From: a virus | Taxonomy: Duplodnaviria > Caudoviricetes | Length of the DNA stretch: 58,687 nucleotides | Virus record (IMG/VR): IMGVR_UViG_3300021957_000041 | Coordinates: 1 to 58,687 of that record | Reading direction: 5' to 3' (one strand) | Shown here: one piece after another, positions 1-58,687 of the stretch | Position numbering within the stretch: the stretch's first letter is position 1 | Layout: every line of letters starts with the position of its first letter | Notes under the pieces: model-generated | Told to the model about the DNA's origin: nothing | Databases searched by the model: none | The model's input: only the letters and a program-made list of their open reading frames with translations | Program-made: the position numbers and the translations under genes

Positions 1-631
1 AAGTTGGTGTCGAACTTACTACATCAAACTGACTGAGTGTTTCATAAAATTTGATTGCGTATGCTTGACGTTCTTCGGGTTTCTCGTTCAACGCAAGACC
101 CATAGCAATACGCATCCACATTGCTTGTGGAGTTTCCATTCTACGACCTTCTATGTGCAGTAAATACCGATCATATATAGTTTGAATACCAAGATACTTC
201 CAATCTTTTTCTCGTTCAATATTCAATATACTACTAAGTTCACGTAAATCAAAACACTCAAGAAGTTGTTCGTCCAAAATTTCTTCACGGACTAATCTAC
301 GCATATTCGTAATAAAACTTTTCCGATACTGAAGTTCAAATGCATCACTGTCCACTCCTTCACCGAATACTTCTTTGTAAATTGTATTAAGAAGCATTCT
401 TGCAGCCATATAAGCATAATTCGGCTCAAACTCAATTTTAGACCTAGCACTCATAATAAGTGATTTGTCAATGTCCATAGTTGTTACTTTATCAAACAAC
501 TTAATTTTTGCGTCAATTAATACTTCACTGGCACTAACATTATCTAAATTCTTTGCAGCTCGTTCTGCACATTTGTTGATTTTATCAACATTAAAATCTT
601 CTAGTCTACCGTTGCGTTTTTTTACTTTCAC
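1..631 (-). CDS. nrdA: Ribonucleotide reductase class I alpha subunit, N-terminal part with ATP-cone (runs off window start)
   Basis: Not in the ORF track. Manual translation from GTG at 631 gives MKVKKRNGRLEDFNVDKINKCAERA (ATP-cone)...YLGIQTIYDRYLL...ETPQAMWMRIAMGLA...SSTPT, typical NrdA motifs. AAGGT lies upstream. Confidence 0.93.
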   Translation of the reverse strand, partial: MKVKKRNGRLEDFNVDKINKCAERAAKNLDNVSASEVLIDAKIKLFDKVTTMDIDKSLIMSARSKIEFEPNYAYMAARMLLNTIYKEVFGEGVDSDAFELQYRKSFITNMRRLVREEILDEQLLECFDLRELSSILNIEREKDWKYLGIQTIYDRYLLHIEGRRMETPQAMWMRIAMGLALNEKPEERQAYAIKFYETLSQFDVVSSTPT

Positions 632-734
632 TTGTAACCTTTTGTTAGTTTTTTATATTAACATTATAATTTAATTATATAAATATATTTTACGAAATAC
701 ATCGTAAAAATACATACTATATATACAGAATTTT

Positions 735-2153
735 TTACCCAATATCAACAACATCTTCGTTATTATATGATTTTTTATTGGTATTCATTTGATCATACTT
801 AGTTTTCAATAGATTCTTTGTCCCATTCTCAGAATCATTCATTTCCACCATTATTTCCGCACCCTTTGTACTTTTTTCATCATATATTTCAATAACACCC
901 GAAGACGTGTCAACTCTACTTGGAAATGTCAAACCATCGGGTCCAAACCGATTTTTAATGACATGAAATCTACCTGTGTTACTGACTTTGTCAGTTGCTT
1001 TTCTTGATAAACTTATCACGAAATCTGCCGTCATTATTTTCCGATAACTATCCGCAACTTTTTGTGCTTCAATAATATTATCTTCTAACGATGAACGACT
1101 TGCTTGTGATGCAGTCCACACAGGTACTCCGAGTTCGCCCGCAAGGCCTCGGAGATCCTCATAAATTCCTCCTTGCTCAACATAACTGTTGGCATTATTT
1201 CCGTGATTACCAGGAGATAAAATATCTGCATAGTCAATCACGACCATATCAACAGGATACCCCATTGTATTTGCTAAATTTGCGTGTGCAAGGATTGTAC
1301 TCACTCCTACACTTTTGGTTGGATATTCTTTAATAAGAAGTTTTCCTTTGATACCTGCTACAATACTTTTTACTTTTTCTTCGTGTTCCATGATATCCTG
1401 AAACGGAATGCCTGTAAAACAACTATCATAACGAAGACCAACATAGCACTCATTAAGTTCCATTGTATAATGCAACACGTTTTTCCCAAGTTGCATTGCT
1501 GACTTACCTAAACTTGCCAAACACCAACTTTTTCCTCCACCTGCACTACTGATAATAACCCCTAGTTCTCCTGGTCCAAGTCCCCCATTTGTTAAATCAT
1601 CTATGACTTCTTGTCCTGTTGAAATTGTATCTCTGGCAGTTTCTGACATTCTTAACTCAATATCACGAGCATAATCATGCCCCATGTTTCGTTCTGTTCC
1701 TGCTTTAAGTGCATCATCAACAATTCGTTTAATGGAGTCGTATTGACCACCTTTAAGAAAGTCAACACTTTGCATAATTGCATTTTTCAGTTTTTGATTT
1801 TTACAAAAGTTCAAAAACTCATTTTTAACAAACTCGGCGTCGTGCGTTTCTACTTGAGTAAAAATACTTCTAAGTTGATCAATAACCGCAGCCTTGAGTG
1901 AATCAATTCCTATATCATCACATCTGATTTTAAAAACATCAAGAGTAGTTGTTCGTTTATACTTGCCGTAATAACTAAGTATTTCTTCTACAATCCATTT
2001 GTTTGGTTCACTCTCCCAATATTCAGTTTCAATGATGTCATGTGTTCTTTCTAAGAACTTTTTATCGTCAATTAAAGCACGAATAGTTTTACTTTGAAAT
2101 GTAGTCCCAAACTTTTGTAAGGTATCCACATTATTATTTATAGTCTCCGTCAT
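735..2153 (-). CDS. DnaB-like replicative helicase (T4 gp41-like)
   Basis: Walker A SSAGGGKS, HYTMEL, VVIDYADIL, VWTASQ and KNRFG motifs of DnaB/gp41. Confidence 0.93.
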   Translation of the reverse strand: MTETINNNVDTLQKFGTTFQSKTIRALIDDKKFLERTHDIIETEYWESEPNKWIVEEILSYYGKYKRTTTLDVFKIRCDDIGIDSLKAAVIDQLRSIFTQVETHDAEFVKNEFLNFCKNQKLKNAIMQSVDFLKGGQYDSIKRIVDDALKAGTERNMGHDYARDIELRMSETARDTISTGQEVIDDLTNGGLGPGELGVIISSAGGGKSWCLASLGKSAMQLGKNVLHYTMELNECYVGLRYDSCFTGIPFQDIMEHEEKVKSIVAGIKGKLLIKEYPTKSVGVSTILAHANLANTMGYPVDMVVIDYADILSPGNHGNNANSYVEQGGIYEDLRGLAGELGVPVWTASQASRSSLEDNIIEAQKVADSYRKIMTADFVISLSRKATDKVSNTGRFHVIKNRFGPDGLTFPSRVDTSSGVIEIYDEKSTKGAEIMVEMNDSENGTKNLLKTKYDQMNTNKKSYNNEDVVDIG

Positions 2154-2164
2154 ATATAAGAATT

Positions 2165-2193
2165 AGATTATCAAATGATTGGAATCCAATCAA
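2165..2193 (-). promoter_or_regulatory. sigma70-like promoter (TTGATT-17-TAATCT, extended -10 TGn) with an overlapping 17-bp palindrome
   Basis: Minus strand reads TTGATT ggattccaatcatttga TAATCT. Palindrome TGATTGGA-A-TCCAATCA at 2176-2192. Confidence 0.55.
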
Positions 2194-2210
2194 GACTTTT
2201 TTTAAAAAAA

Positions 2211-3287
2211 TTACGATTGTGAAGAAATCGCATAGTTATTCAGAATTGTCCATGTTTCCATCAACCAGTTGTGATGGTTAGGAAACGCAGCCCATAATTG
2301 GTCTTCTGCAAACTTTTTACTAAACTCAAATTTATTAAGAGTTGTAACAGAAGAATCAACATGATCAAATACTTTTGTTTGCATACTTGCAGGTAATATA
2401 GAATCAGTCAGTTGCATCAAATCATAATTTCGTTTCAGCAAAATTTGATTTTCTTCTTTAAGAAAGTTCTTATACAAAGGCATCTCTTTTTGTTTTTTCT
2501 CTGAGATTTGTAATAAATCATTTATATTTAGTTTTGTGTCATTTGTAAATTCAGGAAATGCAGTTTTTAGTTTTTTCTCACCTACACCTTTAATTCCGTC
2601 TATATTATCACCACGGTCTCCGTCTATTGTTCTATACAATAAAAAATTACTCGGATGGATTCCATATTCATGCAATACTTTCTCAGGAGTATAAACAGTT
2701 CGTTTAGTTGGACTATAAATCGTTACGTCATCATCTACAAGTTGAAGAAAATCTTTATCGGTGCTCATTATAGTACACTTTTTACCAAGTCCACTGAAAT
2801 AAGAACGAGCAAGTAATGCAATAACATCATCTGCTTCGACATTGTCCATGCAAATAGTTGTAACAGGAAGCATATTAAGATATTCAATGAGTTTAACTAT
2901 TTGTTTTTTCATTGAGTTATCTTCTTCTCCTTGATCCATATCCAAACTCAATGCACGATTCACACGAAATCGTACATTCTTTTTCATTTTATAATCAGAA
3001 AAAATCTTACGTCTTCTTGAAGAACCACCCTTGCCATCAAATATGATTATACAACGAGTGGGTTTACGCAAACGAATAGCATGACCTATACTTTTTAGAA
3101 ACCCCGTGTAACCACCTATATGATCTCCATTGTCATTCGTGGTTGGGTACATACTCCAAACACGCATAAATGTGTTCATACCATCAATTAAAAGAGCATC
3201 AGAGTTTATTGTTCTGTTTGCGTCTAACTCAGCCCTTTGCTCTTCTGAAAATTCCTGAAATAAACTAAATATTTTATTATTGCTCAT
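2211..3287 (-). CDS. 5'-3' exonuclease / flap endonuclease (T4 RNase H / PolI N-terminal-like)
   Basis: LLIDGMN, IIFDGKGGSSRRRKIFSDYK, EADDVIA, STDKDFLQL and GDRGDNIDGIKGVGEK motifs. Start more likely MSNNK (3287) than 3311. Confidence 0.92.
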   Translation of the reverse strand: MSNNKIFSLFQEFSEEQRAELDANRTINSDALLIDGMNTFMRVWSMYPTTNDNGDHIGGYTGFLKSIGHAIRLRKPTRCIIIFDGKGGSSRRRKIFSDYKMKKNVRFRVNRALSLDMDQGEEDNSMKKQIVKLIEYLNMLPVTTICMDNVEADDVIALLARSYFSGLGKKCTIMSTDKDFLQLVDDDVTIYSPTKRTVYTPEKVLHEYGIHPSNFLLYRTIDGDRGDNIDGIKGVGEKKLKTAFPEFTNDTKLNINDLLQISEKKQKEMPLYKNFLKEENQILLKRNYDLMQLTDSILPASMQTKVFDHVDSSVTTLNKFEFSKKFAEDQLWAAFPNHHNWLMETWTILNNYAISSQS

Positions 3288-4440
3288 TTGAAACCGATGC
3301 CAGTTCTGCATCTTCTATTTCAGCATTATCTGTAAACTCAACGTCTTCATCTATAACACTATTTGCTGATTGATATTCCATGATTAGATTATCACATATA
3401 TGTGTGTATAGTTCAGTTCTTAAATCTTCATCTTTCAGCATTTCAGGAAATTCTTTTGCCATAAACTTATAGTCTTTTCCCTTAGAGTCTGTAAATGAAT
3501 AATAAGCACCACCTTGTTTTAAGATTTTGTGAGTTTTTAAAGTTGTTATCCAACTTCCGATGTCATCAATGCCACGATTAAAATAAATTTCAAATGATGC
3601 TTTTCTTTGAGGAGGTCCCATTCTGTTTTTTACAATAGTTGCTTCGCATTTGCCACCGATAACTTCTGTTGTTGCACCTTTTTTAATTTGACCCATGCTT
3701 TTGAGACGAATGCGAACACTTGCGTGAAACGCAATTGCTTTTCCACCACTCGTTGTCCACGGATCACCAAACATAACTCCCATCTTTTGTCGGAGTTGAT
3801 TAGTAAATACCAATGCAATTTTTTGTCTTCCGATTGTTGAAGTTAACTTACGCATTGCTTTACTAATTAAAATTGCTTTGGTGGTTGCGTAACCATCCTT
3901 TGCATAATCTGCCGCCATTTCAATTTTAGTTGATGCAGCTGATACACTATCTGTTACAATAGTTACAAGTTTATCTTTGTTGCTTTTACGTACAGTTGCA
4001 ATGATGTTGTCAATCGTTGCAAAAATATCTTCAACCGTGTCAACATGAACATACAATAACTTTTCAGTATCAACACCAATTGCTTTTAGATACTCAATGG
4101 ATACACTGGTCTCGGTATCAATTAATACCGCAACACCCCCTTTCTTTTGAGTTTCCGCAAGAATATGACCTGATACTAAACTTTTTCCACTTTGTTCAAG
4201 TCCAGTTAGTTCTGTGATTCGTCCTGTTGGAATTCCACCATTAGGACGATTTGAAATAGCAAGATCAAGAAGACTACTACCAGTTGAAATCCAATCAGAT
4301 ATAAGTGACGGATCATCACCTTCACTTAAAAAGAAGGCAACTTTACCTTCGTCTTTATATGCAGTATTTAAACTATCTGCAAGTACACTTGCTAAATCAT
4401 CAGATTTGCTTGCTGTTTTTACTTCTTTTTTCTTTGCCAT
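3277..4440 (-). CDS. uvsX: RecA/UvsX recombinase
   Basis: ISTGSSLLDLAI, GRITELTGLEQSGKS, VFTNQLRQK, TTSGGKAIAFHASVRIRL and VKNRMGPP motifs. Confidence 0.95.
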   Translation of the reverse strand: MAKKKEVKTASKSDDLASVLADSLNTAYKDEGKVAFFLSEGDDPSLISDWISTGSSLLDLAISNRPNGGIPTGRITELTGLEQSGKSLVSGHILAETQKKGGVAVLIDTETSVSIEYLKAIGVDTEKLLYVHVDTVEDIFATIDNIIATVRKSNKDKLVTIVTDSVSAASTKIEMAADYAKDGYATTKAILISKAMRKLTSTIGRQKIALVFTNQLRQKMGVMFGDPWTTSGGKAIAFHASVRIRLKSMGQIKKGATTEVIGGKCEATIVKNRMGPPQRKASFEIYFNRGIDDIGSWITTLKTHKILKQGGAYYSFTDSKGKDYKFMAKEFPEMLKDEDLRTELYTHICDNLIMEYQSANSVIDEDVEFTDNAEIEDAELASVSNEQ

Positions 4441-4467
4441 ATTTAATAATTTTTAGTTTGTGAACTT

Positions 4468-4495
4468 GTGTGGTGAGGGAACACCCCCACCACAC
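4468..4495 (-). other. GC-rich stem-loop between ssb and uvsX, lacking a U-tract
   Basis: mRNA GUGUGGUGGGGG-UGUU-CCCUCACCACAC forms a 12-bp stem including one G-U pair and is followed by AAGUUCAC. Confidence 0.6.
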
Positions 4496-4515
4496 TTATA
4501 GTTCTTTTTACTTCT

Positions 4516-5346
4516 TTAAGACTTAAACAACTCTTCAAAAGCAGCCTCTACATCTTCCGTGGAAGTTGCGTTTGGTTTGCTTTGGTCTGTAGTTGCACTA
4601 GCAACGGTTGGTTGCTTTACTTCACTTTCGGTTTTTTCAACCTTGACAGTTTCGGAATCAACCGATTCTGCCGGTGGTGCATCTTCTTCAGACTCACCAC
4701 TTACCCACTTTTCAAGAGCATCCTTCAATTCATCATAACCAAGTTCTTGATAAATCTCTGTGATTTCTGCTTGATTGTTGGCAACACCATCAACGATATT
4801 CTTATTTTCGGATATAGGTGATGTGTTTGGTTTAACACGAATGTTAGTTTTTGGAAATGATCTTCCTGCTTCTTCTGCGGAAAGAAACTCAATGGTGATG
4901 TCTCTTCCTTGTGTAGAATCAGTAATATCTCCATAATCGGGATCAGCAATAACACTCAATAGTTCTTGGTAAACTTCTTTACCGAAACCCCAAAACCTAA
5001 CTCCTTCTGCTTCTTCTCCACGAACAAGAACAGGTACAAATGTACGCATCTTTGGCATTAACGAACGACCCATGCGGTAATCATCTTTGTCACCACTACG
5101 AGTTAACTTTTCAGCAAACTCAACGATTGGGTCAGGACGACCAAACGACTTTGGTGATAAGTATGTTCTATTATTGATTCCATAATGAAAATACAACTCA
5201 ATAAATGGATTATCGGGTTGATGCTTGTATGGTACAATACGAACTTGTTGCTTACCAGGTTGAGGTTTCCATTGATAGTTTTTGCGATTATTTGTCTGAG
5301 ACAAATTATTCAACTTTGCTTTTATTTTATTTAGGTCAATAGCCAT
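4516..5346 (-). CDS. Single-stranded DNA-binding protein (gp32-like)
   Basis: WKPQPGKQQVRIVP, PFIELYFHY, GVRFWGFGKEVYQEL, DITDSTQGRDI, and acidic C-tail EDVEAAFEELF. Adjacent to uvsX. Confidence 0.88.
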   Translation of the reverse strand: MAIDLNKIKAKLNNLSQTNNRKNYQWKPQPGKQQVRIVPYKHQPDNPFIELYFHYGINNRTYLSPKSFGRPDPIVEFAEKLTRSGDKDDYRMGRSLMPKMRTFVPVLVRGEEAEGVRFWGFGKEVYQELLSVIADPDYGDITDSTQGRDITIEFLSAEEAGRSFPKTNIRVKPNTSPISENKNIVDGVANNQAEITEIYQELGYDELKDALEKWVSGESEEDAPPAESVDSETVKVEKTESEVKQPTVASATTDQSKPNATSTEDVEAAFEELFKS

Positions 5347-5389
5347 TTTTTATTCCTTAATTTTTGTATGTTTTATTATTATTCTTAAT

Positions 5390-5418
5390 ATAATACTATT
5401 CGTTTTGATATTCGTCAA
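5390..5418 (-). promoter_or_regulatory. sigma70-like promoter upstream of ssb (TTGACG-17-TATTAT)
   Basis: Near-consensus hexamers at 17-nt spacing, read directly. Confidence 0.65.
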
Positions 5419-5433
5419 TCAGAATTATATTAA

Positions 5434-5664
5434 TCAAGAAGATTTTCCGTCATTTTCAACGAAATTGTAAAAAATCGAAGCAACTTCTAATACTTCGTGT
5501 GTAGTTGGAAGTGGAGGTATTTCGGGAGCAGAATTATCGTATTTAGCACGTTCTTGGAGTTCTTCTTTTTCCATGTGCCATGCTTCCCATACCATCTCTT
5601 TTGCGTTTTTTAACACGTCTAATCGAATGCCGTAGGCATCTAAATTCTTTGATTCATTTGTCAT
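5434..5664 (-). CDS. Small hypothetical protein (76 aa)
   Basis: Clean ORF with its own promoter. Pattern IRLDVLKNAKEM...PPLPTTHEVLEVASIFYNFV resembles small proteins recalled from T4-like phages. Confidence 0.7.
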   Translation of the reverse strand: MTNESKNLDAYGIRLDVLKNAKEMVWEAWHMEKEELQERAKYDNSAPEIPPLPTTHEVLEVASIFYNFVENDGKSS

Positions 5665-5710
5665 TTTTCAATTGTTATTTATTAATTACATTAACGAATT
5701 AATGTGTGTA

Positions 5711-5743
5711 TATAAATATATCTCAGAACTCGTTTTGTGTCAA
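5711..5743 (-). promoter_or_regulatory. sigma70-like promoter (TTGACA-17-TATATT) overlapping a TATTTATA motif
   Basis: TTGACA at 5743-5738, TATATT at 5720-5715, TATTTATA at 5718-5711. Confidence 0.6.
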
Positions 5744-5746
5744 TTT

Positions 5747-6514
5747 TTAAGTAGATTTTTGAAGATTTTTTTCAATTCTTTTGCGTGAAACTTCGACTGC
5801 TTTTTTGTTGATGTCACATCCTAAATAATTACGATTTAAAGACTTAGCAACATCGAGTGTCGTTCCACTTCCACAATAAAAATCTGCAACTAAATCTCCC
5901 TCGTTACTACTTGCTTTAATGATGCGTTCAAGTATCTTTGGGTGTTTTTCTGAATAATAATCAGTTTGTTTTTTAACTTTTAAACCCGATGGGATGTCAT
6001 CCCAAATATTTGTAGGTATCGTTCCAACTTTTAATTTTTCTTCGGTAATATTAGGACGATCTTGTTTTTTACTGATTACAGATTTATATGGAACCCGAAT
6101 ATCTAAATCATTGAAAACAAAATCATTCGATTTTGTATACACAATTATGTAATCATGTTTTTTTGCGAACTCTTTTTTTCCACGACCACCTATATTAAAT
6201 TTTACTACAATTTGGTTTCTGAAGTTTTCATATCCAAATATATTATCCATCAAAATTCGTATCCAATGAACAATACGCAAGTCCATTTGAAGATATATGG
6301 TTCCTGTTTCTTTTAACACACGATTCATTTCGTGTAAACGAGGAATATAATGATCATCTATATCTTTTTTATTGTTTGGTAAATCTGTATAATCTTTGAA
6401 CTTTTTACCAGTTCCATAAAGAATATCACAATAAACTAAATCTACACTATTTGTATCTAGTAGATTAAGAAGTTTTAAATTATCAAAATGGTAAACTTGG
6501 TTTATGGGTTTCAC
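5747..6514 (-). CDS. DNA N4-C/N6-A methyltransferase, beta-class, with atypical DILY catalytic motif
   Basis: SVDLVYCDILYG at the motif IV position, RVLKETGTIY, KHPKILERII, and ADFYCGSGTT (motif I, SAM binding). GTG start. Confidence 0.85.
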   Translation of the reverse strand: MKPINQVYHFDNLKLLNLLDTNSVDLVYCDILYGTGKKFKDYTDLPNNKKDIDDHYIPRLHEMNRVLKETGTIYLQMDLRIVHWIRILMDNIFGYENFRNQIVVKFNIGGRGKKEFAKKHDYIIVYTKSNDFVFNDLDIRVPYKSVISKKQDRPNITEEKLKVGTIPTNIWDDIPSGLKVKKQTDYYSEKHPKILERIIKASSNEGDLVADFYCGSGTTLDVAKSLNRNYLGCDINKKAVEVSRKRIEKNLQKST

Positions 6515-6517
6515 GCA

Positions 6518-8083
6518 TTACAACTTCCCACCTTCAAATCTTTTCATTTCTCCGTTGTTGTAACGATAACGAACTTCAACTTCAACAGTTTCTTTGTTTT
6601 CTCCGTAACCTTCTGTTTCTACATCGTATGTAAGAATGTTGATTGGTTTCTTCATTATTTCATGTAAATATGCCATAGTTCCCGTTGCATATTTGATATC
6701 AAGTGGTCTTCCATCAAAGTCGTGTCTAAGTAAAATCTCAGTATTTTTGTATTTCATGTTCTCCATGTAAATCACAGGACGACCCATATTAACGTGGCGT
6801 TCAACTAACTTTTCTTTTATCTTTTTGTGATCTTTACTAACAACGACATATTTGTTTGTTGATTTATCTAAAGCATATTCAAAATACTCATACTTCTCAC
6901 AAAAATCTCTTGTAAAAAATTCATTTAAAAATGTAACATCATTATAGTTCTCACGAACTTCATATAGTTTTTCACGACCTAGATTTAAGTTTTTATTCCA
7001 ATATCTTTTTTCATCACCATTGTCGCAATTTTCGTATTCTTTACCAAACTTACCTTTATTCCATCGGTCTTCAATATCACGCAACAAAGTATTTCCAAGT
7101 TTGTATGGATTGTTCATGTTATATTTACCACCCAAAACTCCTGCATGGTGTTTTGCATAATCAAAAATACCATCGTCTCCTGCAAAATTACAAGTTGCCA
7201 TAATATATGAATCCCAATAACTTGCCCAACCTTCATTAAGAACTTTTGTCATTCCTTGTGGACGATAATAAATAGATTCATCACGAATCATACTAAGAAT
7301 ATTTTGTTGCCAAGGTTCTAAACGACAATGATTGATAATCATCAACATAATATCTCGTTCAGGTTTCAATGGAAACTTATTTTCTGCTAATTTTTGTCGT
7401 TCTTCACGTTCACGTCTTTGCTTTTCAATATAATGTGCAGGATTAACATACTTCTGCATATACTCTTTAGTGTCTAAACGAGAAACGTGCTCACGGGGTT
7501 GACGATCTTCAAAGTTAAACTTTGTTGCTTTCTTTAAACTACTTTCACGATAACATAATGATGGATCAATTAAATCATCAATAGCAAGAGCTGCATTTAA
7601 AAAGTCTTTTACTTTCTTTCTACCAAATCTATCCATGTACATACGAATTTTATCACTATGATTTGCCATAACATTCATCATGTTACGATTCGTATGCTTG
7701 AACATAATATTGTTTTTAAAAAAATCACTATGTGCAGTTGCGTGTGCAACAACAGTTAAATTATCAACAATAGGATTGTTACGTTGCAGATACATATAAG
7801 TCGGATCAGTATTTACAACCATTTCATAAATCTTACCCATACCTGAATGATACTGATGATGTAACTGCTCAAATTGTTGTCCAAAATTAAAATGAGGATA
7901 ACGAACAGGAAAACCACCATAAGCGGCAATCTCAACTATTTCGTCCGCATCAAATTCTTCAATAACCAACGGATATGGATCAAGTCCATTATCATAACAC
8001 GCCTTTAAACACTCAGGTATAAGAGCAGCCAACTCTGGACATACTCCTTCGTTTAAACTATCTACTTCCCATGCAATTCCCAT
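6518..8083 (-). CDS. spoVR: SpoVR/YcgB family protein
   Basis: GFPVRYPHF, KIYEMVVN, AHATAHSDFFKNN, TKVLNEGWASYW, NPYKLG and YNDVTFLNEF signatures. Confidence 0.93.
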   Translation of the reverse strand: MGIAWEVDSLNEGVCPELAALIPECLKACYDNGLDPYPLVIEEFDADEIVEIAAYGGFPVRYPHFNFGQQFEQLHHQYHSGMGKIYEMVVNTDPTYMYLQRNNPIVDNLTVVAHATAHSDFFKNNIMFKHTNRNMMNVMANHSDKIRMYMDRFGRKKVKDFLNAALAIDDLIDPSLCYRESSLKKATKFNFEDRQPREHVSRLDTKEYMQKYVNPAHYIEKQRREREERQKLAENKFPLKPERDIMLMIINHCRLEPWQQNILSMIRDESIYYRPQGMTKVLNEGWASYWDSYIMATCNFAGDDGIFDYAKHHAGVLGGKYNMNNPYKLGNTLLRDIEDRWNKGKFGKEYENCDNGDEKRYWNKNLNLGREKLYEVRENYNDVTFLNEFFTRDFCEKYEYFEYALDKSTNKYVVVSKDHKKIKEKLVERHVNMGRPVIYMENMKYKNTEILLRHDFDGRPLDIKYATGTMAYLHEIMKKPINILTYDVETEGYGENKETVEVEVRYRYNNGEMKRFEGGKL

Positions 8084-8086
8084 AAC

Positions 8087-9241
8087 TTAAAAAGGTACTT
8101 CTTCATCGGCAGGTGTTAATAATTTTTGAAGAGTTTTGAACACATCAGATGGAGAATCCATAGATGCAGTTACAATTGTCTTCGGATCAAGTTCTCCACT
8201 TGATAACTTAGTTTGTATGTGAGGTAAAAACGTTGCCCAACTTCTTACTGCCTTGACTTCAGTTATACCAATTAAATTTGCATACTTTTGCATTGTTTTT
8301 AAATAATCTACACACAAATCATTATCAGAACCAAAATTCTCTCCGTCACTTAAATAGAACACATAAATGTTCCATTCATTTAAAGGAAATGCTTTTTCAA
8401 CAATGTCATTTACCAAATGAAAAGCACTACTAATTTGTGTTCCACCACCACTTTTATATTTGTAGAACTTTTCTTGATCTACTTCTTGTGCATGATGATC
8501 GTGAACAATATACTTTACTTGTGTTTCTTGATAAAATCTTTGTACCCAATTATCAAGATACCAACACAACTCACGAATTAATGCTCGTTTTTCTTCGTCC
8601 ATACTTGCAGAAATATCTGATACAAAGAATATAGCCGCATTTGTATCGGGTACTTCAACTGAACTCCAACTTCTGAATTCTTTATCATCTTTAATTGGAT
8701 AAAAGTTAGATAAATCTTCTGGATTGTAATCTTCTGATGAAATCAATCGTTTGAAAGCATTCTTGAGAGTTTTGCGTTTATGAAGCAAACTATTGTTTCC
8801 TACTTTGGCAATGCGATTCCACTTGATTTTTTCTTTGACCATTTCTCCATTTTCTTTAGGAAGCAAATTTGGCAATTGAAGTTCTTCACCGATCATATCA
8901 AAGTAAGCATCCATGCTAATTCCAACATCAATTTCGTGACCGTCTCCGTCTCCGTCTCCACCATCACCAGGTTGTCCACCTTGACCTTGACCCTGTGGTG
9001 GTCCGTCACCAACTTCATCTCCTACATCTGCTTCTCCGTTGCCGACACCACCTCCATCAGAAGGTTGTCCGTAACGAAAACTCGGAAGTTCTACGTGAGG
9101 AACCCGAACTACTACGAAGTCTTTTCCTCTTCGTGTAACTCGTTGACCACCTTTAATGTGTTTTTTGAGTTTTTCGTCAACATTTCCTTTGACGATATCT
9201 CTGTATTCACCGTGGTCTTCTCGTATTCTACGTGATGGCAT
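8087..9241 (-). CDS. yeaH: YeaH/YhbH (DUF444) vWA-domain protein
   Basis: Gly/Asp-rich linker, ELQLPNL, MIDAS DISASM, SGGGTQISSA and YLSDGEN. Lies between prkA and spoVR. Confidence 0.92.
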   Translation of the reverse strand: MPSRRIREDHGEYRDIVKGNVDEKLKKHIKGGQRVTRRGKDFVVVRVPHVELPSFRYGQPSDGGGVGNGEADVGDEVGDGPPQGQGQGGQPGDGGDGDGDGHEIDVGISMDAYFDMIGEELQLPNLLPKENGEMVKEKIKWNRIAKVGNNSLLHKRKTLKNAFKRLISSEDYNPEDLSNFYPIKDDKEFRSWSSVEVPDTNAAIFFVSDISASMDEEKRALIRELCWYLDNWVQRFYQETQVKYIVHDHHAQEVDQEKFYKYKSGGGTQISSAFHLVNDIVEKAFPLNEWNIYVFYLSDGENFGSDNDLCVDYLKTMQKYANLIGITEVKAVRSWATFLPHIQTKLSSGELDPKTIVTASMDSPSDVFKTLQKLLTPADEEVPF

Positions 9242-9261
9242 AATGATGTATTCGTTGACTA

Positions 9262-11367
9262 TTAATCTTCGTCTTCGTCTGCATCACCTCTTGCAAAAAT
9301 ACTTCCAACATATGTAAGAACATCTGAAGCACTATCTTCATCGTATCCAAATGATGTAATCAATCGTTGCTTCAACGCATCGATCTTTTCAAGAAGTTCT
9401 TTGTCAACTACAGTTGCGGTATCTTGAGCAAGAGCAGATAACTTGATGCTATCCTTGGTATCTTCAAACAACTTCTTTTCAAGTGCTTTGTATAACTGCT
9501 CATTAGAGTCGTATTTGAACTCTTTGCCTTTAGCGGCAAGTCCACCCATGTAATTCATAATTTCTCTACGGAAATCGTCCTTCATGCCATTGGAAATGCC
9601 AATCTTTTCTTCTATACTACGCATAAGTTGTTCATTGGCAACTTCTTCTTTACCGGTAACTTGGTTAGTAACTTTTTCGTCTTGAATATACGCAACGATG
9701 TTATCTATGTAGTTGGTACAAGTTGCTTTTATTGCTTCCTCACTACTACTAAGTGCTTGTTGTACTTCTCGTTTAACAATTCTGTCATATTCTTTTTCAA
9801 CTGCTTCAAGTCGTTCAAACATATTCTTTTTATTATCTTCACTATTAAACCCACTATAACTTTTAAGTCCTTCACGAATTTGTGCAAACAACATGAATGG
9901 ATTTAAACTTTTAGCACCCATTCTTGGATTTACAATTGCATTAGAAAATTGATTCTGAATGAATCGTGCGGATACTCCACCATATAATCCTTCTTTTGGT
10001 GATTCCTCTTGCATTTCTTTTACGTGTTCGTCCGTGAAACCATGTACACTTTGACCATTGTAAAGTTTTGCTTTTTGAATGATACCCATATCTTGCTTGG
10101 AACTTTCTTCCAAACGACTTACAACTGCGAACAACGCAGCCAAATAAGTTGTATGAGGAGCAATGTGCTTATTTACAGTGTTTTTGTTATAGAAGTGATC
10201 ATAAATCTTCTTTTCTTCGTCAATCTTGAGAAGATAAGGAATATCAATTTTAATTGTTCTGTCACGAAGTGCTTCCATGAATTTGTTGTTGGTCAACTTT
10301 TCAAACTCAGCATTATTGGTGTGACCAAGAATAACTTCATCAATAGGTACTTGATTGAAACGACGTGGTTTAACACGATGTTCTTGGGTTGCACCAAGTA
10401 AATCATACAAGAACTCAGTTTGAAGTTTAAGAATTTCTTGAAACTCAATCAAACCACGATTAGATACGAGGAATTCTCCATCAAAATCGAATGCTCGTGG
10501 ATCACTTTCACTTCCGTACTCTGCCAACTTTCGGTAATTAATATCACCTGTAAGTTCAGTTGCATCTTGTGACTTTTCATCTTTTGGTTGGAATGTACCG
10601 ATACCAATACGATTCTTTTCAGAAAGAGTAACACGGCGAATTACGATATGGTCAAGCACCTTACGATAATCACCACCATGCATTTCCATTAATTGATTAT
10701 AGTAAAATTCATTAACAGGATTTAGTGCTCCGTCTAATTTAATTTTGTAATCGTCATCACTTCTTTTTGAATTTAATTTATTGATGATTTCACTACGAAT
10801 ATCATCAGGAAGAAGTTTTAATGGTTCTTCGTTCATTGGACATGGAACTAAAATTTCTTTTCCTGCTTTGTCAGATACTTTCCAACTGAATGAATATAAA
10901 GCACCTTCTTCAGTTTGAGTATAATGTTCTAGTCCTTTTTTAAGAGCAGTAACGATAGTAGACTTACTACTTCCAACGGGACCATGTAAAAGAATAACAC
11001 GACGTTCAGGACCATAGTGACGACTTGCACTTTTAAGAATGTCCATAAATTCCATTAAATTTTCTTCTAAACCATAAATGGAAATATCACCAAGACCTTC
11101 AAAGAACTTGTATTTAACGTGTTGTCGTTTGCAATATGTAAATTCGGATGTTCCGTGAGACATCACCATATCGTAAAGTCTTTGGTAGGAGTTTCTTGCG
11201 ATTTGCGGAGCTTCTTCCAACATCTCAATATAATCCCAAAATGTACCCGTCCAATTTAAAGACTCATAGGTGCTCACCGCATCATCGTTATCGGACCTAA
11301 TCAAGGATTCGAGGGTGCTTGCTCTTTCCTTATTTTCTTTTTGTCGTTTTTTATTTTCCATAACCAT
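9262..11367 (-). CDS. prkA: PrkA/YeaG family AAA+ ATPase / serine protein kinase
   Basis: ARNSYQRLYDM, LLHGPVGSSKST (Walker A), CPMNEEPL, GIGTFQPKDEKSQD, SDPRAF, NRGLIEFQEILK, EALRDR and HIAPHT. Start at 11367 or 11361. Confidence 0.96.
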   Translation of the reverse strand: MVMENKKRQKENKERASTLESLIRSDNDDAVSTYESLNWTGTFWDYIEMLEEAPQIARNSYQRLYDMVMSHGTSEFTYCKRQHVKYKFFEGLGDISIYGLEENLMEFMDILKSASRHYGPERRVILLHGPVGSSKSTIVTALKKGLEHYTQTEEGALYSFSWKVSDKAGKEILVPCPMNEEPLKLLPDDIRSEIINKLNSKRSDDDYKIKLDGALNPVNEFYYNQLMEMHGGDYRKVLDHIVIRRVTLSEKNRIGIGTFQPKDEKSQDATELTGDINYRKLAEYGSESDPRAFDFDGEFLVSNRGLIEFQEILKLQTEFLYDLLGATQEHRVKPRRFNQVPIDEVILGHTNNAEFEKLTNNKFMEALRDRTIKIDIPYLLKIDEEKKIYDHFYNKNTVNKHIAPHTTYLAALFAVVSRLEESSKQDMGIIQKAKLYNGQSVHGFTDEHVKEMQEESPKEGLYGGVSARFIQNQFSNAIVNPRMGAKSLNPFMLFAQIREGLKSYSGFNSEDNKKNMFERLEAVEKEYDRIVKREVQQALSSSEEAIKATCTNYIDNIVAYIQDEKVTNQVTGKEEVANEQLMRSIEEKIGISNGMKDDFRREIMNYMGGLAAKGKEFKYDSNEQLYKALEKKLFEDTKDSIKLSALAQDTATVVDKELLEKIDALKQRLITSFGYDEDSASDVLTYVGSIFARGDADEDED

Positions 11368-11368
11368 T

Positions 11369-11397
11369 ACCTTATTTTATTTTTAATTAGTAGTCAA
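11369..11397 (-). promoter_or_regulatory. Possible sigma70-like promoter for the prkA operon (TTGACT-17-TAAGGT)
   Basis: TTGACT at 11397-11392 and a TAnnnT box 17 nt downstream. The AAGGT could instead be a ribosome-binding site. Confidence 0.45.
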
Positions 11398-11405
11398 CTT
11401 ATTTT

Positions 11406-11801
11406 TTAAACTTTTTTAATATTATACAGACGAGTGCTAACTTCTCTGTAAGAATCTCCGTCAACTAGCAGTATTTTGTTTTTGTATAAGTTCCAGTCAA
11501 TAACAAACTTGTTATCAAGTACACCGTTATTCAATTTTCTTATTAATGCGTTCAATGAGTTAATTGTATATAATGTGTTGGAATCTTTTTTTCTATGTAC
11601 ACTTATTGTATTTTTGTAGAAATTGTTAGAATTTAGAGTATCTTGATTTATGTTGTAAGTCAACATTAAACTATTTAAATCATCTATATCTTGTAAAATA
11701 AAAATTTTATCAAAAACTATATCGTAATACTTTTTTACTGCGTTTAATTCTGCATCATACGATTGCATATCGGTGAATGTACAAAGTAGTTTAGTTCTCA
11801 T
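11406..11801 (-). CDS. Hypothetical protein (131 aa)
   Basis: Clean ORF with AAGGTTAT upstream and a TATTTATA motif at 11827-11820. Contains KLLCTFT and HRKKDSNTLYTINSLN. Confidence 0.8.
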   Translation of the reverse strand: MRTKLLCTFTDMQSYDAELNAVKKYYDIVFDKIFILQDIDDLNSLMLTYNINQDTLNSNNFYKNTISVHRKKDSNTLYTINSLNALIRKLNNGVLDNKFVIDWNLYKNKILLVDGDSYREVSTRLYNIKKV

Positions 11802-11847
11802 AAGATATAACCTTTTGTGTATAAATATCTTATCGTCATTCTAAAAT

Positions 11848-13134
11848 TTAAATTTGCTTCATGTCTCCGTATGTTTTTCCGATATATGTTCTAACAGGAT
11901 ATTCGTTATTTGATGTAATAATTGGTTGTAGTTCTTTAATAATTTCAAATTCACTTTTGTGCATATCAAATAAAAACGCATCGTATGTGTATAATATCAT
12001 GCTCGATTTACGATTTTGCATAAACTTATTTATTTTCAAAATAACTTCGCAATTTTTTTCAGTTTCCGCTGACTGCAATAAATAATTGAATACTTTATAT
12101 GAATTTATTTTATCACCAAAAAACATAGATGCAATTTTTCGTTTATAGTACCATGTTTCAACATATTGATTTTTTTGGTAATAACTCCATACAAAATCTA
12201 CATACTCAGCAATTGCTTTCATAAAAGGAACATTTTGTTTTATATCATCACTTATTCCACCATAAATTAAGTTAAAAGTCACTTTCTTGGAAAACTCATA
12301 TTCTTCTTCGGTTAGTGTATCTTTTCCGTGATAATATTTTCCTAGATATTCATGTAAAGATGTAGAAGGTAAATCATACTTTAAATAATTACCCAATAAA
12401 CGCAGGTGATAACTTTCATAATCTACCATCACCAACAAACCATCTTCTCTGAATCTGCTTGTGAAACAATCACGTTGCCCAGTCTTTTTATTGAGTGCAG
12501 CGAAATTAACATTTCCAAATGCATTACTCGGACGACCTGTCGGAGTCATCATATTATATTGACTATAAACTAAATTATTTTCATCTACTAAATTAGTATC
12601 ACCCAAATTAAAGTTTGAAACAAACAATCCATTTTTTTCTATTCCATGCAATGCCGATGAAAAATCTCGTTCATATTCAAGTAAGTTGGAATCTAATTTT
12701 AAGTTTTCAACAGAACTGCACAATTCTTTGAAATGCTTTAATAATACCATTATAGGAACTGATCTTAAATCTTTCAATCTACTATGATTATATTCGTTGT
12801 TTAATTCAGTTTTATTTGACAGATACGAACACACCAATGCATCGGTTGAATTTTCAAATGTGTTCACATGATATTGAATTTTTTTTCTATCAAATATTAT
12901 TTTATTGCCCAATGTCTTGAATATCATGTTTAAATATTCCGATGGAATGTTCATAGAATCAGGATGATTAAATGAAATTACATAGAATTCCTTTTTAACA
13001 TTAACAAACAACGCAAGTGGTTTATTCTCGTGTGAATGTAAATTCGGATATGTGTAATACAAATTCAAAATACTTGAATTACAATCAAGCAACGAAAGAA
13101 GTTCTTTTGCTTCGTTGGGACTTTCTATAAACAT
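11848..13134 (-). CDS. Compact family-A DNA polymerase-like protein
   Basis: TPTGRPSN, motif A DYESYHLRL, motif B SKKVTFNLIYGG, NYLLQSAE, and motif C YTYDAFLFD. Confidence 0.8.
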   Translation of the reverse strand: MFIESPNEAKELLSLLDCNSSILNLYYTYPNLHSHENKPLALFVNVKKEFYVISFNHPDSMNIPSEYLNMIFKTLGNKIIFDRKKIQYHVNTFENSTDALVCSYLSNKTELNNEYNHSRLKDLRSVPIMVLLKHFKELCSSVENLKLDSNLLEYERDFSSALHGIEKNGLFVSNFNLGDTNLVDENNLVYSQYNMMTPTGRPSNAFGNVNFAALNKKTGQRDCFTSRFREDGLLVMVDYESYHLRLLGNYLKYDLPSTSLHEYLGKYYHGKDTLTEEEYEFSKKVTFNLIYGGISDDIKQNVPFMKAIAEYVDFVWSYYQKNQYVETWYYKRKIASMFFGDKINSYKVFNYLLQSAETEKNCEVILKINKFMQNRKSSMILYTYDAFLFDMHKSEFEIIKELQPIITSNNEYPVRTYIGKTYGDMKQI

Positions 13135-13142
13135 ATAATAAT

Positions 13143-13171
13143 ATTATATTATATATCTTTGTAAAATTCAA
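13143..13171 (-). promoter_or_regulatory. sigma70-like promoter (TTGAAT-17-TATAAT) 8 nt before the polA-like ATG
   Basis: Read directly. No Shine-Dalgarno sequence between the -10 box and ATG. Confidence 0.55.
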
Positions 13172-13574
13172 GTGGATTATTCAAGACCAAGTTTATATTA
13201 TTGATTGTCTTTTTAGCACGTGCGGTTGAATCTTTATTAAAATCACGAACTCCAACTATAGGACCATCGGAACTGTCAGTTGTCTCGGTGTTTCCTTTTA
13301 TTTTCCACAATACTCCGATGCAAGTATAAAAAGGATTTTTTTGCAAAGAGTTAAACTGAACACTATCAACTTCATAAACAGTTGCAGTTGCTGAATTTGA
13401 TTTTTGTGCAAAGTATCTTACCATTACTTCGTTGCTATAATCAATTTCGTCTTCACTTGGTTTTTTATACTTTGGATTTAAAAACATATACCCAGATTCT
13501 CTTTTTCCACGATGTTTTGATAAAACCTTATAGAAATTGTTCATGTATATATTTTCGTGTTCTTCGTATTTCAT
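13149..13574 (-). CDS. Hypothetical protein at the end of the baseplate operon
   Basis: ORF tightly coupled to the upstream gene. Contains VRYFAQK, YEVD, WKIKG and NPLEFYK. Confidence 0.7.
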   Translation of the reverse strand: MKYEEHENIYMNNFYKVLSKHRGKRESGYMFLNPKYKKPSEDEIDYSNEVMVRYFAQKSNSATATVYEVDSVQFNSLQKNPFYTCIGVLWKIKGNTETTDSSDGPIVGVRDFNKDSTARAKKTINNINLVLNNPLEFYKDI

Positions 13575-13576
13575 TT

Positions 13577-16500
13577 TTAATCTGCTCCAGGATAATAATG
13601 AGATTCAATTGTAGTTGACCAATCTCCGTCTCCAATTGAGTGCTTGATTCCAGTTATAGCAAAAATCCCCTTTTCAAAGTATCTTTTTGGAATTCCGGCA
13701 CAATTAAATGTATCGTATAAACGCAAACCTTCAACTCCATCTATTTTCATTGTAAGTTCAACTCCAGGTAAGGGCATATTATTAATAATATTATTTTTTG
13801 GACTTGGATCGAGTTCACAAAAGTCTTTCATTCTATTTCTATCAATATCAACAAGTTCAATGTTTATTTCATAATCATTTTTATCTGTACCATAACCATC
13901 ATCATGTATTTTAACATTTGCTCTGGATACAGACATTTTTTGACTCATATTATTATTTGATTTATATGTTAATATATCTTGTTTATCTAAATACTCTTCA
14001 CTTAAATTATTTTGTTTTATATATTTTGCAATTTTTGGGTCTAAATGCTCAGAGTTTTCCGAATCAAAGTCATCACCATGTTTTTCTTTTGCATTGTGAT
14101 ATGCTTGCAAAGCAGATGGATGTAAAGACGTTTCTTGTCCAGGAAGTTCTTCTAAATGGACTTCATATGGAAAATCCATTTCTTCTTCAATTTCATATCC
14201 GTCTCCAGTCCAATCAGGATCTTTGTATGTAGGATTCCATGTAATTGACACAATCTTATAATTTTTATCATCATCTGGCCAATCTTGTTGGTATGGTTCT
14301 TTCCACACATCATTCAACCCACTCGTATAAGTTCCAAAATGTATTACCTTGCCTACTAAATGTAAAGTTGGTCTTTTTTTCACTCTTTCACGATCCATGT
14401 CGTCATTTACCAGGTCACCACTATGCTTCCAGACCCTATCGTTAGTTGAACCCTCTTTACCTTCACTTTTCGCAACTTTATTTACAAAATCATAATCTGC
14501 TTTAATTTGAAATGTCCGTTTGCGTTTAATATCACCGGGACCAACTGCACTTCCATAACTCTTTTTTTTCTTTTGCTTTTTAGCAGAACCAGTTTTTAAA
14601 CTAGATTCATTTTTATTTTTATCTTTTTTGATATTATCTATATTTTTCTCTCGGTCTGCTTCACTATCTGCTTTTAAAGTTTTTTTCTTTCCATCTTTAT
14701 CTGTGTATGAAATATCCCACTGACCAAGGTCTTCGTCTACTGGATACGAAGGAAACGAAGCAGATGTTGCATCTACTCCGAAAAATTTACTTGAAGCAGT
14801 AACAATATATTTTTCAGGATCTTCTATGTTAGTGGGATGTTTATCAACATCTTTTAAATTTGCCACCGCACCTTCCAATGGATTTTTTGCTCCTTTTAAA
14901 ATTAAGTCATGGTCTTCTTTTGCAAAAAAACCATTCTTTTTATCCAAGTTACCAAATACTATCATAGATGCCATTTCAGATGTTGGTTCTACACTTAAAT
15001 CAAGTTCTCTTACCATACTATCCCCACGGTGAGACGGAAATACCCACGCATCTAATTTTTGTTGACCAACGGTTTCTGATCCAGAGAAATTTTGATCTAC
15101 CAATGCCAATGCAATATTAGATGAAGTATGAATATCTCTTCCAATTATGGCAAATTTCCATATATTACCCGCAGCCGCAGATACCTTTCGCATAATATCA
15201 AGTAATATTGCAGACGCATTTTCACCGTGATTGAATGAGTCCGTGATTACATCCAAATTGACATATAAATCTTCAATCCGTCCTGAGTAACCCATTGTGT
15301 TTCCAGTGATTCCGGGACCCTCTTCTGTATCCGATGCGAAGTCTGGAAAAGGACGAACGCAATCGTTTGCTTCTACCCATGCTTGACTAAGACGATCTAT
15401 TTTTTTCTGCCCATGTGACAATGCAACTGCTTCTTTTAAATTTAGATCAAATTTATTGGAAATCGCAGGATGTTGTAAATTGTATCCCGAAGTTGCTTTT
15501 ACCGAAAGTATTTGGTACAAATCGTCTCTTGGACTCATTTTTAGTGCTTCGTCTACCGTTGCAGGTGGACTTTTTCCGGGATTCATTGCTTTTACAATAT
15601 CTATAAATGCCCGTGAAGTATCTTTATAACATTGCTTTGATCCTCCAGCTTCACCTTTTTTCAAAACAGAATATCCTGATGGTCTTGATGAATGTGCTCC
15701 TGCGGATTTTGTTTTGGCAATGGTTGAACCATTAAATGTTTCGGTATTCCATCTAGGTGCTACTGAATTTGGTATTAATAAAACACTTCCATCCACCGAT
15801 TTTATATTTGGATGAGCAACACATCTGCATCCATAGACCGTGAAGTGTGATATATGTGCATTGGTCTGCTCTGACCTCCTCGCAAAAAACATATTAAATA
15901 TATCAATCAAATATCCAACTGTTATGTAAGTTCCTCCGTTTGCATTTGATTTTCCAGCCATAAAAGGTTTTGAAGAATCATACATATTGAAACTAAAATA
16001 ACGACCTCGTGCAAGTTTATATGCTTCTTCTTCGGCTGCTTTTACAGCTTTATCATCCGCACTACCACGAATCTCCTCTTTTAGTTTTTGATCCGTTGGA
16101 GACAATCCTTCGTTCATGGTTGAACCTATATCATACTTACCCAAAAGTGAACGTCTTAATGTTTTATTAACGAAGGTTTTAATATCAGTAAACTTAGAAT
16201 CTTCTTTTTGTTTATCAACCGCACCCGATGCCATGATTTGCTGGCCAACTTCTGACATACAAGAAATTTGTATAGAGCAATCATAACCACCATCATCTCT
16301 CATACTATAATTAAAGTTTGTAATCAATCCCATCGCAAATCCATAATTACCACACCCTCTACGAATATGTTCAGATGCAGGTGATGGATTTGGAAGTACA
16401 TCATTTTTAAAATTTGATTTTTCATTATTCCACAAACGATGAACTTCCCAATATTCATCGGCACATCTTGTAATAAGAGCATCCCTTGGAAATGTATTCC

Positions 16501-17230
16501 ACCCCCATTCAACTATTGCAGTCATTCCTGGTTGAAAAAAGTAAGGTTGTAAATAATCTAGTTGGTCTTGACTCCAACACGTAAAATTAACTGTTGTTTT
16601 TCTAAAGTTTTTACCAGGTTCGATATCTTCGGATTCTATGCTTGTTATTCCAGGTGATGGTCTAAATTTGTAACTTTTTTCATCTATTTCATGTCGTCTT
16701 GGTTGTTTACTTAAATCATATCCCAATAAAGTTTTTGCTTCACCTCCACCACCATTTACTCCGTCACCAGGATCAAATCCATATGTATCGTGGAAATTTC
16801 CATTGCCACCAAGAACAAAACCTTGAAAATCCTTATCAGGATCATCGGAGTCTTGTACTATTGCACTTGATACTACAGTACCCCATGCAGTTTTAGGTCC
16901 TTTGTATATTTTTTGATCCCACTCTGCTAAGTGCTCTGCATTTTGTGACGCAACTGCGTCATATCCAAATTGATCCGAATAAGCATTGTATTGAGTTGAT
17001 TCACCGGCCGCATAATTTTCTGCACCAGGTGTAAGATGTGTATATTGTAATCCGAAATTTCTCCAACGATTTAAAAACTCCTCACGAACCCACTTACGAA
17101 TTTGATTCCGTGCGGGAAATTGCAAATCGTCTTCTACACACCAATCTTTTTCCGCAAACGCATCAAGTGGTTGACCGTGTACATTTGAACCATGTAATTG
17201 TTCGTCCGCAGATTTAGGTGCTTTTGCCAT
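13577..17230 (-). CDS. Baseplate hub-like protein (gp27/GpD-like), 1217 aa
   Basis: Position after a LysM-like wedge gene. C-terminal ELTMKIDGVEG...FAITGIKHSIGDGDWSTTIE resembles hub-protein termini. Also PSPGITSI and VEWGW. Confidence 0.6.
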   Translation of the reverse strand: MAKAPKSADEQLHGSNVHGQPLDAFAEKDWCVEDDLQFPARNQIRKWVREEFLNRWRNFGLQYTHLTPGAENYAAGESTQYNAYSDQFGYDAVASQNAEHLAEWDQKIYKGPKTAWGTVVSSAIVQDSDDPDKDFQGFVLGGNGNFHDTYGFDPGDGVNGGGGEAKTLLGYDLSKQPRRHEIDEKSYKFRPSPGITSIESEDIEPGKNFRKTTVNFTCWSQDQLDYLQPYFFQPGMTAIVEWGWNTFPRDALITRCADEYWEVHRLWNNEKSNFKNDVLPNPSPASEHIRRGCGNYGFAMGLITNFNYSMRDDGGYDCSIQISCMSEVGQQIMASGAVDKQKEDSKFTDIKTFVNKTLRRSLLGKYDIGSTMNEGLSPTDQKLKEEIRGSADDKAVKAAEEEAYKLARGRYFSFNMYDSSKPFMAGKSNANGGTYITVGYLIDIFNMFFARRSEQTNAHISHFTVYGCRCVAHPNIKSVDGSVLLIPNSVAPRWNTETFNGSTIAKTKSAGAHSSRPSGYSVLKKGEAGGSKQCYKDTSRAFIDIVKAMNPGKSPPATVDEALKMSPRDDLYQILSVKATSGYNLQHPAISNKFDLNLKEAVALSHGQKKIDRLSQAWVEANDCVRPFPDFASDTEEGPGITGNTMGYSGRIEDLYVNLDVITDSFNHGENASAILLDIMRKVSAAAGNIWKFAIIGRDIHTSSNIALALVDQNFSGSETVGQQKLDAWVFPSHRGDSMVRELDLSVEPTSEMASMIVFGNLDKKNGFFAKEDHDLILKGAKNPLEGAVANLKDVDKHPTNIEDPEKYIVTASSKFFGVDATSASFPSYPVDEDLGQWDISYTDKDGKKKTLKADSEADREKNIDNIKKDKNKNESSLKTGSAKKQKKKKSYGSAVGPGDIKRKRTFQIKADYDFVNKVAKSEGKEGSTNDRVWKHSGDLVNDDMDRERVKKRPTLHLVGKVIHFGTYTSGLNDVWKEPYQQDWPDDDKNYKIVSITWNPTYKDPDWTGDGYEIEEEMDFPYEVHLEELPGQETSLHPSALQAYHNAKEKHGDDFDSENSEHLDPKIAKYIKQNNLSEEYLDKQDILTYKSNNNMSQKMSVSRANVKIHDDGYGTDKNDYEINIELVDIDRNRMKDFCELDPSPKNNIINNMPLPGVELTMKIDGVEGLRLYDTFNCAGIPKRYFEKGIFAITGIKHSIGDGDWSTTIESHYYPGAD

Positions 17231-17523
17231 TATATATTATTGATTCTATTGTATTCGGAAATTATTCTATTAATATCACGTGGAATTCTTATTTGCGAGC
17301 CTAATTTAGCATACATTGTACCTTTGATGTCGTTTGCATTAGCAATTATCCACCAATAATTTGGATTTCCGTAAAATCTATGTGCTAGGTGATCGAGTCG
17401 TGTTTTTTCTACCATCACAACAAAAGTATCTGTACTTTGTTTTCTAATAGCAGGAATAATGGAAGTTGAAACAATGGTGTTTCCATTTTCATCTTTTTTT
17501 GTTGGTATTGATTTGTATCTCAT
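17230..17523 (-). CDS. LysM-like baseplate wedge protein (gp53/tail-X-like)
   Basis: TRLDHLAHRFYGNPNYWWIIANAN...GSQIRIP signature. Confidence 0.85.
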   Translation of the reverse strand: MRYKSIPTKKDENGNTIVSTSIIPAIRKQSTDTFVVMVEKTRLDHLAHRFYGNPNYWWIIANANDIKGTMYAKLGSQIRIPRDINRIISEYNRINNI

Positions 17524-17534
17524 AATAGTTTCGT

Positions 17535-20500
17535 TTAAAAATCAGCATATTCTTCTTCGTATTCTTTTCTCCACTGCTCCAACTCATTTGCTTCTCTAAC
17601 AGTTAACCACCACCTTGCAGTCCAAACTTGACGTCTTCCGTCCGATGAAGGATTTATTTTTATAATATGTTTAAATTTTTCTGCTATCTTTTTAACTGGT
17701 TCAGATGTGGGAATTAAATCTCGTGGTACTTTTAGTAACACTTCCATATCATAATTTGCGTTGTCTTCACTCATTGTTCTAATTGAAATATCAGCAGGCT
17801 GCGTACCAACTGGAATAGATTTACTTCGTCCAACCATTGCTTTATATTTAAATCCAGTAACAGGGTCTTTTACAATTGTAGGAACATCAATACTACTATC
17901 AGACGGACAATCTGATAATTTCTCATTATATCCTACTTTGGATTCACCTTTATATGTCTCGGTTGCATTCCATGTTCTTGATTTTTCTGCAATATATGCT
18001 TCTCGTTCATCACCTTCCAACGCATTTCCTTTATTCACAATAAAAGTATTTTCTTTCATATTCCACACATCAACTGCATCTGATTTTCCTTGGAAGTATA
18101 CCTTTTCACACTTCTTTTCACCTTTATCGTTTTCCTTCCAGTCTGACCTATTATACTCTCCATACTCTGAATATATTTTTGCTCCCAATTTTCTACAAGC
18201 AAGATACAATGAAACTTTTCTTTTCCATTTTGTTCCGGCATCAGATCTCTCTGCTGATCTGCGTTCAGATTCAGATAATGAACAATATTCTGCACTTGTT
18301 TTAAATTTTTCATCATTTGGTTTTGGGTAATCTGCACAATCTGGATCTACAACCGGAGTTGGTGTCGTAAATTTACTTCCTTTAACTTCAACCATGTGCT
18401 TACCGGCATCCGAACTTCTTGATACAGAACCATTTTTAATTTCTTGTGCAATTACACTTATTTCATAATAACCATCGTCAACCGATGCTTGAGGTGATGC
18501 TTCTGTTTTTTCGGAAAACTGTACAATTCCATAGTCTTTTAAAGTTTCTTTTGATGCCGATACACCGGTTATATTGCCGTTTGAATCATTTACGGTTTTA
18601 ATTGACCTAAGTGTTGATTTGTATCTATTTGCTCCTTGTATCGCAGACCACTTCCACATTGGACGAGAATTTTCAGTTGGAGAACTTGAGTGCGGTTCTG
18701 GTGTTTTTAATTTTTCATCAGGACTATCAGTTGTTTCACCTCCACCTTTTACATCTTTGGTAGTAGGACCACAAGTTACATCAAAATCATAACCACTTAA
18801 ACTATCTGCATTGAGCATAACAGGAATTCCACTTGTTGCTCCGTCTTTGATTTTAGTGATTGAATCTCCTTGATACATCCACTTCATTTGATTTTGTTCA
18901 TATACTGAAATTAAATACGACCCATCGAATGAAATTGATACTTTTTTAGCATCAGGACATGGATACGTTAAACTTCCTTTATCTTCTTTTGCCATGATGT
19001 ATGCCATTGTATCACCTATCCACAATTTTACATTTCTTTCAATTGCGGATTCCATTAATTGTCCAGATTTTAATCCTATGTCTCGTCCTTCTCCATCTTT
19101 TTCTCCTTCACTTCCGAGTTTATATGGACACTTTGGTGGTTTGGGTGGTACAGAACGTTTGTCAATTTTTACTTCGTGTGTTCCAAATGTTGACCAATCG
19201 AGTCCAGTACCTGATTTGTTTGGTACTCCTGCTTTTACTTTTATTGTATATAATCCCGTCTTTAAAGATTTAGGTGCTTTGAAATATGTTCGTTTGGTTA
19301 CAAAAGTTGCTCCTTCAAAAAATATTTCATATCTTTCAGCAGACGCAACAGCAGGCCATTTCCATGTGGGTTGTTTGTTTGGAGTTGGAGTTTCAGTCTT
19401 TGGTTTAGGTTCAGGAACTATTCCACGAGTTTCTCGTTCTGCACCAGGCACCGATCCTTTACCATCATCATTAAATTCTATTTTCTCAAGAACATGATCT
19501 TTTTTCCAAGGTAAAAAGTATTTTGATTTGTCTGACGATTTGTTGGAGAAATACACACCTTGACCAAGAACATCTTCATCATCCTTTTCCAATATTTCAT
19601 TTACGTCTTCGAGTCTTCGTTCTGCGGTTGCAAGTGATGCTTCAATTTGATTTAAATCATTATTTTTAAATTGAAGTTGATTAACTACAGTGAGTCGTCC
19701 TACATTTGCTCGTTTTCTAAATTCAAAATCTGCTTCTTTTTGTGCTTCTTTAGATGTACCTTTTAATAAAACCAAATAATTTTCTATTTGAATTTGAGTT
19801 GCGTCTAAATTATATTTCTCTGATATAATTGCTTGATACTTCATATCCTGCATTCTATCAATTACCAATTGTTTTTGGTCTCCTTTCCAATCACCCACTA
19901 TAAAATCTTTGTAGTTTGCGACAGGTAAATTTTTATCTCTCATTTGTGCATGAAGAGTTTCTACCTTAACTTTTTTCTGTTTTAAATCCTCTATGTGTTC
20001 GTTTAAAAATCTTGATTCACTTTTTCCTAGTTTTTTTGCTTTTTGTGCATCATTTTGTGTATCAGTTCCGTCTCCCCCCATTCCTTCAATTTCTCTTCGT
20101 TGGCCGAGTTTATATTCAGTTCCATTTAATTTAAACAATTGGTCAAATATATGATCTGCGGCTTTATCTTCCAAATATTTATCGGTTCCTGTACCAGATA
20201 GTTTTCTTTTTGTTTTACTAACCGTAGCAAAAAATCCAAGTTTCAATTCAGCATATTTTTTTCCATCACCTAAATTTAACTGATCAGATACATCTGGATT
20301 TACTTCGTAATTAACATACTCAGGGTTTCCACTTGGAAATACTTTGACCCCCTTGATTAGTTTTTCACGATCTTCTTCATATGGTACATAATAAATTTTA
20401 TCTGTATCTACTGGCGTTCCTTTGTGTTCATCACTTGTTAAATCTTTAAATGACCACAATTTATCGTTATCCCCCCATAAAGGAACCGTTAATGCTCTAC

Positions 20501-22925
20501 CCACAAAGTCTGATAATAATGCTTTAACTGCACTTATATTTTTGTAGTTTGATTCAGTTATAGTATTTGTTCCTTTTGTGTTTAACTTTATTTTAAATCC
20601 AGAAGTTACATCCACATATATTATAGGTTGCCAGTGTCCTGCTATCTCACGTATGTCTTGAACATCATCAGGTGTACAATTTATTTTAAATGATGTCTTG
20701 TGTTCACCCGGTACTGCCTGACCCGCATAACTACTTGGATTTCCGTTGTCGTCAAATTCTATGACAACTGCACCATTTGAACTAGAAACGTGTCTTATTT
20801 TAGATAATGGTGGATTTTCTTTTCCACTTGCATCTTTTAATGTATAAGGTCCTCCCCCAATTTTCCCTTTACCCATTTTCTTTGCTAAATAGTCTCCTAT
20901 ATCTTTTATCCAATAATTTAGATTTCGTTTTTTAAGTTTAATCAAAGTAGATGCTTCTTTTGCTTCAACAGATTCTTTTTGAGATTTTTCATATCCAATC
21001 AAACGACCATCATCATCTTTCTCACCAACTCCTCCGATTGGATAAGGACACTTTGCTGGTTTTTCTATGTCTTCTTCTTCTTCGGGTTCTTCTGCGAAGT
21101 TTTTGTTATATACACATCTAAGTCCGTCTGGAACCTTAGTATCACCGACACTATCAACACACCCATCATCACCCCATTTACAACTTGCGGTTTCTGGATT
21201 TTTTTCCATTAATTTGGCAATTTCTTTACACGCACAATCTTTCCACTCCTCAATTTCACCTTTGATTCGTTCTGATTCTTTTGTTTTTAAATTTCCCGTT
21301 GCTTTGCTACGATAATATGCAGACGGAGGATATGTAGTACAAACAGGATTACGCATACCCTCAAATGGATCAGGAATAATTCCTTTTGGGTCAGCATCTT
21401 TTTCTGCTTCTTCTCGTTTTTGTCGTTCTAATTCTTGACGTTTTTGTACTCCTGGATTTGGATGAATTAAATTATACCTGAATCCTTTATCAGGATCACC
21501 GTATCTATCGTTTTCCAAATTCTCTTTATTCGGTTTATCTTCACTTATATAATGACCAAAATGACGATTGTTTGTTTTGGGTAATCGTTTTTCCAAAAAG
21601 TTAAACGAAATACTAATTTGTGCCATATTAGGAAACTGACCAACTAGAATTTCATCTTCCTTTTTAGTTGTAAAAGTTCCATTTAAATATTCATAATTAT
21701 TTTTTCTATTTTCATCGTCTGATGTAAGTTCCCATGATGCCTCGGGGGGAATGTTCATAGAAACAGAAGTTAACACAACAGGTTGTTCATCGTACATATC
21801 ACCCACTTTTAATTTTAAAAACGGAGGAATTATAAAGTTAGTGTTAGACGGAGATGCAAGTAGTATATCATTATTCGTTGCACCGGTTGTATATCCAGCA
21901 GGTTTTGTTAATCCAACTAAATAGTTTAATCTTTGCCACATTGGGTGTAACTCTTTTAAACTAAAACAAACTGTTGTAAAATCAATACTAACCGTTCTTG
22001 CGAATCCTGTGTATATTTGCACATTATCAGCACGACCTAAATATCTAATTTGTTGCCACTCCGCATCCGATTGATCACTTATACTGTTTATGTAAGATCT
22101 AAATGGAAGATATTTTTTGTTTACAATATCATGTAAGATAAATGGAATGAAATCCCAATCTCTATATAGTTGCTGATCACCTATTAGTTTTTCTCCATCA
22201 TCTTGTTGTGCTACTTTATCAGGTAAAGTATACAACTTATTATATTCATCGTGCTTTACAGTTGGACCAGATTTATAGTTTGGAATCTTTTTCTTTGGCA
22301 AAAACTTGGGATTGTCTTTGTATCTATCCTCGTATCTTTTTGATGCGTTTGCTTCGTACTTTGACTGAGACTCATGTCCTTTTGTTAAAAATGGTTTTAC
22401 TTGATCCGGTTTATCCAAAGCATACGCATCTATAACCTCTTTTCGTTTGGTATCGTTTATCATACCCACCGAATTCATTCCATTTGCTCGCATAGATGCT
22501 TCTAAATTATTTTTATATTCATCGTGCTGACTATGCGTTTGAGTTGCATATGTATTTTTTAAAGGTTGAATCGTTTTATCTGATTTATCTTTTTTATTTG
22601 AACTCGGTGATAAATTTGGATAACGCAACAATCTTTGTATTTGCTCTGAATCTTCTTTTTCGTATCTAGTTATATCTCGTCCATACCAATTCAATATCAT
22701 TTGATCTTTTTCGGTATCTAGATAATGTGACCACCTTGGTTTGTCTTCAACTCTTGTAGGTGTCCAATAAATTGTTCCAACATCACGATATATTTGCTCG
22801 GTATCTTTTCCTAAATACAAACGATCAGATGCAGTTCTAAATGGAGTATATTTAAAACCAGCACCACCTTTGAAATCTCCGATACCCCGTTTGGAGTTCC
22901 TAGAACTATTGTGTACATTTTCCAT
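17535..22925 (-). CDS. Tail-tube-initiator/baseplate cap-like domain (gp48/gp54-like) fused to a long repeat-containing extension, 1796 aa
   Basis: About aa 258-450 has FRSYINSISD...W...YLGRADNVQIYTGFARTVSIDF...PPFLKLKVGDMY, a tube-fold pattern. Gene sits between the tape measure and LysM genes. Confidence 0.6.
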   Translation of the reverse strand: MENVHNSSRNSKRGIGDFKGGAGFKYTPFRTASDRLYLGKDTEQIYRDVGTIYWTPTRVEDKPRWSHYLDTEKDQMILNWYGRDITRYEKEDSEQIQRLLRYPNLSPSSNKKDKSDKTIQPLKNTYATQTHSQHDEYKNNLEASMRANGMNSVGMINDTKRKEVIDAYALDKPDQVKPFLTKGHESQSKYEANASKRYEDRYKDNPKFLPKKKIPNYKSGPTVKHDEYNKLYTLPDKVAQQDDGEKLIGDQQLYRDWDFIPFILHDIVNKKYLPFRSYINSISDQSDAEWQQIRYLGRADNVQIYTGFARTVSIDFTTVCFSLKELHPMWQRLNYLVGLTKPAGYTTGATNNDILLASPSNTNFIIPPFLKLKVGDMYDEQPVVLTSVSMNIPPEASWELTSDDENRKNNYEYLNGTFTTKKEDEILVGQFPNMAQISISFNFLEKRLPKTNNRHFGHYISEDKPNKENLENDRYGDPDKGFRYNLIHPNPGVQKRQELERQKREEAEKDADPKGIIPDPFEGMRNPVCTTYPPSAYYRSKATGNLKTKESERIKGEIEEWKDCACKEIAKLMEKNPETASCKWGDDGCVDSVGDTKVPDGLRCVYNKNFAEEPEEEEDIEKPAKCPYPIGGVGEKDDDGRLIGYEKSQKESVEAKEASTLIKLKKRNLNYWIKDIGDYLAKKMGKGKIGGGPYTLKDASGKENPPLSKIRHVSSSNGAVVIEFDDNGNPSSYAGQAVPGEHKTSFKINCTPDDVQDIREIAGHWQPIIYVDVTSGFKIKLNTKGTNTITESNYKNISAVKALLSDFVGRALTVPLWGDNDKLWSFKDLTSDEHKGTPVDTDKIYYVPYEEDREKLIKGVKVFPSGNPEYVNYEVNPDVSDQLNLGDGKKYAELKLGFFATVSKTKRKLSGTGTDKYLEDKAADHIFDQLFKLNGTEYKLGQRREIEGMGGDGTDTQNDAQKAKKLGKSESRFLNEHIEDLKQKKVKVETLHAQMRDKNLPVANYKDFIVGDWKGDQKQLVIDRMQDMKYQAIISEKYNLDATQIQIENYLVLLKGTSKEAQKEADFEFRKRANVGRLTVVNQLQFKNNDLNQIEASLATAERRLEDVNEILEKDDEDVLGQGVYFSNKSSDKSKYFLPWKKDHVLEKIEFNDDGKGSVPGAERETRGIVPEPKPKTETPTPNKQPTWKWPAVASAERYEIFFEGATFVTKRTYFKAPKSLKTGLYTIKVKAGVPNKSGTGLDWSTFGTHEVKIDKRSVPPKPPKCPYKLGSEGEKDGEGRDIGLKSGQLMESAIERNVKLWIGDTMAYIMAKEDKGSLTYPCPDAKKVSISFDGSYLISVYEQNQMKWMYQGDSITKIKDGATSGIPVMLNADSLSGYDFDVTCGPTTKDVKGGGETTDSPDEKLKTPEPHSSSPTENSRPMWKWSAIQGANRYKSTLRSIKTVNDSNGNITGVSASKETLKDYGIVQFSEKTEASPQASVDDGYYEISVIAQEIKNGSVSRSSDAGKHMVEVKGSKFTTPTPVVDPDCADYPKPNDEKFKTSAEYCSLSESERRSAERSDAGTKWKRKVSLYLACRKLGAKIYSEYGEYNRSDWKENDKGEKKCEKVYFQGKSDAVDVWNMKENTFIVNKGNALEGDEREAYIAEKSRTWNATETYKGESKVGYNEKLSDCPSDSSIDVPTIVKDPVTGFKYKAMVGRSKSIPVGTQPADISIRTMSEDNANYDMEVLLKVPRDLIPTSEPVKKIAEKFKHIIKINPSSDGRRQVWTARWWLTVREANELEQWRKEYEEEYADF

Positions 22926-22930
22926 ATAAC

Positions 22931-25900
22931 TTATTGATCATTTACAGATGCAACTGCTCTTGATACCTTTCTTCCGTCCATATTAACTGCAATACCACCT
23001 TTACGCATAAGTAAAATTAGTTCATCAAGTTTCTTGACGACTTGTGTGTTATTTTCTTTTTTATCTGCTTCTGCGGTTACTCCATTGTTTGTATCTACTA
23101 TTTTTGCAATTTCTTCAACAAAAATATTGTGTCCTTTTACGGATATGGTATCCAACCCACTAAGTTCAATGTTTGTACCAAATGATTCACCCGAATCTGG
23201 TTTTGTTCCCACCAACCCTTCGTCTGGTAAAATATTTTTTGCAAAATCTTCAGTTTTTGCAAACACGGTATTGGTTGTTTGAGATTCAATTTGTTGAATT
23301 TGATCATTGATTGGTTCAACCGTGTCAATTGTAAATTGAGGTTGCTCTGTGGTTGGTAACTGCAACGGTTGCATCAATGGAATTGTTGAAGTAGAATCAA
23401 CTATATCATAACTAGGTAATATTTGTGGGTCAATCACAGGAACTGATGGAATTGTTGGTTCTACATCAACAGTTTGAATTTTGTTTTGAACGAGTCTACC
23501 GTCATCCACAAGAAATTGTTTCCGTGCGGCTATTGCTTCATTAAGAAATTCACTATCTGTTGTTGCTCCTGTTTTTATTGCATGATCAGTTATCTTAATT
23601 CTTTCGGATACCGAACTCGTTAGTTTATCCGATAAGTCTTTTATAGTTACATCATAGTATTCACTAACATCACTTGTACCATCATCGTGTGTAGTAATTT
23701 TTGTACCCGTATCGGTATTCATACCCACAAGTTGTCCTTCGGCATAAAGTTTTCCTTGTATTTTTTTGTTGAGCAAACCGGACATGATTTGATCCATCCA
23801 ACTAGATGCTTGAACTACTTGTTCCACCTGCATAGATGATGTAAAATCATCTTTAATTAGACCTTTCTCACTATGTGATTTCGTTTCAAGATTGTCACGT
23901 GCTGACATGATTCCCAAGTCACCTAAGAAATTTTTTGTATTTGTCTCATTTACACCCATTGTTCTCATATGGGCTTCCATAGAGTGATCTTCGTCCACAT
24001 TGAAGTATTTGTTTTTAGCATAATCCGAGAGTTTATCTTTTATGCTCTCTGGCATATATTTGTTGTACATATTACCCAAAAACTCAAATACAGGCTGTAC
24101 CGTATCCGTCATTTTTTTCTCATCTTTGAGTTTTTTATTTTCAAGAATACTGATTTCAGGTTGTTCATCTGGAACAGGTAAAGTTGGTTGTATTGGAATG
24201 GTAGAGGTTGAATCTACAATATCTGGTGTAGGTATAACTTCTTGAGGTGCACCAAAGAGTTTTGCTTCTTTTTCATTTAACATTTTTATTATCAACTCAT
24301 TGGTCTGATGTGATACATCACCAAGTTCAAGTTTCTTACCAAGTTTTGCTTCCAAATCATCTCTTGTTTTTATATTTAAGTCGGTATAACTTTCACCCAA
24401 TACATCTGCAATTTTGAGTTGGTCTGGTGGTTGTACAACACCCCCTTGACGAGATACTTCATGTAACATTTTTCTAATATCACCAATTTTATGAAACTCA
24501 AATTCATCGTTTGAAAATTTCATACTTTGTGCAGATTGCTCTTGGGATTTCTTTTCTTCTGCTTTCTCAATTTCTATTTCACTCATCATTGTTTGCATAT
24601 AAGCATTTTCTGCTTTGAATTTATTTACATTCAACCCACTACCACCTGGTTTTTTGCCATCGTTTATTAATTGCTTATTTAACTCAATGTAAGATTTCAA
24701 TGTTTCCATATAACCATCAAGTGATTTAGAACCGGTTTTATCCATTGATTCAATTAAATTTGTTTTAAATGTTTCATAATCACCAAGACCAAAATTTGTT
24801 TCTTTTGCTTGTGTTTTTGTTTCAACTGGATTTGAAAATACATCAGCAAGTGATTTAGTTCCGGTTTCGGTTGTTTCTTGAGTCGGTGTATCTGATGGTT
24901 TCTGTGCAAATACGTCTGCTAATGATGGACTTTCTGTCACCATAAATTTAGGTGGAAGTGTTCCTTCGGTTACATTTCCTTCTAAGAATGGATCACTTGG
25001 TGGTAATGCTCGTGGTGGTATTTTTATAGGTGTTTGTACTCCACCTAAATTAATATTTTGCAAACCACCTAATTTATTTACATCAAGTTTATCAACTACA
25101 TCGCACAACATATATAACTCACTTGTAATTGCACTTAATGCTTCCACCGCAGGATCCTGTATTCCAGCAAATGCATTTAAAGCATCAACGACACCTGATG
25201 TGAATGTTTGTAATTTACTTACATTTTCAGTATTGATACTATTTGAAATTTCTGTCAATTGTTTTAATTCACCCACTATACTCACACCACTTACACTTGC
25301 AAGTTTGCCCATACTTTCAACAAACTTTGGAAATGATGAACCAGCATCTTTGAAAAATTCTTTTATTTTATCTGCTTCACCATCGTTTACATAGTCCGCA
25401 AATTCCTCTATTCCATTTCCTAAATCTTTTAGAATGGTATCCATATCCTTTGGAAGTTTTATTTGCGAAAATGCAGTTAAAAATGGAAGCATACTTGCTT
25501 GGATATTTGCAAGGTGTGGTAATGCGGTTAAATCAATAGGAGCAAGTTCATCAAAGAATTGATATATTCCATCTCCTATATTATTTAAAATAGAACTTAA
25601 ATCATCTGTTGGTATTTGTGTTGCAGATAGTGCACTTATGAATGGAAGCATTCCTGCTTGTATATCAACCAAAGCAGGAAGTGCAGTCAAATCAATAGGA
25701 GCAAGTTCATCGAAGAATTGGTATATTCCGTCTCCAGTATTATTTAGTATGCTACTAATATCTTCGGAAATTGCACCCAATGGAAGTGTAGATATAGACG
25801 TAATAAACGGTTGTAGTCCTACCTGTATTTGAGGTAGTAGTTTAACAGTTTGTGACTCAACATCCTCAAGTCCACTAAAGAAATAATCAAGTCCGTCACC

Positions 25901-28900
25901 TACATTTTCAAGAACATCTGCGATGTTACTTGGTATACTATCAAGTCCTACAAATCCTGTTGTCAATGAACCAATCCCATCTCCAACCAACGGTAACTCT
26001 TTTAGTTTAGAAGCATTAATTTCCTTAATAGAATCAAAAAAGTCTTCAAGTGCATCTGCAACACCACCAAGTTTTCTTGCGTCACTTACATTTAGTTTAG
26101 GTAACGAACGAGTCATGCCACCCAATAATCTACTTATACCAACGGCTGCTTTATCCATTATTGAAACAGATGCTGGTTTTAGTTTATCAAATGACTCAAA
26201 TATTTCAGTCAATCCATCAGATGCCATTGATGCTTTGTCTCCAAAATCTTCAGTCACATTACTTAAAAATCCACCCAAGTTTAAATTACTTAATAATTGA
26301 AGTGCTTCTACATTTAAATCAACAGAACTTAGTTTGTCCATAAATCCCATCAATTGATCTATTGGGTCTTGTGGAACATCCGCACCAAAGAATCCTGCGA
26401 TTGAGTTTCCAACTGCACCTACTGCGTTTCCTATTCCAACCGATGCCTGCGCCGCACCAAACGATGCCAATGCTTGACCGAATATAAATAATGCAGAGGC
26501 AGCTGCTTCTAAAGTAGTGGACATACCCGCAAGACGATCAAATGAATTTAACAGAAAGTCTACTTTATCAGCAACCAAAATTATTGATTCAGATTCTTTG
26601 GCAAAGTCTAATATTTTTTGAAGTGGAGATTTATTTAATTCCTCTGTATCTGCACCGAATACACCAGCAACTGCATTTCCCATTGCACCTAGTGCATTTC
26701 CAGCACCTTCCGCAGCCTTTCCTACTCCAGCACCTACTCCAAATCCAGCAAGGGCTGCTCCAACTGTGGTAATACCACCCGCAACTGCAACTAAGTTGAC
26801 TGCATCAATTTCACTTAATCGTGTAATATCATCTACCATTGCAGTAATTGCACCTGATACTGAACCTATCACCGTTGCAATTCCTTCTGCTATACTTGTT
26901 ATTATTCCTGATATAGCACCACCTATTGCAGTAATTGCTCCGACAATAGCATCTCCCATTGCAGTAATAATTCCAGATAAAGATTCAACAACTCCTATTA
27001 TTACACCACCTACTATTTTCGCAAAACTTACAAGTCCATCAATTACCAATTTCAACGCACCTACCATTATAGATGCAAAACCTAAAAATATTTTTCCAAA
27101 TTCTTCCAATGCAGGTGCGGCCAAGTTTAATGCGGCCGCAAGTGGAATCAACGACAAACCAAGTAATGCCAATACTCCAGCACCTATTGCAACAGGTACT
27201 GCGATAATACTCAGTCCAAACGCAGCCGCAGCCAATACACCAAGTGCAACTCCTCCAAACATTACATCTTTCCAAGATACATCACCAAACATTTGAAATG
27301 CAATTGCAGCCGGTACAAGTGCAACTCCAAGTAAAGCAATTGCAGCCGCACCTTTAATCATAGACATACTTCCTTTTTCAAGTGCTTTAGCAGCCAATAC
27401 CAAAGCACCAAGAGCAATAAATCCAGGCCAAGCATTTTTCCAATTTACTTTTCCAAATTCTTGAAATGCCTTTGCAGTTACCCATAACGCACCTGCAAGT
27501 ATTACCAAAGCCGCAGCTGCTTGAATTAATTTTTTGGTATTTAGTTTGTTAAATCTTTCTATTAATCCAGGACCTTGACTTCCTTTTTCTGATTTTGACA
27601 ACTTACTTGATGCATCGGCAGCTTTATCTGATGCCGATGATGCAATATCTTTTGCTTTGTCTGCAACTTTCTCTGCTGTTTTACTAAATGGATTGAAAAA
27701 GTTTACTACGTTTTTTGCCATTCCAGCAAGTCCACCTAAAAATGACTTTAATGGTTTAAATAATAAAAATGCTCCAGCAAGAGTAGAAGCAATAGTAATT
27801 ATAGTTGATTCTGTATCTTTAAATAAATCAGATAATATACTTACTTTGTCATTCATTCCCCCAAGTTCATCTGAAGAATCTGTAAATAAACTATGAATCC
27901 ATTCCACGATTCCGGCGATCACTGTAAATGGTGTAACTAAAACCTTTGCAAGAAACGATATTATGTGAAATGCAGGAACCAACAGTTTCGTCATTGAAAC
28001 AAATGTTGGCATTAAACTTTCAACGACAGGTGCCAATGCCATTTTTAAGTCTAACATTGCTTTGTTTATTCTATCTTGAATTCTTTTTTGATTTTCAAGT
28101 TCTTTATTTTTTTGTATTTCGTCTTTTAATTGTTCAAGTGCAGATTTCTTTGTTTCTTTAATTTCACCTTTCATTAAAGCAAGTCTTTTTGCGGCGTCTT
28201 TGTTTCCTTGATCCTTCAAAATCTGCAAATTTTTCTCCGTTTCTAAACGTTGTGCTTCGTTTTTCTCTAAATTATACAATGTACTCAATTCAACACCCAT
28301 CGCATCTGCTAGCGCATTTTGTTGCCAACGATTCATTTTACGAATTCCACCTTGTTGTTTTAAAATTTTAAGTTGCTCTTTTGCCATATCTTCGGCTTCA
28401 CCCTCCATTGCAAGTTGACGCAAACGATTTAAATTAATATTCCGACCTAGCATTGTGCTTGCAGTCATTTGAGCATTTATGCTACTTTCAAAATCCAAAA
28501 GACGGTCAGCCGCACCTGCCATTTCATCTAATGTTGTTCCCATTTTTCTTGCTTCAACAGCTGCTTTTGCTAAATTTTTTGCCGACCCATTTGAAAACAA
28601 GAGTGCGGATTCACTTGCATTTGCTACATCATCCATAATTTTGGCAAAACTTACTCCATATTTGTTTGCAAGTTTCTGCATATGCATAATATTTTTGGTA
28701 GCATCAGATGCAGTTTTAGCACCCATCTTCATCATCGTATCAATTGCTTTTGCACTTGTTCCAGCTGCAATTCCGAATGCTTTATTTAATAATGCAACTT
28801 CGGTAACGGTATCTTTTTGAATAAAGTTGTGACTTGAAAATACATCACCAAGTTCCATAGCTGCTTCTTTGGCATCTTCAAGTTCTACACCAAATAAAAT

Positions 28901-30076
28901 ATAATCGTTGCGGGTATCTTTTATTATGTCACGGATTCTTAAAGTTGAATGTGCAGATGCTCCTAATGATTTTCTAAATTCCTCACCTGCATTTTGAATT
29001 TTACCCAATTCATTATATGCAGTTTTAAGTAAAGCAACGAATACACCAAAAGCAGCTACAACCAAGAATACAGGATTCACTAAAAGACTAAGCATAGACT
29101 TTCCAATAGTTGCGATACCAGCACCAAACGCACCAACTCCCTCGGTTAATGCTTTGGTTGCATCTCCCGAATTTATTAGTGCATCTCTTAGTTTTTGTTG
29201 TGCAATCTTAGATGCGTCTTCTAAAGGTCCTTTTATCATAGCAGATAACATCCCCCCTACAATTGGCAAAGAAGCAAACGCACCCTCTATGGATTTTCCT
29301 ATTTTATCAATTCCGTTGGTATATTCATCTATTACATCTTGAGCACCTTTAATAAGGTCTTTTTTGCTATCACCCATTTCCGACATAACATCTCTTAAGT
29401 CTTTATTTACTTCTAAATTTTGCTCAGATGATTTTATTAAGTCGGCATTATACTGACCTAGTTTTGTGTAAATTCCAGACATCTGCCCACCACTATCAAC
29501 AATTTCTGTTATTTTCTGTAATTCTACATCTTTTAAGTTGGTAAGTGCTTGTTGTTGACCTATCAAATCCGCAGTTCGTAGGTTCTCTCGTTCTAACGAA
29601 CTCTCCAACTCTGTGACCTTGTTTAACTGAGACGTGTAATTTGAATCATTTAAATTAAGCAACGATAACTTGGTTTGCTCTTGTTGAATTTGTGCTTGTA
29701 ATGATGGAATTGTTTGTTCATTGGATTCTTTGATTAAATCTCCGGCGGTTGCAATTCGTTGAGATAACTCTAATTGTTTATCAGAAATTACATTTCGTAA
29801 TTCAGATGCACTATTTGCAGATTTTAATTTATCGTTTATTAATGCAGTTTCACTTTTAATTTTTTCAAAATATGCACTACTACTTGTAAGTTCTGTGTTT
29901 ATTTCTTTTACTTTATCACTTCCTACTAAATCTATTGCAACCGACCAATTTCCTTCAATTACAGAATTTTTAAATTCTTTTGTAAGATCATTTACTTTTG
30001 TTATTTCAGGCGTAAGATTATCTTTAACCGACTTTTGCAGTTGGTTTGTGAAATCGTTTACGTCTAAAATATCCAT
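22931..30076 (-). CDS. Tape measure protein, 2381 aa
   Basis: Very long helical Ala/Gly/Leu-rich protein with hydrophobic repeats, LLDFESSI...GRNINL and C-terminal VNMDGRKV. Follows the tail chaperone genes. Confidence 0.85.
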   Translation of the reverse strand: MDILDVNDFTNQLQKSVKDNLTPEITKVNDLTKEFKNSVIEGNWSVAIDLVGSDKVKEINTELTSSSAYFEKIKSETALINDKLKSANSASELRNVISDKQLELSQRIATAGDLIKESNEQTIPSLQAQIQQEQTKLSLLNLNDSNYTSQLNKVTELESSLERENLRTADLIGQQQALTNLKDVELQKITEIVDSGGQMSGIYTKLGQYNADLIKSSEQNLEVNKDLRDVMSEMGDSKKDLIKGAQDVIDEYTNGIDKIGKSIEGAFASLPIVGGMLSAMIKGPLEDASKIAQQKLRDALINSGDATKALTEGVGAFGAGIATIGKSMLSLLVNPVFLVVAAFGVFVALLKTAYNELGKIQNAGEEFRKSLGASAHSTLRIRDIIKDTRNDYILFGVELEDAKEAAMELGDVFSSHNFIQKDTVTEVALLNKAFGIAAGTSAKAIDTMMKMGAKTASDATKNIMHMQKLANKYGVSFAKIMDDVANASESALLFSNGSAKNLAKAAVEARKMGTTLDEMAGAADRLLDFESSINAQMTASTMLGRNINLNRLRQLAMEGEAEDMAKEQLKILKQQGGIRKMNRWQQNALADAMGVELSTLYNLEKNEAQRLETEKNLQILKDQGNKDAAKRLALMKGEIKETKKSALEQLKDEIQKNKELENQKRIQDRINKAMLDLKMALAPVVESLMPTFVSMTKLLVPAFHIISFLAKVLVTPFTVIAGIVEWIHSLFTDSSDELGGMNDKVSILSDLFKDTESTIITIASTLAGAFLLFKPLKSFLGGLAGMAKNVVNFFNPFSKTAEKVADKAKDIASSASDKAADASSKLSKSEKGSQGPGLIERFNKLNTKKLIQAAAALVILAGALWVTAKAFQEFGKVNWKNAWPGFIALGALVLAAKALEKGSMSMIKGAAAIALLGVALVPAAIAFQMFGDVSWKDVMFGGVALGVLAAAAFGLSIIAVPVAIGAGVLALLGLSLIPLAAALNLAAPALEEFGKIFLGFASIMVGALKLVIDGLVSFAKIVGGVIIGVVESLSGIITAMGDAIVGAITAIGGAISGIITSIAEGIATVIGSVSGAITAMVDDITRLSEIDAVNLVAVAGGITTVGAALAGFGVGAGVGKAAEGAGNALGAMGNAVAGVFGADTEELNKSPLQKILDFAKESESIILVADKVDFLLNSFDRLAGMSTTLEAAASALFIFGQALASFGAAQASVGIGNAVGAVGNSIAGFFGADVPQDPIDQLMGFMDKLSSVDLNVEALQLLSNLNLGGFLSNVTEDFGDKASMASDGLTEIFESFDKLKPASVSIMDKAAVGISRLLGGMTRSLPKLNVSDARKLGGVADALEDFFDSIKEINASKLKELPLVGDGIGSLTTGFVGLDSIPSNIADVLENVGDGLDYFFSGLEDVESQTVKLLPQIQVGLQPFITSISTLPLGAISEDISSILNNTGDGIYQFFDELAPIDLTALPALVDIQAGMLPFISALSATQIPTDDLSSILNNIGDGIYQFFDELAPIDLTALPHLANIQASMLPFLTAFSQIKLPKDMDTILKDLGNGIEEFADYVNDGEADKIKEFFKDAGSSFPKFVESMGKLASVSGVSIVGELKQLTEISNSINTENVSKLQTFTSGVVDALNAFAGIQDPAVEALSAITSELYMLCDVVDKLDVNKLGGLQNINLGGVQTPIKIPPRALPPSDPFLEGNVTEGTLPPKFMVTESPSLADVFAQKPSDTPTQETTETGTKSLADVFSNPVETKTQAKETNFGLGDYETFKTNLIESMDKTGSKSLDGYMETLKSYIELNKQLINDGKKPGGSGLNVNKFKAENAYMQTMMSEIEIEKAEEKKSQEQSAQSMKFSNDEFEFHKIGDIRKMLHEVSRQGGVVQPPDQLKIADVLGESYTDLNIKTRDDLEAKLGKKLELGDVSHQTNELIIKMLNEKEAKLFGAPQEVIPTPDIVDSTSTIPIQPTLPVPDEQPEISILENKKLKDEKKMTDTVQPVFEFLGNMYNKYMPESIKDKLSDYAKNKYFNVDEDHSMEAHMRTMGVNETNTKNFLGDLGIMSARDNLETKSHSEKGLIKDDFTSSMQVEQVVQASSWMDQIMSGLLNKKIQGKLYAEGQLVGMNTDTGTKITTHDDGTSDVSEYYDVTIKDLSDKLTSSVSERIKITDHAIKTGATTDSEFLNEAIAARKQFLVDDGRLVQNKIQTVDVEPTIPSVPVIDPQILPSYDIVDSTSTIPLMQPLQLPTTEQPQFTIDTVEPINDQIQQIESQTTNTVFAKTEDFAKNILPDEGLVGTKPDSGESFGTNIELSGLDTISVKGHNIFVEEIAKIVDTNNGVTAEADKKENNTQVVKKLDELILLMRKGGIAVNMDGRKVSRAVASVNDQ
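25380..26240 (-). repeat. Degenerate ~53-aa (159-nt) tandem repeats inside the tape measure gene
   Basis: SSILNN(T/I)GDGIYQFFDELAPIDLTALP occurs twice 159 nt apart (25531 vs 25690), with more diverged flanking copies. Confidence 0.8.
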
Positions 30077-30086
30077 GAGTTAAATA

Positions 30087-30365
30087 TTAAACGTCAACAA
30101 ATGGTTTTAAGTTTGGGTCTTTATTTATAGCATTTTTTAAATCTTCACGACTTGTATAACCCAAATCTTTTAATTCTTTTTTAAACTTTTTCGTATCTTC
30201 AACATACTTGTCAAATACTTTAGTTAATCTAGGATCTTTAAATGCTTTATTTGCAAGTTTGTTTGCTTTGTTTTTAAAAATTGCAGTTACCAACTTTCCA
30301 AAGAACTCGTTGATTAATTGCTCTTCATTTAGAGGTTGTTTTTTGTTAGTTTTTTTATTTTTCAT
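30087..30365 (-). CDS. Hypothetical protein (probable start MKNKK)
   Basis: ORF downstream of a TATTTATA motif (30407-30400). Contains LNEEQLINEFFGKL. Confidence 0.65.
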   Translation of the reverse strand: MKNKKTNKKQPLNEEQLINEFFGKLVTAIFKNKANKLANKAFKDPRLTKVFDKYVEDTKKFKKELKDLGYTSREDLKNAINKDPNLKPFVDV

Positions 30366-30437
30366 ATATAAGATTCCTGTGCGTGTACATATATCCACAT
30401 ATAAATATATGCTTACGGAAAATTATATATGATTCCT

Positions 30438-30668
30438 CTATCTAAATGAGGATTTTGAACGAGACGAAGAACTTGATTTTGCTTTACTTTGAGCAGATTT
30501 TACTTGCTCTGATTCTTTGGTTTTTACATCCAATAATTTTCTTGAATAAAACCTACGCAGATAAATAGGCATATTATACACAATGCTTTGATTAAAAGCA
30601 CCTTCACTATAATAGCAGAGATTAAAAATCTCTTCGTGGAGTCCTATCCTATACTCCGGTGGAAGGGT
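30438..30668 (-). CDS. gp51-like / tail-chaperone extension ORF with no suitable start, probably reached by frameshift
   Basis: Not in the ORF track. Open frame TLPPEYRIGLHEEIFNLCYYSEGAFNQSIVYNMPIYLRRFYSRKLLDVKTKE...FR* begins right after the TTTTTTT run at 30675-30669. Confidence 0.75.
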   Translation of the reverse strand, partial: TLPPEYRIGLHEEIFNLCYYSEGAFNQSIVYNMPIYLRRFYSRKLLDVKTKESEQVKSAQSKAKSSSSSRSKSSFR

Positions 30669-31563
30669 AAAAAAAGTCGACCCCTAATGGGATCGTCATC
30701 CTTTCCGTATATCCGGTGTCTTCCGACTCAAAGTTAAATGTCATATCCAAGTCAGGAGTATTTCCCTTGATATGCTCACGAAATGCCAAACTATCACGTG
30801 CAAGCAACTCTTTGTCTACAAAACTTTTGATTCGTGCACGATCATCGTCACCATCCAATGCTTTGATAACATATTTTAAACGAGTGGTAACTTCAGAAGT
30901 TTCATTTTTATTTTTAGAGAACTTCTTCAGTCCTTTCATTTCTGCATCAATTGCTTGTTCATCACGATGTGTTAACAATGACCAATGCACTACTCGTTCA
31001 CTGTGTGGCAATGTATATTCAAAAATGTTTTCACCACGTGTATATTGATTAAAGTCAATTTCACGAGGATCTAATTGTGTGAGGTCAATGGAATCTTCTA
31101 CATCGTCACCCGTGGATGGGTCTTTAAACTTAATTTTGTAATCTTTACCATAAGCAAGAACACGAGCCGCAATAAAAATAGCATTTTTATCACCAACTAA
31201 AATGTCGTCTAACTTTACACCAGGTGTAATAATAAGTTGCTCAAGTAGTTTATCAAGAACGATGCCCTTTTTAATTAAGTTTTGACTTGTAAGAATATCT
31301 TCTTCTTTTGCAGTCATGTACTTAATGTCAATACGACCACTTGCAAGTGGACTTGATTGATCGTAGAACCAACCTTTACTTGGTAAATCTACCACTTCAC
31401 TTGGATACTCAGTTTTTTGAACTGCATCTGATTGTTGAAAAGCATTTTGTTCGGGTGTGCGAACTTGCTTGGTTGATTTAGTTGTTGTATCAGTTGTTGG
31501 TACATCACTTTGCATTGCTTGACGTACTTCCTCTGGGATTTTAATACTATCTTCGTTTTCCAT
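30649..31563 (-). CDS. Tail assembly chaperone / baseplate hub assembly protein (gp26-like)
   Basis: VDLPSKGWFY, YMTAKEEDIL, LVGDKNAIFIAARVLAYG, C-terminal IPLGVDFFYP. Lies between the tube and tape measure genes. Confidence 0.85.
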   Translation of the reverse strand: MENEDSIKIPEEVRQAMQSDVPTTDTTTKSTKQVRTPEQNAFQQSDAVQKTEYPSEVVDLPSKGWFYDQSSPLASGRIDIKYMTAKEEDILTSQNLIKKGIVLDKLLEQLIITPGVKLDDILVGDKNAIFIAARVLAYGKDYKIKFKDPSTGDDVEDSIDLTQLDPREIDFNQYTRGENIFEYTLPHSERVVHWSLLTHRDEQAIDAEMKGLKKFSKNKNETSEVTTRLKYVIKALDGDDDRARIKSFVDKELLARDSLAFREHIKGNTPDLDMTFNFESEDTGYTERMTIPLGVDFFYPSTGV

Positions 31564-31654
31564 AAAATTATAACCTTTTTAAAATATTAGTATAATATAT
31601 ACCAATATATATACATATTCAAGAATAAAAGTTTTTGAAAGAAAAATGTATAAA

Positions 31655-31996
31655 TTAAATGTCAGACAATGCAAATTTTAAAATTTTGTCATGGTCTTTG
31701 TAACTAAAGAAATCACTTTTCTTTTTACCTTTCCATGTTTTATTTGCAGTCACACCTAATTTCATGTCGTTGAAAATAATTTTCTTTCCACTTCCTGTTT
31801 TGAATACCATTCGTCCTGCGTTGGTATCAATGTCATAATTTCTTAGAAATTTTCCACCTTTTGCTTGTTTAATCAAGAAACCAGCAAGTTTGGCATATGC
31901 ACTACTCAATCCTTCTAATTGAAGTTCGTTTGCTTTCTCACTTTTAATTTCTTCAAAAAGTGACAATATTTCGTTTCTAAGTTTTTCAGATTTCAT
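31655..31996 (-). CDS. Hypothetical protein (113 aa)
   Basis: ORF with its own TATTTAT motif 6 nt upstream. N-terminal KLRNEILSLFEE helix. Confidence 0.7.
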   Translation of the reverse strand: MKSEKLRNEILSLFEEIKSEKANELQLEGLSSAYAKLAGFLIKQAKGGKFLRNYDIDTNAGRMVFKTGSGKKIIFNDMKLGVTANKTWKGKKKSDFFSYKDHDKILKFALSDI

Positions 31997-32020
31997 ACTA
32001 TCATAAATATATACGTAAAC

Positions 32021-32050
32021 AAAAAAAAACTCCCATACGGGAGTTTTTTT
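32021..32050. terminator. Intrinsic terminator after the tail tube gene (bidirectional form)
   Basis: AAAAAAACTCCC-ATAC-GGGAGTTTTTTT. Confidence 0.85.
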
Positions 32051-32074
32051 AAATACAACCAGTTTTTTGTTTTC

Positions 32075-32566
32075 TTAGTATTGAAGAATTGCGTAATCAT
32101 ACGCAACAGTCAATTCTACATTCAACGGATCACCTGTTGACCAATCTAATGTTCCGAAGTTAACTGCGGTGCAGAACGCACCTTTAATTGTCCATTCTTC
32201 AACCTTATCACCGACAGGTCCAAGAAGATTAATTGTTAAGTCTTTCTTATAGAAGTCGGCATAACCATTTCTACCGGTTACAGACTCATGGGAAAGACGA
32301 ATCCATTCCATTGCAGCCTGAGAAGCACTAGGTACAACCGGATCATAAAGTGTCATTGTGATGTCCTGCCATTCTGCTTTACCACCACGGAGTTTTCTTT
32401 TGATATTGATGTGATCAATTGTCACAGGATCAATATTGAGGTTAGGACGTGTAACAGACTTGATGATGTATGCTGGTAATCCATCCATATACATGATAAA
32501 TCTGTTTGCGGTTTTCGGTTCAAATGCCGTAAAGAACATTTCGTTTACATCTATTACTTCTGCCAT
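32075..32566 (-). CDS. Tail tube protein (gp19-like)
   Basis: FEPKTANRF, WQDITMTLYDP, LLGPVGDKVEEWTIKGAF and LTVAYDYA. GGAG RBS. Confidence 0.92.
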   Translation of the reverse strand: MAEVIDVNEMFFTAFEPKTANRFIMYMDGLPAYIIKSVTRPNLNIDPVTIDHINIKRKLRGGKAEWQDITMTLYDPVVPSASQAAMEWIRLSHESVTGRNGYADFYKKDLTINLLGPVGDKVEEWTIKGAFCTAVNFGTLDWSTGDPLNVELTVAYDYAILQY

Positions 32567-32686
32567 TGTTATTTCTCCAAATTTTGTTAGGTTGTAATTT
32601 CTTTAAATAAATATTGTTGAGTTTTTTGAAAAGTCGTTTTTCAATAAAACATTATACATAAATAGTAAATTAAATAAAAAATATAT

Positions 32687-33394
32687 TTATTTATTTTTTT
32701 CCTTCGTCAACTTCTTTCCAACAAGTTTTGCGGAACCGTATACAACTGCACCAATAAATTGCAAATGTTGTGGTCCTGGCCATGGAAATGATAATCCAAG
32801 AACTCCAGTTGCAAACAAAGTTAATAATGCCATTCCTTCGGGTCCTGCAAATAATGTAGATAATGTAAAACCACCACCCAATGCCATTATCATATCTCCC
32901 ATATCAAAGTCATAATCTGCATTACCTGTGAATGTCATATTTAACCAAATGTATACTAATATACCAGCAACTGCTAATCCTGCGATTCTTTTTGTTTTAG
33001 GATGCTTTGCTAAAAACGCATCCAATTCTTTTAGTTTTTCTTCAGTCCACTTACCGACCTTGGTACTTGCTATATATTCACCTATTACTTTTATGACTTG
33101 CTTGTATGCTTTGAATCCTGCTTTAACTAACTTAAAAAGATAATCCATGCTGAATTTTATCTTCGCAAAAAATTTAAATACACTTTTATCTTTAAACAAA
33201 CTCAATAAGTCTTTTAGTTTTATAGATAACTTATTTTTTAAATCTTGTACGAATCCCCAAATCTTTTTTAATTTACCGGGTATTGCAATTTCATTTATCA
33301 AATAAGGATTTTCTGTGAGTTTATGTTCGTTCACAAAGTTCACAAATTCTTTGTATTGAATATCAATTACAATGTCTGTTAAATCGTTGTTCAT
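32687..33394 (-). CDS. Hypothetical membrane protein (235 aa)
   Basis: Hydrophobic segments IAGLAVAGILVYIWL, GMALLTLFATGVLGLSFPW and FIGAVVYG. Own TATTTATA motif upstream. Confidence 0.75.
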   Translation of the reverse strand: MNNDLTDIVIDIQYKEFVNFVNEHKLTENPYLINEIAIPGKLKKIWGFVQDLKNKLSIKLKDLLSLFKDKSVFKFFAKIKFSMDYLFKLVKAGFKAYKQVIKVIGEYIASTKVGKWTEEKLKELDAFLAKHPKTKRIAGLAVAGILVYIWLNMTFTGNADYDFDMGDMIMALGGGFTLSTLFAGPEGMALLTLFATGVLGLSFPWPGPQHLQFIGAVVYGSAKLVGKKLTKEKNK

Positions 33395-33415
33395 TCTTTA
33401 TAAATATATACATAC

Positions 33416-33445
33416 AAAAAAACCCTTCCGAAGAAGGGTTTTTTT
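33416..33445. terminator. Intrinsic terminator after the tail sheath gene
   Basis: AAAAAAACCCTTC-CGAA-GAAGGGTTTTTTT. Confidence 0.85.
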
Positions 33446-33467
33446 ATTTTTAAGTTATAGTTTTATC

Positions 33468-36257
33468 TTATCCAAAAGATGCACCAGTTGCTTGTACGTT
33501 GAAATCAAGTATGATGAATTCTACCGCACGTGCTGGTTGCAAGAAGATTTGTCCGTAAAGAATATTTCTGTCAATCAAGTCAGGAGTATTGTTTGATTCG
33601 TCCATGATAACATTGAACGCATACAAACCTTGTCTTTGTTGAACACCTTCTAAGTATGGATTAACGATACCCAAGAACTTATTACGAGTAGCAGCCGTAT
33701 TTTGTTCGAATAACAAATAACGTGATGTACTTGCAATAAACTTCTTAAGAGTAATCAAGAGACGTCTAACATTGATTCTGTCAAGTGCAGATGCTCTTCT
33801 TTGAAGTGTCTTTTGACCGAATGCTACGATACCTTGACCAGGGAATTGAGCAATAGGATTAACCTTACCTTCATAGAGAGTATCTCTTTCTGCAAATGTA
33901 AGACGATCCATTACACTAACTGCACCTTCAAGACCCCCACGATTTAAACCGGCAGGAGCAAACCACTCAGCAGCGGTTTTATCATTGGCGGCATAAACTG
34001 CTGGCATAACTGCACTTGGTGGGAATACTTGCAACGCATTAGTAGCAGGATCAATAATCTTAACCCAAGGATAATATGTTGCGGCGTAATTACTATCAAT
34101 TGTAGATGCCATTGTTACTGCTTCATCAACAAGTCCAGGTTGACCAAGTGCTTGAACACAATCAAGAATGTAGAAACAATCTTCACGAGTTTCACATAAG
34201 TCAACACCCATGTTGATAACACTTCTGTGTAAGTCTAGTGAAAGACCAGGTGTTACGAGAAGGTTGATATCGAATTCATCTTGGTTACTAAGTGCTTTAA
34301 ATGCTCTTTCGTATGACTGAGTACCAGTACTGAAACGTTTACTACAATCCATACCTTGAACATTGTCAGAACGAATGTCTTCACCTAACATAACAGGAAG
34401 AACAGGAGAATCTCCGTCTTCACCACCTTGGAAACCAACCAAGAATCTACGATGTCCACGTGCGTCTGATTCAGCATTAGCACTTGATGGAACAGTTGGA
34501 ATTGGTTCAAAAGTTTCTGTTGTAAGAATTCCATCAATATCAATTGTGATTGTACCAGGTTGATCCATAAAGAAACCTTGTCCGGCGGAACCAGGTAATG
34601 TATCAGGATCATTTGGATCACCAGGAATTGGTGAAAACAACTCACGGGTATCTTTACTCCACTCAGGAAGTTTGATAACTCCGTCTGGGGAAGTTTCATT
34701 GAAAACTGCTCCACAGAAGTATCTTTTAGGAACACGTGAATATTGAGAAGCATACGAGTATTGTGGTTCTGGTAAATCTATACCACCACCAAATGGACAT
34801 TGATATGCTTGGTGACCATATGGCATTGATTGTGTTGGTGCTACACTTTGCTTTGGCAATTCAACACGAATCCAATCACTTCCATTTGGATAGTCACCAC
34901 GTTCAATAACTTTACCCATTTCATTGATGTATGTAAAACGATCACCGAGAATACGAGGAAGATATCTTGCGTTCAATGGATCAAGTGTTACATCTCTAAA
35001 TTCTTCAATAACATCTTGAGTTTTGTCGTCATCATTAAAACCACGAACTACAACACTAAATGTACCATACTCAGTACCATCAAGAGTTCCAGGTGTTTTA
35101 ACATTGTAAATACCAACTTTAATTTCACGGTTAGCAGATTGACCATAACTACGAGTATGAAATCTAAACAACTCATAACGTGAACCACTGATTTCTTGTG
35201 ACATAATCCAAGGTGTAGTAGCAGGACGACAAGCGTGTGCTCCTTTTCCTGCTCCGTCGAATGGAGGATATGCATAATCAGAATCTTGATAATTTACAAT
35301 TCCATCTCCATCAGCATCACCCAATTGATGTGAGAAGTTTAAGAATTTACTATCAACTTCAATTGAGATTTGGTATTTTGCACTATGATTCCAAATCAAA
35401 TCATAAATTAAATTTTGTGTACTTTCAAAGTATGATGTAAAATAAGCAGGTTTTACATTTCTTTGAGGTGCACGACCAAAAATGTTTTGCAAACTATTTG
35501 GTGAACTTGGATCAATGCTGAAATTAAATGTTCCCAAATCAGTTGGTGCTAACACATTATTACCACTTGCACTATCTTGCTCATTGAATACTTGTCTTAA
35601 AACTAATTGTCCAGATAAATTATCTTCGTCTACATCGAGGTAAGAAACTTTGTTTCCATCTGCATCATTTAAGTATGAACCATAAAATCCGATACTTGTT
35701 TGACGTGGAGATGCTAAATCAGTTTTGAGAATCAATGATCCATCTTCATTCTTTTCTTTTAAAGTATTTGCCAAAATACCGATGATTGCTTCTTGTGGAA
35801 CATCACCAACTGCAACTTCACCTTCATTAAGGATGTTATTTTTCTTTTCTCTTTGTCTAACACCTTCTGCTTTATCTTCGTCTTTATCAGACTGAATAAG
35901 TTCTTGAATTTCTGCGTCTGTTAAATAATCGTTATCTAAACTTCCTGATACATAACTTGCTTTAATCGCAAGAGCATTTTCGTTGTACCAACCTTCAAGA
36001 GCACCAGTTCTTACGATTGTGACTACTCCTTGTTGAAGAAGATATTCACGTGCGGTGTATGGTTGGTAATATATACCTTGAGGTACACCGAAAAGTGCCT
36101 CTAATTGATTAATGCTAGTTACAATAGTTGGTGAGAATGCGGGACCTTTTGTGAAAGGGCCTACAATCGCACCACCAATTGCACCAATTCCTTCTACCAA
36201 GAATGATGAATCGATTTCATTGGTGAAAACTGCCGGACTTACTATACGTTCTGCCAT
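33468..36257 (-). CDS. Tail sheath protein (gp18-like)
   Basis: SPAVFTNEID, GPFTKGPAF, YAATYYPW, WFAPAGLNRG, GQKTLQ, LDRINVRRLL and QPARAVEFIILDF. Confidence 0.96.
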   Translation of the reverse strand: MAERIVSPAVFTNEIDSSFLVEGIGAIGGAIVGPFTKGPAFSPTIVTSINQLEALFGVPQGIYYQPYTAREYLLQQGVVTIVRTGALEGWYNENALAIKASYVSGSLDNDYLTDAEIQELIQSDKDEDKAEGVRQREKKNNILNEGEVAVGDVPQEAIIGILANTLKEKNEDGSLILKTDLASPRQTSIGFYGSYLNDADGNKVSYLDVDEDNLSGQLVLRQVFNEQDSASGNNVLAPTDLGTFNFSIDPSSPNSLQNIFGRAPQRNVKPAYFTSYFESTQNLIYDLIWNHSAKYQISIEVDSKFLNFSHQLGDADGDGIVNYQDSDYAYPPFDGAGKGAHACRPATTPWIMSQEISGSRYELFRFHTRSYGQSANREIKVGIYNVKTPGTLDGTEYGTFSVVVRGFNDDDKTQDVIEEFRDVTLDPLNARYLPRILGDRFTYINEMGKVIERGDYPNGSDWIRVELPKQSVAPTQSMPYGHQAYQCPFGGGIDLPEPQYSYASQYSRVPKRYFCGAVFNETSPDGVIKLPEWSKDTRELFSPIPGDPNDPDTLPGSAGQGFFMDQPGTITIDIDGILTTETFEPIPTVPSSANAESDARGHRRFLVGFQGGEDGDSPVLPVMLGEDIRSDNVQGMDCSKRFSTGTQSYERAFKALSNQDEFDINLLVTPGLSLDLHRSVINMGVDLCETREDCFYILDCVQALGQPGLVDEAVTMASTIDSNYAATYYPWVKIIDPATNALQVFPPSAVMPAVYAANDKTAAEWFAPAGLNRGGLEGAVSVMDRLTFAERDTLYEGKVNPIAQFPGQGIVAFGQKTLQRRASALDRINVRRLLITLKKFIASTSRYLLFEQNTAATRNKFLGIVNPYLEGVQQRQGLYAFNVIMDESNNTPDLIDRNILYGQIFLQPARAVEFIILDFNVQATGASFG

Positions 36258-36357
36258 CTTTGGGTTTCTCCTATATTGAGTTGTTAATGGTTAAAATGTG
36301 AAACTTTAAAAATAAATATACGCAAAAAATTCCAAAATTAAATATTTATCTAAAATA

Positions 36358-36636
36358 CTAACTTTTAAGATAAATTCCAGAAGAAATATCCAAATCCCCC
36401 GCACCGTACTTCTTAGTTAGTCTATCCGAGAAAATTTTCTCTTTGTTTTTAAAGTGAGCAAGTGATTCTTTATATTTTTTCTTGGTATTTTTTAATGACT
36501 TTAATTCTTCTTTTAAACTAACTTCGTTTACTAGAAGTTCACCCATTGATAATAGCAAAGTTTGATATTCTGCATTTAGTTCGACTAATTCAGATTTTTC
36601 GTCATCGGTAATTTTACATTGATTATTATTTTCCAT
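36358..36636 (-). CDS. Small coiled-coil hypothetical protein
   Basis: Heptad pattern ending LTKKYGAGDLDISSG. Preceded by TTGAAT-17-TACTAT (36670-36642). Confidence 0.75.
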   Translation of the reverse strand: MENNNQCKITDDEKSELVELNAEYQTLLLSMGELLVNEVSLKEELKSLKNTKKKYKESLAHFKNKEKIFSDRLTKKYGAGDLDISSGIYLKS

Positions 36637-36678
36637 AATTTATAGTATCAAATAAATTACACTAATTCAATTAAAATA

Positions 36679-37926
36679 TTAAATAAATTCTATTATTATT
36701 GTACCCATTTCTTGCTGAGTAGTTATATTAAAAACTTTACCATTTTCATGTTCTATTGTATGAGTTTCGTTTGGTAACAATCCAATTTCATTTGTTCCCA
36801 CATCCCATAATATAGAATTCGTTAATTCATTTATATAAATTGGATAATTTCTTCCTTCTATGTTTATTACATATTCTTCAACATCGTTCCAAATTCTTAT
36901 TATAAATTTATTAGAATCTTGATGTCGTAGATATACTTTTTTTGTTTTTCTATTTAATAAAAGTTGTTTCTCAAATGTATTTTGTTTTGCCTTGTGAGAA
37001 ATTTCTAACTCTCGTTGCGTACTTTCCGTTTTATTATCCAATGAGTTTATACTTTCTATTTCAGTTCCCCATAATACTTTTCTTGTACTTAATCCTCTTT
37101 GTACATTTGTTTTATTGTTAAATACCAATGGAAGTAAATAAGCATTTACAGTTAATGTAAATGTTGAATTAACTGATCTATCGTCATCACTTGGAACTTC
37201 AACTGAGTTTGAAAATGAATCTATATTCGAACGGAACTTAAATCGGGTAGGATCACCCCAATAATCATTATCAGCAAAACTTATAGTTTCAATTAATTGA
37301 TTCATTTGCTGAACATATTCGGTGTTCATTGTAAACTCATATGTTAAAACTACATGATCGGGAAATGTAACATTATGCACCTCGTGTAATGGTTGTGCTT
37401 GATTAAGTAAACTTAGTCTATCGTATGTGTTTTTGCTACTAAATTTTTTAACAAATGGAGTTGTTAAGTATCTATTGAATGTAACAAATGTATCATCCTT
37501 TGCTACACCAGTTCGTGTAAAAATTATTACAGGCCTTTGTAACTGACCTTTGTCATCACGATATCTACCATCACTTTGAATTGAACTCCATCTTTCAGGA
37601 GAAGCATGACGAACAGGTACACTTACTTTTGTATTGTTTGTATCTGTTACAGATGGATTTATTACTTTTGTAAAATATTCATAAATAATATTATCAATGT
37701 CAACCAATGTAATTGCATAATTACCAAATGTTTTAACATCATCTCCCCATCTCAATTTTTCCGCACGATTATCAGAATATAAAGCATGATCAGACTTTTT
37801 AAGATTAGACATATTGGGATCATTGGAAACATTAGGAACGTCTTTACTTAAATCTACAGTAAATTCTTTGTCAGTTTTATGATTCCGCAAAGTAATAAAA
37901 GGATTATTTACATCAGCATAGTCCAT
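36679..37926 (-). CDS. Tail terminator / sheath stabilizer (gp15-like) with C-terminal extension
   Basis: ITLVDIDNII, VPVRHASPERW, PDHVVLTYEF, QMNQLIE and FTLTVNAYLLP. Follows the neck genes. Confidence 0.7.
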   Translation of the reverse strand: MDYADVNNPFITLRNHKTDKEFTVDLSKDVPNVSNDPNMSNLKKSDHALYSDNRAEKLRWGDDVKTFGNYAITLVDIDNIIYEYFTKVINPSVTDTNNTKVSVPVRHASPERWSSIQSDGRYRDDKGQLQRPVIIFTRTGVAKDDTFVTFNRYLTTPFVKKFSSKNTYDRLSLLNQAQPLHEVHNVTFPDHVVLTYEFTMNTEYVQQMNQLIETISFADNDYWGDPTRFKFRSNIDSFSNSVEVPSDDDRSVNSTFTLTVNAYLLPLVFNNKTNVQRGLSTRKVLWGTEIESINSLDNKTESTQRELEISHKAKQNTFEKQLLLNRKTKKVYLRHQDSNKFIIRIWNDVEEYVINIEGRNYPIYINELTNSILWDVGTNEIGLLPNETHTIEHENGKVFNITTQQEMGTIIIEFI

Positions 37927-38394
37927 TTATTGAGTCCTCGGTAAAATATTCAATTTACTTTTACGTGTCATATGTGCATTACAAAGTAAACTATAATTCT
38001 TTTCTGGTTGACCACCTAAAAATTGATTTTCAACAATATTGGAAATTTCAAAGAAAGCATTTTCCCACATCACAATGTCACCAATTTCAGGATACAAATC
38101 TTTATTTTCACATAACTTTTGATGAAATCTAAATATAGTACCTTTCTTCACATCTGGTCCAAATCCTTCATAACTTGTTGTTTGAGGATCAGATTCTACT
38201 AAGCATGATGTTTCTATACCAGGATAATAAACTTTATCCATTGCTTCTCCATAGATAGTAGACTTGGTCTGACTTGGATTTATTTTATATACAACGATTA
38301 TTTGTTCTATAATATTCAGCATCAATTCACCGTTTAAACTATTCATAAAACGGACATCTCTTCGTGAATAGTATCTACCCTTTGACCTTTCCAT
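37927..38394 (-). CDS. Neck / head-closure protein (gp14-like)
   Basis: STIYGEA, YPEIGDIVMW and FEISNIVENQ. Synteny between the gp13-like and gp15-like genes. Confidence 0.7.
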   Translation of the reverse strand: MERSKGRYYSRRDVRFMNSLNGELMLNIIEQIIVVYKINPSQTKSTIYGEAMDKVYYPGIETSCLVESDPQTTSYEGFGPDVKKGTIFRFHQKLCENKDLYPEIGDIVMWENAFFEISNIVENQFLGGQPEKNYSLLCNAHMTRKSKLNILPRTQ

Positions 38395-39839
38395 TATCCT
38401 ATGTATAAAAAGTTTGGTACTTTCTTTAGATTTTCTTGTAAATTATCCGACACTTGATTTAATTGCTCACTTGTCGTACTACGACTTGTTACTTCAAGGT
38501 CTTCTCTTAATTCGGTAATTAAAGTTTCTTTTTCTTGTTGTGCTTCTGCTCTCAACTCAGCACCATCAAGTGATGTCTCTCCTCCAGGAATCGGAATACT
38601 TTGATATTTTGCACGAATTGCCCCAAGAAGTTCTTTACACAACGATAAATAATATTTCATTATCCATCGTTTTCCTACATCGTTAATTGTTCCGAAACTA
38701 TGAAATTCATATGGAGCATTACTTACATCTGTTACATTTGTATCAAGACTTGATGGTGGTAACTTTTGATCACTCAAAACTGCGTCAGACGAATTATTTG
38801 CTGAATTCGTTTGTTCAGTTGTAGAATTTTGAGCACCATCTAGTCCTTTTTGTGTTTCTGTTGCAACTACTTGCTGAGTTGTTTCCTCGGTAACTTGAGT
38901 TTGAGTTTTTGGCATTGTGTTGAATTCATCCGCATCTACATATCCTTGGATGGCTGCTAAATCTCTTTCTCGTTTATACACATAATCAAACCATAAAGTA
39001 AAATCTTTTTGTGGAACAGGAAGTAAGGTCAATTTATTATTAATAACCTCAAATCCATATGCACTTCTTCTCACTTGTTCATTAAACTCAATTGCTTGTA
39101 AACGCATTAAATCTTCATTAACAGGACGAAGTAAAAATTGAGTTCCTATTGGTGACATTCCATTCCAATTAAATTCACTTAGCAAATTAGAAAATGACAT
39201 ACCAGAGTTTGCCATTGGATCATATATTTTATTCATCGCAGGGGGAGGATGATGCCATATTCTTTTAACTTCAATTCTTTCTAATTTCTTTTCACCTGTT
39301 TTTGGACAAATGTAATACTGATTAAATAATCCTTGCAAATCATAAGTTTGTACTCCTGCTTTTACTTTCAAACTTGCTTTTCTCCAATCTACATTACCAC
39401 CAACTCCAACTTCTGCACCATATGCTTCCGACAATTTTAAATAAAATGGAAGTGGTTGTGTATTCATTACAGTTGTGGTCAAATTAACACTTGTGGAAGT
39501 TCCTTTTAAACTATATAAATTTTGTTTAATTGAGAATTGATTTACTTGTGAACTATATTCTGTTATTGCCTCTTCAAAACACGCATAAAATTGAACATCA
39601 ATCATTTCCACATCTACGATAGGAAATCCAAGGCGTTTCGCAGCCCAATCGGCAGCCCTTGGAGCAAATCCAACAAACGCAGGATCAGCATCAAAAAAAC
39701 CGAAAGGAGTTTTACCTATTGGTGAACTAAGTTTTCCATCCCATCTTACTCGTTCTAGTTCAACATTTTCAATTTGTTCGGTTTCTTGTACTTCTTCTAC
39801 ATTCTCTTCAGCATTCTCTTCAATGTTCTCGTCGTCCAT
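38394..39839 (-). CDS. Neck / head-tail adaptor protein (gp13-like)
   Basis: RLGFPIVDVEM, CFEEAITEYS, WIMKYYLSLCKELLGAIRAKY and LDGAELRAEAQQEKE. Confidence 0.8.
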   Translation of the reverse strand: MDDENIEENAEENVEEVQETEQIENVELERVRWDGKLSSPIGKTPFGFFDADPAFVGFAPRAADWAAKRLGFPIVDVEMIDVQFYACFEEAITEYSSQVNQFSIKQNLYSLKGTSTSVNLTTTVMNTQPLPFYLKLSEAYGAEVGVGGNVDWRKASLKVKAGVQTYDLQGLFNQYYICPKTGEKKLERIEVKRIWHHPPPAMNKIYDPMANSGMSFSNLLSEFNWNGMSPIGTQFLLRPVNEDLMRLQAIEFNEQVRRSAYGFEVINNKLTLLPVPQKDFTLWFDYVYKRERDLAAIQGYVDADEFNTMPKTQTQVTEETTQQVVATETQKGLDGAQNSTTEQTNSANNSSDAVLSDQKLPPSSLDTNVTDVSNAPYEFHSFGTINDVGKRWIMKYYLSLCKELLGAIRAKYQSIPIPGGETSLDGAELRAEAQQEKETLITELREDLEVTSRSTTSEQLNQVSDNLQENLKKVPNFLYIG

Positions 39840-39842
39840 GTC

Positions 39843-39850
39843 TATAAATA
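39843..39850 (-). promoter_or_regulatory. Representative copy of the recurrent TATTTAT(A) upstream motif (putative late promoter)
   Basis: Same motif (ATAAATA on +) at about 678, 5711, 11820, 30400, 32003, 32607, 32658, 33399, 36312, 42813, 47837, 47848, 52033 and 58449, with variant TACTTAT at 45532. All are intergenic and upstream of minus-strand starts. Confidence 0.7.
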
Positions 39851-39876
39851 TACACTAATTATAGTAATCGTTATAA

Positions 39877-39907
39877 AATAAAAGAGGGGTTCAAAAGAAC
39901 CCCTCTT
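39877..39907 (-). terminator. Intrinsic terminator after the major capsid gene
   Basis: AAGAGGGGTTC-AAAA-GAACCCCTCTT, with a T-run on the minus strand. Confidence 0.85.
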
Positions 39908-39932
39908 AAATTTTGTGTTATCCCTAACAGAA

Positions 39933-41405
39933 TTATAAATCTTCTGTACCGGAAACAGAGATTTTTCCGTAGAATTCAGGACGAACCATCTTCTTAGCAT
40001 AACGAGTCATTACTCCACGACGTGGTGTGAAGTTAACTGGATCGTATACCAAAGGAGTTTGGATCAACGGAATGTACGGAGCATAAACTGCACCTGTTTC
40101 AAGGAAGTTTGTTCCACGGAATCCGATAAGAACGTCACCACTTGTCATGTATGGGTTCTTATAGACTTGGAAACGATTGTTCAATGCACCAACCTTGGTA
40201 ACACCCATTGCGAACTGAGACTGATTTCCGTCTGTGTCAGCTGCGTATCCTGGGATACTTTCAAGAACGGTAGCAACTTGTGGAGAACAAACCAAGAAGT
40301 TTGCACCACCACGAAGAGTCAATTGATGAATTGTGTTACTCACCTTTTGAATCTTTGTACCGAGACGTTGGAAGTATGTTCCTTGTGTGTCTCCGTCTCC
40401 ACCAAAACCACCTGCTGGTGTTGCGTCAAAGTCACCTCCGTTTGTGTGTGCGTTAACGATAAGCATATCGAGAATTTCCAAATCAATTTCCATTGAAACG
40501 TACTCAGAAAGAAGAGAAGTCAATTCTGCTTCTGCATCAATACTATGATATGCGTTAAGGTCTTGTGCCAACTCTGGTGTCCAAACTGCTTTCAACTTAC
40601 GTGTCTTTGCAACGATTGGTTCACTTTTGAGTTCCAAGTTAACTTCTGGAATACCGACATCCTTTTGAAGACCTGTGTCAGCTGCGTCAGTAGAGTCACC
40701 GAGATTATCTTCAAAGTCACCACGATTTTCAGCAACAGTTTGAACATGATATGCAAGATCGGCTGCACCGTCAACTGCGGTTGTAAGTGCGTCAGAACCT
40801 GATACACCTGTTACAACTGCTGGATCACCGTTTGAGTCAACTGCATCAAGACTGAATGCACGTACACCTTCTGCGTCTGCACCTGTTGGAAGTGCGAACT
40901 TACCAGATGCGACTGTTACGGAAACAGACTTGTCGTTGATTGAGTAACCATGACGTCCTGCTCCGTATAGACCACCTTCTGCTTTGTCGGTTGAACCGAG
41001 TTTTGCGTTTGATGTTCCACCGAAAAGACTTCCGTCTTTTCCTTGAAGTGATTGATTTGTTCCATACTTAAAGTCTAAGTAGAAAATCAATCCGGATGGA
41101 AGATTCATTGGTTGAACCGAAACAAATTCCTTTGATGCGATTTCTGCAAACACACGACGTACCAAAGGAAGTGCTACTCCACTCCATTCTTCGTTACCTC
41201 CACCTGTACCGGTGCGTGATGATTCATCGATCAACTGCTTTGCTTGGTTTTCTAAAAGAATGGACATACCACTCTTTTCGGTATCAGTTGTGATACCTTC
41301 TAAAAGTCCAGTTTTTTCCCACTTAGAGACAAGACCACGAGTTTCCTGCATGAGTCTAGCTTGAGGATTCTGACTTTCACTTAACAATTTACTAATTTCG
41401 CTCAT
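39933..41405 (-). CDS. Major capsid protein (T4 gp23-like)
   Basis: LPLVRRVF, VSVQPMNLPSGLIF, AKTRKLKAVWTPELAQDLNAYH, EIDLEIL, YAPYIPL and PRRGVMTRYA. Confidence 0.97.
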   Translation of the reverse strand: MSEISKLLSESQNPQARLMQETRGLVSKWEKTGLLEGITTDTEKSGMSILLENQAKQLIDESSRTGTGGGNEEWSGVALPLVRRVFAEIASKEFVSVQPMNLPSGLIFYLDFKYGTNQSLQGKDGSLFGGTSNAKLGSTDKAEGGLYGAGRHGYSINDKSVSVTVASGKFALPTGADAEGVRAFSLDAVDSNGDPAVVTGVSGSDALTTAVDGAADLAYHVQTVAENRGDFEDNLGDSTDAADTGLQKDVGIPEVNLELKSEPIVAKTRKLKAVWTPELAQDLNAYHSIDAEAELTSLLSEYVSMEIDLEILDMLIVNAHTNGGDFDATPAGGFGGDGDTQGTYFQRLGTKIQKVSNTIHQLTLRGGANFLVCSPQVATVLESIPGYAADTDGNQSQFAMGVTKVGALNNRFQVYKNPYMTSGDVLIGFRGTNFLETGAVYAPYIPLIQTPLVYDPVNFTPRRGVMTRYAKKMVRPEFYGKISVSGTEDL

Positions 41406-41439
41406 TGTATATTTTCCTTTTTAATTTGTGATTATTTGA

Positions 41440-42717
41440 TCAAACAATTCCTGCTAGTTTCTTAAAACGATTTGCGAGTTGATCGCCCTCCGTTAAAATC
41501 TGCTTGGATGGTTTTGTTGATTTGATTGCTTTAGATGCCATTCCTTCTGACAATGACTTCTTTTCAGTCTTTGGTGCTTTTGGAGTTTCCTCTTTAACCT
41601 CGACTTGCTGAGAAGTTGTTGTTCTGAAAGATTCACCTAATGTTGCGTAAACGAGTTTTGCTTCACGAACATTCTTCGTAAGGTCAAAACTTTCTACTAC
41701 TTTAAGTTTTTGATCTTCTGTTAATACGTGTGCCTTAAACAATTTGTTTGTGTAAAGCAATTTAGCATTAAGAAGATTAACTTCGTTCAACTTACCACGC
41801 AAATACTTGTAAACTTTGCGGTATTCTTCATTTTCTGTTTGAAGCTTATTGTTTGTTGCCTTTAATTCCTCAATTTCCGAAGATGATTCTTCATCTTCTA
41901 AAGATGACTCTTCTTCAAGTTCCTTAAGAATTTCTTCAAGATTAACTTCTTCATCTTCTTCAGATGAATCATCATCACTATCAGATGCTTCTTCGGACTC
42001 ATTTGTTGGAAACGCAAGTTCTTCATCAGACTCCGTTGCAGTTGGTTCATCAGACTCATCACCAGCATTTGCTTCTTCATCAACGATTTCAATATCAATT
42101 TCTTCGTCAATTTCCGCAACCTTTGGCATTTCGTCATCTTCGTTTCCAACTTCAGCACTTTGAACTTCGGTATCATCTGGTAATTCTTCGTCATCACTAT
42201 CAGCAATGTTTACGTGTTCTTCACCTTTAATACCTAATTCTGATGAATCGGATTGTTCTTCAACCGCCTCGACATCATCTTCTTCGGATTCTTCAGCATC
42301 ACCTTCTTCTTCTTCTGTTGTCAATTCACTTTCAAGTTCTGCGATGATTGAATCTAAGTCAAAAGAATCTTCTTCGATATCTTCTTCGTCTTCAACTTCA
42401 TCTTCAACTTCAACTTCATCTTCAACTGAATCTTCAGCAGGTGCTTCTTCTTCAGCATCTACGACATCAAGTTCGTCTTCAGCTGGTGCTTCCTCTTCGT
42501 CGTCTTCATGGTATGAACCTTCTTCGACTTCATCAGAAACCTCAACTTCATCTTCAGCACTATCTTCTAACTCAACCTCTTCTTCACGAAGTTTCTTGGT
42601 AAGCATACTTTGCAATCTAGGTGCAAATGCTTCTTCAAGAGCAAGGCGTGCGTTAGCAAGTGCAGTTTCACGAACTGCTTTCGCATCAGCAATAGCTTCT
42701 TTTAATAATTTACTCAT
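41440..42717 (-). CDS. Prohead scaffold/core protein (gp22-like)
   Basis: Highly acidic protein directly upstream of the capsid gene, with LNEVNLLNAKLLY and terminal RFKKLAGI. Confidence 0.85.
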   Translation of the reverse strand: MSKLLKEAIADAKAVRETALANARLALEEAFAPRLQSMLTKKLREEEVELEDSAEDEVEVSDEVEEGSYHEDDEEEAPAEDELDVVDAEEEAPAEDSVEDEVEVEDEVEDEEDIEEDSFDLDSIIAELESELTTEEEEGDAEESEEDDVEAVEEQSDSSELGIKGEEHVNIADSDDEELPDDTEVQSAEVGNEDDEMPKVAEIDEEIDIEIVDEEANAGDESDEPTATESDEELAFPTNESEEASDSDDDSSEEDEEVNLEEILKELEEESSLEDEESSSEIEELKATNNKLQTENEEYRKVYKYLRGKLNEVNLLNAKLLYTNKLFKAHVLTEDQKLKVVESFDLTKNVREAKLVYATLGESFRTTTSQQVEVKEETPKAPKTEKKSLSEGMASKAIKSTKPSKQILTEGDQLANRFKKLAGIV

Positions 42718-42860
42718 GTGTTATGTTTTCCTATTTTTCTAAAGTCATTGTGGACTTTAATGTAATCTTGAAACCTTTGTTGTTTCCAATAAATGTGGAA
42801 GCATTTTGATAGATAAATATATACTTAAATACAAAAATATTAAAAAAAAGAAATTATTAT

Positions 42861-42891
42861 AAAAAAAAAGAGTGGTAAACCACTCTTTTTT
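42861..42891. terminator. Intrinsic terminator
   Basis: AAAAAAGAGTGG-TAAA-CCACTCTTTTTT. Confidence 0.85.
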
Positions 42892-42918
42892 AAGTTTTTT
42901 TAAATTATTTTAAAAATA

Positions 42919-43698
42919 TTAAAGAACTTTACGATTTCCTAAAATTCTATCTAACTTTTCAGATAATGTTATTTTTGACCAGTTTTCACGAACTTTATAG
43001 GTTTTACCACCCACTTCAAATTCAGTTTCACCTGATTCTTTTGCTTTTGCTACTGCGTCTCCAAATGCGTTACCTTCTTCTACATCTTCATCGTCTTCAT
43101 CGCAAGTTTCACACACAGTCTCTTCAAGTTCGTCTTCATCTTCACCTGTAAATTCTTCTGTGTCTTCTACTTCCTCTGTAACTTTTTCTTTGAGTTGGTA
43201 TGTTTTTCCCCCTACTTGAAATTCAGAGTCACCATTTTCACGAGCAGCCTTTACTGCAGCCCCAAATGCGTTTCCTTCTGAAATTGATTCATCAACATCT
43301 TCTTCTTTTTCGTCTTCGTCAGATGAATCATCGGAATTACCTTGTTTCTTTAAAATTGCTTTTTTAAGAGGTTCAGGAAGTTTCTCTTGTGCTTTAGTAA
43401 GACCTTCTTCTACATCTTCTTTTTCGTCTTCGTCTTCATCAGATGAATCATCGGAATTACCTTGCTTCTTTAAAATTGCTTTCTTGAGTGGTTCAGGAAG
43501 TTTTTCCTGTGCTTTAGTAAGACCTTCTTCTACATCTTCTTTTTCTTCGGAATCGTCGGAATTTCCTTGTTTTTTAAGAATTGCCTTCTTGAGTGGCTCA
43601 GGAAGTTTTTCTTGTGCTTTGGTAAGTCCTTCAAAAAGTCCCATTTCATCTGCGACTTCTTTGATAATATCTCTAAGTTCTTGTTTTGTGAGTTTCAT
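42919..43698 (-). CDS. Repeat-containing putative capsid-internal protein (probable start MKLTKQ)
   Basis: Three copies of EGLTKAQEKLPEPLKKAILKKQGNSDDS and two of EGNAFGxAVxxAxExGxxEFxVGGKTY, separated by acidic linkers. Confidence 0.75.
   Translation of the reverse strand: MKLTKQELRDIIKEVADEMGLFEGLTKAQEKLPEPLKKAILKKQGNSDDSEEKEDVEEGLTKAQEKLPEPLKKAILKKQGNSDDSSDEDEDEKEDVEEGLTKAQEKLPEPLKKAILKKQGNSDDSSDEDEKEEDVDESISEGNAFGAAVKAARENGDSEFQVGGKTYQLKEKVTEEVEDTEEFTGEDEDELEETVCETCDEDDEDVEEGNAFGDAVAKAKESGETEFEVGGKTYKVRENWSKITLSEKLDRILGNRKVL
43320..43632 (-). repeat. Three coding tandem repeats (periods 120 and 105 nt)
   Basis: Lines 43321-43440 and 43441-43560 are near-identical. Differences in the core fall at synonymous positions. 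Confidence 0.9.
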
Positions 43699-43711
43699 TT
43701 TATTAAGTTCC

Positions 43712-44443
43712 TTATAAAAACATTTGGTGTCCTGATTGTATTCTTTGCATATTTTCAAATGCACTACCTGTTGAAAATGACTTTTTGCCACATTCAGTTT
43801 TAGGTTCTATTTTTTCGTTAGTTGTGGTGTTTCGGTTTTTAAAAAATCGGTTTGATATTAATTGAATTGCATACTTGTGTTCAGATTCTGTTAATTCAAT
43901 TGATTCTTCAACAAATACTTCGCACGATTGTTTGATCAAGTATTCAAATAAACGTGTAAATTGAGTTTTATCATAAAGTTGTTCATTTACGTGAGTTTCT
44001 ATTTGCTCAAAAACTAAATTAGTTTTTTCTTCATAAAAAGATTCGTTTGTGAAAATGAAGTCTACGAGGTGTTCAATATTACTCACATCTACTTCGGCCA
44101 AAACTTGATCGTTTGTTCCACATATTCTAGCAAGTTGCTCACGTGCAGACATAGAAGTTTCCATTAGTTCACCATAAAACTCAGGATTTGGTTGAAATTC
44201 ATACGAAGTCATTTCGTCTAAATAGTGACCACCGAAATAAGAATCTTCAGACATTGTAAACTTTAAATTATTAGTGGAAGCAAATTCATTAATATCTTTA
44301 ACGGTTCCTTCACATACACATTCACGTTTAATGCCACTAAAACTTATTGTCTTTTTTAGCAACTTACCTTCTACGGTTGGTTTCGTATTAAGTTTTTCAA
44401 GTAAAACTTTTCTAACGAATGTTTTAAGTTTATTGCGGTTCAT
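43712..44443 (-). CDS. Hypothetical protein (243 aa), head module
   Basis: ORF with AGGAG RBS and N-terminal KLKTFVRKVLLE helix. Confidence 0.7.
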   Translation of the reverse strand: MNRNKLKTFVRKVLLEKLNTKPTVEGKLLKKTISFSGIKRECVCEGTVKDINEFASTNNLKFTMSEDSYFGGHYLDEMTSYEFQPNPEFYGELMETSMSAREQLARICGTNDQVLAEVDVSNIEHLVDFIFTNESFYEEKTNLVFEQIETHVNEQLYDKTQFTRLFEYLIKQSCEVFVEESIELTESEHKYAIQLISNRFFKNRNTTTNEKIEPKTECGKKSFSTGSAFENMQRIQSGHQMFL

Positions 44444-44894
44444 TTGTGTCTTCTCCTTTTATTTCAAAATATCTATTAAGAATATTACCCATATCTTCGT
44501 AAAGACTTTGCATTCTTTGTGTGTAAACTTGACGTTCCTTTGCAGTCTTATAAAAGTCTTTTGCAAGAGTTTTTATTTCTTTTAAATTTCGTTTCACACT
44601 TATTCCATCGAACCAATCATCTGTTTCGTTCAAAATACAGTGAGACGCATTTTCAACGATATTACAAATATCTTCCGCAACATCCAGGTCTCTTGCTTCT
44701 AAAGCAATGAATCTTTGATACTTTCCAAATTTAGATATTTTTTCGGAAGCAAGTTTTTTTTGCTCAGTTGATAACCCTTCATCTGAAAATTTATCAGTTT
44801 TTGGATCATACTCTTTTAGCAATTCTTTTTCTTCGTTAAGAACTTCAAGGATTGCTTCTTTTAAAACTCGTTTTATACTAGAATTTTTGCTCAT
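44430..44894 (-). CDS. Hypothetical head-module protein (probable start MSKNS)
   Basis: AGGAGA upstream of 44894. Contains ETDDWFDGISVKRNLKE and LYEDMGNILNRYFEI. Confidence 0.75.
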   Translation of the reverse strand: MSKNSSIKRVLKEAILEVLNEEKELLKEYDPKTDKFSDEGLSTEQKKLASEKISKFGKYQRFIALEARDLDVAEDICNIVENASHCILNETDDWFDGISVKRNLKEIKTLAKDFYKTAKERQVYTQRMQSLYEDMGNILNRYFEIKGEDTNEPQ

Positions 44895-45523
44895 TTTGAG
44901 TCTCCTATTTCTCCTAATATTTCGTGAATAATTCCTTCTACCTTGCAGTATTGTGTGCATACACGACCATTTGTAATTACTTTTTTGTCAGATGAAACTG
45001 ATTCATTTAAATTCACAGGTTCAAGAAATGCACCACGTGTAGATGGATTGCTTACAAAGTCAAACGCAACCAATTCAAAATCATCATTTACTAAGGTCTT
45101 TCCTTCGTGTTCACGGGTTGTTCCCATTCCACGAGAACTAATTCCAAGTGTAATTCCACTTTTAAAAAGTTCTTTTAAAATGTTTCCAGATGGTGTACCA
45201 AGTACCTCAACTTTTCCAAGTAAACTATCACCTTCCCACCACATCTTAGTAACATTATGACTTACATTCTGTAAATTAACAACACTACTTTCTGGGTGAT
45301 CAAGTTCACCTAGAGCTCTTCTATCACTTATTAACTCGTTGTACTTAGTTGCTTCACGTTCAAGTAATGATCGTTCATATACACGACCATTTTGATTTTG
45401 TTCTGATGCTTTTTGTAGAATACCTTGAACAATTAGACGTCCTGAATTTTTTTCTATACTTTCGTTTATCTGCTCAGGAGTGAATTCAAACGGCATTGTA
45501 GTAACTAATAATTTTTTTCCCAT
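44891..45523 (-). CDS. Prohead protease (gp21-like)
   Basis: NQNGRVY, ALGELDHP, VSH, LGTPSG, GISSRGMG and DFVSNPS. Confidence 0.95.
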   Translation of the reverse strand: MGKKLLVTTMPFEFTPEQINESIEKNSGRLIVQGILQKASEQNQNGRVYERSLLEREATKYNELISDRRALGELDHPESSVVNLQNVSHNVTKMWWEGDSLLGKVEVLGTPSGNILKELFKSGITLGISSRGMGTTREHEGKTLVNDDFELVAFDFVSNPSTRGAFLEPVNLNESVSSDKKVITNGRVCTQYCKVEGIIHEILGEIGDSK

Positions 45524-45576
45524 ATTATTAAATAAGTATATACATATTTTTTATTTATTAGAGTTTTTCTAAGGAA

Positions 45577-46467
45577 TTATCTAATCAATGTTTCGTATTC
45601 TTTCTTTAAAATTCTATCAGAATGTCTTATCAAACCTTTAAATGTATCAACTACTTCTTTTAAATCATAATCATCACCAAGATCGAACTTGTATATATCC
45701 GACTTTAAATAGAAATTTTGGTCAAATTCAATTGTGTGTGATCTTCCATTAGTTTCTATTGTAAATCCACTTTCCGATCCTTCTATCTTATCAAAATTTT
45801 CTTCAGCAAGTAAAATGCTTAAATGATTTAGTGTATCATGATATTCGTCAGTTGGAACTTTTTCAGGAAGATCATCATGGTTAGTTTTTGCAAGTTTTTT
45901 TGTATCTTTATCAGTCATTCCATTTGCAATCTTTTTTATCTTAGAGTACAAATCTGCGTCTACATCTCTTTTTTTCAACTCCCCTTTGTTGTATGCGTGT
46001 ACCATTCCAAATAATCTTTGTTGTGATTTTGATTTTGCGTCCTCGTTTACTTCCTCGTCTTCTTCGTCTTCGTCTTCTTCGTCGTCAGGTTCGGGGTCTG
46101 GTTTAGCAACAGGTTGTTGCTTTGGTTCAGAGGATTGAGCAGTAGTTGAATCATCAGATGTGGTTGGTTCTGCATCATCAGACTTTGTAATTGGTCCTGT
46201 CTTTTTTAATTCCAATTCATCGGGTTCTGCTTTATCAGCAAAGCTTCCAATATCATCTATACCAAGTTCAATCATAGAAACTGCTATTTTTGACTTTTTA
46301 ATTAACCCAACAATCTCCGACCAATGTTCAGCAGGAAGTTTTTTTCCTTCGGAAGATTTTGATAAATTTTTTGCGGCCAGTGCAAATTTCTTAATACAAT
46401 GTTTAAAATCGTTTAAAACAGGATCATTTTCTTCTTTATCTTCTAAATCTTTAAAGTCAATATTCAT
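45577..46467 (-). CDS. Hypothetical protein with a DUF3008-like segment
   Basis: AKSKSQQRLFGMVHA...AKTNHDDLPEKV follows an acidic linker ending VNE. Confidence 0.65.
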   Translation of the reverse strand: MNIDFKDLEDKEENDPVLNDFKHCIKKFALAAKNLSKSSEGKKLPAEHWSEIVGLIKKSKIAVSMIELGIDDIGSFADKAEPDELELKKTGPITKSDDAEPTTSDDSTTAQSSEPKQQPVAKPDPEPDDEEDEDEEDEEVNEDAKSKSQQRLFGMVHAYNKGELKKRDVDADLYSKIKKIANGMTDKDTKKLAKTNHDDLPEKVPTDEYHDTLNHLSILLAEENFDKIEGSESGFTIETNGRSHTIEFDQNFYLKSDIYKFDLGDDYDLKEVVDTFKGLIRHSDRILKKEYETLIR

Positions 46468-46955
46468 TACTTTAATTCTTTAAGTTTACGATTTATTTTT
46501 TGTATTTTTTCTTCTAATTTTAAAAGATACTTACGTGTAGTCTTCCAATAAGAATTACTTGATACACTATTTTCTGTTTTAAATTTTGATGCAACATTTA
46601 AAAATTTTTCAACTTCGGATAAGTTTTTATTAACTTGCCTCATAGTTACACCTATTTTTTGCTTTGGTGTTAAATCAGGATGATCACGAAATAAATGATA
46701 TAGACTACGACCTTCATTCAATTTTACCGTATTGCTTTTTTTATTTTCTGTGGACTTGTAATCAAATACTTCCGCTTTATCTTTTATGCGTTTTTTATGC
46801 TCATCTTCGTCTGTGCCTGCAAACGCATGAGGAGTTTGATAACCTTCAATGTTACCCGTTGTATTTATTTCAAAAATGTCGGAATCTTCGTCCGAAACCA
46901 TTTCTTCTAAAACTGAACGAATTAACTGCTTTAGTTTATTTCGTTGGTTGCTCAT
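46467..46955 (-). CDS. Hypothetical head-module protein (probable start MSNQR)
   Basis: EINTTGNIEGYQTPHAF and YWKTT. N-terminal KLKQLIRSVLEE. Confidence 0.7.
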   Translation of the reverse strand: MSNQRNKLKQLIRSVLEEMVSDEDSDIFEINTTGNIEGYQTPHAFAGTDEDEHKKRIKDKAEVFDYKSTENKKSNTVKLNEGRSLYHLFRDHPDLTPKQKIGVTMRQVNKNLSEVEKFLNVASKFKTENSVSSNSYWKTTRKYLLKLEEKIQKINRKLKELK

Positions 46956-47802
46956 TCTTTTCAAGTTCCTTTATCAATTCATACGACATTAATACAGCAG
47001 AAACTTGTGAATCTTTTACCACACGACCTTCTTTGACTTTATTGAGTTGTGTAGTTACCTCTTTAAGTTTAATTTTAACTACATCATCATCAACATTGGT
47101 ACTCAATTTATTAATTTTAGTCTTGATTACAGGAAGTTGTTCGTTGATATATTCTCTTAAACTATTTGTATTTGAAATGTTATTGATATAGTTCTTGAGT
47201 AATAACTTTTGATCTTCATTAAGTTCACTATATTTTTCATTAAATCTGTCTACTAATAATTTATATGAAATAAGTCTTAAATCTTCATTATGTTGAGCAT
47301 AATCTTCAAGTTGACCAAGTTCGTTATTAACAACTTTGGTTCTACACAACCCACCTACAATCGTGTGTTTGGATTCAACCAATTCACGAGGATCACAAAA
47401 TACATCGTTTTTACTTCCCTCAAAAAGTTTATAGATGCTTGCGTATGTTTTGTAGTTTCTTATTTTAGAACGGAAAAAATCATCAATTGGATACACATCT
47501 TTCATTTCTTTAACTAATTCATAACGAAGACGAGATAAAACTTTACTATCAAGTTTCTTATGCTCAGTTACAACCGCATCTACGAGTTTATATGCAGAAC
47601 CTTCGGTTTTGGATGTTTCTTCAAGTAATACTTGGTACAAACGTTGTTCTTTTCCCAAATCAGTATCTTCAGCAAAGTATTTTTTTACCAACTTATTGGC
47701 AGGAGATTCACTACTATCAAGTATATCAGCAGTAATTTGTCTGATGAGTAACTCAAACAGAATTCCTGTGTTTTTAAACTTACTGTGCTTTAATTTTTTC
47801 AC
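46936..47802 (-). CDS. Hypothetical protein downstream of portal (288 aa)
   Basis: KHSKFKNTGILFELL, YKTYASIYKLFE and FNEKYSEL. GTG start with two TATTTAT motifs upstream (47837-47855). Confidence 0.8.
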   Translation of the reverse strand: MKKLKHSKFKNTGILFELLIRQITADILDSSESPANKLVKKYFAEDTDLGKEQRLYQVLLEETSKTEGSAYKLVDAVVTEHKKLDSKVLSRLRYELVKEMKDVYPIDDFFRSKIRNYKTYASIYKLFEGSKNDVFCDPRELVESKHTIVGGLCRTKVVNNELGQLEDYAQHNEDLRLISYKLLVDRFNEKYSELNEDQKLLLKNYINNISNTNSLREYINEQLPVIKTKINKLSTNVDDDVVKIKLKEVTTQLNKVKEGRVVKDSQVSAVLMSYELIKELEKNEQPTK

Positions 47803-47885
47803 GTGAAATTATTATCTAGATAAAATGTATACAAACATAAATATGGATATAAATATAATTATTGATTTTTTTCTTAAAATATTTG

Positions 47886-49742
47886 TTATTTTGATTCTTC
47901 TATTTTAGAGTTATCATCATTCATTATATCATTGAGTTCTTTTTTAAGATCTAGTTTTTCCTTAGACTCAGATATTATCTGCTTTTTCTTTTGAATTGGT
48001 TTATTTGAGTTTTTATTCAAAAATTTATCTAACCTTTGTAGATCAGACTCTAATTTAAGAGGACTTTCTGTCCATGATCTACCAGATACTTTTCTTTCAT
48101 CTCGGCCGAGTGGATCACGTCCCATAGGTCTATCATCGGGGTGATCGTACTCTTTGTCCGCATTTCTGCGTTTCTTTTCTTCTTTTTCTCGCTCTTTTAC
48201 TCTTGCCTTTTCTTCATCTGTCATGTTTTCAAACTTACCGAACCCCCAGGTCTCTTCACCACCTTCTTCAGAATCAGTAGCCGCATTAGGATCAGCGGGA
48301 TCAGTACCTTCATTTTGAATTGCTTCAAGACGATAAAATTCTTTCGCATCATCAACAAAGTTATTTCGTATTTCTTCTTGTTCGTCTTCAGATAAATTGA
48401 ATATATTATCATAAATCCACTCTTTAGAAAACATCTTAGCATCTACCATATCACGTGCAGTATTTAACTTCTCACTGAATATTCGTATACGTTCTTCTTC
48501 AAAAATAGTAGATGGATTAGTTAATTGAAGACTAAAATCTACAAGTTTTGCATCTGTATAACCTTGGGAGTATAAGTGTACGATTGCAATTTTGGTTAAT
48601 TCACTAATAACTATTCGTTGTACTCTTTCTATGGTTCTAGCAAATCTAATATCTTCCGCAGCCAGTGTTGCTTTACCCGTTATACTTTCATCGTATCCAA
48701 GAAATGCTTTGGGAACTTTAAGAGCAGCCATCATTTTATTCTTCAAATACTCAATGTCGTCTGTTCCATCGTAAGTCATTGCTCCAAGGTTTTCAATACG
48801 AGTACCACTATCACCACCACGAACTGGCATGAAGAAATCTTCAGTCATATTTTGAAGATTAAATTTAAGATTATAGTCACCAGTTTTTTCATCAACAAAA
48901 GGAACTTTTTTCATTTTATTGATTGCTTTTTGCATAAAATTATCAACTTCATTTGGTGGGATGTTACCAATATCAATATAAAACATTCGTTTTTCAGGTG
49001 CTCGCATAACACGATGAATAAGCATAGCATCTTCCATAAGTTGAAGTTGCTTCCAAGTTCTACGTGCAGGTTCTATTACACTTTTACCATAAGGAAGAAA
49101 GTTGCTATCCCCCAACATTCTAAAGTGAGCAATTTCATAATTTTCATATGTTTCATTGCTTGAACCTTCTTGTTTAAACATTACATAATTTGGTCTTTCT
49201 GGATCCAAATCTTCAATACGAGAAATTTCATAAGTAGAAATTGGTCTAACATTTAAAACTCCATATTCAGGTTGAATTTCTAAATTAAGATAAAAATCTC
49301 CGTATTTACACATATTACGAGTCCACCCCCACAAATTGAATTCTACATTAAGAATTTCATAAAAAAGATTTTCAAGAATTCCTTTAATATTTGAATCGTG
49401 ACTTGTAATACGAAGAACATCACCAAACTCACTACGAGTTGTACATTCATCTGCATATATGTCTAACGCACTTGCAATGATTGGATCATTTTCCATTGTA
49501 TCGTAGTCGGAAAATAATTCAAGTCTTGCAGTTTGAAATCCTATATTATTGTATTTACTTGCATAATCACTATACAAAGTGTGCATTCTTCCGTATCTAT
49601 CTTTAGTTTTAGAAGAATGTTGAATGTTATCAGTATCAACTACTTTAAGTTTTTTTCCACCAACATTGCGTACTACAACATCAGTAGAGAATAATCTTTT
49701 TAGTCCACGCAATAGTTTTTTGCTTCTTGTTTCGTCTGCCAT
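47886..49742 (-). CDS. Portal protein (gp20-like)
   Basis: ASALDIYADE, CKYGDFY, LPYGKS, LMEDAMLIHRVMRAPEKR, EDFFMPVRG, ALKVPKAFL and EDIRFARTI. Confidence 0.96.
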   Translation of the reverse strand: MADETRSKKLLRGLKRLFSTDVVVRNVGGKKLKVVDTDNIQHSSKTKDRYGRMHTLYSDYASKYNNIGFQTARLELFSDYDTMENDPIIASALDIYADECTTRSEFGDVLRITSHDSNIKGILENLFYEILNVEFNLWGWTRNMCKYGDFYLNLEIQPEYGVLNVRPISTYEISRIEDLDPERPNYVMFKQEGSSNETYENYEIAHFRMLGDSNFLPYGKSVIEPARRTWKQLQLMEDAMLIHRVMRAPEKRMFYIDIGNIPPNEVDNFMQKAINKMKKVPFVDEKTGDYNLKFNLQNMTEDFFMPVRGGDSGTRIENLGAMTYDGTDDIEYLKNKMMAALKVPKAFLGYDESITGKATLAAEDIRFARTIERVQRIVISELTKIAIVHLYSQGYTDAKLVDFSLQLTNPSTIFEEERIRIFSEKLNTARDMVDAKMFSKEWIYDNIFNLSEDEQEEIRNNFVDDAKEFYRLEAIQNEGTDPADPNAATDSEEGGEETWGFGKFENMTDEEKARVKEREKEEKKRRNADKEYDHPDDRPMGRDPLGRDERKVSGRSWTESPLKLESDLQRLDKFLNKNSNKPIQKKKQIISESKEKLDLKKELNDIMNDDNSKIEESK

Positions 49743-49769
49743 GATATAACCTTATAAATTAATTGATTG

Positions 49770-49798
49770 ATTGTAAAATATATACAACTTATTGTCAA
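49770..49798 (-). promoter_or_regulatory. sigma70-like promoter upstream of portal (TTGACA-17-TACAAT)
   Basis: Near-consensus hexamers at 17-nt spacing. Confidence 0.6.
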
Positions 49799-49809
49799 AC
49801 AAATATATA

Positions 49810-50415
49810 TTAGTTCAACTCACTTGCAGCTCCTACAATATCACCACCATCAAAACCTTGAAACGGACCAAGTGGATTCTTTTCACGTTCACGTTTGTTT
49901 ATATTCTTTTCACCCGAATACAAAACATATTCTACAGTGTCATTTACAATTAATATTAAAACACTAATATTCCACCCAGTTATATGAACATTTTTTCTAA
50001 AATTAAGCATATCTAAAATTAAACTTCCTTCTCTTTGATTTGTAATTCTTTCTAAATTAATTTCATATGCTAATCCGTTTTCGCGTGCAGATAATGTTTT
50101 TAATACACCTTCAGGTAATTCTATATCATTGAAAATTGTATATCTAGATGGACTATCCAACTTAAATTTAGTCATAACATCTAAATAAGTTAGTTTTTTT
50201 ACATTTGGTATTTTTTCTAAATCTAGTCCCATTTTAACTAAATCAGAATATCTTGTTTTACCGATTTTAATTTTATTTACAACATTTTCTACTTGATTAT
50301 ATGTTTCAAATGTGGATTCAGTATAAATTCCTTGCGTTGGTAAAAATGATTGAGTGGCACATCCACCACTAAAAAATAACATTGTTGATAATAATATATT
50401 TACTGACATTTTCAT
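49810..50415 (-). CDS. Putative lipoprotein
   Basis: Signal peptide MKMSVNILLSTMLFFSGG|C with a lipobox-like Cys, and AGGAG RBS. Contains LDMLNFRK...GWN...NPLGPFQG. Confidence 0.75.
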   Translation of the reverse strand: MKMSVNILLSTMLFFSGGCATQSFLPTQGIYTESTFETYNQVENVVNKIKIGKTRYSDLVKMGLDLEKIPNVKKLTYLDVMTKFKLDSPSRYTIFNDIELPEGVLKTLSARENGLAYEINLERITNQREGSLILDMLNFRKNVHITGWNISVLILIVNDTVEYVLYSGEKNINKREREKNPLGPFQGFDGGDIVGAASELN

Positions 50416-50424
50416 ATGAATCTC

Positions 50425-52026
50425 CTATTGTAATAACCAATCTAGGTTTTCTGTTCCACCGTGTGGATTTTTCATTTCGTATGGATTTGTTTTTAATCCA
50501 GACTTTACAAAGTTTTCTCCAACATTTAAATTTGTTGTACTTCCCATGTAATCAAATAATGACTTTTGTGATTGAACGTTTTCTGATCTAAATCTTAATG
50601 CAGTATCACGAACCCACAATGAAATACATAAACTCATAACCAAGTCATCGTTATATCCTTGCATTGCTTCTGCCTTTTGACCATTCCACACAAATGTAAA
50701 TAATTCATCAAGTGTTCGTTCGGATTGTATTTCAACTTCTTTTTCACGAACATAACTTTCCATCTTACTGATAATAAGTGGACGAGTTTTAATCGAGGTT
50801 GTGAAACCAGGTACTTGTTTTTTCTCCATCCGATTTAGTTTATTTGTATGTTGTGAAAACTCATCTATGTACTGATAATCTCTTTGTGTGTAATATAAAT
50901 TGCTATATCCTTTGTCTATAATTTGTTGCAATACTGCCCAACCAATATTTGCGTTTTCTACCACCAACAATGCTCCGTTAAACTCACTTGCTACTGCTAC
51001 TAGCAAATTACCAAAGTCTTTTGTTTCTACTTCACCTTTAAATTCAGCAACCTGCCTTACATTTTCCACATCAAAAACATGAAATGCACTTTTATCACGA
51101 CCATCACCACGTGCAACATCGGCCGCAACCACATAGTCTTTATTATGATTTGGATATTCCCATATCCAATATTCTTTATTTGCACCTCGTTTTTCCACAG
51201 GTTGTTTCATCATTGTGGATTTGTACCACTCAATTAAACTCGCATCTACAACTGAACGACCACTACTGATAAAGTCGCAATCACATTCTTGGGCTGCGTC
51301 TTTTTCACCAAGAACTTTTGTTTGTAAATCTCTCCACTTTTGATCTCTATCAGGATGCAATGACCAATGCAAATTGATTGGATTAAAGTCATTTGATCCG
51401 TCCATAGTACCAACCCAAGTTTTGTGGAAAAAATTACCGATACCATTTGGAGTAGATAATAGAATAGAACGACCACCCGTTGTAATTGTAGATTGCGATG
51501 CAGTCCATATGTCTTCCATGTTTGTAATAAACGCACACTCGTCCACGATAAGTAAACTCAATGATGACGAACGAGAAGCATCTACACTACTTGAAGCTGC
51601 ACGAATATTACTTCCGTTTTTAAAACGCATACTGAGTTTGTTTTTTTCCGTACACTCACTTCGTAACCAACTTGGTAAATGTTCGGACATATGGGTTACT
51701 TTAGTAACAATATTTTTTGCAGTTTCTTGGTTAATAGCAATACACAAAATAGATTTATCTGTAAAAAAGGTCATTAACCACAATGCATATCCAGATACAA
51801 GTGTGGATATACCCATTTGTCTTGCTTTTAATACAATATTAAATTGTTCGTCACGAAAACTTTCTAATGTTTTGGTCTGAAATTCGTATAAAGCAAATGG
51901 AATTGTTCCTAGTGTTGGATGTTGAATCTTGCAATACTTTTTCATAAAGTATGCAGGAGATTTCAAACATTCAGTATATTCTTGCTTTATTATTTCCCTT
52001 AATGGAATTTTTTCATTACCTGCCAT
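50425..52026 (-). CDS. terL: Terminase large subunit (gp17-like)
   Basis: KARQMGIST (Walker A), LLIVDECAF (Walker B), STPNG, AADVARG, VVENANIG and NDDLVMS. Confidence 0.96.
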   Translation of the reverse strand: MAGNEKIPLREIIKQEYTECLKSPAYFMKKYCKIQHPTLGTIPFALYEFQTKTLESFRDEQFNIVLKARQMGISTLVSGYALWLMTFFTDKSILCIAINQETAKNIVTKVTHMSEHLPSWLRSECTEKNKLSMRFKNGSNIRAASSSVDASRSSSLSLLIVDECAFITNMEDIWTASQSTITTGGRSILLSTPNGIGNFFHKTWVGTMDGSNDFNPINLHWSLHPDRDQKWRDLQTKVLGEKDAAQECDCDFISSGRSVVDASLIEWYKSTMMKQPVEKRGANKEYWIWEYPNHNKDYVVAADVARGDGRDKSAFHVFDVENVRQVAEFKGEVETKDFGNLLVAVASEFNGALLVVENANIGWAVLQQIIDKGYSNLYYTQRDYQYIDEFSQHTNKLNRMEKKQVPGFTTSIKTRPLIISKMESYVREKEVEIQSERTLDELFTFVWNGQKAEAMQGYNDDLVMSLCISLWVRDTALRFRSENVQSQKSLFDYMGSTTNLNVGENFVKSGLKTNPYEMKNPHGGTENLDWLLQ

Positions 52027-52067
52027 TAAAGGATAAATATATATTTATTTAGATTTTCTATAATATA

Positions 52068-52096
52068 AAAAGTTTCAAGGTATCGTTGAAACTTTT
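52068..52096 (-). terminator. Probable intrinsic terminator
   Basis: AAAAGTTTCAA-GGTATCG-TTGAAACTTTT inverted repeat. Confidence 0.6.
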
Positions 52097-52721
52097 AAAA
52101 AGTCATGTCAGCATATTCTTGTAGGTTATCTTCAACTTCTTTTAAACGAGTTTCAAGTTCTTCTAAATCCTTTTCCAAATCTCCCATTACTTGATCTTTA
52201 TTTGGGATATTCCATTGTTCAAGTGAACCATCTTCATTTAAAAATTTAGGATCATGTGTAATATATTCTTTTGATTCTACCAACTTTGTTTTGGTGTCCA
52301 ATAAAAAACTAAGTTCGTTTTCAAGCATAGTCTTTTTTTCATATGCTTCATACGTACCGTCTTCTTTTAGTTTTTGCTCAAACTCTTGGACACACTCAAA
52401 GCACATTCCTCGTTTTGCAAGCATTCTTTTATCTAAATATTTAGATGGATCTACGGAGCACATTTCCTTCGGGCAATTAGGTGCTTCTCGTAAACTCTTT
52501 CTAACTTTGTCCATCAAAGTTTCGGTTCTTACTTTTGAATTAGCACCAACTTGCTTCCATTCTTTTCCGTCTTTGTCTGTCCAAACTTCTCCTGGTTGAC
52601 GAATTACCAAGTCTTCAACTTCACCTTCGTAACCATGAACTTTTGGAAGTTCTTCTCCTTGAAATAATTTACGTGAACGTTTAATCACGTACTTCAAATC
52701 ATCTTTATCCATTTTAGCCAT
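52095..52721 (-). CDS. Hypothetical protein with Cys pairs (possible Zn-binding)
   Basis: GEVWTDKDGKEWKQ, CPKEMC and MCFECV. TTGACA-16-TATTAT promoter at 52756-52729. Confidence 0.75.
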   Translation of the reverse strand: MAKMDKDDLKYVIKRSRKLFQGEELPKVHGYEGEVEDLVIRQPGEVWTDKDGKEWKQVGANSKVRTETLMDKVRKSLREAPNCPKEMCSVDPSKYLDKRMLAKRGMCFECVQEFEQKLKEDGTYEAYEKKTMLENELSFLLDTKTKLVESKEYITHDPKFLNEDGSLEQWNIPNKDQVMGDLEKDLEELETRLKEVEDNLQEYADMTF

Positions 52722-52762
52722 ATTATCAATAATACACTTAAAACGTTATTTGTCAATTATTA

Positions 52763-53164
52763 TCAAGATAATTTTTCAAAATCTTTTATACATTCATCTA
52801 AAAAAACATTAACCAAATAATTTAGATATAAATTTCTGTATTTTTCTCGTTGCTGATCACTTAAATCATATTGCATAAATCTTAATTGAGAAGAACAATG
52901 TTCCTCTTTTCTTGATCTACCATGTGCACATTGTATAACTTGCTTTGATGAGCAATACTCTTCGTTATTACTAAATAAATAACCACACACTAATGTTAGA
53001 TTTTTTGCTTCATCTTGTAGTGCGAGTACAAATTCTCTATCTAAATAAGTTACTTGTTGAGGTAAAACTGCACGATGTGATGTACGGAACTTTCTTGCTA
53101 CATTAGATATTTCTCGTTCAACTTCGTTATATTTTAAATAAAACTTTCCATTGAGTTTAATCAT
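52763..53164 (-). CDS. Hypothetical protein (probable start MIKLN)
   Basis: ORF with AAGGT upstream of 53164. Confidence 0.6.
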   Translation of the reverse strand: MIKLNGKFYLKYNEVEREISNVARKFRTSHRAVLPQQVTYLDREFVLALQDEAKNLTLVCGYLFSNNEEYCSSKQVIQCAHGRSRKEEHCSSQLRFMQYDLSDQQREKYRNLYLNYLVNVFLDECIKDFEKLS

Positions 53165-53996
53165 ATTTACCTTTTTTAAAGTCAGCACGATTATATTTCT
53201 TTTTACTTTGCATTGGACGACTTTTAGGTAATGTAGGTTTTCTAACCTTATTATATGCGTCCATTCTTGTCATTAATTTTTGTTTCTTTGATTCAGACAA
53301 TTTTCTAATTTTATGAACAAGCATTTTAATATATTCTTTTTTGCTACCACGTCCTTTAAAATATGAACTTTTATCACTAAGCATTTTAGCAACATCTAAT
53401 ATTGATTTTAAATCTTTTAAATTTTCTTCTTTTTCTTTATCTTCCATTTTTAAAGTCTTATTAACAGGTCCATCTATTTTTGTAAACTCCACATAATAAG
53501 TACCATCTGCATCTTGAATTATTTTACCACCAACTTCTTTTGAGTGTTTTTTTGCATCTTCTTTGTTATCAAATTTTAATGGTTCTATGTTACCATTTTT
53601 ATTTACACCAGATACATTCATTTCACCACCACCTACTTTATGTTTGCTTACACCAAATTGTTCATCTGTTTTTTGTCTCATTTTCTTTAATCTTTCTTTT
53701 TCTTTCGCACGAACTTTTGGTAACATTTTTTTTGCTACTCTTGCAATAATTGCAGGTTTTAATTTATTATCAAGTGTTTGTTTTTGGGTTATGCTTAAAT
53801 CGGAATAAGACTTTCCACCGGTCATCTTTTTTACCAATACATTCTTGGCAGCCTTTTGTGCGGCCTTTTTTAATCGTTCACCCGTCTTTGGTCTTTTTGC
53901 CATTAACTTACGTTTTAGTTGTCGTTTTTTCGCAGTTCTTTTTGCGACTCTTGCCAACTTTCTTCTGGTTGCGATTGAAAGTTTTTTTTCTTCCAT
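53157..53996 (-). CDS. Highly basic hypothetical protein
   Basis: Lys/Arg-rich N-terminal domain (RRKLARVAKRTAKKRQLKRK...AKKMLPKVRAKEKER), possibly a DNA-binding virion protein. Confidence 0.7.
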   Translation of the reverse strand: MEEKKLSIATRRKLARVAKRTAKKRQLKRKLMAKRPKTGERLKKAAQKAAKNVLVKKMTGGKSYSDLSITQKQTLDNKLKPAIIARVAKKMLPKVRAKEKERLKKMRQKTDEQFGVSKHKVGGGEMNVSGVNKNGNIEPLKFDNKEDAKKHSKEVGGKIIQDADGTYYVEFTKIDGPVNKTLKMEDKEKEENLKDLKSILDVAKMLSDKSSYFKGRGSKKEYIKMLVHKIRKLSESKKQKLMTRMDAYNKVRKPTLPKSRPMQSKKKYNRADFKKGKYD

Positions 53997-53998
53997 TG

Positions 53999-56506
53999 CT
54001 AAAACCTCATTATTCCCATAATTTGATTTATAGGAGCAAATGTACCTGTTAGTTTATATGTTCCACCTTTGTATTGAAATACAACACCTTCGGTTGGTGC
54101 AATTGATTTACTTCCACCGATTGCATTTAAACGAGCAAGATTTTTATTTAGTTTCTCCATGTCTTTTTTAAACTTATCAGGTGATTCCACCGAATTTAGT
54201 TTCTTGCCTTCAAGTGTTTTAACATGACTATCAAGTGCTTTTGCTATATCACCACTTCCACCAGCCGCAACGAATCCTTTTACATTCTGAAGAACTTCTG
54301 CACCTAATTTCAAAAAGATAAATTGAAATGGCCACATATTTTCTTCAAATTGTTTTACTAAATCTTCTTTATCAAATTTATTAACCCATGCTTTTAATTT
54401 AGGTTGTTTTTCTAAATCCATACGAATTGTGGTAATTTTATTTGATTTGTCATTATATGCCCAACGACCTATCAATGCTTCAAATACTTTTGGTGGAAAA
54501 ATTTCTTTTGATTTATTTTGTTGTTTATTTAATAAATCTCTCCACCAAGCATCGTGATACTTCATCACTTTATCGTTGTCTTTTAATTTAAATTTCTTTT
54601 TTAGTTTATCAAGCATTGCAGAATATTTTGAAAACGAATCACCAAAACTTTTACTTTTAGGAAGTTCCACCACAATCGGTGCATTTAATGAATATCTTTT
54701 TTGAACATCTGCATTTACTTGCTTTAACATACCTTTAAGCATTCTAGCAGAGTCTTTTAATTCTGCGGTAATATCGTTTCCATCGGAATCTTCACTTACT
54801 GCTTTTCCTGCGGAATCATATGCTTGTGTTCCGTGAAATACCAACATATCTACATTCTGAGGAATAACATTTTGAGTTGCGGGTGTCATTACCTCTATAT
54901 TCATAAAACGTTCACCTTCTTTGAATACTTTGTTTCTTTGCTTCTCACTTAATTTAGATATAGCAGATTCTAAATCAGTAACCGCACCTACGAAAGCATC
55001 ACGAATATTCTCAGGACGATCAGCAAATATACTTTCAAATTCTTTTACATTAGGAGCAGCCGCACCTGCGTTTTTTAAATGTCCTTGATTTCTAGCAGCC
55101 ACCAACTGATCGTCCTTCCAAGAAAACATAAGATTTTGTCCGTCAAGTTTTTCAGTAACTTCTTTCTCAACATTTAATTCACCCGACAACGACCTACGAA
55201 TCATTTCTTTTAAATCAGCAAATGTTAAATCACGGTCATCAAAAGGATGGCTCATATGACCAGCTGCACCTCCTTCTGTCAATAATTCTTCGTTGATAGC
55301 ATGACCTTCTACACCTTTGTCTATTTCTTCACCATCTTCTAATTTGTTAGTATCAATAGTATTACCTGATTTTAAATCTTCGTCACCCTGTTCGTCTTTT
55401 TTACGAACAGATTTTTCAGAACCAAGAAAATCTACAAGTTTATATCCGGCAGTTTCCGCAATTCCATTGATAAATCCAACCCATTGTTGATGTGCAGTTT
55501 TAGATGCTTCAGTATCAATTTGATTCATTGGTGTTTTTGCATCTATATCACCCGCAGGATAAAAACTTACTGCCGGAACTGGTCCTGCGTATTTTCCCCA
55601 CTCACGATAATCTGCGTTACGACCAAGTCCATGTTTTCCTACTACATAATCAAGCAAATCGTATCCCAATTGTTGTGCTCGTTTGTTGGTATATCCTTCG
55701 TATGATTTACCTGGATAAAACATACTAGGTCCATCGTCTACAAACGGAAGACCTTGACTTGCAATTGAACTTACTTCACTTAATAATGTTGGTATATTGT
55801 TTACAAACTTTTTAAAATTTGGATACTCTGTTAAGAATCCTTCAAATATCTCTTCGTTCTCAAATAAGGTTGCAAACTTTTTTGTTAAATAATCGTAAAT
55901 TTTTTCATCGTACCAACCGAACAATTCTTCAAATGCTTTTTTTCTTTGGTCATCGGAATATTTTGGACTTCCAAGTAGTTCACGAATTCGGGTTCCACTT
56001 ACTTCTTTACCCAAAACTTTGATGCTTACATGAGGAGCAACAATAAAATATCCATGCTCTCCATATGGTTTTAAATTGTTTTTATTTTTTTCATACGATT
56101 GATAATAAGCAGGAGAACCATCTGCTTTTGTTGTTTTTAATCTACCCGCATCTTTTTCTCCGAATATATAAATTACAGCAGTTGTGTTGGGATCATATTT
56201 TTTAAGTATTTCGTCACACACATATGGATTTTTTACTTGAACTACATTTTTTACTTTATGCTTTGTCCATATCATTTTCTTTTCTTTGAAACTCAGTGGA
56301 CTTTTAGAGGAATCGGTTTTGTTGCTAGTTGCTACATATGCTTTATCAAATTTACCATCCAACCATTTATAGGTTTTATAGTGATGCACACCGGCGGGTT
56401 GAAATCTACCTGGGTAAATTCCTATTACCTTTCGTATGTTGCTATCTTCGTTTAGTAAATCGTCTACCAAAAACTCAGATAACTTATTTGTGAAATCATC
56501 ACTCAT
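53999..56506 (-). CDS. Fusion of a HIGH-superfamily (cytidyltransferase-like) nucleotidyltransferase and an RNA-ligase-like nucleotidyltransferase domain
   Basis: N-terminal IYPGRFQPAGVHH...SPLSFKEK...GEKD...SGTRIRE. C-terminal GHMSHPFD...TEKLDGQN...ARN...EGVVF...YKLTG (KxDG, EGxV and K motifs). Confidence 0.7.
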   Translation of the reverse strand: MSDDFTNKLSEFLVDDLLNEDSNIRKVIGIYPGRFQPAGVHHYKTYKWLDGKFDKAYVATSNKTDSSKSPLSFKEKKMIWTKHKVKNVVQVKNPYVCDEILKKYDPNTTAVIYIFGEKDAGRLKTTKADGSPAYYQSYEKNKNNLKPYGEHGYFIVAPHVSIKVLGKEVSGTRIRELLGSPKYSDDQRKKAFEELFGWYDEKIYDYLTKKFATLFENEEIFEGFLTEYPNFKKFVNNIPTLLSEVSSIASQGLPFVDDGPSMFYPGKSYEGYTNKRAQQLGYDLLDYVVGKHGLGRNADYREWGKYAGPVPAVSFYPAGDIDAKTPMNQIDTEASKTAHQQWVGFINGIAETAGYKLVDFLGSEKSVRKKDEQGDEDLKSGNTIDTNKLEDGEEIDKGVEGHAINEELLTEGGAAGHMSHPFDDRDLTFADLKEMIRRSLSGELNVEKEVTEKLDGQNLMFSWKDDQLVAARNQGHLKNAGAAAPNVKEFESIFADRPENIRDAFVGAVTDLESAISKLSEKQRNKVFKEGERFMNIEVMTPATQNVIPQNVDMLVFHGTQAYDSAGKAVSEDSDGNDITAELKDSARMLKGMLKQVNADVQKRYSLNAPIVVELPKSKSFGDSFSKYSAMLDKLKKKFKLKDNDKVMKYHDAWWRDLLNKQQNKSKEIFPPKVFEALIGRWAYNDKSNKITTIRMDLEKQPKLKAWVNKFDKEDLVKQFEENMWPFQFIFLKLGAEVLQNVKGFVAAGGSGDIAKALDSHVKTLEGKKLNSVESPDKFKKDMEKLNKNLARLNAIGGSKSIAPTEGVVFQYKGGTYKLTGTFAPINQIMGIMRF

Positions 56507-57033
56507 TTAGATTTTAATAACTCGGTAAGAATACTTCTGATTTGTGTTCTTAATTTTTCTTCAAATACCTTGCCTTGAACGAATCTATTAAATTCTCTTT
56601 TATCCATGCTCGATATATGATCTGCCATTTCATCAAATCCTTTTCTTGATAAAAATGAAATAACCTTATCTTTTGCTTTTAGAATACTTGAATGCAACCC
56701 CGACATAAAATTTACTGCCTTTTTGTATTCTTGACTTGTTATTTTGATTTCGTTTGTTTTTTCCATTTTAGATTCCTCGTATTGGGACATATAAAAATCT
56801 TCATCTGCAGCTGCAGATTGAAAATCTCTGTATGCTTGTTCTGCTTCTGTTCCTACTAAAATTACTTTTCCTTTTGGGAAATAAAGTATTTCATCTCCTT
56901 TTTTAAATTTAACTCCACCTTTTCTAAGTCTTCTCTGAACGGGTAATCTTTGTTCACCAGAAACACCATCATATTTTGACTTCATCCAAAAAGGATCATC
57001 TTTGTATTTTTTATATTCTTTAATTTTACTCAT
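56503..57033 (-). CDS. Hypothetical protein (probable start MSKIKE)
   Basis: ORF with DDPFWM...KKGDEILYFP...RDFQSAAADEDFY and C-terminal EEKLRTQIRSILTE. Confidence 0.65.
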   Translation of the reverse strand: MSKIKEYKKYKDDPFWMKSKYDGVSGEQRLPVQRRLRKGGVKFKKGDEILYFPKGKVILVGTEAEQAYRDFQSAAADEDFYMSQYEESKMEKTNEIKITSQEYKKAVNFMSGLHSSILKAKDKVISFLSRKGFDEMADHISSMDKREFNRFVQGKVFEEKLRTQIRSILTELLKSK

Positions 57034-57034
57034 G

Positions 57035-57385
57035 TCAATCTTCAAAGTATTCAATTACTTTTCCTGTTTTTATGTGTGCTTTGCAGGCTTTTCGTTTTTC
57101 ACGATGTAGATGTGGAACTTTACTAAGGTACTCGTCTGTACAATGAAAGATATATCCATCTACAATAGGTCCCTCTGTTGTGTCTCCTTCACTATAAATT
57201 CCAATAAATTTGTAATCTTCTTTTTCTTTAGTTGATATTTTGTTCGCAAGTGATTTTGCCCAATTTTCGCTTCCTGATTTTTTTGACGAAAAACTATATC
57301 TCGTATGATTGGGTGCTAATTCAAGTTTCCAAGTTTCACCGAGTTTATCTTCAAGAATTAGTTCGTCAAAAAGATTGTCAAACAT
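57035..57385 (-). CDS. Hypothetical protein (116 aa)
   Basis: ORF translationally coupled to its neighbours, with GGAG RBS. Confidence 0.65.
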   Translation of the reverse strand: MFDNLFDELILEDKLGETWKLELAPNHTRYSFSSKKSGSENWAKSLANKISTKEKEDYKFIGIYSEGDTTEGPIVDGYIFHCTDEYLSKVPHLHREKRKACKAHIKTGKVIEYFED

Positions 57386-58428
57386 TATTTTTCTCCCTTA
57401 AATTTTAATGTTCTTATTTTATGAAAATATTTGTTTACTTGATTTCTATCTAATTCCAAACTTTCTACTAACCGTGATAAAACTGCTAAATTTCTTCTTT
57501 CATTTAAATTAAACTTTTTGATTACAAAAATTGAACGAGTTAGATGTCGTTCTAAATCCATAGGTAAAACCACATCTTCCATTTCTACCATGTCAAGTTC
57601 TTCGTTCATACGATTTCGTTTATCTCCACTCTTACTCAGTTTGTCGTGTGCCATCATCATCTTTATCCATTTCTTTCCAATTGGATTTCTAGTTGGTTTA
57701 GAAATAAATCTAGCAACTTCTTTCATTAAACGAGGAACTAACTCTAGTCTACCTGGTTTTGTTTTACTACGAGTATCTTCTGAATTATCTACAATTACAA
57801 AGTTACTTTTAAATAACCCTTGAAATTTACCGAGGTTCTTTTGTACATCTGTCCAAATATCTTTTACTATTTTACGTGGAAGTTTTCTTTTACGAAGTGA
57901 GTTTCTTTGTTGTGCCACATCAAGTGTTGTATTTACAAACACCATATAACAATCGTATCCAAGTTTTTCTAGTTCTTTCTTTTGCTTGGATATTTTATCG
58001 TAATTATCACCAGTTCCATCAACGATTACACCCAAACGACCATCTTTGAATAATTCAAATTGTTTAAGCATAATTTTCTTCGCACGGGAACGAATGCTAT
58101 TAGGATCATCACTTGTTACTTTGCTAAATGTTTCATCATCCATTTTAGATAGATTCAAATCGTATCCTGCTTTTTTAAGTAATATCTCAAACGCAGGGTC
58201 ACTATTAACAATCTTTAGTCCACTTGGTGATAAATTTTTTGCATCAGGTGGAAAGTTAAATAAAGTATCAACAGTTGCAGATTTACCAGAACCAGGACCA
58301 CCTGCTAGAAATACTGCTTTTAAAATACCAGGATCATATACACCCTCAACGAGTGTAAAATATCCTTTACGAAGACCCGCTTTGATAAGGGTTTCTTGAA
58401 CTTCTTGATTTTCTTCGGAATTTTCCAT
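57385..58428 (-). CDS. P-loop kinase (zeta-toxin/AAA_33/PNK-like)
   Basis: KAVFLAGGPGSGKS, IVNSD, VIVDGTG and MVFVNTTLDVAQQRNSLRKR. Confidence 0.8.
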   Translation of the reverse strand: MENSEENQEVQETLIKAGLRKGYFTLVEGVYDPGILKAVFLAGGPGSGKSATVDTLFNFPPDAKNLSPSGLKIVNSDPAFEILLKKAGYDLNLSKMDDETFSKVTSDDPNSIRSRAKKIMLKQFELFKDGRLGVIVDGTGDNYDKISKQKKELEKLGYDCYMVFVNTTLDVAQQRNSLRKRKLPRKIVKDIWTDVQKNLGKFQGLFKSNFVIVDNSEDTRSKTKPGRLELVPRLMKEVARFISKPTRNPIGKKWIKMMMAHDKLSKSGDKRNRMNEELDMVEMEDVVLPMDLERHLTRSIFVIKKFNLNERRNLAVLSRLVESLELDRNQVNKYFHKIRTLKFKGEK

Positions 58429-58471
58429 AAATACACACCAGGTACATAATAAATATATATCTAAATATGTT

Positions 58472-58687
58472 TTATGATGTGTATTTTATCTTACTAAAAG
58501 AACCTTCTTTTTGAATTTCTATAATCTCGTCCACCATATCTCTCATTACATCCAAGTGACTGATAACCATCACGAACTCAAACTGCCCCTTTAAATAGGT
58601 AAACAGATTAAATACACTACTTATGTTGTCTCCATCCAAAGAACCCCATCCTTCGTCAATAACAAGGAAATTAGAACGAGGAAGACT
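58472..58687 (-). CDS. C-terminus of an SbcC/Rad50/gp46-like recombination ATPase (runs off window end)
   Basis: Manual translation gives SLPRSNFLVIDEGWGSLDGDN...VMVISHLDVMRDMVD...YTS* (Walker B, D-loop, H-switch). Confidence 0.88.
   Translation of the reverse strand, partial: SLPRSNFLVIDEGWGSLDGDNISSVFNLFTYLKGQFEFVMVISHLDVMRDMVDEIIEIQKEGSFSKIKYTS

Follow-up and report, generated by a model that had tools for sequence, protein, structure and literature searches.

A PrkA-YeaH-SpoVR operon of a viral-only clade in a jumbo phage, and its possible role in the turnover of host proteins

Introduction

What the bacterial YeaG, YeaH and YcgB proteins do biochemically has resisted clarification for decades. 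A link between YeaG and a global, autophagy-like degradation of proteins in starved E. coli was reported in October 2026: the protein is described as necessary for a breakdown of cytoplasmic proteins that starvation induces, that is largely non-specific and that yields amino acids and ATP (PMC13684143); the proteolysis work tested yeaG only, and YeaH and YcgB are absent from its main text. As for the Bacillus versions, B. subtilis PrkA has been described as digesting casein slowly in an ATP-dependent manner (PMC9512850), and the report on purified B. anthracis PrkA gives its protease and kinase activities as negligible, its authors proposing that a contaminant may explain the digestion by the B. 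subtilis protein (PMC13001217).

The same three families are also found in phages. They are co-located in phiYS40, MN1, RsoM2USA, LR756511 and LR745206 and are already contained in PHROGs 22605, 19072 and 35217; the suspicion, raised in a preliminary description of the present locus, that it is an undescribed system is therefore not upheld. In the Thermus phages the genes carry the GenBank annotations "SpoVR" and "serine kinase" (genes 056-059 of phiYS40), and in the paper on RsoM2USA they were entered separately, under "replication" and "signal transduction". Additionally, spoVR has been reported as the most abundant "sporulation" auxiliary gene in a marine virome (PMC8940887). Our search of the literature returned no paper on the triad as a unit in phages.

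Genomic context of the triad

The window, i.e., the whole stretch of 58,687 nucleotides that was analysed, is the IMG/VR virus contig IMGVR_UViG_3300021957_000041, a fragment that CheckV estimates to be 29% complete. It derives from a myovirus of roughly 200 kb, a jumbo phage of the large marine type, and encodes a tail sheath, major head protein, portal and large terminase further along. A DNA-level search of GenBank phages gave a single match of 373 nucleotides at 68%, and a search for tRNA genes found none.

The genes for the PrkA, YeaH and SpoVR family proteins are adjacent and co-directional in that order, with gaps of 20 and 3 nucleotides (Table 1), which confirms the earlier account of three full-length, tightly spaced genes in the canonical bacterial arrangement. 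Pfam and PHROG matches identify a DNA methyltransferase, a gp32-like single-strand DNA-binding protein, UvsX/RecA and a 5'-3' exonuclease on one side of the triad and a PolA-like piece on the other. Phage genes thus flank it on both sides, as had been proposed, and the triad is embedded in the replication/recombination gene block of the phage. The claim that its composition is that of its neighbours likewise stands, the GC content over 6-12 kb (0.295-0.378) falling inside the usual range of the window. Three ORFs of 1217-2381 amino acids are located 2-19 kb from the triad. The 131-aa protein at the upstream border of the block gave no Pfam or PHROG match.

Table 1. Features of the triad and its immediate borders (positions in the window)
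Feature	Coordinates	Strand	Evidence
PrkA/YeaG-family AAA+ ATPase with PrkA C-terminal domain, 701 aa	9262..11367	-	Pfam, PHROG, PDB match
DUF444/YeaH/YhbH-family vWA protein, 384 aa, Gly/Asp-rich N-terminal linker	8087..9241	-	Pfam, PHROG
SpoVR/YcgB-family protein, 521 aa	6518..8083	-	Pfam, PHROG, AF2 model
N6/N4 DNA methyltransferase	5747..6514	-	PF01555 2.2e-43; PADLOC type II MTase models
Conserved 131-aa protein, no known family, upstream border of block	11406..11801	-	conservation
gp32-like single-strand DNA-binding protein, downstream border of block	4516..5346	-	PF08804 2.9e-12; phrog_1192

A candidate sigma-70 promoter had been placed at 11368-11397 in the preliminary description. By eye, this region offers TTGACT and TAAGGT separated by 17 nucleotides, the second hexamer overlapping the ribosome-binding site; a consensus scan gives no site there, and promoter-like sites are not enriched over 4000-14000 (38 found as against 46.1 +/- 6.7 in shuffled sequences), on which grounds the candidate was rejected. 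Terminators number five as against 3.9 expected, and the sole one inside the triad (7927-7913) is weak and lies within the SpoVR coding sequence. The triad more likely belongs to a long minus-strand transcription unit.

Family membership and conserved motifs

The PrkA protein of the window matches PF08298 (1.9e-84, 284.2 bits) followed by PF06798 (3.2e-69, 233.9 bits), in both cases against cut-offs of 25, as well as phrog_22605 (2.9e-106), and its residues 31-693 match the PDB entry 9xip_A, "Serine protein kinase", with an E-value of 1e-210; 9xiq and 9xir are further PrkA entries in the PDB. The Walker A motif GPVGSSKST occupies residues 129-137, of which G129, P130, V131, G132, K135 and S136 are invariant in an alignment of 13 sequences, and its general form (GPxGxxKS) recurs in all 37 PrkA matches of its own viral clade, all 43 of a second viral clade and all 80 bacterial ones. 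The YeaH protein matches PF04285/DUF444 (8.9e-66, 223.1 bits against a cut-off of 27) and phrog_19072. Its MIDAS reads DISAS...GGGT...SDGEN, with D209, S211, T268 and D299 invariant and S213 nearly so among 41 sequences, and DISASM is present in 30 of the 34 own-clade matches. SpoVR matches PF04293 (1e-106, 357.5 bits against a cut-off of 27) and phrog_35217, and has H64, E87, H114, H118, N283, E284 and G285 as invariant residues; SpoVR_C (PF24755) scores 13 bits (E 0.11) and does not reach its cut-off of 27.6, which the RsoM2USA copy passes. The alignments and the PF04293 match thereby bear out the intact Walker A, the intact vWA MIDAS and the SpoVR assignment of the first account. All three proteins fall below the NCBIfam equivalog cut-offs: PrkA reaches 207.6 bits against NF011999, the E. 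coli YeaG equivalog, where 576 are required, and YeaH at best 330.7 bits, against NF003711, where 388 are required. Judged on its sequence, PrkA is a member of the family and not an equivalog of the E. coli YeaG type.

The kinase annotation of the family bears on one alternative, namely a signalling role in which PrkA, a Ser/Thr kinase partnered by YeaH and SpoVR, phosphorylates host proteins and drives the cell into a programme of starvation or dormancy, or keeps it from entering one. Control of host starvation physiology or dormancy was also the leading idea of the preliminary description. Besides the annotation as a serine protein kinase, nitrogen-starved E. coli has been described as needing the kinase YeaG in order to adapt (PMC4664914), and Price et al. 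assign all three genes to a single signalling pathway. However, neither kinase nor autophosphorylation activity is reported for B. subtilis PrkA (PMC9512850), and none for B. anthracis PrkA, in which a kinase-like domain lacking a P-loop was reported (PMC13001217). Further, the C-terminal half of the protein (residues 430-701) contains no invariant Asp, Asn or His in the 13-sequence alignment, D636 and D663 being near-invariant, and the kinase model leaves without a role a SpoVR which is predicted to be zincin-like and bound to YeaH (see below). We regard a signalling function as unlikely.

A viral-only clade under purifying selection

Among 80 related IMG/VR loci found with PrkA, 76 contain all three genes on the same strand and in the same order, and the remaining four end at a contig edge. 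The PrkA, YeaH and SpoVR trees recover the same split, with SH-aLRT of at least 99 on each side: the own clade is complete in the PrkA tree (13/13), and in the SpoVR and YeaH trees the own clade (9/9), the second viral clade (19/19) and the bacteria (13/13) each group together. By these phylogenies, the triad genes form a viral-only clade and are inherited as one unit. The closest sampled cellular PrkA proteins are 52-58% identical to that of the window, and bacterial YeaH and SpoVR are 30-43% and 37-45% identical to their counterparts.

Comparison with 15 relatives gives dN/dS values of 0.031-0.098 for the triad (PrkA, 0.036-0.069; YeaH, 0.037-0.098; SpoVR, 0.031-0.069), as compared with 0.029-0.113 for gp32 and 0.086-0.185 for the methyltransferase. 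These values indicate strong purifying selection on the triad. With gp32 as the anchor for scoring presence or absence, both junctions of the triad were recovered in every one of the 24 close relatives whose upstream sequence is complete, and each of these also has the methyltransferase. At the corresponding site in 12 more distantly related phages both the triad and the methyltransferase are missing, and the gene for the 131-aa protein is found 100-1250 nucleotides from gp32.

IMG/VR includes some false positives and the window is itself a fragment, both of which leave room for the triad to be mis-binned bacterial DNA, a chimera of the assembly, or a set of genes captured recently and now decaying. 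The probability of such a passenger or artefact is very close to nil. The junctions common to all 24 close relatives rule out chimerism at the module borders, and composition is uniform across them. Among at least 596 PrkA matches in species-representative genomes, identity does not rise above 56%, which excludes near-identity to a bacterial chromosome, and dN/dS of 0.03-0.10 excludes relaxed selection. Additionally, carriers of the triad include a 222-kb contig rated as 100% complete and a 572-kb contig with terminal repeats, the head proteins of which are 34-35% identical to that of the window. On this comparative evidence, the triad did not arise through faulty assembly and was not captured recently; it appears to be a functional operon of the phage.

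Predicted fold of SpoVR and its contact with YeaH

The AF2 model of SpoVR (pLDDT 81.4) comprises a putative zincin-like N-terminal domain (about residues 1-400) and an alpha/beta C-terminal domain. When two SpoVR models were compared with known structures (VIA), 42 and 43 of the 50 top rows were named peptidases, with Z from 10.6 to 5.8, belonging to families which we take to share one fold. The best match has a Z of 10.6 with an rmsd of 3.9 over 183 aligned residues, and thermolysin a Z of 8.2, scores that are middling for a helical protein by the caution of the structure-comparison tool itself. Foldseek of the model against the PDB returned nothing at E <= 0.001, its top rows being unrelated and of high rmsd; the SpoVR profile had no match to PDB sequences at E <= 10; Pfam at E <= 10 added nothing for this protein beyond SpoVR_C and a CofJ match that is weak (0.007); and the ESM Atlas gave neither a usable match nor a model.

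The paired histidines of SpoVR, H114-A-T-A-H118, have the spacing of an HExxH motif with its glutamate missing. This HxxxH-DFF pattern is conserved in 32 of 33 own-clade and all 54 bacterial SpoVR matches, and NEG[WF]A in all 33 and all 54, respectively; N283, E284 and G285 of the latter (NEGWA) motif are placed by the model on a later helix (280-297), with E284 as a candidate for a third metal ligand. HExxH with the catalytic glutamate occurs in none of 135 SpoVR matches, and it is for want of this motif that SpoVR has not been filed as a zincin peptidase. The N-terminal domain is predicted to be zinc-metallopeptidase-like, and no link between SpoVR and metalloproteases was found in the titles or abstracts of the literature searched.

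Modelling also predicts a complex of YeaH with SpoVR, with an ipSAE of 0.81 in three runs, as against 0.00 for the best of three controls. Solved complexes attained the mark applied to this score in 58 of 80 cases and mismatched pairs in 2 of 110, a calibration which is rough only, own alignments having been used. The runs have at least 87% of their contacts in common, with a partner pLDDT of at least 78, and the contacts to SpoVR involve residues 1-16, 44-83 and 104-107 of YeaH, in which P53-G58 form a conserved PSFRYG segment. As neither protein has a sequence relative in the PDB, the prediction is not a memory of a solved structure. The N-terminus of YeaH is thus predicted to clamp onto SpoVR. 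No fusion of YeaH to SpoVR or PrkA was seen among proteins of 673-2000 amino acids at E <= 1e-10, which is weak evidence. The zincin-like SpoVR and its interface with YeaH, both of them predictions, are the new leads from the present analysis.

A possible role in protein turnover

Among the functional options raised earlier, protein degradation would seem to gain most, from the E. coli YeaG work and from the predicted SpoVR fold. We tentatively favour, at somewhat less than an even chance, a triad that acts as an ATP-driven protein-turnover machine recycling the host proteome during infection. The AAA+ motor of such a machine would be PrkA; YeaH would serve as a vWA/MIDAS adaptor and SpoVR as a hydrolytic or substrate-handling subunit. 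Expressed by the phage together with its early/middle replication genes, it would switch on the starvation-type bulk degradation of cytoplasmic protein, which depends on YeaG in E. coli, regardless of host signals, and the freed amino acids and energy could then pass into virion synthesis in nutrient-poor hosts, this host trait being a conjecture. The phenotypes of bacterial triad mutants, which differ between species, were counted against the turnover reading.

A more specific form of it would be a split ATP-dependent metallohydrolase, in which SpoVR, zincin-like and with an atypical site of HxxxH and NEGWA, is docked by the N-terminus of YeaH, the vWA/MIDAS domain of YeaH couples this pair to the PrkA AAA+ ring, and at least four phage lineages took up the machine independently, thereby forcing a starvation-type liquidation of the host proteome. 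We consider this conjunction doubtful. If true, it would be a protein counterpart of the phage nucleases that recycle host DNA, and would identify the protease so far missing from the YeaG-dependent bulk proteolysis of bacteria.

The position of the triad among early/middle-type replication genes would also suit a narrower action, in which a small number of specific host targets (defence proteins, sigma factors or hibernation factors, for example) are removed or unfolded, with no degradation in bulk. AAA+/vWA pairs usually have defined clients, and the B. subtilis phenotype is specific, affecting sporulation and sigma-K. However, no PADLOC defence model matches the PrkA, YeaH or SpoVR protein, the sequence names no client, and the YeaG-dependent loss in E. 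coli is described as widespread and largely non-specific (PMC13684143). Such targeted remodelling is, in our estimate, distinctly unlikely.

The AAA+ plus vWA/MIDAS architecture would also fit a MoxR-like chaperone directed at the phage itself, maturing or metallating its large assemblies, e.g., the products of the neighbouring giant ORFs (1217-2381 aa), and the carriers are mostly very large phages, on contigs of up to 572 kb. Nevertheless, Thermus phages of 69-77 kb carry the triad too, bacteria that have no phage structures widely encode the operon as well, and the 12 related phages lacking the triad at the corresponding site speak against such a need; a chaperone function accordingly appears quite improbable.

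For the turnover reading as for the others, the wider point is that the triad is kept under strong selection in a viral-only clade, with at least three further phage lineages carrying it. Its retention by viruses would imply that it works outside its native regulation and benefits the virus, and the phage version offers a compact, self-contained triad to reconstitute. Further, the "sporulation AMGs" of marine viromes call for another reading: sporulation by the hosts is not required, and a concern of these genes with the turnover of proteins is more likely.

Comparison with known systems

In mechanistic terms, the proposed machine resembles AAA+ proteases of the FtsH/Lon type in that an AAA+ motor would feed a zincin-like hydrolase, a likeness which the YeaG-dependent proteolysis phenotype also fits. 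Unlike in those enzymes, the motor and the putative peptidase are separate polypeptides with a vWA protein as the presumed bridge, SpoVR has HAxxH rather than HExxH, and proteolysis by the complex is a proposal.

By family content, order and strand, the nearest system is the bacterial prkA-yhbH-spoVR (or yeaG-yeaH plus ycgB) module, which shares the three Pfam families and the Walker A, MIDAS, HxxxH and NEGWA motifs with the phage copy. The bacterial module with the long form of PrkA occurs in Myxococcota, Bdellovibrionota, Planctomycetota and Chloroflexota, and 53 of the 80 nearest bacterial loci have the PrkA-YeaH-SpoVR order. The phage copy differs from it in lying among replication genes and in forming a separate clade with full support.

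Among isolated phages, the Thermus phages phiYS40, TMA, MN1, Lalka and phiLo have DUF444, SpoVR and PrkA together. However, their order is DUF444-SpoVR-PrkA, with one extra ORF before PrkA in phiYS40, their PrkA is 29-33% identical to that of the window and sits on a separate long branch, and their hosts are thermophiles. The Ralstonia jumbo phage RsoM2USA and the megaphage LR745206 have the PrkA-DUF444-SpoVR order of the window, but their PrkA is of the E. coli YeaG type, with 26-27% identity to that of the window, and groups with YeaG. The second viral clade, comprising IMG/VR contigs of up to 572 kb and the megaphage LR756511, resembles the present one in the triad, its order and its viral-only composition; its PrkA has 47-50% identity to that of the window, additional genes often separate the three, and its neighbourhood differs, with an HldE-like kinase and PolIII alpha.

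Gene organization and neighborhood of the triad

The preliminary description had recognized in the window a triad of genes coding for PrkA (YeaG), a DUF444 protein (YeaH) and SpoVR (YcgB), and this observation proved correct as regards the ORFs, their Pfam families and the Walker A and MIDAS (vWA metal-ion site) motifs; the candidate sigma70 promoter proposed for the triad is not supported. The genes are separated by gaps of 20 and 3 nt. The Walker A motif of PrkA (GPVGSSKST) is invariant in a 13-sequence alignment reaching very distant members, as are D209, S211, T268 and D299 of the YeaH MIDAS (DISAS...GGGT...SDGEN) across 41 sequences. One flank of the triad contains genes for a DnaB-like helicase, a 5'-3' exonuclease, UvsX/RecA, a gp32-like SSB and a DNA methyltransferase, while the opposite flank contains a 131-aa protein without a known family (hyp131) and a PolA-like piece, beyond which lie baseplate, tail sheath, major head protein, portal and large terminase genes. 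GC content is even over the triad region. The record is a linear IMG/VR virus contig with a CheckV completeness of 29%, and hence covers part of a myovirus genome of about 200 kb.

Features of the window with domain matches and pairwise dN/dS; all gene-like ORFs of at least 60 aa, including those listed, lie on the minus strand
Feature	Coordinates	Length (aa)	Pfam match	dN/dS
gp32-like SSB	4516-5346			0.029-0.113
Methyltransferase	5747-6514			0.086-0.185
SpoVR	6518-8083	521	PF04293, 1e-106	0.031-0.069
DUF444/YeaH	8087-9241	384	PF04285, 8.9e-66	0.037-0.098
PrkA	9262-11367	701	PF08298, 1.9e-84; PF06798, 3.2e-69	0.036-0.069
hyp131	11406-11801	131
PolA-like piece	11848-13134	428	weak DNA_pol_A, 31 bits	0.07-0.43
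Giant ORF	13577-17230	1217	none
Giant ORF	17535-22925	1796	none
Giant ORF	22931-30076	2381	none
Kinase-like ORF	57385-58428	347	Zeta_toxin/AAA_33 (PF06414, 1.7e-11)

Some further features of the window may be recorded. The GC skew is negative in each of its 1-kb bins (1-58687), and no tRNA genes were found over the same span. The three giant ORFs are consecutive and separate the replication block from the baseplate/tail genes; the first also lacks a match among the PHROG phage protein families. The DNA_pol_A match of the PolA-like piece covers profile positions 103-352 and falls below the cut-off of 34.3 bits; this ORF may encode a polymerase that is either split or highly divergent.

Conservation and selection

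Scanning of IMG/VR with PrkA recovered 168 stretches encoding a relative, and in 76 of the 80 loci kept from these the three genes were detected by tblastn on one strand in the order PrkA, YeaH, SpoVR, the remaining four (L007, L015, L040, L041) being cut off by the end of the contig within PrkA or immediately after it. A second comparison was anchored on gp32 instead, with close relatives defined by a gp32 identity of 82% or more; its set overlaps the contigs of the PrkA scan in many cases and thus tests the junctions rather than providing an independent sample. The order hyp131-PrkA-YeaH-SpoVR-MTase-gp32 (MTase being the methyltransferase) was observed in all 24 close relatives with full upstream sequence, seven truncated loci show the partial pattern to be expected, and the others are too short to judge. 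Conversely, the triad and the methyltransferase are both absent in 12 distant relatives (gp32 identity 42-64%; L205-L212, L215-L218), in which hyp131 and gp32 are 100-1250 nt apart. The patterns of these 24 versus 12 relatives indicate that the triad and the methyltransferase behave as one block of ~5.6 kb, which occupies a fixed site in some relatives and is missing from it in others, through either gain or loss, the comparison being unrooted.

Pairwise dN/dS values (NG86; Table) were obtained for the window against 15 of the ~37 loci of its own viral clade; dS exceeds 1 in many pairs, and the least saturated ones (L005, L006; dS 0.37-0.64) give a dN/dS of 0.034-0.070. The triad is a conserved, co-inherited and selected three-gene unit within the phage replication block.

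In many of the relatives compared (L008-L039) the PolA-like piece and hyp131 are 42-73% and 52-57% identical to those of the window, as against 85-98% for the triad, gp32 and UvsX, with a higher dS at the former two genes. This points to a boundary of recombination immediately upstream of PrkA, or to several allelic types there.

Relatives and phage lineages

In a search of 5.8 billion proteins with PrkA, the first 80 matches listed are 72-94% identical and derive from contigs of up to 290 kb, after which identity falls to at most 58%, where named bacteria start (Kofleriaceae, Planctomycetota, Haliangium ochraceum). At least 596 stretches in species-representative genomes encode a relative; identity is 52-56% for the best 80, whose sources include Bdellovibrionota, Myxococcota, Planctomycetota and Chloroflexota; all three genes are present in 54 of these best 80 loci, and in 53 the gene order is that of the window.

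An unrooted PrkA tree of 87 rows (quick IQ-TREE run, LG+G4) comprised the window and 12 own-clade representatives, 28 representatives of the second-tier IMG/VR loci, five GenBank phages, E. coli YeaG as outgroup row, and the nearest bacteria only, i.e., the 40 odd-numbered of the best 80 loci. All 13 own-clade rows lie on one side of a branch with an SH-aLRT of 100; 27 further viral rows, among them the 595-kb megaphage LR756511, make up a second clade, likewise with an SH-aLRT of 100, and the 40 bacteria group with two IMG/VR rows (SH-aLRT 99), the tree giving no firm branching order for the three groups. Further, the Thermus phages occupy a long branch of their own, and RsoM2USA and the megaphage LR745206 group with the E. 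coli-type YeaG. The SpoVR and YeaH trees (41 rows each) display the same three-way split, each side with a value of at least 99. These trees are read as placing the triad in four or more phage lineages, its three genes apparently moving together.

In two of the relatives' records, one of 222 kb and 100% complete (L036) and another of 572 kb with terminal repeats (L082), the head protein shares 34-35% identity with that of the window, and hence the carriers of the triad are genuine phages; that the triad is an artefact is scarcely credible. The neighbors of the triad include QueF- and NeuB-like genes in L036 (4666-5580, 12732-13580) and an HldE-like sugar kinase/cytidylyltransferase in L057 (4110-5432); thus, in those phages it sits among other host-like auxiliary genes. 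The head-protein homologue in the 262-kb viral record of L057 (G003:C1:26757-28217) contains one in-frame TAG, and stop-codon recoding may occur in this phage.

Predicted SpoVR fold and YeaH-SpoVR interface

The PDB holds structures of PrkA (9xip, 9xiq, 9xir; E 1e-210); no relatives of YeaH or SpoVR were found in it by sequence. Across 41 SpoVR sequences H64, E87, H114, H118 and N283-E284-G285-A287 are invariant. The spacing of H114 and H118 is that of the zincin HExxH, with Ala following the first His, and HExxH itself was found in 0 of 135 SpoVR hits. By tblastn, HxxxH-DFF was recovered in 32/33 own-clade, 54/54 bacterial and 32/43 second-clade hits, and NEG[WF]A in 33/33, 54/54 and 33/43, misses that may come from truncated HSPs. 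NEGFA is the Glu-ligand motif of M1 peptidases.

In the AlphaFold2 model of SpoVR (pLDDT 81.4, pTM 0.78), H114 and H118 lie on a helix (105-124), and E284 on another (280-297) that follows two β-strands. Foldseek returned no match for this model at E <= 0.001. In an all-against-representatives structural search, 20 chains scored Z >= 8, with named peptidases occupying 42 of the top 50 rows: M1 aminopeptidases, LTA4 hydrolase, M32, M3, thermolysin, LasB and collagenases, and additionally M61, M30, M36, ACE, ACE2, DPP III and MATCAP. These families have the zincin fold in common. The best matches are 3o0y_A (Z 10.6, rmsd 3.9, 183 aligned) and 4fgm_A (Z 10.0, rmsd 4.3, 204 aligned), Z values that are middling for a helical protein; a second, independent model (residues 1-410; pLDDT 76.9) gave named peptidases in 43/50 rows. 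Hence, it is on account of the uniformity of the peptidase list and the HxxxH motif, rather than the Z values, that SpoVR is predicted to be zincin-like, with a putative site.

Three runs modeling YeaH with SpoVR (41-row alignment each) scored an ipSAE of 0.81, against 0.00 for the best of three controls; the ipSAE mark was reached by 58/80 solved complexes and 2/110 mismatched pairs, counts that apply here only roughly, since custom alignments were supplied for YeaH and SpoVR. At least 87% of the contacts are common to the runs, with a partner pLDDT of at least 78. The predicted interface involves the N-terminus of YeaH (1-16, 44-83, 104-107) rather than its vWA domain, and residues 47-76, 163-171, 320-324, 398-417 and 434-472 of SpoVR, of which 47-76 is disordered in the monomer model and contains the invariant H64 and G68. 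Modeling thus supports, but does not show, that YeaH binds SpoVR.

Functional implications

In six species yeaG, yeaH and ycgB find their best cofitness partners in one another, according to a preprint stating that "nothing is known" of SpoVR biochemistry (bioRxiv 10.1101/072470). B. subtilis PrkA is described as a casein protease, slow, ATP-dependent and PMSF-sensitive, rather than a kinase (PMC9512850), whereas fully purified B. anthracis PrkA is reported to have negligible protease and kinase activity (PMC13001217); set beside these accounts, kinase signaling appears unlikely as the role of the phage module. E. coli YeaG, renamed SpdA, is reported to be needed in carbon starvation for an RpoS-dependent, largely non-specific degradation of cytoplasmic proteins that yields amino acids and ATP, in a paper whose main text does not name YeaH or YcgB (PMC13684143). 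Next to such non-specific degradation, targeted removal of specific host proteins seems quite unlikely. It is very unlikely that the triad serves as a chaperone for phage assemblies.

On the favored, though tentative, reading, PrkA, YeaH and SpoVR could constitute a single ATP-driven protein-turnover machine, in which PrkA would be the motor, YeaH an adaptor and SpoVR a hydrolase or substrate handler, and which the phage might use to force a starvation-type recycling of the proteome on its host. Against this proteome-recycling reading, yeaG is the sole gene assayed in E. coli, PrkA biochemistry is contradictory between studies, and SpoVR is devoid of the catalytic Glu.

Comparison with previously recorded phage versions

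The preliminary description had presented the triad as a candidate for an undescribed system; it stands as a genuine phage auxiliary module, but is not undescribed, being on record in phiYS40, MN1 and RsoM2USA and in PHROGs 22605, 19072 and 35217. A literature search to which most subscription journals were inaccessible found no paper that considers the three genes jointly in phages. In a virome study of marine oxygen-minimum zones, spoVR is given as the top-abundance "sporulation" auxiliary gene and interpreted in terms of sporulation control (PMC8940887). What is new here are the predicted SpoVR fold and YeaH-SpoVR interface as structural leads: two testable predictions on a module of uncertain mechanism. 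The size and coherence of the viral clade and the coincidence in time with the 2026 YeaG proteolysis result add to the value of the module.

Among the known phages, phiYS40 has, in that order, DUF444 (056), SpoVR (057), an ORF without an assigned family (058) and a "serine kinase" (059). Gene 058 (L001 4052-5902), a 616-aa ORF between SpoVR and PrkA with no Pfam match, could be a lineage-specific fourth component. RsoM2USA encodes PrkA (30), DUF444 (29) and SpoVR (28), each deposited as hypothetical, and its paper places SpoVR in the replication category and PrkA in that for signal transduction, with no link drawn between them (PMC8504454). MN1 displays the order of phiYS40 without the extra ORF.
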